Shown here piece by piece: positions 1 through 64,000 of a stretch of 64,000 nt of DNA. Positions within the stretch are counted from its first letter, which is position 1; each line of letters opens with the position of its first letter. This stretch comes from Styela clava (lineage: Eukaryota), in the NCBI RefSeq assembly GCF_964204865.1, contig NC_135259.1, forward strand, positions 16,926,001-16,990,000, written 5' to 3'. Under the pieces are notes generated by a model. It searched no databases and was not told where the DNA came from. It worked only from the letters and a program-made list of their open reading frames with translations. Made by a program: the position numbers and the translations under genes.

Positions 1-375
1 CATAAGAAAACAATTGCATTAAGGTCAATAACGTCCGGGTAATAACTCATTGTTTTTCCGCGTACTCTGATTTCGGGTAATTTGACTAAGCAGTATGCAT
101 ATATGAAATTTCCACATCAACGATGATTACAGTATTTAGACTGAGTATTGTGGCTGTGAACTTTGCATTTTGTATCAGTTACAATGAGTATCAAATTTAA
201 ACAAACGTAGTGTCTCGGTAATTTTTCTTCGTCATGAAAACTTCTTCCTTGTAAGTAAATTAATGCAAATTATTTACAAACCCGAATAGACATCACTTTA
301 CGCAAAATAACTAACAATTAACTGTAATTTAGATGAAAATAAAGTCTTTTTACCTAATTTGTTTATATATTTCAG

Positions 376-2108
376 GAAAACAACGGAGGTGGTAAGTAGA
401 ATAATATGATATTGCGTAGTACGATGACATTCAAAAAAATTTTTTACGTTATTGACCAAATAGCTTCCTATGTGGTTTTACGTTATTTACACTTGACAAG
501 CATGAGTTTATTATTTCAAAAACATTGTTCTAGACATTATTTATGGAATCAAGAAAAAGTTGCGTGGTCAGGTTGCGGAAATGGGTCAGTATTTTGGTTG
601 TCTTTTAAGTTTTTTTGGTAATTTTGAGATTTTTTTTCCTGAACAAGCTTTTCATTGCATGGTATTCCATGAAAAAATTAGGGGAGAGGAATCTGCGTCA
701 TTGTTAGAAATTTATTTATCCGTAGTAAAGGTTTTCAGTTGAATAAGCTTAGAAAATTTAGGAAAATATTGCAATATTCTAAGCATCGAGTAAAGGCAAC
801 ATTTAGGTGGAACATTTTTCTGTTTAACAAAGCAAAGTTGCGTAATAAAATAGGTAAATATGTTGATTATTTTATAATGAGTTTTTCAGCACAATGATTT
901 TGAACCTATGTACGGCAAACAAACAACCTTACGAAATATCACAATTAACTAATGTTATTCGAGAAAAAGTATGATTCATTGCATTTTCCAGAAAATACTA
1001 GATCTAATTTTGTGTCTTTTTTCAGGAAATTGTGATGTCATGTACAAATTAAACTGCTTCAAATATATACCAGCTCCTTCTTATGCTTATTTCAAGTACG
1101 ATGCTGCCAAGGGTCTATGTGAAGGAATTGGTGGACGATTAGCCAATATATATGACGTAATCCACTACAAACTGATTGAATCGTACCTTCGATCAAAACT
1201 TGGTCAGCAGTCACTCTTCTACGTTTGGACTGGTCTAACTTATCGGGTAAATAGGAGAAATATTCAAATTCTCTGTATTTTTTATTTTTATATCAGGAAA
1301 TATTGCAAACTACAGCTACTACAAAATCCTTTTACGAAACCTTTTATTTAAAATAAAGAGTTGGTGTGAGGAGGATAAACTCCAGCGATGTAACTGCCAC
1401 AAACTGGCCGGCCACATCCTTCAGTGTGACCCTCGTCAATCCTCAGATTTTTTCTTATCCAACATTAAATCTCAATCAAAAAGTTTATGTTTAAAAAGGC
1501 GCTCACATGGATAAAAGTACATAACATTTTTCTCTTGTCGCTGCGTTTCATACGTTTCGCTCAATTCCCCTATTACGGCAAGGTTATGCGATAGCTCCCT
1601 TTTTCTTCTCTTCCGTTCCCGCGGCGCTCGGGTTGTCGGTAATATATTTCGTTGCTGTAGGCTTAAATAACATTTGCTTTCATTCCTTGTTTTGCAATAA
1701 TCGCTGCTTATTTAATTCGTTGTGTACATGGGGAAACTAAATTTTTGTGTGGCCCAGCTACATTTCTGAAGTTGGTTATCCGGCCCACTGACAAGAAATT
1801 TTGCGCACCCTTGTATTAGGGCATTTGCTCAATTCTGTGCTGTATAACCAGACTGTTGTTCAATTCAATGCTTCATCTCTTCACATATATATAATATTAC
1901 ATTCTAGAACAACAAGTTATTCTTGACTACTGGCGAGGAAGTTACTTTTCCAATAGAGTATTGGTACGGAAAAACTACAAATCAAGGGAGTGATCCTACT
2001 TGGACAAGAACACATCTATATGTCAGCAAAGATCCAAACAGTGGTTTAAGAGGAATTAATGCTCCTCCCCCAACATCAGATGCAGCTGGTCCACTGTGTG
2101 AACTATAG
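376..2108 (+). CDS. C-type lectin-like domain protein, copy 1 (5' exons outside window); exons 376-391, 1026-1246, 1908-2108
   Basis: AG/GT-bounded exons join in frame: ENNGG|GNCDVMYKLNCFKY...YDAAKGLCEGIGGRLANIYD...FYVWTGLTYR|NNKLFLTTGEEV...W...GPLCEL*. The pattern C..CF, A..C...GG.LA, VWTGL and terminal CE is typical of a CTLD. Confidence 0.8.
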
Positions 2109-3553
2109 GTCAAATGAATATAGACTCCTGTATATAATTGAGCTTACTAATTTAGACTTCTTTGTTAAGGAAGTTGTTTAATATTTCAATATAAAAATTA
2201 TGTTGGACACGAAAAATTCTGTTTGGCCCCGCACGAATAAAAGTGCGGTAACCGCTGTGACATTAAGAATAAAAAAAACTGCTCTTAACTTTTCTACCTT
2301 CTTAGGACATGAATGACCCTCTCGAGCCTCAAATTCATTCTAAAAATAAATATTTGTCGGAAGTATCTTAATAGTAAAAATTCCAAAATCTTTAATTTTC
2401 TTTTTTTCCGAATTTTTCCCTTTTTTATCATTATTCCAATTATGTCTAATGTTGTTCAAATGCACTGATTTTTCTTTTTATCCTTTAATGTATTTTTGCC
2501 AGAACATGCATTATGTAAAAAGAAATAAACAAAATACCAAACATAAAAACCGAGTGAATTTTTTTGTTTGTTGATCACTATGATAGAATAATTGAAAGAG
2601 AGGGGGAGGCGATGGAACGGTGACAGAAGATTTAACATAAAGATATTTTATTCAGCTCGAAACTAAAATAAAATTGAATGCAATCTTTTACATAGAATCT
2701 CAAATCTTGTGAATGGCTACACATCACCCTGCTGCCGTTGACACATATAATGGATGCAAATTATTTTAATACGCATTTGAAATTTTTAATAAAGCAATGG
2801 GAAATTTGCAGATGCTCTAAAAGAGAGTTGTTTTTATAAAATAATCCAATCAGGACGATACATTTCTCGAATCTGAGATATCTTTCACCAATTGCAGCGT
2901 TTAATAAATGATCTATTATGGAAGGGGAATAGGAATCAAGCTAAGTACTGGAGTCTCAATGAATCTCCTATGAAGAGCATGAATAAATATAGCCAACGTG
3001 TGCCTTGTCAGAGTGCTAGCCTATATAATATATACCTTCAATATCTTATCATACAAACCATTCAAAGCAAAATTACTAATCAGTAAAACTGTTGCAGCAA
3101 TGCGTATAAGGACCAATAAGGCCGTATCTGAATCCATGAGTTTGTCCAAACAATTTTCCATACGCCTATTTTGACGTAATGTCACGTGGCGTCGCAATAT
3201 GTTTCAAAATAGTAAATTTGTGGATGAAATAACGTGACCAATGCGACTCACAAAAAATTGAAATTATATAAATGGCCTTCTTGGTTCTTGCTACCTCTGA
3301 CATCTTGAAGTAGCGACCATTTGAATTATATTGATGCGTTAATTGCGGAGGAATGCGAATTTTTCATAACAATAACAATTAGTTGAAAGCTTCAAAATAT
3401 ATACTCTTCGTCACGAAATCTTCTTAATTGTGAGTAAATTAATGCAAATTATTTACAAACCCGAATAGACATCTCTTTGCGCAAAACACTAACAATTAAC
3501 TGTAATTTAGATGACAATAACGTCTTTTTACCTAATTTGTTTATTTATTTCAG

Positions 3554-5254
3554 GAAAACAACGGAGGGGGTAAGTAGAATAATATGATATTGCCTAGTAC
3601 GATGACATTTAAAAATATATCACAAGTAGAAACCAATCATATTTTTACTTCATAGACCGAATAGCTTCTTATGCGGTTTTCTGTTATTTACACTTGATAA
3701 GCATGAGTTAATTATTTCAAAAATATTGTTCTAGACATTATTAATGAGATCAAGAAAAGGTTGCAGGACCAGGCTGTGGAAATGGGTCAGTATTTTGCCT
3801 CTCTTTTAACTTGTTTTGGTGATTTTAGGAGTTTTTTTCTGAACAAGCTTTTTAATGCACGGTATTCGTTGATGAATTTAGTGGAAAGGAAACTGCGTCA
3901 TTATTAGAAATTTATTTAACCGTATTAAAGGTTTTCAGTTGAGTAAATTTGAAAAAAAGTAAAAAAAAAGGTTTCTTTTGATTTTTTTCACTGGGTAAAG
4001 GAAACATTTGTGTGAAACATTTTCTATTTAACAAAGCAAACTTACGTAATAAAATAGGTAGACATGTTGATTACTTTATATTGAGTTTTTCAGCCTAATG
4101 ATTTCGAACTTATGTACGGCAAACAAACAATTTAACATAACATCACCCTTAATGTTAATCGAGAAAAAAGAGAGATTCATTGCTTTTTTTTTCAGAAAAT
4201 TGTGATGTCATGTACAAATCGAACTGCTTCAAATATATATCGGCAAGTTATGCTGTTGATTCCAAATACGATGCTGCCAAAAGTCTATGTGAAGGAATTG
4301 GTGGAAAATTAGCCAATATATATGACGTAACCAACTACAAAATGATTGAATCCTACCTTCGAACAAAACTTGTTCAGCATTCAGTATTTTACGTTTGGAC
4401 CGGTCTCACTTATCGGGTAAAAACGAAAAATATTTCAAACTCCGTGTAATATTCTGATTTTTATGTTACGAAATATTAGAAACTACCGCTACTACCAAAT
4501 CCTTTTATAAAACCTTTTATTTAAAATAAGGAGTTGGCGTGAGGCGGAATAAACCTCAGCGATCTTCGAGACATAAATGTACCACGAAAGTACTCGAAGT
4601 TTAGAGCAGGGGTGTGCAACAGGCGGCCCGCGGGCAACAAACCGGTCCACCACGCCCTTTGGTGTAGCACTTGTCGACACTCAGATTTTCCCCATCAAGC
4701 ATAAAATCTCAATCCGAAAGTTTATGTTTAAAAAGGCGATGACGTGGTAAAAGTATATAATATTTTTTACTCTTGTCGCTGCGTTAAACGTTTCTCCCCT
4801 TTTTGCTAGTTTTCATTTCGTTGTTTACATGGGGACATTTTTGTGTAGTCCGGCTCGATTTCTAAAGTATGTTATCCAGCCCACCGACAGAAAATTTGCA
4901 CATGCCTGTTTTAGGGCATCTTCTGGTTAAAGCTTGTTGTTTTCACCACAAGGCTATTATTTAGTCGTTTAGGCTTTCGTGTCCATATATTTGAGCATTT
5001 ATCTCTTATTCGTTTCAATGCCTAATTCGTTCATTTATATATTTCAAATCTAGAACAACAAATTATTTCTGACAACTGGCGAAGTAGTTACTTTTCCGAT
5101 AAAGTATTGGTACGGCAAGACTAAGAATCAAGGGAGTGATCCTACCTGGACAAGAACACATCTGTATGTCAGCAAAGATCCAAGCAGTGGTTTGAAAGGA
5201 ATTGCTGCTATTCCACCGAATTCAGAAGCATATGGGTCATTGTGTGAACAATAG
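3554..5254 (+). CDS. C-type lectin-like domain protein, copy 2 (leaderless; alternative cassette or pseudogene); exons 3554-3569, 4196-4416, 5054-5254
   Basis: Paralogous to copy 1 with identical exon sizes (16/221/201 nt), intact frames and splice sites. No signal-peptide exon or exon 2 is found between copy 1 and copy 2. Confidence 0.7.
4607..4908. mobile_element. hAT-type MITE in copy-2 intron (5'-truncated counterpart at ~1400-1813 in copy 1)
   Basis: TIRs caggggtgtgcaac...ttgcacatgcctg; internal sequence matches the copy-1 intron; absent from copy 3. Confidence 0.65.
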
Positions 5255-6092
5255 GCTTGGATAAAAGTTTTCATGCTAATATGTGAATAATTGAGCTTAC
5301 TTATTCAGACCTCACATACTGAAGCAAATTATTTGAAAATGACAAAGTTTGTTTAATAGACGACATCGTTGTTAACCCTATAAATTTAAGTTCGGTATCA
5401 AATTACTGTATAGATTTGAACTTGATCCAATTTTTTTAAGATCAGAAAATATTCACTTGTCGGAGATACTTTATTAGTAAAAAATTGCAAAAACTTTTTT
5501 TTCTTCTCAAAGTTTTCTCTTCATTTTTCATTTATCAAGAAATATCTAATGTCGTTCAATTGCATTTATTTTTCTGTGGGGACCGATAAGGCGGAGGTAG
5601 ATGATTCAAGAAAAAGATAGTTTATCAAGCCCAAGACTAATATGCAATTACATACCACCTGTAAATGAAATCTTGAGCTTTGCGAAAGCTCATACTGACG
5701 TCATGAAAATTTTGCAATTGCTCCGAAGGGAAGTTTTCTCCACTTACTGTTCCCAGGTGAACCGTAGATACAATTTTCGAATATAGGAAATGAATAAAAA
5801 TCACGCTAAATTCAAGAGCTAGAAGTATTCTCCAAACAAGTGAATTCATATAGTCAAATAGTAGTTTGTCATAAGGACGTAGAAACGAAAATAATTCGTC
5901 TTTTAAATTTAGTCCGACCTCCACATACCCTTCAACCTCGTACATGTCCTTTACAAAGAGGGTATCACAATGTGATTCATGAAGTATTTATTGAATTATA
6001 TTTTGACAGACGCTTTTTTAACTGCTAAAATTCAAGTTTCACTTATAGAGGGCCGTTCTTAGCGTTAGTTTTATAAAAGATACATTCGGTTA

Positions 6093-7126
6093 GGCCATTT
6101 TAATGTTGAAAGGCAAGTTTTACATCACAACACATTGGTTCTATTGTTCAAAACGAACATTAGATTCGCTGAGTGTTCATTCATTGAGTGGAGAAATCAT
6201 TTCGCACAATCCTATTATTTTCAATAATACATTAGCAAGATCTGATAAACTTTCAGCGGGATTATAACCATTTGGTTGAGTCGAGTATTGAGGAAATACC
6301 CTTGGAAACTCAACTCACGAAGAAAATTCAGATTTTGAACAAAACAATTGTTTGAATATTAGGATATTAGAATAAAATTGAAATTTATGCAAAGTGTAAA
6401 CAAAACAGTAAGGTTCAAAAGTTTAGATAATATTTGAACACAGAAAATATAAAGTTTTCCGACGTCACGTGACTTAGATTACATTAATTATCCCTACATC
6501 TAGTTTCTTATAAGTGAGAGTGTGAGTGAGAAACGAAGCAGTTTTTCCAAATTGAATACATTGGAAGATTAATTAATTTAACTGAAACATAATCAAATAT
6601 GAAAAATTGCCCATTTTAATGCTGAGATGCAAGTTCCAAATCACAACACATTGGTTCTATTGTATCAAACGAACGTTATATTTGCAATTTGCTAATCCTT
6701 CCGCGTAATATTATTATTTGCACGAATACATTAGCAAGATCCGATAAACTTTTAGTGGGATTTCAATCCATTTCGTTGAGTCAATCATTGAACAAATATC
6801 CACAAAAACTCAACTTGTGAAAAAAATTTAAATTTTAAACCAAACAATCGTATGAATATGGAGATTCTAGGTTTAAATTGAAATTATTGCAAATTTTAAG
6901 CATAACAATGTGGGCAAACTCTAGATAATATTTGAATACAGCAAATAAAAAGATTTCCGAACTTACGTGACTTAGTCAACACTCATTTTCCCTGCGTAAA
7001 ACTAATTTATTTTGATCTATTTTCTTATAAGTGAGAAAGGGTTGGTGAGAGACAGAATCAGTTTTATCAAATTGAATTCATCGGAAGATTAATTAATGAA
7101 ACTAGAACAAAATAAAATATGAAAAA
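6093..7126 (+). repeat. ~515-bp diverged tandem duplication of the copy-3 promoter/5'UTR
   Basis: ~6093-6607 aligns with ~6608-7126 (gccattttaatg..., cacaacacattggttctattg, acgtgacttag, ...aaatatgaaaaa). Confidence 0.8.
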
Positions 7127-10100
7127 CTTCTGGGCAAAGATATTTCTACTCGCTCTTTCCGTCTTCGAAAATTTTGCGCTGGAAAAAGTTCCGGGTAAGC
7201 AAAACCTTTATTATATGACTGTTAGAGTCAGATCTACAAAAATGATTTCATGCAATGGAATAACCTAAAAGTTCTTTATTTTAAACAACAAGATAGCAAT
7301 GCGTCAATATGAAAATGGATGTCAAATGACTAACTGAAATAGCCTATATAATATATACCTTCAATCTCTTATCATACAAACCATTCAAAGCAAAATTACT
7401 AATCAGTAAAACTGTTGCAGCAATGCGTATAAGGACCAATAAGGCCGTATCTGAATCCATGAGTTTGTCTAAACAATTTTCCATACGCCTATTTTGACGT
7501 TATGTCACGTGGCGTCGCAATATGTTTCAAAATAGTAAATTTGTGGATGAAATAACGAGAAAAATGCGACTCACAAAAAATTGCAATTATATAAATGGCC
7601 TTCTTGGTTCTTGCTACCTCTGACATCTTGAGCATTTGAATTATATTGATGCGTTAATTGCGGAGGAATGCGAATTTTTCATAACAATAACAATTATTTC
7701 AGAGCTTCAAAATATATACTCTTCATGTCCAATATTGTTCATGACTATATATCTATTATTTCATTTGTAGACGGTGTTTGTGTGAGGAAATTGGTGAACG
7801 GCAAACTTGTCTCCGTGGGATCGTGTGAGGCAAGATATTTATTTTATTTTTGTATGTAATTTTGAATCCTATAAATATTTAGATTCGTTATGTCCTGGAT
7901 CCTACGTCTTAACTTATCAATTACCTTTTGCAATTAGAAAACAATACTCAGCAGTATGCTCATAAAAAGTCCCCACATCAATGTTTACTGATTATTGTCG
8001 CTGTAAACTTATTTGCATTTTGTATCAGTTACAATGAGTATCAAAATTGAAGAGACGTAGTATCTCGGTAAATTTTCTTCGTCATGAAAACTTTTTATTT
8101 GTAAGTAAATTAATGCAAATTATTTACAAACCCGAATAGACAACACTTTACGCAAGAACACTAACAATTAACTGTAATTCAGATGACAATAACGTCTTTT
8201 TACCTATAATTTGTTTATGAATTTCAGGAAAACAACGGAGGGGGTAAGTAGACTAATATGATATTGCCTAGTACGAAGATAATTAAAAACAATCCTAAAT
8301 AAAACTAATATTATTTTTCACTTTATTGATCGAATAGCTTCTTTTGTGATTTTTCGTTATTTACACTTGATAAGCATGAGGTAATTATTTCAAAAATATT
8401 GTCCTAGACATTATTAATGAGATCAAGAAAAGGGTGCAAGGCCAGGCTGTGAAAATGGGTCAGTATTTTGATTTTTATTCATCTTTTTTGGTGATTTTTA
8501 GAGGTTTTTCCTAAACAAATTTATTAAGTCACAGTAATCATAAAATTACCCGAGAGAAAACTATGTCATTCTTAGAACTTTATTTATCGGTCGTAAAGGT
8601 TTTCATTTGGTAAACAATGAAAAAATGTAAATAAAATATTGCTTTATTCTTTCCCTGGATGAAGGCCTGACAAAGCAGTATATATATATAAACAAAAACT
8701 TTCTGTTAAGCAAAACAAGCTTAGGGGAAGGTGGGCCACGGTAGCGACGCAAGTTATGGGATGAAATTGGTTTTGAGAGGTTGAAACTAGAATTTTGTCA
8801 TTTAAGTTTTTGCGTTTTTCTACTTTAGCCTTTCCAACATGACAAACCACTGTCTGATATATTTCAACTTTAGTCCACTTTAAAATATTCATAACGTTGG
8901 CGTGTTTATGTGCCTTCCTAATCTTGACGTGGGACAGTCTGAAAATATTTGTTTCCTATGGGGAACAACGGACCGGGGTTCAGTAGGACATGCTCCACTG
9001 GCAACAATTCGACAGTGTTTGATCCATTGAGTGATTGGACGCCTAGAGATGCGTTATGTTTTGTGTAATATTAAGGTACCTTTTGGCCCATGGCCCAATA
9101 TGAAATATATTCCAGATTCAAAAATATTTTTTAGATACAGATTCGAAAAAATAAATAATTTGCCTTTGGCCGGAATTAGAAAATTTACTTAAATTTACTT
9201 TACTTAAATGCTGGCTGTATTTTAAAAATTACACCATCGTTTTTTTTTGTTTTTTTTTAATGTGCCCCAGGGCCTGTTCGAATGTGCCCTACAAGTGGGG
9301 TACAATGGGACACTTGATAGACGTTTTTTGAAGCATTTTAGTGAAAGACGTGTGTCGCTAGGGAATTTTTTAGTCGATGAATAAATATATACTACATTTA
9401 CCCCTCTCTGCATTAGCCGTGCAATGTGAAATGAATGTGCAGAATATAGGGCTTAAAATATGCAAAAGAAAAAAGTGTCTCAAACTTCCCCGCTTTCCCT
9501 TACGTAATAACATAGGCATACATGATTATTTTATATTGAGTTTTTCAGCCCAATGATTTTAAATCCATGTTACGGCAAACAAATAACGTTACATAACATC
9601 ACCATGAAAGTTACTCGAGAAAAAGTATGATCCATTGCATTTTCCAAAAAATACATGATCTAATTTTGTGTTTTTTTTTTGCCAGGAAATTGTGATGTCA
9701 TGTACAAATCAAAATGCTTCAAATATGTACCAGCCCTTTCTGGTGCTTATTTCAAGTTTGATGCTGCCAAGGGTCTATGTACAGGAATCGGTGGAAAATT
9801 TGCCAATATATATGACGTAACCCATTACAAACTGATTGAATCGTACCTTCGTACAAAAATAAAACCTTCGTGGTCCGTGATTTATGTCTGGACTGGTCTA
9901 TCTTATCAGGTTTGAGGGCAGATATTTTGCTTCTTAACTTTTGATTTTTTAAACTATACTAAACAGGGGCGTAGCCAGGGGTGGTTTTGGGGGTCACAGC
10001 TTGAAACGCGTTTTAGACCCTCAAGACTCAATAAACACACAAGTTTTCCGGTGTTTCGATCTAACTTGGCAAATGGAAATTTCAGAACACCCCCCCCTCT

Positions 10101-10550
10101 TTGAAAGATTCTGAATACGCTCCTGATACTAAACTCACAATTGTGTTTTTTAAAACGCTAGAACTGAAATGTAATAAAGTATATCTCATCAACGAAACAT
10201 TTTATTTGAAATGTTCCGCTATTTGAAATAGCATATAACATTAGTCTTCGTCAAATAAGAAGAAAAACACCTATATTTAAATATTTACTAGGCTTAAAAT
10301 TATAAATTAATATTTAAATATTATCAAATAAATAAAATAACACGTATACGTTTAGAATCAAAAGTTCTTTCTATCTACTGGCGAAGAAGTCACTTTTCCA
10401 CCTGAATATTGGTATGACCAAACTCCGAAAAACGATCCTACTTGGACAAGAACACATCTGTACGTCAGCAAAGATCTAAACAGCAGTATAAAAGGAATCG
10501 CTGTTCCTCCTCCAACTTCTGATGCATATGGAGCACTCTGTGAAATATAA
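7119..10550 (+). CDS. Secreted C-type lectin-like domain protein, copy 3 (complete, 189 aa); exons 7119-7194, 7771-7829, 8228-8243, 9686-9909, 10356-10550
   Basis: MKNFWAKIFLLALSVFENFALEKVP|DGVCVRKLVNGKLVSVGSCE|ENNGG|GNCDVMYKSKCF...VWTGLSYQ|NQKFF...GALCEI*. Exons total 570 nt in frame; N-terminus is signal-peptide-like; intron 2 uses a GC donor. Confidence 0.85.
8724..9500. mobile_element. Non-autonomous Tc1/mariner/pogo-type element, TA TSD
   Basis: Termini ggggaaggtggg...ccccgctttccct flanked by TA; the empty site (cttacgtaat) is visible in the copy-2 intron at ~4041. Confidence 0.7.
9964..10125. mobile_element. hAT-type MITE
   Basis: TIRs caggggcgtagccag/ctgaatacgctcctg; perfect 8-bp TSD atactaaa. 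Confidence 0.8.
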
Positions 10551-11142
10551 GCACATATGTAGGGACTTAGCTTAACACCTTTTTATAAAGAAAATATGCA
10601 AAACATCTTAGAAAATCGTGTTATTTCCTTACTTACTGCATTCACAGAAAATTTGTTGGAAATTCACACAAATTCTTTTAGCTGGTGTTGTTAAGATATG
10701 ATTACTTGTATATGGTATTTTAGTTTGATGCATTTTTATTTTTATCTTATATGAGTTCTCAAGACCTTATAACTTTTCAGTCAATACCATATTTGGTTAT
10801 TGAAAAATCCCAAGTGGAAAATTTGTCGAGAGTTTCAAAACGGACAAATTTCGTCATTTTTTTTTTACAATATTTGGAAAATGTCTAATATTATTCAAGT
10901 GCGTTATATTATTTTGAGTGTTTTTCTACATTTTATTCGAAACCACTATCACAAATTTAAATTGAAAAAGATATTATAAATATAACATTGAACTTGAAAA
11001 ATAAATGTCTCATTTTTGTTATTGACGAAGCTATCAGAGGAGGAAAAACTGAACGCCTCAAGGTATTTGGATGCCCTTGAATGGTTGTAAGCAGTTCATA
11101 GAAAAGAGCACTGAAAGACAATTCGGAGTTGTTTTTGTCATT

Positions 11143-12373
11143 TATCTAGGATATGGCAGTCATGGCTCGCGCCATGGGCGCCGTTTGGACAGGGGCGCAA
11201 AACACGCGAAAAGTTCTAAACGTATAATGTTTCAATAAAACTTGAAAATAAATTAAACACGTATTTCTAATTAAATCATATAAAGTCTAATAAAAATGTC
11301 AGCCAACGATCAATGCAGTTTGTTCCGTCACTTAGCGCAATTGATGGTGACTTCATAATTCAACATAAATATATACCTAAATTGATACGTTACTGGACAA
11401 ACTGCACCTCATATTTGCTCTGCTATCGTACTGGAGCGAAAATTTATGAATATTCGTACAATAAGAGAGAGTGTTTCAAAGCGTGGAAAGAAATTTGAAC
11501 AATAAAACCGGAATTATTAACGCCGAATTCCATGTACAAATTTAGAAGGAAAGGCAAAAATGAAGTGAGATTCTTAATTGAATATTGCATGGAATAAAGT
11601 AGCCTGTCTGGCAGAATGAAAATTTCGCTTTGCGAGGGCACAGAGAATCACTTCAAGCAGATAGCGATTCAAATCTTGGTTGCGTTGCGAGAGGATCTCG
11701 GTTTCATTGAAAGACATCCACATTCAACCTCTTGCCAGGTAAACTATTTTGACATTGTTGACGAAATAAAATACTACTACTACTAGGTGTTCCAAATGAA
11801 TTTATTCACCTTATGTTCGTCTCATCTCACATCTAATGTTCGCAAAAACTTGACCGCATAAATTGAAAAAGCCAAGTAGCAACTATGGTCTTATATATAT
11901 TTGACTCAACTCCTGACCAGGCGCATCGAGAGCAGGTTTCAGAAGTTGGGAGATATGATGATATAGACTTTGACGAGAAAACAGTGTGTGTCAAAGATTC
12001 TTTTCAGGGTTTCCCAATCTCCGGATGGCTTTTGCAAGTTTTGCTAACAGTGGCAGTATCCATAGAAAGTTGCGAGCGATCGTTTAGTAAACTAAAATTA
12101 ATTATGTCATACCACAAACAAAGAAAACAAATTTTGATGAAATCATTGACAAATTTGCGCCAAGAAAGGCACGAAAAGTACTATTCTAAGATCTTGTTAT
12201 TGTCCGATCGTCCACTGCTTATTAGGTCGTTACTGAATTGCTTGTTATGTAATTATATTTCGTGGTGGAGAGCAATCAATTTGTAAATGGAAATGGAAAA
12301 AAGAAACATGCGAAGTAGGGGCCGCATTTTTAAACCTTTGCCATGGGCGCCATTTTACCTAGATACGCCACTG
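11143..12373 (+). mobile_element. Internally deleted hAT transposon (ZMYM1-like transposase fragments)
   Basis: ORF 11885-12286 has DSTPD...EQVS and the hAT dimerisation motif SCERSFSKLKLI. Termini (tatctagg...gccatgggcgcc; ctagatacgccactg) match the MITE at 22824. Confidence 0.8.
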
Positions 12374-13351
12374 GACATAGTAATGGGTGAGTGAGTGCGA
12401 GGAGATGAAGTGAAAAAATATTTCTCCCCATCGGCCCATCAGATAAAACTCCCTCAAACTAATCATCTATCGTTGTAGCCGACTAGCGGTTCGTGCTGAG
12501 CATTTTAAAATACGCTCGCCATTGCAACTCTGATTACCATGCTCAGATACACAGGTCTGAATCTGGTGGGCTTCTATTGACGGGTGACCTGCGTAATATC
12601 AAGCATGAGTATCACGTTATCTCATCCCTATGTGTGACTTCCCTATGTAAAGTAAAACATATGCTTGAATCAGTATTTATCATTCTCTCTCCAGATTTAT
12701 CCATCGAGATGGAGATTAATGAAACAAGACCTGTATGAGATTAATTCATCACAGATGAAAGAATAACTAAACAATTCAATTTTTATGCTAGAGGGTAGAT
12801 ACGTAAGAAACTACTCCTTAGAAGACATACATGTTTTCTGTGAAAGATTTATTATATAATTTTATAACAAAAGTATACGCTATGTATAAAAAAAAAAAAA
12901 AAAAGTTCGACCAGACTTGGACAATGTCAAGAATCAAAACACCTGTGGTTGGGAAGATTTTCATATTTATTTTGGCGAGAGGAAAGTTGATAGGATGTCT
13001 TAAACATGACGTACCACGTCTTTTCGTCCGTTTACCATTTCATGTTGGGTATGAGATTTCTTAGCCAGTTTTTCGTTCCAGATACATGGACTTGATATAT
13101 TTTTAAAGTTTGTCGAATTCCCATGCTTGGTCACTCATAAAAAACAACAAAGACGGTGAAAGATGACAACTAACACTAACAAAGTGAAATGGAATTGTGT
13201 GATTCTCTATTAAAATAATAAATCAACATGGGGGATGACCCAAGAAAACAGAACCCATAATTTTAATTACTTCTAAGAAAAAAGTAATCTGACACCTCAA
13301 CTTTTGTTTGTTAATGTAGGACGCTTCGCACAAGCGTTAAAATCTCTAGGA

Positions 13352-13639
13352 CAGTGGTTCTCAAACTTTTAAAGGCGCAGCCCCTTTTTAAAATTTGTCA
13401 AGTCTCACGCCCCACCTCAAAAGTAACTAGCTAACAATAGGCCGCAAAATGGATAGCAAGGCAAAATTATGTTTTGTTCCACATTGAAAATCATTGCTTG
13501 GAACATAAATACCCAAAATGAAGGAAATGTAAATATCCAAAATATGGCGGGCAAGATCAAATCAAACAAATATATAGAACATTGTCTACACCCTCCCCCC
13601 CCAAGATTGTGTGGCGCGCACCACCTTGTGATAACCCTT
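13352..13639. mobile_element. hAT (Buster-type) MITE
   Basis: cagtggttctcaaac start, degenerate 3' TIR, TSD ctctagga/ctctagaa. Confidence 0.6.
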
Positions 13640-14385
13640 CTCTAGAATATATTCAGAATGACATGGGTTCTGTTTTTGGGACACCCTGTAAATAAAATGA
13701 AAATAAAATGCAAAGAGTATGTGTAGCCAAGTATGCATTGACAAATATGACACATGACACGAAACAGAAATACCAAACGTGCTGCTGTATAAAAAATATT
13801 TCAGTTTTTTCATATGGTAAATGGACAAGCAAGATTTTGATGCATAACAAGTCACAACATTGCTAAAAAATGTAGAATCCAGGCTAGTAGGCTTCCTCAC
13901 TCAAGCCTTGAGGGATAGTGGAGAGAATTAAGATTTCGACCCTTTCAGCAATGTCTGTAACAACTTTGTTTTCTTACTGAAATTGACCAATCAAAGAACA
14001 ACATTGAGTAATGAACATTGTGGCATTAGCATCTAAACCCCAGATTTAAATATCCAATTGCTTTAACCCCTAGGCCACTGTGATCATTAAAAAAATACTA
14101 TTATTCCTAAAAGTGGTTGTGCTCAAATGTTAGTGGTGTTGTCATGGAGTTGAAAGGGTATGAGGCATTGCAAAAAAAAATCCTCAAATCACATTAAATA
14201 TCAATGTGTTCTGACAGAAAATTGCAAAGTAAATATTGAAAGTGCAAGTGTGTGACTATAAATAGTAGAATTAATTTGCAATCAGGTTAAAATATTTCAA
14301 CACAGTGCAATTTCCAAGATACACCATGTTTTTCTCATGCTTAGTGAAACACACATCTTTGTACAAGAAATAATTGTGGGTTGAT

Positions 14386-17300
14386 TTACAGCTCTGCATG
14401 AGATTCAGAAATCGCAGTGAGACGCTCCAGGAAATTTGTGCTTGATTTTGTAACTTGACCAGATGAAGGAACAGGAGCTTTCTTGGCAGTGATGGTAGAT
14501 TTACCGATCGGGGGAAGGACTTGTTTTCTCGAATATGACCTGTCGTTGTCAAATTGGTAAAGGGACTTTGTGTTGCCAATCGATGATCTACCAATGCTGT
14601 TGCTATTTGTTGCATTGATTTCTGCTTCCACCATCATTGCTCTAACAGATTTTTCGACGCCGATTCTTTCAAGAAAAAACTCTTGTACCATAGACAATTT
14701 TTGTGTATAAGTCATATTGGTTATAGCCGGCCAGTGTCGCCTGTGTGCTTCCTGTGCCAAATTATCAATTCCCATTAAAATCTGACCTAATTCTCCTATC
14801 AACCTTCGCTTATTTTCATGAGAATTAGCTGCCTGCTGCTCAAGAATTTTATTCTTTTGTAATAGCTTTTCTTTCACCTTCTGTAGCGATGCGAGTTCGC
14901 TGTTGAACACTAACTTGAGTTTATTCGTCTCTTGGCGAAGGTCATCCAATTCTCGTTGTCCGTTTTCAATACTTGATATCAAAGAATGGTTTCGATCTAG
15001 CAATCCCCTGTGTTAGAAAATACCATTTTTAGTCATTTAGATCTATTTTTTCTTTTTGAGCTTTATCATATAGGTCACTAGGATAGGATAGAGCTGACAT
15101 GGGCAAACTACGGCCCGTGGGCCAAATCCTGCCCGTTGGGTAATTCAATATGGTCCGCCTGATGCTGCCACAATGAAACTAAAACCAAATGTTGATGTTT
15201 TAGCTGAAAAATAGTGCGAGGAATTTGTTGAGATTGCGATTAACTTCAGTTTTGGCACGAGGATTATTATTGTTTTTCCACTTTTGCTTTCGTAACACTA
15301 TAAATATTGTTCATAAAATGTAACTTTGTACGTCACACTTACATGGCCCGCCAGTCTAGGCCCCTGGTCTGGTCCAAAATCCGTGCCCACACCTGGGATA
15401 GAGGATTTACATATTTATCACAGAGGAGAGGGAAAGAGATAATACGGCTTAATCAAATGATAAACCATAGCGAACCACCAATTGAATTAACTTCTGGTAT
15501 CAAGGGAACCAGCAAGGAAGCCAGTAAGGCATAATATAAAGCCAAGAAGATATTCTTTAATGCATAATGGCTTTCATATTTCACTGGAAAGAGGAAAGCC
15601 AATAAGACGTCATATGGAAAATCATGGCATCTCGTCCAGTTACCAGTCCATGTTGAGTATGAGAATAGTTGACCAGCTGATTGTTACAGATTAGATAGGA
15701 TTTACATATTTATTCCAGGGGGAAGAAAAAGCTGATAAAAAAGGAATTAGTTGTAACAATGGACTCTCGTCTATTCACCAGTCCATGTTGTATAAGTGAA
15801 TAGTTAACTGGTTATTTGTTTCAGATGCATAGACTTAGTGCGGGAGAAAAAGATAATCCACCAGTAGTTACATCATTTACCCACCCTATAAAGGCGTGGA
15901 GCAATTCCCCACACATCATTATCTTTGAAATGTTATCGATGTTTTACCATAATAGGAACATATCATTTTAATCTCATTTTCAGCCATTTTATAAGGCTTA
16001 TAATGTCAAATTAGGCAGTAAAAAAACAACCATATTCTGGCTGCTGAAAAGTGGTTTAAAAAAAATTCAATAAAAATAGATAAAGAAGACAATCTTACTC
16101 ATTGGTTGCAGATAATCCTTCATGTCTTTGTATAACACCTTGTATCACAGAATCAGCACCCATCTCTAAATAATCTTCAGGCAATATATCAATAACTCTC
16201 ATCAAATAGGATTCGTAGATTTTATTCTGCACCAACCTGAATTTTCAAAATAAAATTTTCAGATGTGTGAAACCCTGATTCCCTTCTAGGTGATTTAGCT
16301 ACCATTTTATAAAAAATGGATATCTAGCAATTTTCTGGTCTTTTCAGAATGTAGTTGCTTTATACATATTAGTGGCAGCTTATAAAGAGCCCTGATCGTG
16401 GTGGAGCATAAATGAAACTATGAATTTCTGTTGCTTCCAATGTGAACTCAGTACTGCTATTAATCAATGATTGCATGACCAAATAGGTACCGGTGCCTAT
16501 TGTTTTCAGTGATGTCTCTTTTGCAGAGAAAACACGAAATTAATGTAATAAGAGTCAAATATGTTTTAAAATAGATGTTTTGTGATTTTGAATTATTATT
16601 GTTTAACAAACATTCTGGCAACAGATTAATTTGTTAACCAATTTTTGATAATTTGCTCATCTTCGGTTTGTATTACATTTGAAAAAAGAGGTGACCGTAC
16701 ATTTGAAACCAAGTACATTTGAACCATGTACATTTGTGTATATCCGCGGATTCAATCTATATGCGGGTGCTTAAACCCATGGGTTAGGGTTAGTATGGGT
16801 TCAATTCAAATATAGACCTTAATAATGCAATAGACCTTATTCATTAGAAACCAATCCTACGCGCAAAAAGAAAAGTGATGTAAAAAAACAATTTTAACAT
16901 TAGCTCTTATGGGGAATGTGATCACCAGAGCAGAAATTTGCATTTTTTTGGAATTTTCTAGATATGTTTCATTGTATACGTGAGTAGTTTTGAGGATAGA
17001 ATATTTTTTATCACGGCGCGTTGGCAGAATCTCATGGTCTAGTGAGAATGACGTCATCGGAATCACCGCGCTCATTAAAATTTTAATGAACGATTATCAA
17101 AAATCTTGACCATGTTTATCATGATAAAAATATCAAAAAAGATGTGAAAAATATTGTAAAAAATATTATTCAGATGTACGTGGTTCAAATTTACACAGGT
17201 TCGAATGTAATGGAACCGAAAAAAGATAATGAGAAATATGATAAATCTATACCTTCTCTTAAGTGACTCTCGTTGTTTTGTCAATGTTTCCAATTCTCTG

Positions 17301-18229
17301 TTAAGTTGAGAAAGCTCTCGACTTTTAAGTTTGTTATTTTTCACTTCTTGTTGATATTTTCTCAAAGCACGATTTCTTTTCGCTTCATTCTCTTTTAAGA
17401 AACGATCAAACTTTGTAACTCTTTCTTTAATTTTTTGTTGTTTCATTTTCAAAGCTTCCTCCTTAGCTTTGCAGACCTTCAATAATAAAAATGTAACAAC
17501 TATTAGGTTTCACTGGTCAATCCTCATTCTCAACTTTCCATAGATTTGAATTTATAATAATAGTAAAACAAATAGATTTCATAATGAGTTTTAAACCTGA
17601 CATTCTGTAATTCTTCCCTGCAATAACGATACCCATTTTAAACCCAGTTAACCAAGCTTATATCAAAAAATTTAAAATTTATCAATTAGGGCATATCTAA
17701 TTTATTACGCTACTCATAAATGAAAATGGTATTTGGTCAAATACAGATGATGTTCGGACTAGATGGTGGAGGAAGCCTAACCAACCAGCAGTTACGCAAA
17801 GAGTCGAGCAATCCTCTCACAAATATTATACTCTACTGGATTCAAACTGTGAGATCATGCAGGAAAATCAAAGTTACATGGCATGCGTATTCCTAACACT
17901 TACTATCGAGCGATTGGTTTTTGTAATTGAATCTGAAATTGAAGGACATGAAAACTAACCTCCATCCTTTGACGGAATTCTTCTCTTTTTTCCGCAAGTT
18001 CACGATCGACATGTTCAACATCAACTGCTTGTCGAAGCAATGAAGTGCTCTGTAGTGTGTTAATCCCAGATTGCAGTAACTTATCCGCTGAATCTTTGAC
18101 AATCGGAAATCGCCGAATATCGTCATTTTCCGACCTATCATTCAACTGCGTAACAAACACATTTTCTTTCTGCGGTTGAAGATCTAGATGATATTGGCTA
18201 CTGCTACTCGCAGCAGCAGTGATAGGCAT
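14386..18229 (-). CDS. CCDC197: DUF4200 coiled-coil protein, CCDC197-like (CCDC42/CFAP73 family), 417 aa; exons 18229-17960, 17476-17253, 16236-16099, 15007-14386
   Basis: GT-AG exons join in frame (1254 nt). KFDRFLKENEAKRNRALRKY is the DUF4200 core; NVFVTQL, SGINTLQ and YESYLMRVIDILPE resemble the CCDC197 subfamily as I recall it. Confidence 0.8.
15397..15900 (-). mobile_element. Three stacked degenerate SINE 3' fragments in CCDC197 intron 3
   Basis: Repeated ggatttacatattta(t)c...ggaaag matching the reverse complement of the SINE tail at 34300-34347. Confidence 0.6.
16690..17217. mobile_element. MITE with 9-bp TSD (MULE/Merlin-like)
   Basis: Termini ggtgaccgtacatttgaa...ttcgaatgtaatggaacc; TSD gaaaaaaga; same family as 32229-32402. 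Confidence 0.75.
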
Positions 18230-18787
18230 TGTTTTGATTAAACTAAACCTGTGTATGCTGAATCTGAATTAAAAGTAATAACCTGATTTTTTATAACTTA
18301 AAATACACAAATCATATTAGCTTGATACAGGGTCCAAAACTTCTAGACAAAACCCTTAGACAATCTGTCAAAATATTGAGATAAGCAAACATTCATTCAT
18401 TTTGTCGAAGTGAAAGTTTCCGAGAATACCGGTACTTCAAGACCGAGGAAACGTGAACCTGGTGGCGTTGAAACTACATTGCATCAGAATTGGCCAAAAG
18501 CAATCTGCATAATCCTGTTATCTGAGAATTGAAGTAGACTACGTACCGTAGAGGGTACCTACCCGGTACTCTGTCAGTTTCTCAGTCAGCCAGTGATAAG
18601 TGCTGTAGCACGCCATGCTTTGGTAAAATTTTTCAGTGGTTCAAAACTTTCTAGGAATATTTAGCATTTTTCCATTAGTTTCTAGTGTATTTTATTTGTT
18701 TAATGACTAAAAGACAGGGTTTTCAAAATAAACTAGAGCTACCTGTCAAAGGCGAATCTCTCAGAGCTGACGCTGTGACGACACGTC

Positions 18788-18801
18788 GTTGCCATGAATA
18801 C
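18788..18801. promoter_or_regulatory. Candidate RFX X-box upstream of the CCDC197-like gene
   Basis: GTTGCCATGAATAC resembles the X-box GTTGCCATGGCAAC, ~560 bp upstream of the ATG. Confidence 0.4.
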
Positions 18802-21079
18802 GTCAAGCATGTCAACTTTATCGCCCGCGTTGCCAGATCGAAATCTTTCCATTACGAATGAAATGTCAGCAATGCACATTATTTTATGACTTTTGCTCAA
18901 AAATAAGCGTACTGATGGTTATAATTTGCACTTAAACCGGTGCCGTTTATTTTTATGGATCATGTAGGCCTACCGGTAATATCACGCAGAAAATATTCGC
19001 TAGGTTTATTTCTCCACGAATAGCCGGTGATGCTTTCCTGTTTTTCAATGTTGCCATTTTCGACACAAATGGATTTTCATGTTGTAATTGTTGTGTTTAC
19101 GTTTGAAATGTAAGCATCATTGTATAATTAGTATTTGATTTTATTACAAAATTCACATGGGTATTAATTGTTGCTGTGGAGATGTCAGTACGTAACAATA
19201 AACAGAAGACTTGTGCACTCCAAGTTAATGGGGACATAAGCCTATGGTTATTGGGGTATTTCACAGAACGAGATTTCCCGATAGGCAGATTTATCAAATA
19301 AAATACGTTGACAAGAGTAATCATCTGCATTAAATAAGTGCAAATAATCACCGGCGCGACTCATGAGACCTTCCAAATCATGTTGTCGAAAATCAAATTT
19401 ATTCCGAAATTACTACAGCTTAGGTAATTCTCAGTTTGATGCAGGTTTCAAGTATTTTGCGAAAAAAAAATGTTTTATTCTTAGAATCTCTGCAATCATT
19501 TTAACCATATGAACTTTCCCAGATTTTAACAGACCAAGCGAGCTCATCAATGATACCTTTTTATAGGGAATATTTCCAATGACACAGATTATATCAAATA
19601 TTTGATCCCTATAATAACGAGAAAGTGTTTTATTCAATTTTAAAGTTGAATCATGCTTGGTTGGCGTTGAACATGATCATATGATAAAATGAAAAAGGTG
19701 CGATTAACATCACAAAAAAGTATTGCGGAATAATTCAAGAGATCTTGCGTGAAAGCAAATCACGTGCACCCAGAAGTAGAAGTCTCATCTCCGAGCAAAG
19801 TAACCTCCGACCACTGAAATTTAAAATCGACTGGAACTATAGTGAATCATAGTAGTGCAAAAAGCGCCAGTAAATGCCAATTTATTCTATTCAGAAGAAA
19901 GTCGCAACAGTTTATTTTATCGTATAATATTTTAGTTTAGGAAAAGCTTCTCGTCTGACAATCAAATATCTTCACTGATATCTGTAAACGCGCTTCCTGT
20001 GCCCGCTGCTTTACCCCCACTCAACGCAAATATCAATGACCACACATATGCAAATCTAGGATATGAAGCTTACATATCTTTTGACATCAAAAGCACCATG
20101 CATAATAAAAATGTTACTCTATACAAGCCCACAGCAGTTATGTTTACAATATTCACTTACGAAGCATTGAACGCTTCGTCTGTATATAATTATTTTTACC
20201 AAGAAAATCACTTATGCCTCAATTTCTTTCAGACTATTTTAAACGTGAAGCTACAACTGAAAATAGATGAGTGGCAATTTGACAGGCATATGGCAACAGA
20301 ATGGTTGGTGATGTACAGGGGCTCATACAAAGCCATTCATTGAAGAAGTTTAAACAGTAAAATCGGGAAATAATGACAACAAAGAAAGTACAATGAAAGA
20401 TTAACGTAGAGGCGTTGCTAGATTATTGAATATGGATAAATTCAGTGCAAAATGCAACAAACTGTGAACATTCGAAGAATATAATTGTTTGAAACACGCT
20501 AACCCGTACCCAACAACGGCATTGGTATTATACGCCGATGAAGCGAAGAAATAGGAGTATTTGCTAGTAATATTTGGAGCATTCCATCATGAGCTAATAA
20601 TGATCATATATTTTCCACAAAACAAAAGCGTGAAAACTTATTTAAGGTCAACTCTGTTATTGGTTTGCTTGTTGCGTAACATTTCCATATCGAACGCAAT
20701 CGGAGAATCAGTCAAAATGCTCAATTATTTAGTGATCGCACGGAAGGTTCGCTAAAGGCTATTTACGCCATTGCATCTAGACAACGAAACACAGCGGGTT
20801 TTCTATAAATATTGATTCTCCGATTTTTCTCATAGTCTAGAAATGTTGAAGAATTGTTGAGATTAGAATATCTTCAAAAAAAACAACATTAGAAGAAAGT
20901 TTGATTTCAAGAAAATTACTGCATGTAAACGGGACAAAAAATATGCTAACGACAATGCATTTGAATTTTGGGAGTACGCAAACTTTTTAAATAAATTTAA
21001 ATTCAAATCTCAATATCGAAACTGTGAGTATATATGTGAAAATGTAATTCAATCTACAACATAAATTGGCGACATTTAA

Positions 21080-21755
21080 CCCTTTCCATGCGATTTTTAT
21101 TTTTTATAAAATAATCGTATTTGCTACGCCGACTTTATGCATTTGTACCCCCACAACTAATCGATCGGCTAACGAAAAAGTAATGATCCTCTGCTGCTCA
21201 CTGACGGCTCGTTGGAAAGCTTATTTAAAGAGCTTGCAATTAGCGATTGAAAAAAAAAAATTTTTTTAAAAGGGGTGGTCTGAGTCACAAACCGGATAGA
21301 AAAAAGGCATTTCTTTTTTCTTGGGTGTTGAAACTTCAAACCGTGATAAAAAATAGAAATATTCGCTAAATCCTTCACTGTTACCGCTTCTTGGTTGGCA
21401 AACAATAGCATAATATTGCTGTAGCAATTTCGTTATCTAACTCAAAATACTTTGGTAGATGGAAGGGATAATATGTCTTCTATTACCACCCAAAAAACAC
21501 CGAAATTTGCATAAATTTCAAAAACACTCCCTCGTTCCGCCGCAAATAAAATTCCCATGGTAAACGAAAGCGAGATTTACCTTCGCTTATGTTAATCTTG
21601 AAGAAGACTTCTTATCAATAAACTAAAACCCGGAAAAACTAGACCAACAGTTTGCGACCGATTGCTAAATAAAACAGTGGAGTACATCAACGTACCCGCC
21701 GCAATCTAGCGAGTTTTGTCGTGGGTACGTATACGTGCCCACCGCACGGAAAGGG
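21080..21755. mobile_element. Non-autonomous piggyBac-type element
   Basis: TTAA|ccctttccatgcg...cgcacggaaaggg|TTAA. Confidence 0.85.
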
Positions 21756-22341
21756 TTAAGATAAATTTACAAAAATAAATATGCATGTTAAAATACATTG
21801 TATAAATGCAAGGAAACAGAAAGACAACAGTGCGATTAAGTATAGATTAAATGATTGCAATAAATGATAAACGATTCACCTCTAATTGAAAAGATCTTTT
21901 CAATTTCAAGGATATAACATTTTTATTATGGATCAGGTGTGGCAAATTATGTGCAATACAAATAGCGAGGCATTGATAAAAGTGGCCAATCAGGAATATT
22001 TGTAAATCGAAATGTAACGTTACTCTATACCGATGCCAGATGTCACAGCCGTAGAAGTTAATTGGACCAAATTCTGGTTTAAAGTGAACTATCTATATCC
22101 AACACCAACTTCAATACCTTTTAATCGTTTTTGATAATTTATATGAATAAATTTTAAATCATGTATGCCAAGTAGGATTACATAGCCTTTGTTCGTCGCG
22201 TATGATTTAAATATAAGCAGTATTAAAATTATGCAATCATTAATTTTCAGATGTGATAAATTTGTGAATCGTCGCCGAGAGCACATGTGTCTGTACTAGG
22301 ATATTTATCCAGTTTAGGTTTGTTTTCGAATAAAATAATTT

Positions 22342-25300
22342 TCACTGTATGCTGCAACTTTCAGTGGCGGTTGAAACTTTTTCTTGTAACTCGCCAAACG
22401 CTTTCTCGGCTTGATTTAATAAAGCTGAAAAAAAAAAGTATATTTAAAAATAGTTATGTGCTAACACTGATTTTGATTACAGAAATTGTAGATTTTGTTG
22501 TGTATTTCCTTCTTCATGATAAAACGTACGGTATGTCTCATTCCTAAAGCGATAAGCGAAGTTTCTTGCTTATGTATGGTTGTACATTTTCCGCCAAATA
22601 TGGACATCTGTTTGATTTGGGCCCCCATAGTGATAAGTAATTTAAACTGTTAAAAATAACTTCTATTAGAGCATTAAAGTGAGAGACCTAGTTTGGTACT
22701 CAGAATAGTCAGTTGACGGCATTTTGAAAAATTCAGCTGGATTGCAGCAGTAGTCTTTCATTATTTAACATTGCAATTTTACTACGATAGAATAGTTTGA
22801 AATGTTTTCATCAAATTTGAGTGCAGTGGCGTATCTAGGGTATGGCATCAATGGCTCGTGCCATGGGCGCCGTTTGGATAAGGAGCGAAATGTTTTATTA
22901 GTAAAATGTTTCCATAAAATATTTTAAACGGCAAATGGCCACATTTTCTAAACTTTGTCATGGGCGCCATTTAACGTAGATACGCCACTGTTTGAGTGGC
23001 ATATGTTATGTTCTAAAGTTTAGCGCGAAATGATTTTTTGCAAAGTGCTTTGTATATTTTATAAAAATAATAGTTAAAAAAAACATTGCAAAATAACATT
23101 AAATGTATTCATACTTTCTTCTTCTGGTTCTGCGGTAGAATCTCCTTCTTGTGGAATTGATTTATTTCTCGTTAATCTTCCCGCCGTCTCTCTTTCTCTC
23201 GCTGCTGCTTCTTCCGCTTCGATTTGATCTTTTCTTTTCAAACCATACTAAATTAAGATAAATTTGTTATATTTTGTAATTTTAATAACCTCTTTTATAA
23301 TCATCACTGGTACAAGGAAAATTGGAGGAGAGTTTTCATGTTTATTCCGAGGAGATATATTCAGAAGGACAACGGCCTCCAGTCCGAACACGAGGGAGAG
23401 TTCCAGATTCATAGACATGTTTGATGAAGGAAGTTGTAGCCGATTACTATTCCGCGGCAAGAAGTCTAAGCCAGAACAAACCCGTTACAGGTAACAAACT
23501 CGAATAAGACGAAAACTTGCTGAGACGTCTAGGGTAATAGGCGCGGCGCGATAAAATCGATATCCGTCAAGAATCGGTTTAATGCTTTGGAAATTATAGG
23601 AAATTGTACGTTTAAGCTGTCAGAGCTATGATATCCTACTTCCTAAATAAATTCTTACTGATTTTTACTCTAAATATGTATTTTCATGTCTTTGGCTGCT
23701 GGCTGTGTATGTTTGTTGCTCAACATAAAAAATGAATTTCGTTTCTGAAATTATTAATTTCAACAAAGCACTTTAGATAATTCGAGTGCAGTTATTAAAA
23801 TTTTTTCGATCATTGATTTCTCAATAATTTCCCGCGAATAAAACATTATCCATCTTTCAAAGACGCGTGAATAAAATTACATCAAAGCACCGAATCGATC
23901 CATCAACTTATTGATTTCTAAGTCAATGTTAGGTCGATTACAGCATATGTTATAATTTCGATCAAAATAATTACATAATGATAAAAAGTGTTGAGTGTTG
24001 TTCGAATACGCGTATATGACTTCATAAATGCAATACAAAATGTATTTTCTTGTATATATATAAAGGATCAACCGAAATAAAAGAATACCAAATAAAGCTT
24101 ATGTGAAGAGTGTTTCATCTGAGTTGGCGCGTGGAACATAACTAAATTGAAGTGGCAGGTTATACTCTCGGCTTTACCCAACCACCCAAGTTGTTACGAA
24201 ATGGGTAGACTATACGCTAATTGAAAAAAATTGTTCGTTTTTTAAGAAAGAATATGGCAGGGCATTACATATTACTAGATGCTCGCGTAGAGCTTTGTTT
24301 ACAGCAAGATTTTGAAAGACCTTGTAAATGTCTGCAATCGGGACCTTGATAGCAGTGCAACAATCAATGTGGTTAAATGTTTTGCTTGCCTTATCTCTTA
24401 TTCTCTGACGTTCAATTTCTCTTTCTTGTTCCACTTTCACATGCTTAGCTTTCCTTTCCGCTTCTTGCTCTTCTAGTGCTTCAAGTTGTTCGCGTTCCGC
24501 TTCCGCTTGTTTTGGATCAACCTCCTTTTTTTCGTCCATAAGTTTGTTAAGATCTTTTGTTGCACCTTGATAAAACGTAAAGAAAGGTGTAATAAAGGGG
24601 GAATATTTAGTGATAACGGTGCCATAACAAAGAATGAACTGGTGATAAGATTTAAATATTTCATTTTGCCATGCATGAAACATTGTTAACAAATAATAAT
24701 AAATAAAATTTACGCAATGATTCGTAATTGACGAGGAGTCGCGAAGGCTACAAGTTCATCTTTTCAGCGACACTTACTCGTATATGCTGAATTACAGCAG
24801 CAGATATAGAAATGAAATTGGGTTTATAACATACGGTACAATGCTAAACAACAATGATAAATTATAAACGAGAATATCGGTCGGAGACCGAAGACTTATC
24901 GATCGAACTTCATGACTCTATAGTGACACCGCGTGTCCCATCACTAATTAATTAATAACTCGCTAATTATACTACATAATTCATCCAAAATCAATAGGCT
25001 TATGGTCCGAGATTTGATGAATGCACATTCGCTCGCTTGGAGCAGATTCAACCTTGCCTTCGTGAGATACCGCGTTCATCTAACAGACAAACAGACAAAT
25101 ACCTATCAACATACTTACCAATCTTAAGATCGAGTATAGAAAGTAATACAACCCTTCTTGTTATAAGAAAAGTCTAATTAGGTAAAAGTTGCATCAACTA
25201 ATACCGATATAATGCAAATTAAATAACGTTTTTACTGAGATAACGATTACTGATCCGAACATAAACATATTGTATACCGGTATACATGATTAAATAAATA

Positions 25301-28300
25301 CCGCAGTGAGAAGAGCGCTTCTGAAGTGTGTGTACAAATATGGTAACTAATTTTGTTCGTCTACTTTACATCAAGTTGTGTAAAGGGACTGACACCTATG
25401 AACAGGGGGTATATTCACTTGGCTAACATAGGCAGTCCCCGAACTCGTAATAGGACTGAAATTTAAAAAAAAATGGAATAAAATTATGGCCTAACGGTCT
25501 AACCCTAACCTGGTAGTTACACATACTACGGGAGTACCGTGAGAAGTGACACCTAAGGGTAGTTATTAAAAAAATCATCATCGAACAATCAGACTGAGGT
25601 AGGGACAATTATTTTTAACAATCAGTTTATGAAATTTACACTCCATTTTTTTAAGTAGATCTCTCACTTCGCGATATGTTTTCTCTTTCTTGGGATATTC
25701 ATTGATTTTAGCGATGCATAATCAGATAAAAGGTGGAAACACCAAAGCTGTGATTTCCCAAAGGGGAATATTTTGCGCTCACTACAACGATAGTTTTAAT
25801 TCCCAAATGCACGTGTTACAGGTGTGCGCGTGTAAGGTGTGTATGGCATATTTGCATAAAGGTTTATTTTTCAAAAACTAGGAATTTTTTGAAACACGGA
25901 TGTATGTCAAATGCTCAAACAACCTAGTCCTAGACAATGAGCGCAATTTCTATTTTCATGATAGTGAAAAAACATTACCCGAAAGAGAAAACCATGTCGA
26001 TTTACAACTCAACATGAAAGTTAAACCAGATTTGGTCAATCTGATACTTTGATGGTTCATTGCCTGGTGCTCCTGAAGTATTCGAATCAAGATGGCGCAC
26101 AACCTGAACATGGTATGTGTACCAGTATGGGGTTGTTCAGGTTGTGCGTCATCTTGGTTCAAATACTTCCGGAGCGCCCATTGCCTTATGAACACACGAA
26201 TATTATTTTTTAAATTTGAAACCTCGATATATTTTGGTTGAACCTAAGAACGATAGATTTTAGAGCTAAAATAAGCACAAGTTTAATTAAAAAAAAAATC
26301 AAATGAGAGCCTCATACTATTCATAAGTCATATACGAGCACACTGCGAAGCGTATGTCAATATCTTTAAACTTTAACGAGCACGGCAAATCATGTATAAA
26401 CTCAAGAAAAATTATTTACGTATAAGAAGGTATGCCAGCCAAACTGGTACAAAGAATACACTTTAGATAAGGTAATTACTCGCAATTGACGAGAAGAATG
26501 TTCTGATAGGTGAATAATAAAAATGCTTGATTCAACTCAAAGTATTAAATAATACAAGTGTCATTGTTCATTGTTTGGTTAATTTAATCCCTTCCTCTGC
26601 TCGGTTACAACACTTGTTTTGCAAAGATGACAAAAAACGGTGTGATAAAACCATGTTTGAATAGGTCTTTTGTAAAATAGCATAATAGTAATGTTTGAGA
26701 CAGAAAATGGAATTGTACAAAATATTTATTCTTCAAGTCTGGTCATACACAGCTACAAATACCGGTATAGAAAGGTAAATTTACAGTATTTCTAATAATA
26801 CGCACAATTTCTCGAAAATCATTTCACTTTGGAGAGATGTCAAAATAAAAGGGTGTGAAGAAGGTGTGTCCGTGTTGTTATTGCATTCGAAAGTATTTGT
26901 GACAGACTATGCACGTCGTTGCGTAAATGGGCTTAGATGTGAATCGAAAGGAAACTTGCCACAAAAAATATTAATTTTTTTTATAGACAGTCAATGGAAA
27001 GATGAATGAAACAAACAGTTTAGTCTTCCACAAAATCAAAAGAATGCCGTTCAGCGGGTTTCGGAGGACAACACGCTTACATCTTGACCCATTCTTTCAA
27101 TTGAATTTGGCCTATGGTTTGGATGAAAATACAGTTTTTCAAAATACAAAAGTCCAAAGACAAGCCCAGCATGAAAAAATGCGCGTGGGGTCATAAATCG
27201 ATGAAATTTTATTGAAAACATGCTCCTTGTATTTGGCTATAATAACGCCAGCAATTTATCCGTATTTTCTTAGGATGTCAAGTCCTGACGACGCCTCCTG
27301 ATCAAACATATTAATATTTACGACCAAATGAAAATAGAGCCGGTGTGTGGTGGAATTTACCCGCAGTTAATTTAGCAACAACATATTTACCTAGAACTCT
27401 ATATTTTTAGCCATACTCAAAAAATCGGCAAATAAATGATTTTTTGCAGTAGTTACGTTGGTATTAAACTGCTTTGATCTAGTGCCGCGAATGATTGATA
27501 TTTATAGATCACTTTTGCATTTGTAATTATGGTATCATGTCCGTTTAAAACTTGTTGGATTTGGTTGAAATAAACCGATTAGAACCTAAAATATGGATCT
27601 AATTTCAGTAACCGTCGAACAGTCAATATACTTGAGGCGGCGCGCAGTTTTAAAGTCTTATTCGAGACGGCGTATATAACTGTACAAATATTTTCTCACA
27701 GGGTCATTAATTAGTAAATGGGTCTCTGAACAGGATGTCTGGTTTATGTGGAGCGAATGTCATTTTTTAAGATGCATTTCTATGAATAATTTAGTTCGTG
27801 AAAAGCAAGCGCCTTTTACCAATCAAAAATTATTACCTTTTTCTCGTCGCCGAGCTTGGGCCGACAGTTTCATAATGTAATGAAGTTGTTGTTAATATGC
27901 CGTCATTTTAGAATTCTAGGTTTCCATTCTTTCGCATTTCGGCTATTTACCAAGTACAGAGAAATGTTTTATAAGCATTTAGTCGGCAGAGAAACAATTC
28001 ACTTAAAAGTAAGAGCAATAAAGTGAACGCCTCTCAAAAACAATCTCATGGATTTCACAATGATATATAGAAGTCAGACTATATCCCAAGTTTATCTCGT
28101 GAAATGAGCAATAATACAACCGAATACTACTCTTTCCAAATTGCCAAACTTTTTTGTTTATTGTAGAAAAATTCCATATGCCTCAGAAATTGTCGCATTT
28201 TATCAAAAAATATATATATATTTAGAAAAGACGCGCCTAATGCAGAAAGAACCGCAGCATTGGAATTAATGAATCATCGTTTATTTTGTAATCAACAGTT

Positions 28301-30474
28301 TCGAATTAAAATCATATTTGCGGGTAAACCGTCTGAGGACTAAAAATATTCATTCTAACTGCAGTATTTTCTACACAAATTCAGAAGTCATGCGCAGGAC
28401 ATTGGTCGGACATTTGGTTGATTTAGAAAAATTCGTTGTTATGTGATTACTTGTTCAATTGTCAGTTTTGTAAATGAAAGGAACATTGCGAACTAAATTC
28501 CCCCGTTAAAATTAGCGTCGCAAGCCGGCGTGACAGCTTAGGTTTAAACAAGCTGCGCAGTTATCACCTTCCATATGTTTGAAATCTTGCACGTCACTAT
28601 GATTAAAGATTAGGATCACTGATAAAGTATATCTTGCTTTGAAGAAAATAAAACCTAAATTCAAATTAAAATGCGCGAATTAATACTAAGACTGTTATGA
28701 ACTGCCAACTGTTAAATGTTAGTTCTCAACATTGTTCTTATCGTATTTGAAGAAAATACAACAAAATTCTGGTAAAATGGCTGATTTTTATGCACTGCAC
28801 CTGCAATAAATAATTAATTATTTTGCTGCAATCTTTTCTAGGGGTGCGTGATGCTGTCCGAATATTAGGTCCATCAGTATAGGATACATATGATCGATAT
28901 ACGACGGTTTCACTATAGCAGAAAGAATATACCCTAAATGCAAAATAATGTGTAGTTCAACGGCTGCGAGTTGCTTTAATTTTCCTAGGTAAAAGTTGGA
29001 TTTATCTGGAGCTTGTGATCAAAAATATCAAGTCGAAACTTATAAAAAAATAAAATAAATATAAGCCGAGGTTACGTGAAACAAACTATAATTCCTTGCT
29101 CTGTGCCTTCGCACAGGAGTATTCGTATGCCTGATGACTATATTCTATTTTATGCAAGAGTCTTGCTGCACACTAACACAAATGTATTTCATTAACGTTT
29201 CGCCTGACCTAGGTCGCTTATTCTCAGTCAAGCATTTTTTAACCATGACAAGAAAAGCGATATCCTGCACATAAATGGTTATAAATTGTTGAGACTTTCT
29301 CAATGAAAAGGAATTGGATTGGCGACACTGCCAGAACAATAGAAAATCCAAATTTAAAAGTCAATCAATGAATATCCCACAGTTCAGTGAGTAACAATAA
29401 AAGAGTGAAGTAAACAACTTCACCCTGTTACCCGGAAATCCGACTGCAGCGTTCGTGAAGTTCGAGTATAGGTTAGTAGGTAAATGGATAAATTAATGGG
29501 ATAATAAATTAATATATATGAAGCGGTAATTTAGCAATCTCGGAAATTCATTCCAATGTTCCAAATGTGTTAATAAAATAGGTTTATTTAGTTAACCGGT
29601 ATGTTTGATCTCAAACCAGTTTTCTACGCCAATCAGTCAACCAGACCATTCTCAAACAACTTTTCGGTAGCGACCAAAAATACAAGGGCAATTCTTGTAA
29701 CACTTTGCGTATTTTACTGTAGAACAATTTACCGAAGTGTACTGACACGGAATACTTTATCAAACTTTATTGCATGAATAGAGATTGGTATAATCGTACT
29801 TGAACTTGAATATGTTTTACCTGAATAATTTGATTAAATATTACGAAATTGAGCTTCAGAATACTTAGCAATTAGTGATATTACAATTTATATTGATATG
29901 TTACAAACTCTTGGCAGGGAAAATCGAAATGATACTTCATTGAATTCAGTCGGTTTTGATGAAATTATGAATAATGCGCCGATCGCCACATCCCCCTCAT
30001 TCAAGATTCTTAATAACGTAAATGGTTGGTGAGTTGAAAACAATCAGCCACCTGAACTTTTTCAACCGAAGCGCATGGATATATTGGAAAAGGATTTCAG
30101 TTGGCGAACACTTGGTAATAAAAGAAAAATTCTGCATGGACGACGATGGCATATACTCGCATTTAATTTATCAAATCATTTCTCAATTATCTGATTTGCT
30201 GTAGATTAGCTTAGCCAAATAAAAATGTTTGCTTGGTCAAGGATAGCTACACATGACAAATGATACCGTGATAACGCTTTTCAATGGTCTCTCATTCTAG
30301 GCTGTGGTCAAACACATTTCGACCGAAAGTCGAAACATTGAAGAACCAAACATATAAGTCACAAATACTAACATAACAATCATAACAAACCTAAAATCAT
30401 GTCATTGAAATAAAAATATAATTTTTAGGTCACGAATGCTCACCTCCCAATGCTTGTTTTACGATGAAATCCAT
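22342..30474 (-). CDS. CPLX: Complexin, 140 aa, CAAX-terminated; exons 30474-30444, 24565-24390, 23247-23115, 22424-22342
   Basis: MDFIVKQALG|GATKDLNKLMDEKKEVDPKQAEAEREQLEALEEQEAERKAKHVKVEQEREIERQRIRDK|YGLKRKDQ...EPEEE|TLLNQAEKAFGELQEKVSTATESCSIQ*. Matches the complexin N-terminus and central SNARE-binding helix; 423 nt in frame. Confidence 0.93.
22824..22990. mobile_element. hAT MITE in complexin intron 3
   Basis: TIR cagtggcgtatct/agatacgccactg; perfect TSD tttgagtg. Confidence 0.9.
24865..25147. mobile_element. HINE/DINE-like (Helentron-derived) non-autonomous element
   Basis: Matches 60584-60978; subterminal acttatcgatc inverted repeat and cagac microsatellite near one end. Confidence 0.5.
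26066..26178. mobile_element. Near-palindromic MITE
   Basis: ggtgctcctgaagtattcgaatcaagatggcg...catcttggttcaaatacttccggagcgcc; perfect TSD cattgcct; related to 44951-45186. Confidence 0.85.
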
Positions 30475-31223
30475 CTTCCTTTTTATTTTTTGCAGCTTCT
30501 GCTAAATTTTCTGTGTGAGTTTGATATTATCAACTACTTTTCAAACTTATGCTGCTGTGTCTTGAAGTTACTCCGATGTTTACTTCTGGCAAATAACGCT
30601 GAATGAACTGGAAGCCGCCGTCATAAATGGACTCGGCTTCCAGAGGCGGTCGTTGAATCAATACATATCGATTCAACGCGGAAGTATAAAGAGAATAAGA
30701 AAAAACGGGAGTGGGAAAGAGAGAGTGGGGATGAACGAACAGGCTATGTCTTATTCATGAATTTTCTGCAGCAACTGTTGTTCGAGTATTTATAGAAAAT
30801 CGATATTATTGTTTTAATCCTTCCGCGGTATTTTGATTTTGCCTCATTGCTCAAACTCATTGTCATTTATGAACAATCACGCATGTGCCATGAATAAGTG
30901 TGCATGTTGGCCTTGAGTTTCGGAATTCAATTTGGTCGCTTCACATTTATCAGTCCACACGGTGAATTGACAAATCTTTTGTTTAATTTGTTTAATAAGT
31001 ATACTTAGTGCATTTCCCAAGCATTTAACGCACAAGAATTTGTAAGTTCGATCGCTATCGAATATACCAATCTTCTATAAAACAGCAAATTAGCACAAGG
31101 TTTGTAACACCTTCGTTCACTGGCAAGGGTTATATTAGGTGTGCTGTTAGTGAGTAACCTGAATGAATTGTACATAAGATAGCACCCGATATCGCTTAAA
31201 AACGCATCAGCACACTCCCATCT

Positions 31224-31450
31224 TGGGATACGAGTACGAAGCCCCCACCACTAATGCAAATTTGAGAATAGTGAAAAACACCCCGCCACGATTTTAACAA
31301 ATCAGTAATTATCCAGTTAGAGTTAGCAATGATTTGAAAATTTCAATTTCTAGCGCAATTTGCATTCCTAACCCTAACTGGATAATTACTAATTTCACAG
31401 TCTGGGCGTTTGCCGTGTGTTCTTTGTCAGGGGCTTTGTACACGGGATCC
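31224..31450. mobile_element. Degenerate palindromic MITE
   Basis: Inverted pairs gtaattatccagttag/ctaactggataattac and gaagcccc/ggggcttt. Confidence 0.5.
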
Positions 31451-32228
31451 AAATCCTATCATCTGCTATTTTTAATATCCTATACTTAAAAGGTTTTAAT
31501 TTGAAGTCATGCTACATATTGCATGTCAAACCGATGTTTCCTATCGCATTCGACAGCACTCACAAAAGTTTAACAGTTACCACATACTTACCATTAGTTC
31601 ACCCGAACATTCCGTGGAGATAAAACTCATCTTTTGTATTTTGTTTTGTATTCATCGAACTATCAAATATACCAATCTTCTACAAAACAGCATAGTAAAA
31701 GCAAATTTGTACACGGTTTGTAACACCTTCGCACACTGACAAGAATTATATTAGGCGTGCTGTTATACCTAAAGATAGTTTCTGAAGTCAAAATAATTTA
31801 ATACAGGCGTTAATAGCAAATCCACACGTAAACAAGATTTATCGTTGCGTTTTCGAAAATTAGTGAAAATTTCAATAGTATTTGAAAACATCTGTATCGA
31901 TAACTTTAAAGATGGTGTTATTATTAAGTTCATGTCTTTGGTCACAGACCATTGTAAGGGCGCGTATGACATTCAATGGACAAAATTGAGGAAAGCATTT
32001 ATAGCTCTGACATAATCTTCATTAATATTCATGAACTTAATGGATTATCATGACAAAGCAGAAGAAATTCCTTAATCTGGCTGACATATAGGTTTGAGGT
32101 TTGCAGATGTCAGTTACTGCAACAAAATCTCAGTAATAAGCAGGTGATTAAGCGTGAATACAAATTGATAGAATCCAATCACCTATATATATCACGAGAA
32201 TTGTTGCCTCAGCAGTGGTATTGGAAAG

Positions 32229-32402
32229 GGTTCCATTAAATTTGAACCCACGACAATTGCACCTGCATACTATTGCACCTATAGATTTTTTTTACGGATA
32301 TTTGTATCCATACTAACCCTAATCCGTGGATTTTAGCACCCTCATATAAATTGAACCCACGGATATACGGGTGCAAATGCATGGGTCAAATGTACGGTCA
32401 CC
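32229..32402. mobile_element. MITE with 9-bp TSD
   Basis: ggttccattaaatttgaaccc...gggtcaaatgtacggtcacc; perfect TSD attggaaag. Confidence 0.85.
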
Positions 32403-34016
32403 ATTGGAAAGCCCAACCAACGAAAGTGTGAATAATATATTCCGCTCGCGTTAACTTTTCACAAAGTGCTTATTATAAACGGTATAATTCGTTACGCCGA
32501 GTGGGAAATATCGTAGATAATTTTTTTTTTTAAATTGTCTTAAAGTAATGCAACGCATATTGCGTAGAGGCAATTTACACAGAGTTGATTAACATTCAAA
32601 ATCGATATGTTTTCTCACAATCAATATCCAGTATCTCTTATAGCATTTTTCAATTTCATTCGATTGTCACCTCAAAAACTTGACCCTGATTGGCCTACAG
32701 ACGTAAAAATAACACATTGCATCAACAATTTCATTTCACAATCGATGACATTGCCGCACGTCCGTGTTAATATACCTACGATTTTCGCGCTGCTATCGAT
32801 TCAATTAGCTTTGATTTCTGCTATGTTCGATTAAAAAAATCGATCAAAGAAACCGAAAAACCGCAAATCAATTCAAAAATTATGTTGCTCAATCATCTTT
32901 CCTGCGATTAACTATTTGGTATACCTGTCGAATATTAGAAATTTGTTACGGTGTCGAATTTTGAAATTCTTCATCGTTTATCGAGCTATATTTGTAAATG
33001 AACGGCCACATATTTCACATATTTGTTCTACTATAGCGCAGCAGACCTAAACAGCAGTTATATCTGTTAGGCGTGCATGTCACATATCGGCGCCTTAGTT
33101 CAGTAAGGTCTTGAACATGTATCCCGTCTCTGTTATACTAATTATTATGCTGATACTGTCACGATTTTGAGGCAAATAAACAAACTGTACATAGATACAA
33201 GTCTGAGAGTGCCATGTGACTCAGTCGTGTAGCCTTTGAAAGCTAATTTTTAAACAGTTGCTTAATTTATTGCTGTAATGAATTTTTTTTATTGCTGTAA
33301 ATAAATAAAGTATGCGGGGAAGGAACAAAACCTTTTCGTCTATTTTTTCAGTAAAGGGTCGGCCAAAATGGTAAAAAAAAAGAAGTCAAAGTTTTAAATT
33401 TCAGAACTCAAAGTGTTATCTAACTGGACCGAGAAAAAAAGCATGTGTCTCAGAACAGGTTTCTCAAAAAATCATTAACAAGATTATTTCTAATTTTTTG
33501 AAAAATCGGTCCTTTTTCGGCTTCTTTATTACTAGTTCCAAAATGAAATGACTAAAATTGCTGAGTACGTTAGCAGATTTCGCACCCTATTTTTAGTCCC
33601 ACCTGCCATGAGTTAATCAAAACCACATCAAGGTTGTTTTCTCATAAAGATCGAAGATTGTTATTATATTTGACTTTATCAGCACAGATCGTTCGCCCAA
33701 ATTTTTAGACATAGTGGGTAGACGATTAGTTTTCGTTTTACCTGCCAGCCTGCCTTTTTTGAATTACTGCTATTAAATTTATTTTATGCGGTATTCTACT
33801 TATGCTGATTACTATTTGTAGAGCACCAAAGGGGCAATTTATACACAACCGAAATCAACGCAAGTAATAGAAAATATACAGAAATAATACAATGATATCT
33901 CGTTTATTAATTTAGTAAAATTTTTCTCGAAATCACCTTTACATTGAACACACACATATATATATATCGTCGTGGATCAAATGTCATATGAAGGTAGGAT
34001 AACCGAGAATCGAATA

Positions 34017-34347
34017 GCGGTGTGGCGCATAGTGCTAAGCGTTAGGAATACGCTCGCCACCGCATCTCTGATTACCCTTCGTGGGATCGCAGGTTCGAAT
34101 CCCATGCGGGGATTATCATGTGCGAGAGGATTGCTGAACTCCTCGTCGCCGTAGGGTGGTTCACGTAACCGCTGGTCGGTCACGGCTTCCTCCGTCATCA
34201 AGTCCATGCTTCTGAAAACAAATAACTGACTAACTAATCTCATACCCGACTTGGAATGGTAACCGGACGAGAGGCCGTGGTTTGCCATATGATTAAGCCG
34301 TCTTATCGGCTTTCCTCTCCCCGGGGATAAATATGTAAATCCTATCC
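34017..34347 (+). mobile_element. tRNA-derived SINE, copy A
   Basis: A-box-like tggcgcatagtgctaag, B-box ggttcgaatcc, atcct-repeat tail; high identity to copies B and C. Confidence 0.85.
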
Positions 34348-34999
34348 TAAGTGTGCTCAAGATTTTTATAAAATGAAAACAACAAAATTTGGGGTGAGAG
34401 GGAAATATTGGTACGAAAATGACAAAATGATACCAACTCATAACGACTTCTACCATTTTTTTTAAATACTAATTGTTTGAAAATGATCGTTCGAATAGTT
34501 GTGTCGAAAAACGATCTTTTCAAAAACAACGACAACGTAAACAACTCCAGTCAGAACAAACCAACAGCAAATTTATTTCAAAATATACAATTTGTTTTCC
34601 ACGTGACATCAATGAAGTGTCACAGTTTAGGTTTTGCCACTGTGTAAATAAGTCTGAAGACTCGGGATTCCGGATTGGTTGTTTATGGTACGGCAACTCT
34701 ACACTTGTAACAGAAATAACGACAGTGAACATAACTCAAAAACAGTCGACGACCAGCCTTTTCTGACGAGAAGAGAGCAAAAACTATTTTATCGCACACT
34801 TTGTGTGTGGTCGGAGTCCAGACCCGGCTAAAACTGCCTAAATCAAGGGTCTGGGAAATAGCATAAGGATAGATATAAAAAGATACTAAAACGACAAAAA
34901 TACGGACATTAAAACCTGTGACAGACACCAGAATGAATGTATTTTGTTGGAAAATGATATTTTAGATGGCATATCGTAATGGACCAGCCGATACGTGAG

Positions 35000-35135
35000 T
35001 CATGAAGCACACTGCGACGGTGAGGAGTCCAACAACTCTCTCGCACATACCGGTGTTATTCCCCCCACGGAATTCGAACCTACGGAGGGCAATCAGGTGC
35101 GAAGGAGAGCGTATTCCTAACGCGCGAATCAGCCC
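35000..35135 (-). mobile_element. Fragment of a related SINE subfamily
   Basis: Reverse strand reads gcgttaggaatacgctc...ggttcgaattcc...atgtgcgagag. Confidence 0.6.
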
Positions 35136-35658
35136 AGCCTTCTTCTCATTTATTAGTGAATATCGTCCCACACTTCACATTTTAACCACGTGATCACCTT
35201 TAAAGTTCTCCAAGCTGTTTTTTTTTCTGAACGGCACTGTTGCTTCAAGCATAAATGTTACATGAAATTGTTTGGCAGACGGCAGTGTCTCTGCCTCAAG
35301 TTATCCAGCTGGGATTGGGATTCCCCGTCTATCTGATGACCATATGGCTGATTAAAATAATTGCTAACGAATATCTATCTTTAGTAAGAGCTGCTAGGTG
35401 GAAAGTCATACTATGCTGTTGCTCATGGTTACCTCAACGTTACTTGCCGGGGGCCGGAGTCTCTTTTTTGTAACGCATTTGGTTTTTGGACCTTAATTTT
35501 TTTGATTACGTATATTTGTTCGACTTCTTTCTATTCTACCTGTATCAAAGTGAGACTTTTATCATAGGTGTCGATAACCAACATTGTTTTTTTTGCCTCT
35601 CAATTTTCATGTTTTTTACCCCTTCCTGTTTGAAGAAGTATATATTAGAATTAAATGC

Positions 35659-35990
35659 GGCGCGGCGGTGTGGCTCATCGTGCTAAGCGTTAGGAATACG
35701 CTCGCCACCGCATCTCTGATTCCCCTGCGTGGGTAAGCAGGTTCGAATCCCATGCGGGGTAGTTATGTGCGAGAGGATTGCTGGACTCCTTGCCGTCGTA
35801 GGGTGGTTCACGTGACCGCTGGTCGGTTACGTCTTCCTCCACCATCAAGTCCATGCTTCCGAAAAACAAATACCCGGAACTAATCCCATACCCGGCATGG
35901 ACTAGTAACCGGACGAGAGGCCGGGGTACGCCATATGGTTAAGCCGTGCTATCGGCTTTCCTCTTCCCCGGGATAAATATGTAAATCCTA
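35659..35990 (+). mobile_element. tRNA-derived SINE, copy B
   Basis: Same A/B boxes and tail as copy A. Confidence 0.85.
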
Positions 35991-36833
35991 TGATCTTATA
36001 ACCGTGGGTGTCACCGCTTGGGAACCAGCTTCGGTTCCCCTTCACTAGTAAAGCTGTGTTACTATCATTTTCTAATAATTTGTGCACGGCTGGTATTTTT
36101 TGTTGGTTGGAAAAGTAGACTTGACTTACCTCCTGAATATTAGAACAATGCATAAATTTCAGATTAAGCTTCCATGCGAAAATATCAATAATTAAAAATT
36201 GATATATCTAAAAATCGCCTCATGAGGAATTATCGGAGGGAAAAATATCTAAACAGAAATCAGCCGATCTGCCCAGAAACGGAGCGAAATCTGACAGACT
36301 ACGTAAATCTATATTTCTTAAACTGCTCAAAGTTAAAATCTTTCTTATTCACGCATTTTTTATTCCTGTGGGATGGATTTTGAATAACTAAAGTCTATTT
36401 ATTCTACTATAGTATCATACGATCGCGCAATTCTAATATCCCGGGAAAGTCATAATGACGCCATGAATGTTTCTGCGTACATGGGCCAAGTACGGTACGG
36501 TACCGGTAATTACTTCCATTCCCATGCACCTTTGTGATGAATGCAGTGGTTTATTACTCACAAGATTCGAACATGCAAACACACTTAGAAGCGCCTAGCA
36601 AGTCCAGAGTCCTGCAGTCTCATAACCCTAAATATTCTCAAATATCTTATAAGCATTTGTATACTTTACTATTATTTACAAACAACCACCAGGGCGAATG
36701 TCAAACAATATCATAACTCGAACCATCCTGTTGCAAGAGAAGTCTGCGACTAGAAATATGTATACCATAACGATACGAGGTACGGTACGTAGTCCGGTTT
36801 GAGTGCAGAAATTGGTTTATCTGGAGGTACAAT

Positions 36834-38316
36834 TATGGTGGCCCATCGTTGTCACGCGTAAAATTTAAAAAAAAATGAAAAAATAAAATGAAAAAGCGAA
36901 AATAAAAAAAATAGTTGTGAAAAAACATAAAAATAATTGAAAAAAAAAATTTAAAATAAAAACAAAATTAAAAATAAAACAAAAAAATTAAAAAAAAAAT
37001 TGGATAAAAAGGTTGACAACGATGGTCCGCCTCGTGGCCCATCGTTGTCACGCGTTTTTATTTTTAGAAAATTTGTCAGGCTTAATCCTACACGCACAAA
37101 TGTGTTTCCTGGGTTTCTAACTCACTACTGACTTTTATTAGCAATATCCAATAAATTCAACATGAAAATGTTCTGTAAATTCTCCATGCTACAAGTTCAA
37201 CCACAAGCAATATATTTATAATAATGATGAGAGAATATAGAATTGAATATGAAAATTTGTTTTTACGTGTAGAAGGTAATTTAATTAGAAAATGCTGCTT
37301 AACTGCTCAGTTGTCTGGACACTCGTGCGATGCCGGTACGGTACCGTCTGACCGTACCGGTACCCATGCAATCACTCATGAAAGAATGGGAGATACGGAT
37401 AGTCTCGTAGAATATAGACTACTGAAACACTCTCTGCGCCTGCCCCATACCGTACAGCCGTAACGTACCGATCCAGACAAATGATGAATCGCCCGTGCTC
37501 AACCATTTATTTCAATCCATACCTCGACTCACTATATTCTACTAGGATCGAGCTATGGATTGAAATAAATGGTTGAGCACGGGCGATTTATCATTTGTCT
37601 GGATCGGTACGTTACGGCTGTACGGTATGGGGCAGGCGGTTTCAGTAGTCTATATTCTACGAGACTATCCGTATCTCCCATTCTTTCATGAGTGATTGCA
37701 TGGCTACCGGTACGGTCAGACGCAAAGCGACTATAACCGACTACCGGTATTTGGTAAGACGGTACCGGCATCGCGAGTGTCCAGACAACTGAGTAGTTAA
37801 CCAGCATTCTCCAATTAAACTACCTTCTACACGTAAAAACAAATTTTCCGAATTTTCGTATTCAATTCTATATTCCCTTATCATTATTATAAATATATTA
37901 CTTCTTGTTGAACTTGTAGCATGGAGAATTTATAGAACATTTTCAAATTGAATATTGCTCGAGAAAATCAGTAGTGAGTTGGAAACCCAGGGAGCACATT
38001 TGTGCGCGTAGGATTATGCCTGGCAACGTTGGTCCCAAGCAGAAGCAAATTTTCTAAAAATGAAAACGCGTGACAACGATGGGCCACGAGGCGGACCATC
38101 GATGTCAACNNNNNNNNNNNNNNNNNNNNNNNNNNNNNNNNNNNNNNNNNNNNNNNNNNNNNNNNNNNNNNNNNNNNNNNNNNNNNNNNNNNNNNNNNNN
38201 NNNNNNNNNNNNNNNNNNNNNNNNNNNNNNNNNNNNNNNNNNNNNNNNNNTGTTTTTACACAACTATTTTTTTATTTTATTTTCAATTTTACGCGTGACA
38301 ACGAAGGGCCACCATA
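36834..38316. mobile_element. ~1.5-kb foldback (long inverted repeat) element
   Basis: 37013-37527 is the reverse complement of 37548-38109 with small indels; outer ends tatggtggcccatcgttgtcacgcgtaaaatt / aattttacgcgtgacaacgaagggccaccata; ~20-nt loop. Confidence 0.85.
38110..38250. other. Assembly gap (N run)
   Basis: 141 Ns, located in the arm whose mirror image is the A-rich tract 36860-37010. Confidence 0.99.
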
Positions 38317-38384
38317 TACCATTCACATAAAACAAAATTAGAAATGCCACATCAGACGAAATGCCACATCCTTGATCTTATCAT

Positions 38385-41300
38385 ATAAACTTCAGCTACA
38401 TTTTTCAGATTCTTGATTCAGTTCTTAGACATATTTTCAATTAATTCTGCTATCTTTATTTTAATATCTGGTAACAGTAAAGCAAATAATTTACAGCATT
38501 TAATCTCCGAGCAAGAATAAAAATTCTACTGTTTCATAGAACCAAGATAATTCGAATTTCATCTCACAACGCCAATGGCCATTGGCAAGTTAAGCGTCTT
38601 GACAAATAATAACCTAAAAGGCCAAATAATAGCAATAGGATAGACATATTTATCCTGGCGGGGAGGGAAGCCGATAAGATGGCCTAATCATATGACTGAC
38701 CTCTATTCCAATTACCAGTCTATGCCGGGTACTGTATGGGATTAGCCAGTTGTTTGTTTCGAAAGTCAGATTTATGGTAACATTCGAGTTACGCATCTAA
38801 GATTCTCTTGCATAAGGCACCGTAAAAATATTAATATACAAAGAACCAAGTTCAAGCAATAAAAAAGTTGTAAAATGTCTTGAATTTAAACAAGCACATT
38901 CGCACAAGTTCTGGGTTAGATGGAACATGAGATTGAACGATACATGAAAAACTGGATAGATATAACTCAATGAATGGACAAAATAATACATGAGGCAGTT
39001 ATATAAATGCATTTAAATTACAGCGTAAGCATTATTAAAGCATATGTTTAGATAAAAAAGCTCTATAAAGATAAACAAAATGCATAACAGCTTTATAAAA
39101 GCTCAGAATGTTGGTAGAAATACTATCTCATAGTTACATAGTATAAAGAAAATTGTATTGAACGTCAAAATTAAAAAGCAGTTGAACTGAAGAATATTAG
39201 GATTCATTTAAAGTTATTTATAAAAACGTAGCAAATATACAAAAAAGTAAATGCTCACTTATAAGCATAGAAAAAATGACAAACAGATAAAATTGTTAAA
39301 GTCACAGACTAGTGAAAATGTGAAATTTCAAAAGTTCAGCCACCCATCTCTACTAGTTTGTAAAGTATACAATGTAATATATATATATGACGCTTAAACA
39401 CACATTCTAAAGCCAAAGGCCCCAAGTAGCTAAAAACAGATAGCACTCTCTATTGCTTCAAATTGGTAAAATTTTCAACATTACACAAGTATTATTTTCT
39501 TTCAGTAAAATGATTTTGAAATTCCTAAATTTTTTCAAAGAAAAATTGATAGATGGCATAATTACAGCCATGAAGTTGTATGTGTTATTACCAGGGCTGG
39601 GAATTTCAGCCAAAAACACTTAAACCGTTAACCGTGTTGAATTAACCGGTTAACCGCAGCGTGACGTTTGACGTAATAATTTATAATTTTAGCTCGTTAC
39701 GTCACAATGGTTACAAAGCAATTTCGGGTGATCTTATCCCAGTATCGCTCAAAATTATTCACGAATGGAGATAGTTTCGTGATCGCTCTGCTGCAAGAGA
39801 TATGCAGCGTGCTTCGGGCATATGGAAGTATTTTAGTAAAACCCGAATCCGTTATTAAATGTCATTCGACGTGCGAATTCTATTCTAAGATATCATAAAG
39901 AAAAACGGCATCAACTGCGCACTTGTTGGATGACATTGAATATACGATTTTGCAATAAAATCGGGAACTATATATTTCGACCGAAAACTGATTCTGAATT
40001 CAACATTGTCAAATTTTCATAATCAGCAATCTTGGTACTTCAATTCTTTTTCACATTTATTGGGTCCTCACCAATACAGTTAGTGACATTCTTTTGAATT
40101 GAACACCACAGGAGATAACTTTGCGATGACGTATTCATTTTTGAAGAAATTGTACATTATAAAGATGATTTGTACCTGAGATGTCAGTTAACAGTTAAAA
40201 TAAATCGTAACCGTTAACCATCTAAAATCGGGTAACCGGTTAACCATTCCCGGCCCTAGTTATTACGTATTTTCAGATTATGCAGTCGTTAAGTTACTTG
40301 CTCTTAATACATAAATTTCATCTACGTTTATACAATTTTTCCAATTTGTGATTCAGTTCATACACATATTTTCAAATAATTTTGCTATCTTTATATTACT
40401 AAATATCTGGCAAAAGTTAAGCAAATAAAATACAGAATTTCAATTTTCGAGCAAAAATGCCAATAAAAATTCTACTATTTCATAGAACCAAGATTATTCG
40501 AATTTCATCTCACAAGTCACAACGCCAGGATGGCCAATAAAACCACTTGACAAATAATAGCCTGAAATGGTCATATATTAGAAAATGGATTAACATATTT
40601 ATCCAGGTCGATAGGAAAGCCAATATGAAGGCCTAATCATATGGCCAACCTCTTGTCCGGTTACCAGTCCATGTTGGATATGGGATTACAGTAGTTAGCC
40701 AGTTATTTGTTTTCGGAAGAATGGACTTGAATTCAAAGAATTTTAAATAATTTTCTAGATTTTTGGATACTATAAATCAAATAACTATTTCTAAGAGAAA
40801 TCTCCATTATAGAACAATTAAGTGGACATTGAATAGAAAATTAAAATTTACCAAAATTTACCTTTAGTCGATTTGGAGATGAAAAATTCAAGAAGAAGCA
40901 AAAAAATAAAAGTAAAAGTCATAAGAAGCAAATAATAAAAAATTGGTCAAGTCTATTACTAAAAAAAGTATTTTCGCATAAACACACACTAATCAAAGAA
41001 ACTGATTTGGAACATAGTGCTCGGGTTATAAACTTCAGGCAAATGCTTGGGGCAGCCTCGAAAGTCTGATTCATGGTAACATTCAAGCTACACATCTAAG
41101 ATTCTCTTGCACCATAGAAATATCAACATACAAAGAACCAGGTTCAAGTAATAAAAAAAGTTATAAATTTAAACAAGCACATTCGCATAAGTTCCAGGTT
41201 AGATGAAATGTGAGAATGAACGATACATGAAAAAATGAATAGAAATTAACGTAATGAATGGAAGAAGTAATACAACATGAAGTCCTAAAAAATGCATTTA

Positions 41301-42125
41301 AATTACAGCGTAAGCATTATTGAAGCATATGTTTAGATAAAAAAGCTCTATAAAGATAAAAAATGCATAACAGCTTTATAAAAGCTCAGAATGTTGGTAG
41401 AAATACTATCTCATAGTATAAAGAAAATTGTATTGAACGTTAAAAATGAAAAGCAGTGGAACTGAGGAATATTAAGATTCACTTTAAGTTATTTATAAGA
41501 ACGTAGCATGTGTACAAAAAAGTAAATGCTCACTTATAAGCATAGAGAAAATGGCAAACAGACAAAATTGTTAAAGTCACAGACTTAAAGTTAGCAACCG
41601 TAAAACCACTTCAATTTAGTTGGATTGTTAATATTGTATATTTGCTTTTCATAAAAATCTTTATTTCTATAAACTGGTAGGTGGCATTATGATGGCTACT
41701 TTCATGTAGCAAATGATTTATCAACATTACAGCATTTTGCAAAACAGCACTTTCATTGAGAAACAAGAAGACTGTGGATGAATAAACAAGTTGGCTTAGC
41801 CAAATTATAATTAAAAAATTGTTATACAAAGTAAAAAATAACCAATCAAAGTGAAAATGTGAAAGTACAGCCACCCATTTATTGTAGTTCATGAAGTATA
41901 CAATATATATATGTGAAAATTCGAAATTAGGACAATCAGTCACAGATTCAGAAGTTAATGGTCATAAATCAGTAAAAAAGATAGGACTGTTCATTTCTTC
42001 ACATTGGTAAAAATTTTATTAAAGGCATATTATTATTTTCATTAAAATAATTTCAAAATTTCTGAAGATTATCAAAGAAAAATCTATAGATGGCATAATC
42101 ACAGCCATTAAATCGTATTTGTTAC
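38385..42125. repeat. Diverged direct duplication of the kinase gene 3' flank (~38385-39590 vs ~40315-42125)
   Basis: Collinear shared blocks, e.g. catagaaccaagat, catctaagattctcttgca, aagctcagaatgttggtagaaatactatctcatag, tagatggcataat. Confidence 0.8.
39592..40258 (+). mobile_element. Non-autonomous hAT element with possible BED-finger remnant
   Basis: TIR cagggctgggaat/attcccggcccta; perfect TSD gttattac; internal remnant SGIWKYF. Confidence 0.85.
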
Positions 42126-42420
42126 AACATGTCATAGTTTGGTAATAGTTTCATACTAAACTCATTACCGTAATTATTACCATAGTAATTAGACTAAAGA
42201 CAATTTTAGCAATGCCAAAAAAAACTATCAAATTTAAAGTTATCATGAATGAAAAACTATAGTTGTACTTGAATATGTATAGTTGTAATTCAAAATAAAG
42301 AGTGTTGAGAAGATTGAAATCCAACAAGCTCAATAGAATTACTATCGGTTTGGGACTAACAGTCCTGAATCCTATTGAATATTATGTTTAATATTAAGTT
42401 TAATAATGTTGCAATCGTAG

Positions 42421-43826
42421 TTAGCACAACCCCTCGAAATCTGTATCAGAGGATTTTACAAAGTACCTCGCCATTGTATCAGAATAATATTCATCCTCTT
42501 TCGACTTGTTTTCAAAATACTTCTTTGCTTTATAGTAAATGTAGAGAAAAAAGAATGGAAATCTGTCAAAAAAGAATTTCCAGAATTCCTCGATTGTCTG
42601 GTCAAATGAGCCTTCTCCCTTGTCTTCGTGATTATGGGTATGTCTATTACGAATAAATCTGAGAAGTTCAGTCACGGTAAATCCAAACTTTTTTGCTTTT
42701 GTCTTCATAGCATCTTTTTGTACCACAACGGAAACCTTTTTTTCTGTATATCTACTTTGGATTTCGTTCAGTTCATCGTCAGTAAACATCAAGTCTTTTT
42801 CCTCCCATTTCTTTAAGTCTGATTTCACGTTATGTGCATACATGTCATCTGATTGAACGTCATCTAAAAATAAATGGGGAGCATCATTTCCATTTTTCTT
42901 GTCGTCAGAATTTTTCCTTTCATTTATTTTTTTCAAAAGTTCCATTCCTTTCATGACATCTCCATAGAACTCTAGTCTACGCTGATCAGACCAGAAGAAC
43001 GGATGCCCAAGAACTTCGATCATTGTAGGTCGAGTTTTAGGATCTCTTTGTAGCATACTTGCAATCAAATCAATGGCAATGTTGCTGTCTGGGGTTTCAT
43101 AAAGTGTTTGTAACGACATTCCAGTGTCATCTTCAATGTATGCTTGCCAACAATGAGGCCTTTTTCCAAAAGGATGCTTTCCATTCGTGAGTATGTAAAA
43201 CATAACTAAACCTGCTGAAAAAACATCAGCATAAATTGATGTAACCGCTTCATCGCCAGATGTTTCTGGAGCTCGCCAGCCGTCAGTACCAACATTAGGC
43301 CTGCTTGCTAAAGTGTTTGATTTACCATGGTCAAGACGTTTGCTAAGCCCAAAATCTGATATCACAACGATGCCATCTTTATATAAAATATTTTGAGGCT
43401 TTAAATCACGATGAAGAATGTGGCGTCCATGTATATGCCTCAACCCTTCTGCCATTCCCTTTACATCAAACTTTCGTTTTGCATAACTGACAATTCTAGT
43501 TTTGATTTTGTCCCAAACACTCTCAGATTCACACTCTTCCATGGCTATATAGATACATTCCTCATAATCAAAGGTAATATCGTCTGATCCAAAATATGTA
43601 ACAACATTTGGATGTCTACTTGCATTTCTCATGTTGTCCACTTCCCTCTTATACAATGCTATGTCACCCAATATTTGAGATTTTCCTACTATTTTAACTA
43701 CAATGTTTTCATCATTTTCCCCTGCAGCTTTCCGACGAGCTCTAAATACTCTTGACCCTTTTCGGATTTGCTCACATCGCTTGAAAGTTATCTCACCATG
43801 TTCAATCGTAATCACACCAGTTGATT
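42421..43826 (-). CDS. Terminal exon: IRE1-like kinase 2 plus KEN endoribonuclease domain
   Basis: VVK, HPNVVTYF, HRDLKPQNIL, ISDFGLSKRL, GTDGWRAPE, GKHPFG, HPFFWSDQRRLEF, ELLRFIRNRHTH, FFDRFPFFFLYIY. Confidence 0.92.
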
Positions 43827-46800
43827 CTGAATTAAAATGAAAATCTAGATCAGGGGTTTCCAAACCAGGGGTCGCGACCCCAAATTGGGTTGGAGTGATA
43901 AGTAGGTAGGGTCGCAAACAGGTCATGGGGTCGCTGAGGTATGGTAAGAGGATGGATGTACAAAACATCTAAGATTTGACAAACCTTGTTAAATTCAGCA
44001 GTTTGTACCATGGCTTACTGTAAAAGAGGCCCATATGCATCGCTCTATGCTTATGCTATGCTTATGCTATAAGAAATGTAGGTGATTATTGTGATTATTG
44101 TTATTGATTATAGACCACAACATGACCAAACTCAAAAGTGCTGTGAAAGAAGCTCTAATAAAGTTTCATGAAAAATATATATATTAACCTGGAGTCGCAC
44201 TGGACACTTGGAAGTTGTCTTTGGGGTCGTTCTGAAAAAAACTTGGGAACCACTGATCTAGAACCACTCATCTGGGAACCACTGGCGCGGCGGTGTGGCT
44301 CAACGGGCTAAGCGTTAGGAATACGCTCGCCACCGCACCGCAATTACTCTGCGTGGGTTCGCAGGCTCGAATCCCATGCAGGGATGGTTATGTGCGAGAG
44401 GATTGCTGGACTCCTCGCCGTCGTTGGGTGGTTCACGTAACCGCTGGTCGGTTACGGCGTCCTCCACCACCAAGTCCATGCTTCCGAAAACAAACAATAT
44501 AACTAATCCCATACCCGACTTGGTTGGAATGGTAACCGGACGAGAGGCCGTGGTTCGCCATCTGGATAAGCCATCTTATCGGCTTTCCTCTCCCCCGGGA
44601 TAAATGTGTAAATCCTAGATGAATGTACTTGCTGCTGTAATATCCTGAGTGAGCAATGTCACATTCTCGAAGAATTTTTTTTTTTTCAAATCATTAGATG
44701 CCATTGCTTGATAAATAGATTTGGTTTCCTGTGGCTACCCTTCCACAGTGAAATTCAGTGTTCCAATTTTTCTTGTATTTTCATATGCATCACTTTTTAA
44801 TTATTGACAATAAAAAAAAACACTACGATGGAGAGGCTGATACCTATCTATAATGAGAATTTTTAAAAAGAAGTGAAAACATTTTTGTACATCCCAAATT
44901 GTACAAAAGGACGAAAATTTAAATATTGATGTGTGGTGATAAGAAATTTCGGTGCTCCCGAAGTATGCGAACCAAGATGGCGGACATCGGAAGGTAACAT
45001 GGGTAACAGGTTAGGGTTAGGCCATAATTTTTTTCCAATTTTCCTTATTTTAGTCCTATTATCAGTTCGAAGACAAGCCAAGAGCCTCCCGTAGTATTTA
45101 TACCTAAAATTATGGCCTAACCCTAACCTAGTACACATATTACATTCTGATGTCCGCCATCTTGGTTCGCATACTTTGGGAGCCCCAAAATTTCCTTCAG
45201 AACAGCGAACTCATCAAGTTTCACTATTAATTTAGTTCATAAGATTATCCAAAATCTGGATATATAATAATTAATAACCTTCAATCACCAAATATTTATT
45301 GCAATAACAACATATAACTCACCATTAGCAGGGTCAGAATGAGTCGAAGGAGAATCTTTTTCATTACATGACATTGTATTTCTCTGAGACTGTTTTTTTG
45401 CAGAATTGGCATCTACGAAAAAAAGTCAGTGATAAAATTCAGGATGCAAAAGAAATAATTATCACAGGAGGTAATTAAAACGGGAGAACGATGGTCTAGC
45501 AATTGAAGCGTTAAACTCAACTTAGTTGGCATCGTACATTACACCTTACAGGTACAAATTCCACATGACCCAGGGTGCAATAAATTGAGTAGGCAATGTT
45601 AAACTGGAATGCTTTTGGTCCCATTTGATTCTTTAAAAAATATCAGCCTACTTCTTGATATATTGTGAGATAAAACTGGCTATCTGCAAACTGCAAAGTA
45701 CCTTATTCTGAGCGAAAAAGGTGAGAAAGCGTATAAAAAGAAAATACATCTAAATTTTCTGTAAGTTTGACATTCAATCTCAAATAATCTCAGATTAAAA
45801 CAAAGCTTGATACAAATGCTTCATGCGTCCAAGATGGGTCATTTAAAAATTAAGCAATTACAATTTCATCCTAAATTTGAATGACAGGAATGAAGATTCC
45901 GTCAAATAGTCTCAGTGGGATATTGATTGATCCAGGAGTCTAAACATTAATACTTCGACCAACTGTATTCAGTTCGAAGAAATGAATGGCATAAGACTAT
46001 CACCAAAGTATAGCAGACAGTAGCTATTAAATTTAAAATATTGCATAACTTTACAAAAACAAAAATTTGTCTTACCCATGACAGAAATACTCTTCCAGTC
46101 ACTCATTTTTCCATATCCTGCTTTATTGTAAGCCACAATTCTTGCACTGTAATTATGGCCTGTTTTTGGACCATCAATCGTAAATCTACAAGTGCTGGAT
46201 TTTTCATCTATAATTTTTTCCTGCGCAATTCTCCACTGAATTTCATATCCATCAGGTTCAATATCAAGTGGATCCCATTCATAAACAATATTTTTCTTAT
46301 CGTCGAACCTTGTCTTAATGTTACAAACTTTGTCTGGAACTGCAGATAAAAAATAGAATATTCATGAACAAAATGTAATTAAATTGGCAACAGATTCCAT
46401 ATTGGACGTGATCGAGACTTGTAAAATTCTTTAGATTTTCTATTAGTACCATACTTTTAGCATAACATAGGTAAAAATTTATAATACACAAAATTAATAT
46501 TTAAATTTTTATCAATGAATTTTAAACTCACAGGTACTAACATAACCGTCAGTCAATGCCTCTTTACTACATGTTTCTCCAACTAAAGCCTTTATTTTAA
46601 TTTTATATGATTCCCCAGGTGTTAGATTTTTCAGTGTGGCATAATGCTCATCTGTTTTCATGCGTGTTACTTCTTCAGAATTCCTCAGAGGTTCCGCTAA
46701 AACTTCATAAGTTTTCTTAATATTTGAGTGATCTTCAAATTCCACACATAGCCCATTTATTTCTTTCTTTGGCAAAACTCTGATATTGTGTGGTGCATAT

Positions 46801-49800
46801 GGTTCTGAAAATATAAAGTCTAGATTAGATCAAGGGAGGCCATAGACAATAATCGCAAGATAATAATCAGCCAGTGAATTGTCACCCATTGCACAGTGTC
46901 TCACTCATGACTGGTTGACTACTCCCATAATTGTACCTGGGTTGGAAACCGGTTGGGAGGCAAAAACAAGATTAAGCCTTGCAGAAAATATGTGTGAAAT
47001 GTCTGATGCTTTTATTCAGCCTATTATACCATGATATGCTGTGGGTCGGTTGGCAAGACAAGAATGTTGGGCATGGTTCACCCAAACTGGGGTCCGGGGA
47101 TCCCTGGGGGTCTGTGATGACTGCACAGGGGGGTCGCAACAATATGAAAAGATTTGATTATGTTTAGTATTTGATTTGCAGTAAAAAAGCCATTGCATCT
47201 CTCGGGTTTAGCGTTGCGGTGAATATCCACTGCTGTCAGATTTCAAAATTGTATTGCTTTTTGCAACGATCTACATCTGTGACTGTGTGAGGAAGCATTA
47301 TCGGCTACCAATACGACAAAATACAGGTCAATCTTGCCGTAGTGCCAACTTACAAACTCGCTTGGCACAAATTGCTCCAAAAATTGATGTTGTGGAGTGA
47401 AAAGCAATCTCATCCATCACAATAATGTTGTTTAATTATCCTTCCTCAATGGTTAGGCCCAGTAATTTATGCGGCATAGAATGAGGGTCTGTCAAAGATA
47501 AGATCCACAAACAGGGGTTCGCAACCCAAAAAATTTGGGAAACTCTTTATCAGGCGATAGGAATAAACTCTGATCATCCTGTGTAGGTTTTCAGACTCAA
47601 ATCCCTTGGAAGACAAGTATGTGCGAAGATTACTGGATTGTGTGGTTCATGTTACAGTTTCCTCCTCCATCAAATCTACAAATCTGGATTATCTCCATAT
47701 AACTGGCTAACTAATCCCATATCTAACATAGATCATCAACAACATATCTAGTCTTGAAATACAAAAATCACCAAATGGGCAAAATATAAAGTATGCGAGA
47801 GTCTGATCTAACTTACTCATTATCATTTGCTTTGTATTGTGATTCAGGTCAAAGACGGAGTTGTAGCCACAATACTGTCTGATTGTATATGTGTTCCCTG
47901 GAACGCCACTTTTGAAGACAAAGTTGTTATTTGTTGGAAAATATTCACTGACAAAGCCATTCTGATTATTTTCAATCTGAAGTTTGAAACAATCAACACC
48001 AGTTGGTTTTTCCCAAGTCATATATGCACATTTAGAAGGATTAGTATCATCAGGGATAATTGCGAAAAATGATGATTTCATTCCACCTACAAAATAAAAT
48101 ATACATTAAAAAATAGGAATTTTGATAAAAAGGTTGCATTTGTTAATTTTTTAAGTTTCAACTTTTCCAGCTGGAGCCTATTAAACATTATATTATCAGT
48201 TCATTTTGTTAGGCCACACACATCAAGCTACACCCTTTATAAGTAATACTTTCTTTCGTAGTTCTTTAAAATTAGGTGAATTTGAATGATATAGATCTTT
48301 TATAACAGACCCTAATTTTATTTCATATAAAACCATAGTTTTGACAGGATTGGGTCAAAAATCCAGTCTTCTTATTTCACCAGATTTCTGCCTCATTTTT
48401 ACTGAAAAATCGTTATTACAGTTCTTCAACTAGTTCTATTTATCTTATATTACAATAATTATCTCCTTAATGTATTATATTTTTTTCACAATACCTATAT
48501 TATAATACTTGTTTTATGACAGTACTGAGGCAGAAATAGCATATTAGAAGCATGTTAAAATCAAGTAGAATTTTCATTGATACACCAAGATCCTAATTTG
48601 TCTTAATTTTAGAACTAACTTGAAATTGAAAAATCGCGTGTGGCAAAAAAGTTTTCAATCATTAGATGTTTTATGTAAAATTGGTTTATTTGCTAATGAA
48701 AATAAGACAAATAAAAGGATATAGTTGGCAGTTAAATACAGACATATCACTCGTACTAGTTTATGGCAACATTTATATTTGAAATTTTATCAACTTTTCT
48801 TTCCTGATAATTCAAGTTTTAAAAAAGTACGGGGAATATTGAATATTATTACTTCGTTAAAAACACTTCCGTACCTATTCGGTAGTATTTGGATGTAGCA
48901 GTTTTTCCAGTTCCACCTGCGTTGAAAGCAGCGACACTGCAGTGAAGCATCGTTCCAGGCTCTAATCTTTCTCCAAAGCTAAAATTTGTTCTGTTTGTTT
49001 CATCTGTTTTAATAACTGACTCTCCTTTGTACAATGCGATCCTGTATCCATCTGGCTTCGCTTCCAATGGCTTCCAGTTTATTTCAAAAAATTTCACAGG
49101 ATGTTGATATTGATCTTCTATCAATTCTACTTTTAATGGTGCTGAAAATAAAATTAATCAAATGATGTAAACCGAAACAAATTAGGATTTAAAATAATTT
49201 CAAAATATTGAAGTGATGTAATAAAGTCTAAATGACATTATTCAAAAATAAGTAAGTTTTCAAAGGACAACATGATGTTTCTTTAGTTGGGATTAAAAAT
49301 AAATAACAGGTCCAGGATCAAAAAACAAATATCCCCATAACTATCCTTTAGGAATTTGATTAGAAATAAAAAAACAGTAAAAACTAGAGCAGTGGTTCCC
49401 AACCTGGGGGTCGCGATCCCCGGCGGGTTTCTAGGGGGTCGCGAGGGTCTTGCAAAACAGTAGAAAATATTAATAATAACTTTAGGTTAAATATTGTCAA
49501 TAGAACGCGAAGAAGTCTGGAATGAACTCTCGTCTTCCTCCGAGAGATATCCACTAGCTTCGCGAGACCCCAGAATATTGCTTCTTGCTTGAAAAACAAA
49601 AAAGACGCGCAAGAAGTTTATGGCATGTTAACCATTGTGACGTCACACAAACTCATCTACATTTCGGCGCTCCGAAATGCGGAAAACACACAGGCCTCTA
49701 AGCAATGCTGTTGAACGCCTTTATTTCGATCCCACGCGGTTTACTGCAGGGTAGGCTTGTAGTTTATGTTGTTTCATTATCATACATCCTGCAGTAACGT

Positions 49801-52800
49801 TATAATTACGTTATTTTATTTACCATGACTAAGAAGCGACAATATTAAAATGAAGTTATGAAATATGTAAGCGGCTTTTCAGCTCTTCCTCATATAAAAA
49901 CAAGGGCACGAAATCAAATGAAAGCCGAGGATGATATGAGATTAGCTTTGTCAAAAACTAAACCACGAATTACGCAGTTGGCTACGCGGTTTCAATGCCA
50001 ACCGTCACATTCAGTAAAACTGCAGGTTGATGAAAAATCAAATTACACAATATTCACTTTGCCAAGTGCAGATTCAAGTATTTTGTGGCGTCCGAAGCTG
50101 CCATAAAACCGTGGTGGGATCTCCAAACCATGGCCGCTATAGCGAAACCCATGGCGACCGACTTTTTAACTGCCACAAACCAATGGCGAGATGCCGTTAC
50201 CACAGCAGCAAATTGAAAACCAAAGGCGGGTGAAATTTTGCTGCCGTAACCACAGCATGTCGGCTGTAACAGCAGGGCTGCCCCTGATGGAGATGAATAT
50301 TGGGTAAGTTGGAACATTTTTCTAATGGATACAGTTTTGGTGGATTTGGGATTAGGTCTGTCAGTATAAATAATTCCGCATGATAAACTAAAATCTGGTA
50401 CACGACTTTGTGAATATACCGGTAGTAGCGTCGTAACCACGGCAAGAGCTGCCATTGGTTTGTTCGTGGCAGGAGCTGCCATGAATTGGTACGAACTGCG
50501 CCTCCACTTTGCCGCTAATTTTATTGATAAGTATAGAAAGCGAGGCAGGGGTCGCGAGGCATGTGTAAACTACCAAAGGGGGTCGCAAGCCAAAAAAGGT
50601 TGGGAACCCTTGCACTAGAGCAATAAGTGCAATGTGCAAAACTTTACCTAGGATGACATCACAATGATGTGACCATTCTCCTCTAATATTGCAACGAATG
50701 CTTCGAACCATCACCATATATTTGCTTCCAGGATATCGACATATATACTCGCAATTTGTTGCAGAAGATTTTAATATATTTTCGGTTGTTTTTTTATCAG
50801 CACAATAAATCTGAACTTCATATTCTTCACATCTTTGTTGAGGTATCCACGATATATGTATGGCAGAACTTGAATTTTCTTCATCCATAACAACTCTTGG
50901 AGTTGCAGTTTTTGCTGGCCCTATTTGAAAAAATGTATATGTCGTTATTACTTTCTTTACAAAGACAAACTATATACTCTCCTATGAAGTTAAATGTTCA
51001 TTTGCCATAATAAGTACATTATGAACTACAGAGGATTTTCATTGTGCTAAACATTCAGAAAACCCCTGTCCTCCTTTAGTTGATAATTGGTCATGTCTGG
51101 TACTATAAACTTTATACCATAAAGCTTCATACACTATCCAAGCCCTTAAATGTAGAACGAATAACTGGTTAACTCTTGCTATACCCAAACTGGATAAGCA
51201 ACTAAATGGGCGGACCTGATATGTTTTTTGACATAAGATTTCCAAGATAAAAAAAAATTCTATCATGGTGAAAATGATATATGAAACAAATATTCCAAGA
51301 ATACTCAATTGAAAGAGCAGTGTTTATTACCTTTTTGAAAGTTCATCAATTACAACAATTTTTATGTAGATGAATTTAGCCAGACATATTACGATATGTT
51401 TGTATTTAACACAGTATTTTGTAATAGTTTTAGTGAGAATAGTACAGGGCCGTTGAAGTATATGAAAGATGGCCAAAATATCTGATAAATCATAGGCGGA
51501 TGCAACAATATTCTTAGGAGCATCTGAGGCGGTTAAGAGCATCGGGAGACAAAGAGATAATGTAAAAGTAATTGAAATGACGTATAAGTGCCGATATTGA
51601 TTGCTAATTTCAGTCAAGGTATGTAAATACCAGAATATTGTATAAAGGTCAAATTCAATTTATATGAAGCTATGCAATTGTTACATATATGTGAAAATGC
51701 AAAAAATATCACATCTCACTAATATTAAACTGAGTACAAGATTTATTCTTTGCTTCAAATCAAAGTGCTGAATATAATTTCAATGATTAGAAAAATCAAC
51801 TACTTAAAGCACTTCAAGATAGTGTTAATTACAGCATTGAACAAAAAGTTTAATTACATATTTAAGTAATAATTTTTTTAAATGTCAAACATGATAATAA
51901 AATTGCGGATGGTCAAATTACTCACTTGATATAACAGTTTCAGAAATGGAAGCTTTCCCTCTCACTTTTCCTGAATTTTCACCCCACATTATAAAGTGAT
52001 ATTTTTCTGCAGGTACTTTCGGATTGAATTTAATCTCGACCACCTTTTTATCTGTGTTACTATGACCTTCAAGTGGGTGACCCTCCAATAACCCATTGCA
52101 ATATGCCTGCACAAAATAGAACGGGCAATCCCTTTCAGCAATACCACATTGGACCATAATGTAATTTCCTTTTTCTTCCAAACTCGCAGTGATATTCTGT
52201 AATTTAGATGGTGCTGCAATAAAAAAGTTATTATATTATTAGGAATGTTATATCGCTACAAGATTTTAGACTTATATACGCTATATCAGTGGTCGGCAAC
52301 CTTTTTCAAGTGACGGACCGGTAAAGCTTGACCAAGTTTTTGGCGGACCCCCATTATACAAACGAACTAAGCCTATGCAATAAATTATACGCATTAGGAA
52401 ACTGTTCCCATATTCGAGATTTGGTCGACATTGACACACGTAACGTGTTTCTTACTTCCAGCCTATTTCAATATTTTGTTTTTGTAGTTATCAATATTGA
52501 AAACTAGGCCTCATTAAGATTTCGGGAAAGTTACCAATGCCTGTATCGTTTTGTTGGGGATATCTTAGTCGGGCTGATGAGAGACATTTTTATACGGGCG
52601 TAGAAAAACAATTGACCCAGCATTATTGCGACATACTGACATGGCAATTGTTTATGAAATCAGACATGTTGCTCAACAGTGTTATGCATTGGTCGGCAAA
52701 CTTCATGTACTTGCGGGCCAAATATAAACATTTCTGGTAGCGTGCGGGCCGCAATATTTCCGCCTTCGAACAATCGCTACCATAATTAAACTTCAAATTA

Positions 52801-55800
52801 TGACGCATTTGCATATTGCATTGCTACCCTTCTAATGCTGTGTTGAAAACCTGTCCAAATGAGATGTATATGTGGCATTTTTTTTATTATCAAACGATAC
52901 ATTATTTTTATGTACTTAATATCAATGTGAAAGATGATATTTTTATGGCAAATCGTCGTCTAAATGATGATGTGACAAGCGAGTACGAAATTTCATCTAA
53001 GAGTAATGCATTTTAGATAAAGCTGCTCGAGGCCTTATGTTCTTCCCAAAGTGCACATTACACAATTTGCACTGTCGCACAGATGAGCTGAGGCGCAGTA
53101 CCGGGTCTCGGGGTCGAATTTTCGACGACTCGCTTCGTAACGAGTTCAACATCAAAACCCTAAACAGCTGCGATGCTGACTGGGCATATCGAGCAAACCG
53201 GTTTGGAATGTGCAAGAAAGAAAAATATTTTTCCATTCAAGCGCTTTGGAATGTTCGACCCGCGTCGCTCTGTTTTCCAGACATTTTCAAGTTTTAGAAA
53301 TCAAAATGAACTCGAACGACATACAACTGACGCTACTTGTTACATAGGAAGCGCCGTACAGCAGCACTTGTCACCACATATAACCGTGTAGAGACAATAA
53401 TAAATTTGAGATTAACTTTTGTTTTATTTATTAAATGTCGGGTCGTTCAAGGGCCGCAACAAATTAGCTCGCGGGCAGAATTTTTTCCGACCCCTGGTGT
53501 TGTGTTTGTCTGGTTTACTGTTGGGTGCTGTTTTTTAGTCGTAGGGTTTGTGATTAGATTGTAGAATTGTAGAGGTTTTATTACGGCATTGTCCCTTTTT
53601 GTTGCACCTCTCTGCGGACCGGCAGTAACCTTTCCGCGGACCGGCGATGGGCCGCGGCCCGGTGGTTGCCGACCACTGTGCTATATAATATACTAATATA
53701 ATATATGTTATGTTATTAGGCCCAGTGCAACAAATGCACAGTCTGGCCACATATCTATTACGATATTTTGTAGAGCAGTATTTTTTAGGAAACTTAGGTA
53801 TACTAAGCAATTCAAGAGTCCTGCAGTGCTGCTTGTCCAAGAGAGTATGGCTTTGGTCGGACAAATTGTTACAAAATACATTTGTGTTATTGCGCAGTAG
53901 GACTCTTGAATTGCATAGTATAGTCGTATTTATTGTTGCTACAGTATCCTTGCATTTTTCGCATGCGGATCCACTACCATAACGACATAGAGCAGGGGTG
54001 GGCAAATTACGGCCCACGGGCGGGATCCGGCCCACCGGAATGTTTCATTCGGCCCACTTGTGATTGCTGAAATTATGACTATAGATTTTATAAATAGAAA
54101 TTTCCGTTAAAAATATCGATGATGTAAATTGAAATTCCATTGAAAATACCGATAACGGATCGTCGGCTAAAGTAAATACGATAATTCCTCACATATTATA
54201 AGCACCTAAATATTATGTGCCAACTCATTCAACAACTCTAGCTCCTGATATATCAGCGTTTGTGCCTGTAAATTTTTTGTGAAATCTAAAAAACCTTTTT
54301 TTCCAGTTTTGAGCTTTTCAATCTCAATTTCCATTTTCCTCTTTTCTTCTTGCATCCACTTCATTTCCTTTTCGTGCTCTCTCCGCATTCTCTCAACATC
54401 CCTCTTTTCTTGTTCATTTTCCAATTTTATCTGCTTTATTCTTTCTTCAAACTCTTCTTTGACTTTTACAACTTCCTTCTCTGGAGCGCTTCGTACTACA
54501 GAACCTAAAAGTAATGGTTTCATTTAGACAGAATAATAAAAACCACAGAGCAAAATTATTTGAATAAACGAAGCAAAAGTGTTTCTGAATGTTATATAAA
54601 GCAAAAATCTTGGGTATTATCACAATATGTCAGGTATGATTTAAGCTAGGCTTTGGGAAAAATATGAAATCTAGATTTTATTAAATGATAATTTCATACA
54701 AAAGTCTTGCAATAAACTTTGTTTCTGACAGAGTTCAAGATTTTTTACCAAGGTGGAATATACAGTGTTCAACCAATTATCCAGATTTTTGATTAAAGAA
54801 ATATTTCGTTAAAAACTATAGAACCTTTCTACTTACCCAGTTTGGGATGAGGGCAAACAAGTTGGCCACGAAAGTATTTATGTTTCCGAATTTGTTCTGT
54901 ATCAGGACGATCCTGTGGTTTCAATGCGAGCATCCAACCAACCAAATCCTCCAGATCCCCTTCTAGTTTGCTCAGGTCACATCCTTGATATCGTTTTATA
55001 TTGAAATTCCAACTATCAGGGTCATTACCGAATGGGTGGGAACCATCGGTCGAAATGAAATGGATTACGAGTGCGGAAGAAAATATGTCCGAATGTTTAG
55101 AACAATAGTCAGAAAGGTATATTTCCGGGGCCCTCCAACCATCAGTGCCAACACGTAGAGTGCTCATTTTGGTTACAAAATGTCCTTTTCTTAACTGTTT
55201 TCCCAAACCAAAGTCAATTATTTTGAGAATTCTCCCATTGTCCGATACCAAGATATTATCTGGTTTGAGGTCACGATGCAGAACTTCATTCATGTGAATA
55301 TGATCGACAGCTTCAACAAATTGTTCTATTTGTTTATGTTTGACTTCGTCAGTCTTAAGCTTTGGATCGTCTTTGACAAAGTCTGTCAAGGTTTTAGATT
55401 TAAAGTATTCCATTGCGATGAATAAATATTCTGTCGGACCAAAGAAATAAGTCCCAGATTGGAGGACAGTTATCACATTTGGGTGGGAACGAAGCTTTCG
55501 GATGATTTCCACTTCTTTCCTATTTTCATCGCTGAGTTTGATAGATTTTATGGCGATTAAATCGAATCCTCGAGAACCTTTATGAGTCTGCAAGCCCCTG
55601 TAAACTTCGCCATACTTTGCTAGTCTTTCATTATAAAGCAGGAACAGGTTATGATCGACGCGAATTGAATCTGTAAAACATAAAATAGTAGGTCTTTGGT
55701 AGATAATTTGATATGTGTGTGAAACACAAATATAGAACACATATTTACAAATCTAGTATATTTGTACATCTAATCCAGGGGTCCGCAACTACGGGGTCGC

Positions 55801-58800
55801 AACCCAAATTTCGCTCTGGGTCGCGAAACAATTTAAATTTTTCATAAATATGGGCATCGCGTCTGTGTAGCGTATTTATGTATAACAACTTTATAAATCT
55901 CTGATTATAATTATGGATGTTTCCTCGAATATACACTTTCTTATTTACTGCCGTAACATTGGTCAATCAGCATAAGTGCAAAATTGAAGTAACAATAAAC
56001 GTTTCAGAAGCGCTCAGATACTTTTGCCATTGGTTGTGTATATTATCTCGTTTTGGCGGTTTTCGGGTGTTGTTTGTTAGTTTTTGGTTGTTTTGGTAAA
56101 TATAAGTCCTAATCAAATATTTCAATAATCATTTTGCTCTGTCGAAGTTTTATTTTAAATGAAGTAATAAAAAATTAATCTAGAAGTAGCTGTGATAGAC
56201 TAGGCCAAACTTTTCTACCGGCACATTTAAATGAAAGGTTGTTGAATGTATTGAATTAAAATGATAGTTTGAAACATATAAACCGGTTTATAGGCGCGAA
56301 CTCGCAAAACCAATATTGAAATAAGAACCAATAATTTTGCAATGGTAGAGTATAAAGCGGAATAATTTTGTCGAGATCGAAAATCGGGAAAACATTCATT
56401 ACGCAGATGTTTGCATTGTTAATTGGTATTATCCTACTACGTAGGTGGACAATTGTATTGTTTAGTAGCAATGCAAGGTTAGCAGTAGTCTTGTGGAATT
56501 GCTTGATAAAGACAGATGATGAGATTTGTCCATTCTAAATTAAATAGTTAGGTTTCTGTTACATTTGTTATTGTAAGATATTCTTGCTTGAATTCAAAAT
56601 TTAGTGGGGTTGAGGATTTTGAAGGTAGTTTTAGTCACAAATAATGTTGACAAACTGGTTACTGATGAATACTGAAGTAAAAGTCGCGAGCGGAAGATAC
56701 AACGGAGAAATTAAGTGAGAACAGAACACCGCATGCACCTTCAGAAATCTTTGCGTCTTCAAGCAGTGGGGATCAATGCCCGACAAAAGACTTATCTCCT
56801 CACCCTCATCGGATAGAAATACATCACTCAAACCATTCTTATAAGCGGAAGTACAGTGTAGAATTTATAAAGCTTGGTTTCACGTGTATTCTTATAAATG
56901 ATGAGTCACGTCCTCAATGTGTTGTTTGTTCCGGTGTTCTTGCCAACGAGAGCCTGAAAGCAGTGAGATTGAAACGACATCTCACAGCAAAGCCTCCAGA
57001 ATTCATTGACAAACTAATACATTTTTCCACCGATCAGAAAAAGAATTTTTAGGCGAAAAGAAAACAATGACAAAATATATCACAATTTTAGAATATCTCA
57101 AAAGATATTGTATGAAGTGGCTTATTTAATCGCAAAAGATAAAAAACCACACACCATTGGAGAAACACTGATCAAATCTATTGCAATTAGTCAAATTATA
57201 ACTGGAGACAAGGTAACTAAGGATATGAAAGAAATACCAATGTCTGTAGATACCATTCGCCCGACGTATCAGCGGAATGGAATGGGTCAATATATTAGGT
57301 GCCAACTGATTGATAGAGTCAAAGAAGGAAAATACCCTTTGCAATTGGATGAATCCACGGATACGTCTAGTTTAGCGCAGTTGATTGTGTTCGTTAGGTA
57401 TATAGCCAATGGGAAGCTTGAAGAGGTACTCATGTGCGTGACGCTTTCTGGAACATGCACTGGTCAAGACATATTCTCAGCAGTGGCGACGAGACTACAG
57501 AATGATGGATTATCTTGGGAGCGGTGTATTAGCATTTGTACTAATAGGGCTGGGGCCATGGCGGGAAAACAAAGGTTTTTTAGCAAGAGTATTACAAATT
57601 GGGCCTCATATCAATTTTACGCATTGCATTCTTAATAGGGAAAATCTGGCTAGCAAAACATTGGACCAATAATTAGAATTGAAGATTGCATATGATGGCA
57701 AAAGAAGTTTGGCTGAATTTTGGATTTCAGTAGCAAAAGAATATCCGGAATTAACAGCTGCTGCAATGAACGTATTGCTGCCATTCGAAACTACCTACTT
57801 ATGTGAAAAGATTTTTCCTGCGTTTTCATACATAAAAAACAAATACAGATTAAGGCTAAATTAAAAGAAGATCTTCGAGTTGCTGTCTCCCAAATTAAAC
57901 CACGAATTGATAAGTTGTGTTGAAAACGCAAAGCTAATAATTCGCATTAGTCATAATGAAAGCTATTATTCACGAATTTATGTGATGAGTTTCATATAAT
58001 TTTGTGCAAGAAAATTGCTAGTGTCAATAATAGTCTTAAAATCATAACTAATTACATGTTTATCAAATGCTTGGGTCGCGAGAAATTAAAAAAAAAAATT
58101 TATGGTCGCGCTAAAAAGCAGTTGCGGACCCCTGATCCAATCCACTGCTTGTCTAACGACTCATTTAGCGAAAATAACCTTGAGAAGGTAAATCATATCC
58201 ATATCAGCTATTAAGGATGGGCAATGCAGAATAATTTGCTATTCTAGAACAGTGCTCCGCAACCGGTGTGCCGCGAGACGATGCCTCTACTAAGGTAAAG
58301 TTAACCTGCTTTTACGTTGGCTTGAGCAACACCAATTCAAATTCATGAATCCCCCACTGTGCATTTGTGACGTAACAAGTGGTAGGCCTATATGTCAAGC
58401 TGATATATTGTAAAAAAAACACTTAACTTTTACGAAACAAATGGATCCGAAATCCTTTCTCAACTAGAGCTGAAATGTCAGGGAAAGACTTACCCCTGCG
58501 TATTCGAGAAAACTTCTTTGAAGTAAGAAATGACAGAACGCTAAGATTGAAATTCAGCGAAATTCCACTTGATGTGTTTTGGATTTCAATAAAAGAAGAA
58601 TATTGGCACATTTCCAATGCAGCTATTGAAATATTGTTCCAGTTTTGCACAACTTACGTGCGAACGAAGCTTTTCCTCTTTATACTAATCAAAAACGATA
58701 AAGGATCCTGCATAAAAGATGTTGACAACGAACTTCGAGTTGCTCTTTCACATATTGATCCTAATATAGAGCGATTGTGCTCATTAAAACAACCACAAAT

Positions 58801-61800
58801 CTCTCATTGAAATATGAACATAAAACAAAGTTACTTTGTTTTTTTTCGTTTGTTCTGGTGTGCCGTCGAATTTGGCAAGTTTTATAAGTGTGCCGCAAAT
58901 TAAAAAAGGTTGCGAAGCACTTTTCTAGAATATTCTAGAATAGTTCAATCGAATCCAGAATACCGAATCCTATTCTCTTTTCATACTTATTCAAATAGTG
59001 GGAATTTTCCTGATTGCTGGATTTAGATGTCAAAAAATTATAAATGTATTACTATAAATGTATCATTTATTTGGAAATGTCCTCAACATTGGATTTGATT
59101 TAATACTAAACTTTGATACTAAACAGGCATTTCCCAGGACAATAAAATCTAAGAATATTACAATATTTTTGCTTTCAATTGTTCCAAATGTATGTAATCT
59201 CTAAATACTGATATGCTATATTAAGACACGCTTCAAACACTTTAATAGTAAGCGGTTAAATACAAAAATAGATATGAAACGGCATTAAATCATTATTAAT
59301 GTTAGAGTGCCGAGGGTACTAAAACACGCACGCTGAGAATTAGATGCAGGACCAGCGTGTGGCCACTGCAACCTATGCGACCAGTGTAAAATATTAAATT
59401 TAACCACTATCAATTAAGATCAACTCTTTATTCTGTACGATCAAGACGTGCAAAACAAGGTTCCAGTAAACGCGATTTCGTAGTTAGTTATTAGTTAATA
59501 TCATCTAAAGACGAATTCATTTAGTATTATTATCAATACATATCATTATCTACCCAGACTTGGTCCTACTCAAACTCAATATGTAACTATTTTCGCCAGA
59601 TGTGGCATCTTTTTTTAAATTCATCGGCAAATAAAATTACTACAGACACTCGATCAAACGTGCGTCTATCTTGAACGATAGAAACGGACCAAAAGATAAT
59701 CTTTTGAGAGTGAAATTTAAATGCGACAGATCGTCGTGTTTTGCGATATAACTTTGTATTTCGGAAACTGGTGTAATAAAAGTAATAAAATTATTCCTAA
59801 ATAATATTTGATATAAATTAATCGCAAGTAATGTCATAACATTTCATGCCTGGATTTTGGTTTACATGCATCATTTTCTGGGGAAAACTCACCGGTCGCG
59901 GAAAATCATTTACAGTAATGTAAAATGAAGCAAGGCACGCCTGTAAATAATTGAAGATTGTTGCAATCAGATTATCGGAATATCGCCAGTAAGTCGGCAC
60001 AAATAATTATTATTATTAAACCCTAGCTAGATAGCAAAGCAGGAAAACGCAAAAAATGATGCAATAGCGAGTCTTCGTCCTAAGGTGTACTTCACGAATA
60101 CGTCGATTCAGATTACAGTGTTTGATGTTTACCGATTAGGCAAGTTTGATTAAACGAGAGAAATCTCCATGCGAGAAAGAACGCTCGTCTTTAATTGATA
60201 AATTAGAAACCTGAAATACAAAAATTGATGCACGCCGAAAAAGCAAAAATGGTGCAACAACGAGTCTTCGCCATGAGATGTACTTCGCCGACTTCCTGTC
60301 CAGAATAAGCCGATTGAGATTACAGTGTTTGAAGTTAACCGATTTTACGGGTCCTTTCCGAGCAGACGCAAGTCTATTTAAACGAGAGAGATTTCCACGC
60401 GAGAAAAACGCTAGTCTTTAATTGATATTTAGAAAACCGAAATGCAAAAATCGACGCATGGCGCTGGAGAGGCCGAAACCGAATCCTGTTGGATTCGGAT
60501 ACTTTGGGATTCGCATCCTCCGGATTCGGTATTCTATATTGCCCATCCCTATCAGCTATATAAAAAACAATGTATAAAAGACAAAACGAGAATATCGGTT
60601 GGAAACCGAAGACTTATCGATCGATAGTTAGGGGATCCCCCAAAACAGAAACTGCAGTTTCGATTCATCCGCTCTTGTAACTTGCGCACTGCGCATCGCA
60701 CACACACACTCGGCGGGTTTCAAAATTCTCTCGCTTTACAAAAATCTAGATCACTATATCAATAATTGATTGATAACTCGCTAATTATACGACATAATTC
60801 GCCCAAAATCAATAGGCTTCTGGTCCGAGATAAGATGAATGCACATGCAAAATCTGGAGCAGATTCAATCTCGCTTTCGTGAGATATCGCGTGCATCTAA
60901 CAGACACACACACAGACAGACATACATACAGACAAAGACCTATCAATATACTTACCGATCTTAAGATCGATAAGTAATAATTACAATTTATCATTTAGTG
61001 TGGGTAGCACCTGCGAAGGCTGCGATTCATGCTTTTGTAGTGCCGGGCAAATTGCGTCATCCAGTGCAGTGCACTCTACTTCCCAATTACTGTAAATATG
61101 AAGACAATTAGAATACAATTTGCTTTTAAATTTATTGCGGTGATCGCCATTCCTTTCATATCGGCAGTAATTTATTTTCCCTTGTCGCGCCGCAATGGAC
61201 TGTCTTAGATTACGATAATACATGAAATATAATAATCGAAAAATGTTTTCAATTAAAACGTAGATGGAGGGGGGCGCTAAGATGCGTGGGCGATATTCGA
61301 TATTAATATACTCACTAAAAATGATATTCTGAAGGTAGGGAATAACGATATTGAATATTAAATCAAATTGAACATCCCTGGCTGTGATAGGTGCATTTGC
61401 CCCTATACGATTTGTAGGGTTGGCCCTTATGCAAGGATACACGGTAACTACGTTGGCATTGACTTGAACAGAGCCATGCTTGAAATAAAATGTTTCAAAA
61501 ACACTGTAAAATAAAAACTTAGCTTACCTTCGAAATGAAATGGTATTTCTCCTTTTGTTTCATTTTCTGCTGCATCATTAGACTTTGTTGCCTTTTTCTT
61601 AGTTGTTGAAGGTTTTTCATATGTATTGCTGCTTCGATCAATCGTAAAACCAGAACTTCCAGCAATACTGGTTTCTATATTGTCCCCTGTTGAGATAAAG
61701 CACAATAGTCAGAATGGTATTTATTATTCATAGTTATAGTTAAAAAGTGAAGCTGAAACATGCCATTATTGTACAAGAAAAATTAACTGTCCCGATCCCA

Positions 61801-62687
61801 AGTATTACTACCCTGTGGTAAACTCAAAGTAAATTTATTTATATGAATCAAAAATGCTATAAAAAGCCGATCTTGCCGACCCCCTAAGAGCGGCCCTAAA
61901 CAGTGAATTTATAAAAATTCGCGCATAAGCTGACCCTAACAAATCGGAACACTTATCATCATCACACATACTTTTGACACAGCTAATTTTTATTATAAGT
62001 TATGATTGGTGATCCTCAGCGCCAGTTTAATTTAGTTCATCGACATCGTAAGCTAAGTTCCGCCACAATTATACCTCAGCACAGGTATTAAGTGTTGTGC
62101 TACCACTGGAATTAAATTAAATTTTGCTCATGAAACTATGCGTTATTTCAAAAAACGCAAATGTTATAACGATCATCGTTACAAAAATTCACTCCATTTT
62201 CATAAGAGAGAGAATGCATTATAAGTTGGAATAGATGTATGAAATTGTAACCTAATTGTAAAGAAAATTTATTTAAACCACAATATAATTTCATTTATTT
62301 ACCTCGAATAAGTTAAAAATGTGATTTATGTAATACTGACAAAAACAAACATTTTCCTTTATAGGCTATATGAATAAACTAGATCCAATAATTGACCTTT
62401 CGGAGAACAGAACAAAACGACAATCTCTGGCAGAACTTATTCTCACCTTCATTAATGGTTTGCTTGAAAACGAATGTTGGAGCTACCACAGTTTCAAGTT
62501 TTTCTGAATGCTCTATGAGATTTTGAAGAAAATTTCTACCAAATTCTTGTACCGTCCCAGGCATAGATGACAACGATACTTGTAATGCATTTCGAACTGA
62601 AGTTTGATCGTTTGCATATGAAAATTCTGTAGATTCATCTGAGGAATCGGCAGAATCGATTTCTCGTATTTTACCAGATTCAGCCAT
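42421..62687 (-). CDS. Tandem IRE1/RNase L-like kinase with coiled coil, 6 FN3 domains and C-terminal KEN RNase (~1524 aa); exons 62687-62447, 61686-61528, 55670-54837, 54504-54295, 52213-51926, 50920-50648, 49141-48875, 48086-47817, 46804-46532, 46339-46076, 45412-45323, 43826-42421
   Basis: 12 AG/GT-bounded exons, all introns phase 1, 4575 nt open to TAA, in-frame stop just upstream of the ATG. The donor after 54295 (GTTTTT) is the weakest junction. Confidence 0.8.
43851..44255. mobile_element. hAT (Buster-type) MITE just upstream of the terminal-exon acceptor
   Basis: caggggtttccaaac...ttgggaaccactg; TSD atctagat/atctagaa. Confidence 0.8.
44284..44617 (+). mobile_element. tRNA-derived SINE, copy C
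   Basis: Same family as 34017 and 35659. Confidence 0.85.
44951..45186. mobile_element. Palindromic MITE with internal TTAGGG motifs
   Basis: TIR ggtgctcccgaagtatgcgaaccaagatggcggacatc; TSD gaaatttc/aaaatttc. Confidence 0.85.
46076..52213 (-). CDS. Six single-exon fibronectin type III domains of the kinase-KEN gene
   Basis: Six 264-288-nt phase-1/1 exons, each opening with xP or similar; B-strand W in four (ISW, INW, MTW, YEW); PG/TG-x-x-Y motifs (YPGSKY, VPGNTY, LTPGESY, KTGHNY); A(F/Y)N..G.G ends. Confidence 0.85.
49390..50612 (+). mobile_element. Internally deleted hAT (Buster/Charlie) element
   Basis: TIR cagtggttcccaacc/ggttgggaacccttg; TSD aactagag/cactagag; transposase C-terminus GFSALPHIKTRARNQMKAEDDMRLALS...QPSH. 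Confidence 0.85.
52287..53678. mobile_element. Non-autonomous hAT element containing a nested hAT at 52687-53496
   Basis: Outer TIR cagtggtcggcaacc/ggttgccgaccactg, TSD cgctatat/tgctatat; inner TSD gtgttatg/gtgttgtg. Confidence 0.8.
54837..55670 (-). CDS. Exon 3: IRE1-like kinase 1 (no KEN domain)
   Basis: IAIK, KEVE, HPNVI, HRDLKPDNIL, IIDFGLGK, GTDGWRAPE, DIFS, GSHPFG, RP...HKYF. Confidence 0.92.
55776..58134 (+). mobile_element. Decayed hAT Buster/Charlie transposon (ZBED8/SCAND3-like transposase pseudogene)
   Basis: TIR caggggtccgcaac/gttgcggacccctg; TSD atctaatc/atccaatc; fragments PQCVVC...LANES, KPHTIGE, QLDESTD, TTYLCE with frameshifts. Confidence 0.9.
58212..60551. mobile_element. 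Non-autonomous hAT-type element hosting a nested insertion
   Basis: TIR taaggatgggcaat/attgcccatcccta; perfect TSD tcagctat; internal ~200-bp tandem duplication at ~60040-60455. Confidence 0.85.
58250..58922 (+). mobile_element. Nested Buster-type hAT deletion derivative
   Basis: TIR cagtgctccgcaacc/ggttgcgaagcact; TSD ttctagaa; ORF 58475-58810 is a transposase C-terminus (FWISIKEEY...LRVALS...QISH). Confidence 0.85.
60584..60978. mobile_element. HINE/DINE-like element
   Basis: acttatcgatc...gatcgataagt subterminal IR and cagacacacacacagacagac microsatellite; second copy at 24865. Confidence 0.5.
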
Positions 62688-64000
62688 TTTTGTCAATTAC
62701 ATGAGTAAGGTATTAACAAATATAGATTATCAGTCTGCAGTATAAAAAAAATGCAAAATTATCAGAATCAAATAGTAGAGGTTCCCAACCTCTTAATGGG
62801 GAGCAACAGCCCGGTTGTAGAGGGCAATATTACTCCAAACACCACTGGAATGATAAACAGAGGGGCCATGAGTGCTAAAATCCTCCATAAAGAGGGCACA
62901 AACCATGAAGGCTGGGAACCACCAACTTGTAGCAATATAACTAAAGCAGAAATGCAGTCAATTTTATTTTGATAGTGTGGAAATTGTTACCCGTGTGACG
63001 AGCAACAATATAGCACAGTGGTCCCCAATTTTTTTTTATATATATATATGCTGAATTCAAATTAGTACGTCCCTCAAAGAAAGGATATGAAGTTTTGATG
63101 CATTTCTGTAAATTACTTATCTTGAATCAATCCAAATACTATCAATTATTAAATTACCCGGTTATCCATAAAATTTAAATTTTTTTTAACTGACTTTGAG
63201 TGCACTATCACTACTATTTACTGAGTAGGGGGGTGTTATTTGAGTAGTTTTTGACATTTGAACCGATGTAAAATCTGAGTGAAATCGATTCTCCGTGAAA
63301 TTATGGTTTCGTTGGAACATTCTGACTCTGTACTTCCTTGCATAACAGTTTGAGTCTTATTTAATGTATTCAAGTCACCTAAAAATGCAATTTTTTTTTG
63401 GAAGTCAGTATACTCAATTTACCTCATTTTTCGAGGATAATTGAGTATACTGACATCTACCAGGTAAATCAAATCCAAGAAAGCCCTAGAACCAAATCAA
63501 ACCCCTTCATGAGAAACTTGGGTACATATAGTTTATTTTAAAAAATAGTAATTACAAAAACCTTGGAACATAATTATCTGACATCACTTTAAACTTGGTA
63601 TGATAGATCGCAATTATGGTTTCTATGAACTTTTTACCACAAATAGGCTTTTAGTTTAAATACAAGTTCATTATGGACTAGAAATGGACTTGGCCAACAA
63701 CTTCCTTGATAGAGATACTTTTTATGTTCCTATTTTGGGTTAAATCTAACACAAAATCTTTGAGCTCGCTCTTTCATACACTGGTATCATACAAAGTTCA
63801 TTTTATATACATCGGTCAGGACAACTTGGCCAAGGAATTCTCTTTCCCCATATTTCAACCAGTCAGTCAAAGTCTTGATTTCATTAATGTCAGAATATGC
63901 TACTTGTAGTTAGTCCTCTGTTATAATCAGCTGTACTATGTGAGAATTCTGCTTCATATTCTGTCTCGTCGTCAATAAAGCCGAATCTAATTCTGACTCT

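Follow-up and report, generated by a model that had tools for sequence, protein, structure and literature searches.

Can a KEN domain with phenylalanine in the position of its catalytic tyrosine still cut RNA, and does the protein around it belong with IRE1, with RNase L or with neither? These questions are raised by a gene in a 64,000-nucleotide stretch of Styela clava DNA (NC_135259.1, positions 16,926,001 to 16,990,000; hereafter the window). A 12-exon model on the reverse strand translates exactly to NCBI LOC144428262, a protein of 1,524 amino acids (Table 1). From the N-terminus it consists of a low-complexity segment, a protein kinase (kinase 1), a predicted coiled coil, six FN3-type repeats (four of which pass Pfam), a second kinase (kinase 2) and the KEN domain. 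All 11 introns are phase 1. Because exons 12-11-10 and exons 8-7-6 are each joined in intron-less contigs, obtained from four presumed-RNA runs in two studies, we can establish that the portion coding for FN3 repeats, kinase 2 and KEN is spliced. Among the contig pieces listed, none joins exon 4 to exon 5, that is, kinase 1 to the FN3 array; repeats mask most rows here. Left unspliced, exon 4 reads through to its own stop at ~54206. No membrane helix was found in LOC144428262, where the best window scores 1.66 (inside a kinase) as compared to 2.14 in an IRE1 control, and neither ankyrin repeats nor an IRE1 luminal family are among the 15 Pfam matches at E up to 1.

Table 1. Exons, domains and active-site residues of LOC144428262 (positions in the window, residue numbers in the 1,524-residue protein).
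Feature	Position	Strand	Basis or remark
Exon 1, start codon	62447..62687	-	without signal peptide-like stretch
Exon 2, low-complexity segment	61528..61686	-	
Exon 3, kinase 1	54837..55670	-	14 copies on C5 at 92-95% DNA identity
Exon 4, predicted coiled coil	54295..54504	-	weak donor GTTTTT
Exon 5, FN3-like repeat 1	51926..52213	-	87.5% identical to a repeat in an FN3 array 0.6 Mb off
Exon 6, FN3-like repeat 2	50648..50920	-	
Exon 7, FN3-3	48875..49141	-	Pfam, contigs
Exon 8, FN3-like repeat 4	47817..48086	-	contigs; no Pfam match alone
Exon 9, FN3-5	46532..46804	-	Pfam, contigs
Exon 10, FN3-6	46076..46339	-	Pfam, contigs
Exon 11, linker	45323..45412	-	90-letter spacer in one contig
Exon 12, kinase 2, KEN and stop	42421..43826	-	linked to exons 11 and 10 by contigs
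Kinase 2	42994..43824	-	Lys1101, helix-C Glu1118, HRD, DFG and APE intact
KEN (HEPN-type RNase) domain, ~aa 1335-1524	42424..42993	-	PF06479, 35 bits; fold match to Ire1 and RNase L
Lys/Asn/Asp-rich loop	42844..42933	-	part of ~40-residue insert after first KEN helix
Phe1437, codon TTT, catalytic Tyr position	42687-42685	-	alignment
Arg1449	42651-42649	-	phosphate-binding pair with Asn1450 by homology (role from PMC3149027)
Asn1450	42648-42646	-	phosphate-binding pair with Arg1449 by homology
His1454	42636-42634	-	equivalent of the essential catalytic His

Several other features lie in the window. A short motif in exon 2 (61528-61686, -), which we take to resemble the RHIM amyloid motif, gets no Pfam match. 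Just upstream of the acceptor of the last exon, positions 43850-44618 hold two elements of very high copy number, one a tRNA-like SINE, the other MITE-like and with terminal inverted repeats. Two broken transposase-like frames, of the hAT type by eye, are found at 56681-58807 (+) and 11867-12283 (+), the latter with a weak Dimer_Tnp_hAT match. Further away are three similar C-type lectin exons in tandem (953-9912, +), two of them with Lectin_C matches, a DUF4200 coiled-coil gene (14389-18268, -) and a synaphin/complexin exon (24213-24755, -).

The last exon is an open frame that encodes kinase 2 and the KEN domain and closes with a stop codon at 42421. Pfam identifies a protein kinase (144 bits) and Ribonuc_2-5A (PF06479), the latter at 35 bits against a cut-off of 23.3. 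An AlphaFold2 model of the kinase-KEN portion (pLDDT 87.6) most resembles Ire1 (3fbv; Z 30.9, rmsd 3.0, 379 residues aligned by VIA-align), which likewise comes first in Foldseek; RNase L is not among the matches listed for this two-domain model. A model of the KEN domain alone (pLDDT 75.4), compared with 48,161 chains, retrieves yeast Ire1 (Z 11.0, rmsd 3.6, 135 aligned) followed by RNase L (Z 6.9, rmsd 3.5, 121 aligned). An earlier note on this DNA had proposed both a structure comparison and a search with a KEN profile, and both return a match, with Ire1 and RNase L as the two best folds. A homodimer prediction for kinase 2-KEN scored 0.00, which we count neither way.

The peptide quoted in that note is encoded at 42690-42625 (-), and most of what was read from it stands. 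Arg1449, Asn1450 and His1454 of the motif R-N-x-x-x-H are all intact, and the sequence R-N-R-H-T-H agrees with the HEPN motif Rx4-6H with a polar residue after Arg, as defined in PMC3710099. The position of the catalytic Tyr is indeed occupied by Phe: Phe1437 lies opposite the Tyr of pig RNase L (4O1O) in a gapless 64-residue alignment, and its column contains Tyr in 95 of 97 IRE1-type rows of a 131-row alignment. Since LOC120338340, a protein from an older assembly with 92% identity in the KEN domain, also carries Phe in this slot, we can eliminate the possibility of a sequencing error. The insert rich in Lys, Asn and Asp is real as well, given that 114 residues separate the Trp at the kinase end from the catalytic Arg, as compared to 72-75 in three IRE1 controls. 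The proposed RNase L-like spacing needs to be divided. Within R-N-x-x-x-H the spacing is identical in IRE1 and RNase L, and the likeness lies instead in the distance from the Tyr slot to Arg, which measures 12 residues rather than 13.

Is the Phe peculiar to this protein? Pfam KEN matches were obtained for 42 of 46 candidates in the genome and reduced to 35 loci, one of which, with Tyr in the slot and a complete luminal part, is the true IRE1. Scored by a pattern 12 or 13 residues before Arg, the Tyr slot of the other 34 loci contains Tyr (14), Phe (7) or another residue (13). At the same loci Arg is kept in 33 of 34 and Asn in 32 of 34, and His is kept in 25 of the 28 loci with the motif in one exon, a score that leaves out six loci split by an intron. 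Long hits of the IRE1 type have Tyr at -13 in 115 of 117 cases; the remaining two gave no motif. The slot is thus invariant in IRE1, whereas in this family it varies freely, so that Phe is nothing special. The spacing of 12 residues between slot and Arg recurs at 6 of 35 loci and in two proteins from the coral Xenia, and KEN inserts are common, with 90-183 residues in most family rows. The earlier note treated the Phe and the insert as singular; both are family traits across the KEN loci of the genome, and we rejected the idea that either is unique to LOC144428262. In both L002 and P0219, which are its nearest relatives (tree support 96/92), the slot contains Tyr, and in P0219 the spacing is likewise 12 residues; Phe is therefore a derived change.

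The family is variable in other respects too. Many members have a decayed kinase (pseudokinase) and still keep Arg, Asn and His, and relatives from other data sets show the same pattern. Because some paralogs are broken or have no His (3 of 28), decay does occur in the family. At three loci (L017, L024 and L026) the essential His is replaced by Tyr, and judging from this exchange their KEN domains are likely inactive. The automatic RefSeq models LOC120326396, LOC120338340 and LOC144427274 of Styela clava belong to the same family with FN3, kinase and KEN; LOC120338340 shares the Phe, whereas LOC120326396 and LOC144427274 keep Tyr, and the N-terminal modules differ. There are also kinase-only and kinase-Kelch relatives, and the kinase type of the latter groups with kinase 1 in a quick tree (99). 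The genome contains a lineage-expanded family of ~34 fast-changing non-IRE1 KEN loci that is distinct from its true IRE1.

The earlier note described the kinase preceding the KEN domain as having intact HRD and DFG motifs, and both are present in kinase 2. Its glycine loop is shorter by three residues, and the first Gly of the loop is missing. The back-to-back dimer of IRE1 depends on a salt bridge between D620 and R627 and a contact by E621 (PMC7736581); PMC7914947 gives a general dimer model. In kinase 2 these positions are altered to Ser1126, Arg1127 and Thr1133, so the columns of D620 and R627 read Ser and Thr, as compared to Asp in 95 of 97 and Arg in 94 of 97 IRE1-type rows. IRE1-beta also has Arg for E621 and weaker endonuclease activity (PMC8528705). 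The first KEN helix is without the Ser-Asp-Arg conserved in IRE1. Since the salt bridge, E621 and Ser-Asp-Arg are lost and 40 residues are inserted, the dimer surface must differ from that of IRE1 or be absent. By this comparison of residues, dimerisation would have to use another surface or be imposed by clustering from outside.

What the missing hydroxyl group may cost can be estimated from yeast Ire1, where the variant Y1043F reacts ~10-fold more slowly (0.022 vs 0.25 per s) with oligomerisation unaffected, and where H1061N reduces activity at least 3x10^5-fold (PMC3149027). A simulation of human IRE1 describes a slower Tyr-independent path (PMC9472280). Since His, Arg and Asn are kept in LOC144428262 and Y1043F retains ~10% of the rate, the KEN domain likely still cuts RNA, only more slowly. 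The suggestion of an active RNase in the earlier note thereby gains backing by analogy with the mild yeast mutant; for the altered specificity suggested alongside it, the Phe provides no support.

We hold it somewhat better than an even bet that the KEN domain provides a membrane-free protein of FN3 repeats, kinase and KEN with a C-terminal RNase that is probably still active, if somewhat slowed, and that this protein is a member of the ~34-locus family with a free Tyr slot. In such a protein, a ligand or stress signal would induce clustering via the FN3 array and, if they are indeed fused to it, via the coiled coil and kinase 1. Nucleotide-bound kinase 2 would then act as the switch that brings two KEN domains together in a back-to-back arrangement. 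Proton transfer would fall to His1454, Arg1449 and Asn1450 would hold the phosphate, and even with the hydroxyl group of Tyr missing the reaction would proceed, roughly ten times more slowly. Bulk or foreign RNA, rather than the XBP1 intron, would be cut with low specificity, and the role would be innate defence or cell suicide. Against this reading speak the lost IRE1 dimer contacts, the shortened glycine loop, the decay seen in the family and the fact that the Death and LRR matches of paralogs stay below the Pfam cut-offs.

We turned to the question as to whether the protein is closer to IRE1 or to RNase L. The earlier note had placed it closer to RNase L, with mixed characters of both. This holds locally: in the 64-residue segment RNase L (4O1O) reaches 20.4 bits and the best IRE1 13.7. 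IRE1 is ahead for the kinase-KEN portion (141 bits, with RNase L missing from the 16 matches at 1e-30), for the 193-aa KEN domain (22.7 vs 18.2 bits), for the family profile (73.5 vs 44.2) and in fold. The mixed character therefore shrinks to the segment, as the larger comparisons favour IRE1, the spacing of 12 recurs at only 6 of 35 loci as well as in the two Xenia proteins, and an ankyrin 2-5A sensor is missing. In the tree, nine family rows stand on one side with support of 99/96 and IRE1 stands on the other. Joining the family with the genome's own IRE1 was rejected (29 rows, LG+G4, p-AU 0.003, although long branches weaken the test), and the quick tree of 57 rows, from which P0216 was dropped for having no HRD match, gives the same split. 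RNase L was absent from the protein-search returns, where the KEN-region search kept 2 of 94 candidates, and is part of neither tree.

With IRE1 (ERN1, yeast Ire1p) LOC144428262 shares the order of kinase and KEN, the best sequence and fold match, the kinase Lys, Glu, HRD and DFG, and the KEN residues Arg, Asn and His. Unlike IRE1, it has an FN3 array instead of signal peptide, luminal sensor and membrane helix, and Phe at -12 instead of Tyr 13 residues before Arg, a spacing shorter by one residue. D620, E621 and R627 are changed with loss of the D620-R627 salt bridge, the KEN domain contains a 40-residue insert, the glycine loop is shortened, and the protein falls outside the group of IRE1 orthologs in trees. 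With vertebrate RNase L it has in common the soluble layout of repeats, kinase and KEN and an active-site segment that aligns without gaps and has the best local score; in this segment the 12-residue spacing agrees and the Tyr does not. RNase L is a pseudokinase with N-terminal ankyrin repeats, whereas LOC144428262 keeps HRD and DFG, has FN3 repeats, has lost the Tyr and gives lower whole-domain scores to RNase L. We file it as a KEN/HEPN protein rather than under IRE1 or RNase L, and activation by 2-5A and splicing of XBP1 are both unlikely.

Three other explanations deserve consideration. The loss of Tyr and of the IRE1 dimer-face residues would also suit a KEN domain that is catalytically dead or very weak and serves as an RNA-binding module or scaffold in a signalling kinase, with Phe as a mark of relaxed selection on catalysis. 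The 20 of 34 loci without Tyr, the 3 of 28 without His and the kinase-only and kinase-Kelch relatives are consistent with this idea. We nevertheless judge it rather unlikely, given that Arg, Asn and His persist here and in nearly all paralogs, even next to decayed kinases, that the two known versions share 92% identity in KEN as compared to 43-68% in FN3 repeats, and that the change from Tyr to Phe is mild in yeast Ire1 (PMC3149027). Far less probable still is a role in the unfolded protein response, in which an IRE1 without sensor would splice the mRNA of XBP1. Such a role would agree with IRE1 as the best whole-domain match and with the intact kinase motifs, but the protein is neither anchored in the membrane nor equipped with a luminal domain, positions near the active site that IRE1 conserves are changed, and a complete IRE1, separated from it by the trees, is encoded elsewhere in the genome.

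The third explanation concerns origin and can be combined with a slowed but active RNase. The family could be the tunicate sister of vertebrate RNase L. The two would descend from a common ancestor with kinase and KEN that was already soluble, and the tunicate proteins would carry FN3 and other modules where RNase L has ankyrins. Consistent with this are the 12-residue spacing without gap, the highest local score, which goes to RNase L, Phe or Tyr as in RNase L where IRE1 has Ala or Val (22 of 24 family rows), solubility, the many pseudokinase members and the rejected grouping with the genome's own IRE1 (p-AU 0.003). Still, IRE1 is ahead on the 193-aa KEN, the family profile and the fold, the spacing is shared by only 6 of 35 loci and by the Xenia proteins, ankyrins are missing, RNase L is in no tree, and long branches weaken the AU test. 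This ancestry seems unlikely to us.

The sequence also bears on how the gene was assembled. Exons 1-4 (54206-62687, -) match stand-alone kinase genes on C5 (2.65-4.43 Mb), a cluster of ~14 near-identical genes with exon 3 at 92-95% DNA identity; by this identity kinase 1 is a recent copy from another chromosome. In the stretches read at 2 of the 14 C5 copies, no FN3 match surrounds the kinase. For the FN3 exons, matches are found in FN3 arrays of greater length at C13:17.44-17.87 Mb. Because of these two sets of matches the locus looks like a recent chimera, in which the kinase 1 fusion is predicted by the gene model. Compared with LOC120338340, KEN is the most conserved part with 92% identity, followed by the two kinase lobes (63% and 84%), whereas three FN3 repeats are 43-68% identical. 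The KEN domain of LOC120338340 maps only to the LOC144428262 locus, and its FN3 repeats fit neighbouring arrays better (82-89%). This observation points to recombination of sensor-side modules, with selection and gene conversion indistinguishable in this comparison.

The company of these modules is suggestive of immunity. One C13 FN3 array has a NACHT-like P-loop exon downstream on the same strand (C13:17.445-17.447 Mb; L084:268-1875, -). This exon has an Atlas score of 0.95 to a cluster that is 99% NACHT, a weak AAA_22 match in Pfam and no match among solved structures. An FN3-NACHT receptor is possible, with the exon join inferred from position. Among the paralogs, P0206 (LOC144427274) begins with a Death-like N-terminus (E 0.014, below the Pfam cut-off) and continues to kinase-KEN, and P0203 (LOC120332033) combines a pseudokinase-KEN with LRR-like repeats, also below cut-off. 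By eye, FN3-like and ZU5-like stretches precede the kinase-KEN of P0206. A search of the genome for OAS gave no match, as was the case in controls.

Expansions of KEN with a predicted defensive endoRNase role are described for Oikopleura dioica and monocots (PMC3710099). The present family resembles them as a tunicate expansion; it differs in that the KEN domains described there stand without kinase, whereas here KEN is attached to a kinase or pseudokinase and to shuffled FN3 and other modules. In light of the family expansion, the shuffling, the variable repeats, the NACHT- and Death-like company and this published prediction, the LOC144428262 family probably has a role in defence. No counterpart of vertebrate RNase L is described from invertebrates: PMC6307210 found none in the lower animals searched, with tunicates absent from its table. 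Our literature search, mostly without subscription journals, found no description of an ascidian soluble kinase-KEN family; the alignment supplement of the HEPN paper may list ascidian members.

A more far-reaching picture, which we offer tentatively and consider somewhat unlikely as a whole, gives sea squirts an arsenal of the RNase L type. It would comprise dozens of soluble RNases gated by their kinases, either sister to RNase L or parallel to it, with sensors that are swapped by phase-1 exon shuffling and held in common with NLR-like NACHT proteins, and LOC144428262 would be a recent three-part chimera of variable FN3 sensor and conserved Tyr-independent nuclease. Tunicates are the closest relatives of vertebrates. 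The Phe itself is ordinary in that it copies a known mild mutant, and more weight lies with the family and its architecture. The natural series of Tyr, Phe, His and other residues in one slot would lend itself to testing what Tyr contributes, and the shuffled soluble kinase-KEN family is material for studying the step from stress sensor to immune RNase.

What the first reader, a model, noticed from the sequence alone, without database searches (positions are those of the whole stretch)
42421..62687. Cytosolic kinase - coiled coil - 6xFN3 - kinase - KEN ribonuclease: candidate new RNase L/IRE1-type effector
Seen: 12 exons splice in one frame into ~1524 aa with two IRE1-family kinases, six FN3 repeats between them and a terminal KEN domain; no signal peptide, luminal domain, TM helix or ankyrins. 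Established: the well-known animal kinase-KEN proteins are IRE1 (ER-luminal sensor plus TM) and RNase L (ankyrin 2-5A sensor, described from vertebrates), both activated by dimerisation. Inference: this is a third architecture, a soluble regulated RNase with an FN3 array as sensor or spacer, plausibly an innate-immune or stress effector. I do not recognise this domain order from any named protein.
Basis: partly seen in the sequence, partly recalled or inferred. Interest (0 to 1): 0.92.

Follow-up and report, generated by a model that had tools for sequence, protein, structure and literature searches.

The report
Sea squirt mosaic kinase-ribonuclease gene
A sea-squirt (Styela clava) gene does encode a soluble 1,524-residue protein with two IRE1-like kinases, six FN3 repeats and an IRE1/RNase L-type ribonuclease domain, but it is an already annotated (unnamed) exon-shuffled member of a large unstudied gene family, not a stand-alone new class.

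Summary
Twelve minus-strand exons, with 11 GT-AG phase-1 introns, give 1524 aa. Every exon translation matches RefSeq XP_077973364.1 (Styela clava LOC144428262, "uncharacterized protein").

RNA contigs from two to four runs (three studies) show the CC>FNa, FNa>FNb and FNb>FNc splices at the predicted bases. The K1>CC splice is not shown for this locus: the only junction-like reads carry a paralog's diagnostic base.

Both kinases are IRE1-like. The K2-KEN model superposes on IRE1 kinase-RNase structures. KEN keeps R-N-x3-H but has Phe where the catalytic Tyr should be. There is no signal peptide, TM helix or ankyrin repeat. A separate canonical IRE1 exists.

The gene is a mosaic of three sources:
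- The head (promoter, N-terminus, K1, coiled coil) is 91-95% identical to 14 tandem kinase-CC-Deltex-C genes on another chromosome. Homology stops 14 nt after the CC donor.
- The six FN3 exons are colinear with part of a giant FN3-array gene 0.6 Mb away.
- K2-KEN belongs to an expansion of at least 30 KEN loci.

A second S. clava gene and several cnidarian genes have similar multi-kinase-KEN layouts, so this is a new variant of a known kind. RNase activity and an immune role are inferred, not shown. First-stage notes elsewhere in this genome flagged relatives.

The parts
62447..62687 (-). Exon 1: start codon and the acidic, Ser-rich N-terminus (residues 1-80 plus a split codon)
   Evidence: exact match to P0122 1-80. 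About 80% identical to the N-termini of the kinase-CC-DTC paralogs. DNA homology to a chromosome C5 paralog covers 63227-62374, so it includes the upstream region.
61528..61686 (-). Exon 2: the rest of the N-terminal region with no recognised domain (residues 82-133)
   Evidence: 87-89% nt identity to C5 paralogs. No Pfam domain.
54837..55670 (-). Exon 3: kinase K1, IRE1-like. Lys, HRD, DFG and APE are kept; the Gly-rich loop is degenerate
   Evidence: Pfam Pkinase 3.9e-43. Best PDB relatives are IRE1 at 4e-24. 91-95% identical to 14 tandem copies at C5:2.65-4.43 Mb. dN/dS 0.21 against them. Nested in the kinase-CC-DTC clade.
54295..54504 (-). Exon 4: E/K/R-rich helix of about 70 aa with 3-4 hydrophobic spacing (coiled coil inferred)
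   Evidence: An RNA contig covers 54304-54506 at 98%. The joint 54295>52213 appears in runs X2 and X6. Homology to C5 paralogs ends at 54281.
51926..52213 (-). Exon 5: FN3 repeat a
   Evidence: No Pfam hit, but the AF2 model has 7 strands at pLDDT 79.9, and Foldseek hits FN3 domains at TM 0.72-0.79. 87.5% identical (nt and aa) to an exon of the giant FN3 gene at C13:17562798-17563157.
50648..50920 (-). Exon 6: FN3 repeat b
   Evidence: Pfam fn3 is weak at 0.0014. Member of the repeat profile. RNA joints on both sides.
48875..49141 (-). Exon 7: FN3 repeat c
   Evidence: Pfam fn3 6.7e-07. RNA joint 50648>49141 in all 4 runs. Contigs leave the genome at the donor 48875 and run on for 274-391 nt.
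47817..48086 (-). Exon 8: FN3 repeat d
   Evidence: 55% identical to the first FN3 of the older RefSeq model P0121.
46532..46804 (-). Exon 9: FN3 repeat e
   Evidence: Pfam fn3 5.5e-06.
46076..46339 (-). Exon 10: FN3 repeat f
   Evidence: Pfam fn3 best stretch at 953-1019 of P0122.
45323..45412 (-). Exon 11: 30-aa polar linker
42988..43826 (-). Terminal exon, first part: kinase K2, IRE1-like. Beta3 Lys, aC Glu, HRD, Asn, DFG and APE are kept
   Evidence: Pfam 6e-42. PDB IRE1 5e-40. Conserved columns. Single copy in the genome; the next best match is 39%.
42421..42987 (-). Terminal exon, second part: KEN (HEPN-type) ribonuclease domain and stop codon. Arg 42651-42649, Asn 42648-42646, His 42636-42634. 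Phe 42687-42685 and Lys 42690-42688 sit where the family Tyr lies
   Evidence: Ribonuc_2-5A 35 bits. AF2 pLDDT 84.8, and Foldseek aligns about 460 columns to IRE1 kinase-RNase at TM 0.78-0.83. Column counts: R 66/66, N 66/66, H 65/66, Y 63/66, with Lys here. RNase L aligns its Tyr to the Phe.
57108..58810 (+). hAT-type transposon remnants inside intron 2. This intron is 5.8 kb here and about 0.65 kb in the C5 paralogs
   Evidence: Dimer_Tnp_hAT 20.6 bits, just under the cutoff. Intron sizes.

Best explanation
This is one real, expressed Styela clava gene (LOC144428262). It encodes a cytosolic 1524-aa protein: N-terminal region, IRE1-like kinase K1, charged coiled coil, six FN3 domains, linker, IRE1-like kinase K2, KEN ribonuclease.

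Shown: the exon model, the domains, the splices CC>FNa>FNb>FNc, and a mosaic origin.
- The head (upstream region, N-terminus, K1, CC) is a copy of the 5' half of the kinase-CC-Deltex-C gene family on chromosome C5, with the breakpoint 14 nt after the CC donor.
- The FN3 cassette is colinear with six consecutive exons of a giant FN3-array gene 0.6 Mb away.
- K2-KEN is one of at least 30 single-exon kinase-KEN units of a lineage-specific expansion that branches apart from canonical IRE1.

Inferred: the K2-KEN unit works like IRE1 and RNase L. It binds nucleotide, pairs back to back, and the paired KEN domains cut RNA through the retained Arg/Asn/His site. Cutting is probably slower because the Tyr hydroxyl is missing.

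Also inferred: the shared head is the input module. It would self-associate through the coiled coil and K1, possibly with trans-phosphorylation, and so bring two tails together. The FN3 array would serve as a spacer or binding surface.

The family's size, tandem turnover and swapping of heads with DTX3L-like tails fit a stress or innate-immune effector. That role is a guess.
For: Gene model and identity. Domains. Fold of K2-KEN. Splice joints at the predicted bases in RNA contigs of 2-4 runs from 3 studies, with empty intron bins. Expression of the 3' half: the same runs hold 0.36 of the words of 42421-48100. Head origin: N-terminus 80-83%, K1 94% and CC up to 88% identical to P0046, P0064, P0065 and P0120, which carry PF18102. 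There are 14 copies on C5. Continuous DNA homology 55777-54281 at 91.6% then stops. K1 dN/dS is 0.21 at dS 0.15. FN3 origin: six colinear exons, FNa 87.5%. Family context: 42 KEN matches. Tree split 97/92 from canonical IRE1, with K1 and K2 in different subclades. Canonical IRE1 with a PQQ-like lumenal domain lies elsewhere. Catalytic residues. Y1043F costs about tenfold and H1061N at least 3e5-fold in yeast Ire1 (PMC3149027). KEN is 92% conserved against P0121 while the FN3 repeats are 43-68%.
Against: No read or contig specific to this locus crosses K1>CC. The loose ends at 54504 carry A where this locus has G (54837), as the C5 paralogs do. No transcript-derived protein with this K1 was found. 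The KEN Pfam score is low (35 bits against 138 for the canonical IRE1) and the catalytic Tyr is absent. The Gly-rich loops of both kinases are degenerate. The homodimer prediction gave no verdict. No data bear on RNase activity, substrate, trigger or induction.
Confidence: 0.55

Rival explanations
1. The main product lacks K1. Transcription would start in or after the K1-CC intron, and the protein would be CC-FN3x6-K2-KEN or shorter. The duplicated head would then be a passenger.
For: There is no locus-specific K1>CC junction; the junction-like loose ends come from paralogs. An in-frame ATG at 54523 lies just upstream of the CC acceptor. The older RefSeq relative P0121 is modelled without a head. 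No K1-bearing transcript fragment was found.
Against: The GTAAG donor and the TTTTAG acceptor are intact and identical in position to the paralogs that do splice K1>CC. The upstream region, E1 and E2 were copied as well. K1 is under purifying selection. The RefSeq model includes the head.
Confidence: 0.15
2. The KEN domain is catalytically dead or nearly so. The protein would act as a kinase scaffold or RNA-binding pseudo-nuclease, not as an RNase.
For: Tyr, conserved in 63 of 66 relatives, is Lys/Phe here. The Pfam score is weak and covers only profile positions 40-122. There is a low-confidence insertion of about 60 aa between KEN helix 1 and the core.
Against: Arg, Asn and His are kept. Y1043F in yeast Ire1 loses only about tenfold. 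KEN is the best conserved part against P0121, at 92%. The whole kinase-KEN model superposes on IRE1.
Confidence: 0.18
3. It is a young, selectively neutral chimera with no function of its own, transcribed only because it inherited a promoter.
For: It is single copy, built from recent duplicates, and has introns swollen by transposons. This exact gene was not found in the older annotation. RNA contigs show a 39-nt net deletion variant and 3.5% differences.
Against: A 4.6-kb ORF over 12 exons is intact, with all splice sites. K1 dN/dS is 0.21, with about 0.26 on this branch by subtraction. Catalytic motifs are kept in both kinases.
Confidence: 0.1
4. Assembly or annotation artefact: a false join of C5-type and C13 sequence.
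For: The head is very similar to C5 genes.
Against: K1 differs from every C5 copy by 5-9%. The CC>FNa splice is seen in two independent studies, and FNa is unique to this locus.
Confidence: 0.02

Closest known systems
IRE1 (ERN1/ERN2, yeast Ire1p)
   Same: Both kinases have IRE1 as their best solved relative (5e-40 and 4e-24). KEN directly follows K2. The whole K2-KEN model superposes on IRE1 kinase-RNase at TM about 0.8. The Arg/Asn/His of the RNase site are kept.
   Different: No signal peptide, lumenal sensor or TM helix. It has a second kinase, a coiled coil and six FN3 repeats. The catalytic Tyr is missing. It branches outside the canonical IRE1 clade (97/92). The genome has its own canonical IRE1.
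RNase L
   Same: Soluble kinase-fold plus KEN. The KEN segment alone scores marginally best against RNase L (E 0.0046, against 0.01 for IRE1). The alignment is ungapped, and the aromatic residue lies 12 residues before the Arg, as RNase L's Tyr does.
   Different: No ankyrin 2-5A sensor. K2 keeps the phosphotransfer motifs rather than being an evident pseudokinase. Overall sequence is far closer to IRE1: RNase L is absent from the best 60. Clade membership was not tested.
Styela clava kinase-CC-Deltex-C (DTX3L-like) paralogs on C5 (e.g. P0046, P0064, P0065)
   Same: N-terminus, K1 and CC are 80-95% identical, with the same exon structure and shared upstream DNA.
   Different: Their tail is a Deltex C-terminal domain (PF18102). 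Here the tail is FN3x6-K2-KEN, and no DTC remnant is found in the window.
Styela clava LOC120326396 (P0125, 1315 aa)
   Same: The same order in outline: K1-type kinase fold, FN3 repeats, K2-type kinase, KEN-like tail that keeps R-N-x3-H.
   Different: Its first kinase is a pseudokinase (HRD and DFG lost). It has two FN3 repeats and a 350-aa unique middle. Its KEN is below the Pfam cutoff (16.7 bits). It is only 43% identical in K1 and about 30% in K2, and lies on another chromosome.
Cnidarian multi-kinase KEN proteins (Xenia LOC124449044 and LOC124438737, Exaiptasia LOC110245978)
   Same: Soluble proteins with two IRE1-type kinases and KEN, plus repeat domains.
   Different: Their two kinases are sister duplicates within each gene. 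Here K1 and K2 come from different subfamilies. Their repeats are TPR, LRR or ankyrin, not FN3.
PK+RNase homologs surveyed in PMC10400998, and the KEN family in the HEPN survey PMC3710099
   Same: Kinase-KEN proteins that are neither IRE1 nor RNase L are on record in many eukaryotes. An expansion of KEN in a tunicate (Oikopleura, KEN alone) is noted.
   Different: Neither main text mentions FN3, two-kinase layouts or Styela. The supplements could not be read.

Membership tests
IRE1 | Signal peptide and ER-lumenal sensor domain | tested here: not met
   No Pfam domain in residues 1-133, and a hydrophilic N-terminus. The genome's canonical IRE1 shows a PQQ-like propeller.
IRE1 | Single transmembrane helix before the kinase | tested here: not met
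   The best 19-residue hydropathy window is 1.66 and lies in the kinase aF helix.
IRE1 | Ser/Thr kinase of the IRE1 type with catalytic residues | tested here: met
IRE1 | KEN domain fused to the kinase C-lobe, with Arg, Asn and His of the RNase site | tested here: met
IRE1 | Catalytic Tyr (yeast Y1043) of the RNase site | tested here: not met
   Lys at the family's Tyr column and Phe one residue later.
IRE1 | Placement inside the canonical IRE1 clade | tested here: not met
   Separated by a branch with 97/92 support.
RNase L | N-terminal ankyrin repeats that bind 2-5A | tested here: not met
   No Ank hit in P0122.
RNase L | Kinase fold that is a pseudokinase | tested here: not met
   K2 keeps Lys, Glu, HRD, Asn and DFG. 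Activity itself was not assayed.
RNase L | Membership of the RNase L clade of jawed vertebrates (PMC10400998) | not tested
   No RNase L sequence could be brought into a tree. The KEN-only phmmer result slightly favours RNase L, which is inconclusive.
KEN / HEPN superfamily | R-x4-6-H motif with a polar residue after the Arg | tested here: met
   R-N-R-H-T-H at 42651-42634. Motif definition from PMC3710099.
Styela kinase-CC-DTC family | Shared N-terminus, K1 and coiled-coil head | tested here: met
Styela kinase-CC-DTC family | Deltex C-terminal domain tail | tested here: not met
   tblastn of the DTC tails finds nothing in the window.
Fibronectin type III | Seven-strand beta sandwich with the FN3 sequence profile, in all six repeats | tested here: met
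   Profile of the six repeats hits FN3 at 4.6e-19. Three repeats are above the Pfam cutoff. The weakest was modelled and matched FN3 structures. FNb and FNd rest on the alignment only.

The most novel reading that the evidence does not exclude
The tunicate expansion of soluble kinase-KEN genes, this gene included, is the surviving sister of the pre-ankyrin kinase-RNase stock from which vertebrate RNase L arose. Styela wires these RNases, and DTX3L-like tails, to interchangeable kinase-coiled-coil heads as a modular cytosolic immune system.
Probability: 0.15. Interest if true: 0.8.

Novelty: new variant of a known kind. Interest (0 to 1): 0.5.

Why it matters
Kinase-KEN ribonucleases are studied almost entirely through IRE1 and RNase L. 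This gene is a dated example of how new members are built. Phase-1 exons from three unrelated genes were joined into one frame, and the transcript is spliced as predicted. It also shows that a chordate close to vertebrates holds dozens of soluble kinase-KEN genes. The same kinase-coiled-coil head is attached here to an RNase and, in 14 paralogs, to a DTX3L-like tail. If the head is a signal-receiving module, that gives a natural experiment on how one input can drive two outputs. The family is also a candidate outgroup for the origin of RNase L.

Tried and rejected
- Complex prediction on two copies of K2-KEN gave no verdict (score 0.01). It is not evidence either way.
- I first read the loose ends at 54504 as the K1>CC splice. 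I withdrew that because the diagnostic base is the paralogs' A, not this locus's G.
- A search for transcript-derived proteins carrying this K1 found only annotated paralogs.
- Pfam gave nothing for FNa and FNd; this was resolved by the repeat profile and the FNa model.
- No Deltex-C remnant is present in the window.
- Intragenic duplication as the source of the two kinases is rejected: they are 35% identical and fall in different subclades.
- P0121 as a simple allele is rejected. Its FN3 exons match the giant FN3 gene at 17.56 and 17.86 Mb better than the window, while its K2-KEN matches only the window, at 83%. Its true locus is unresolved.
- Literature searches for Styela with IRE1, for tunicate KEN expansions and for FN3-KEN layouts found no description.
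- I did not build or send a joined spliced protein. Exons were searched one by one by reference, and whole-protein steps used the database protein P0122 that a search returned.
- The N run near 38105-38250 was left alone.
Full report
**Observation.** The region holds a minus-strand gene of 12 exons. I read every boundary from the sequence.
- E1 62687-62447
- E2 61686-61528
- K1 55670-54837
- CC 54504-54295
- FNa 52213-51926
- FNb 50920-50648
- FNc 49141-48875
- FNd 48086-47817
- FNe 46804-46532
- FNf 46339-46076
- linker 45412-45323
- terminal exon 43826-42424, with the stop at 42423-42421

All 11 introns are GT-AG and phase 1, and the exons sum to 4572 nt, or 1524 aa. Because all introns share one phase, in-frame joining is weak evidence on its own for a single gene. 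The independent evidence below matters more.

**Identity.** A search of protein representatives returned P0122, 1524 aa. This is RefSeq XP_077973364.1, "uncharacterized protein LOC144428262 [Styela clava]", on a 22,500,630-base contig. That is the length of the window's own contig, C13. Taken exon by exon, each in-frame translation is an exact substring of P0122, and the 11 residues between the pieces equal the split codons I derived. Exons were searched by reference, and whole-protein steps used P0122.

**RNA.** Nine runs guessed to be RNA hold 0.12-0.36 of the words of 42421-48100, which fits exon-only coverage. I laid four runs from three studies on 48750-54749.
- Joints with CT..AC ends (GT..AG on the gene strand) lie exactly at 54295>52213 (runs X2, X6), 51926>50920 (X1, X2, X6) and 50648>49141 (all four).
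- Intron bins without repeats are empty.
- Contigs leave the genome at the FNc donor (48873-48875) and run on for 274-391 letters. That is the length expected for FNd plus part of FNe.

FNa has no paralog among the fetched proteins, so the CC>FNa joint belongs to this locus. The K1>CC junction is a different matter. The loose ends at 54504 match the 3' end of K1 but carry A where this locus has G at 54837. The C5 paralogs have that A, and one has an identical start to its CC exon. Those reads therefore come from paralogs. Inclusion of K1, E1 and E2 rests on four things: intact and conserved splice sites, the copied upstream region, purifying selection, and the RefSeq model. It does not rest on reads. 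A protein search for transcript fragments with this K1 found none.

**Domains.**
- Pfam finds Pkinase twice, fn3, and Ribonuc_2-5A at 35 bits against a cutoff of 23.3.
- Both kinases have IRE1 as their best solved relative, K2 at 5e-40 and K1 at 4e-24.
- K2 keeps the beta3 Lys, the aC Glu, HRD, Asn, DFG and APE. K1 keeps Lys, HRD, DFG and APE. Both Gly-rich loops are degenerate.
- An AlphaFold model of K2-KEN has pLDDT 84.8 and pTM 0.86. It aligns over about 460 columns to IRE1 kinase-RNase structures at target-normalised TM 0.78-0.83.
- In an alignment of 66 kinase-KEN proteins, the KEN Arg and Asn are invariant, and His is present in 65. All three are present here (R-N-R-H-T-H, 42651-42634).
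- The Tyr found in 63 of 66 is Lys here, with Phe one residue later. In the HMMER alignment to RNase L, its Tyr pairs with that Phe.
- In yeast Ire1, Y1043F costs about tenfold and H1061N at least 3e5-fold (PMC3149027). A slower but not dead RNase is therefore the reasonable expectation.
- The six repeat exons align with the FN3 pattern, and their profile hits titin and fibronectin FN3 at 4.6e-19. The least typical repeat, FNa, models as a seven-strand sandwich that matches FN3 structures.
- No TM helix, signal peptide or ankyrin repeat is found.

**Origin.** The protein is a mosaic of three sources.
1. *The head.* Residues 1-481 (N-terminus, K1, CC) are 80-95% identical to the heads of a family whose tails are Deltex C-terminal domains, one of which NCBI names DTX3L-like. 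The genome holds 14 such K1 exons, 91-95% identical, in a tandem cluster at C5:2.65-4.43 Mb, and only this one elsewhere. DNA homology covers the upstream region and E1 (63227-62374), E2, and then runs unbroken from 55777 to 54281 at 91.6%. It stops 14 nt after the CC donor. K1 shows dN/dS 0.21 at dS 0.15 against the C5 copies, compared with 0.09-0.14 among those copies.
2. *The FN3 cassette.* The six FN3 exons are colinear with six consecutive exons of a gene at C13:17.556-17.576 Mb that has about 25 or more FN3-like exon-sized open frames. FNa and 65 nt of its upstream intron are 87.5% identical to that gene; FNb and FNd are 69-73% identical.
3. *The tail.* K2-KEN is a single-exon unit like those of many other loci, and it is single copy here.

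In the kinase tree, K1 sits inside the kinase-CC-DTC clade. K2 sits with P0121 and three unnamed relatives. Both lie in a clade separated (97/92) from canonical IRE1 and from cnidarian multi-kinase proteins.

**Family context.**
- The genome has 42 matches to the KEN model, representing at least 30 loci.
- It has at least 66 IRE1-like kinase exons at E <= 1e-40.
- One KEN match, at 144 bits, belongs to a single 1261-aa ORF with a PQQ-like lumenal domain, a kinase and a full KEN. This is the canonical IRE1.
- Another S. clava gene, P0125, repeats the outline of this one: a pseudokinase of K1 type, two FN3 repeats, a K2-type kinase, and a weak KEN with R-N-x3-H.
- Cnidarian proteins combine LRR, TPR or ankyrin repeats with two kinases and KEN.

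**Mechanism.** What follows is inferred from established knowledge of IRE1 and RNase L. In both, nucleotide binding and back-to-back pairing of the kinase folds bring two KEN domains together and switch on cleavage.
- K2-KEN has what that mechanism needs, apart from the Tyr hydroxyl.
- The head is shared with 14 genes that carry a different output domain, which suggests it is the input or assembly module. Its coiled coil would hold two chains in parallel.
- K1 could pair, or phosphorylate K2.
- The FN3 array would then be a spacer or binding surface inherited by exon shuffling.

I put about 0.85 on the gene and its architecture being real. I put 0.55 on the whole statement, including dimer-activated RNase function, and less on an immune role.

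**Comparison and novelty.** The gene fails the defining features of IRE1 (lumenal sensor, TM helix, clade) and of RNase L (ankyrin repeats). It meets those of the KEN/HEPN family. The HEPN survey notes KEN expansions in Oikopleura and monocots (PMC3710099). A 2023 study sorts kinase+RNase homologs into ten clades and derives RNase L from such a protein (PMC10400998). Neither main text mentions FN3, two kinases or Styela. I class the gene as a new variant of a known kind: annotated but undescribed.

**Limits.**
- The complex prediction gave no verdict.
- No RNase L sequence could be brought into a tree.

Noticed in passing
L007+L008 (G000:C13:17556000-17575999), + strand: A gene with about 25 or more FN3-like exon-sized open frames on the + strand in 20 kb. 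It contains the colinear counterparts of FNa-FNf. A second, inverted set of matching exons lies near C13:17.865-17.868 Mb.
   Followed up: partly
G000:C5:2.65-4.43 Mb (L001-L005): Tandem cluster of 14 kinase-coiled coil-Deltex-C genes with K1 exons 91-95% identical to the window's. dN/dS among the copies is 0.09-0.14.
   Followed up: partly
G000:C3:5.775-5.914 Mb: Six tandem units, each with two short KEN-model hits (profile positions 4-81 and 73-127) in open frames of 66-112 aa. This may be an array of split or stand-alone KEN genes.
   Followed up: no
L006:639-4424 (G000:C5:11456638-11460423), minus strand: The canonical IRE1 (PQQ-like lumenal domain, kinase, KEN at 138 bits) is a single uninterrupted 1261-aa ORF. 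It appears to be intronless.
   Followed up: partly
window 49049-49093: One RNA contig (run X6) replaces 43 nt of the FNc exon with 4 letters, a net in-frame loss of 39 nt, without GT-AG ends. This is probably an allele. A run-X2 contig over FNa differs at 10 of 289 positions.
   Followed up: no
older RefSeq model P0121 (XP_039262258.1, 863 aa): Its FN3 part matches the giant FN3 gene (82-89%) better than the window. Its K2-KEN matches only the window (83%), and no separate locus exists in this assembly. It may be a divergent haplotype, a missing paralog or a chimeric model.
   Followed up: partly
window 54505-54523: An ATG at 54523 in the K1-CC intron is in frame with the CC exon. It could start a K1-less product if transcription began in that intron.
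   Followed up: no
window 57108-58810 (+) and 11885-12283 (+): hAT-type transposase remnants (dimerisation-domain hits just below the Pfam cutoff). The first lies in intron 2 of the gene.
   Followed up: partly
window 44283-44617, 33977-34456: Copies of a short interspersed repeat. Copies up to 90% identical also lie in the C5 loci, and RNA depth is high over several intron repeats (49950-50550, 52290-52800, 53550-53750).
   Followed up: no
window 971-1348 (+), 14389-18229 (-), 24213-24692 (-): Exons of neighbouring genes: a weak C-type lectin hit, a DUF4200 coiled-coil gene, and a synaphin/complexin-like exon.
   Followed up: no
window about 38105-38250: A run of N (assembly gap or masked stretch). 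It was left untouched.
   Followed up: no
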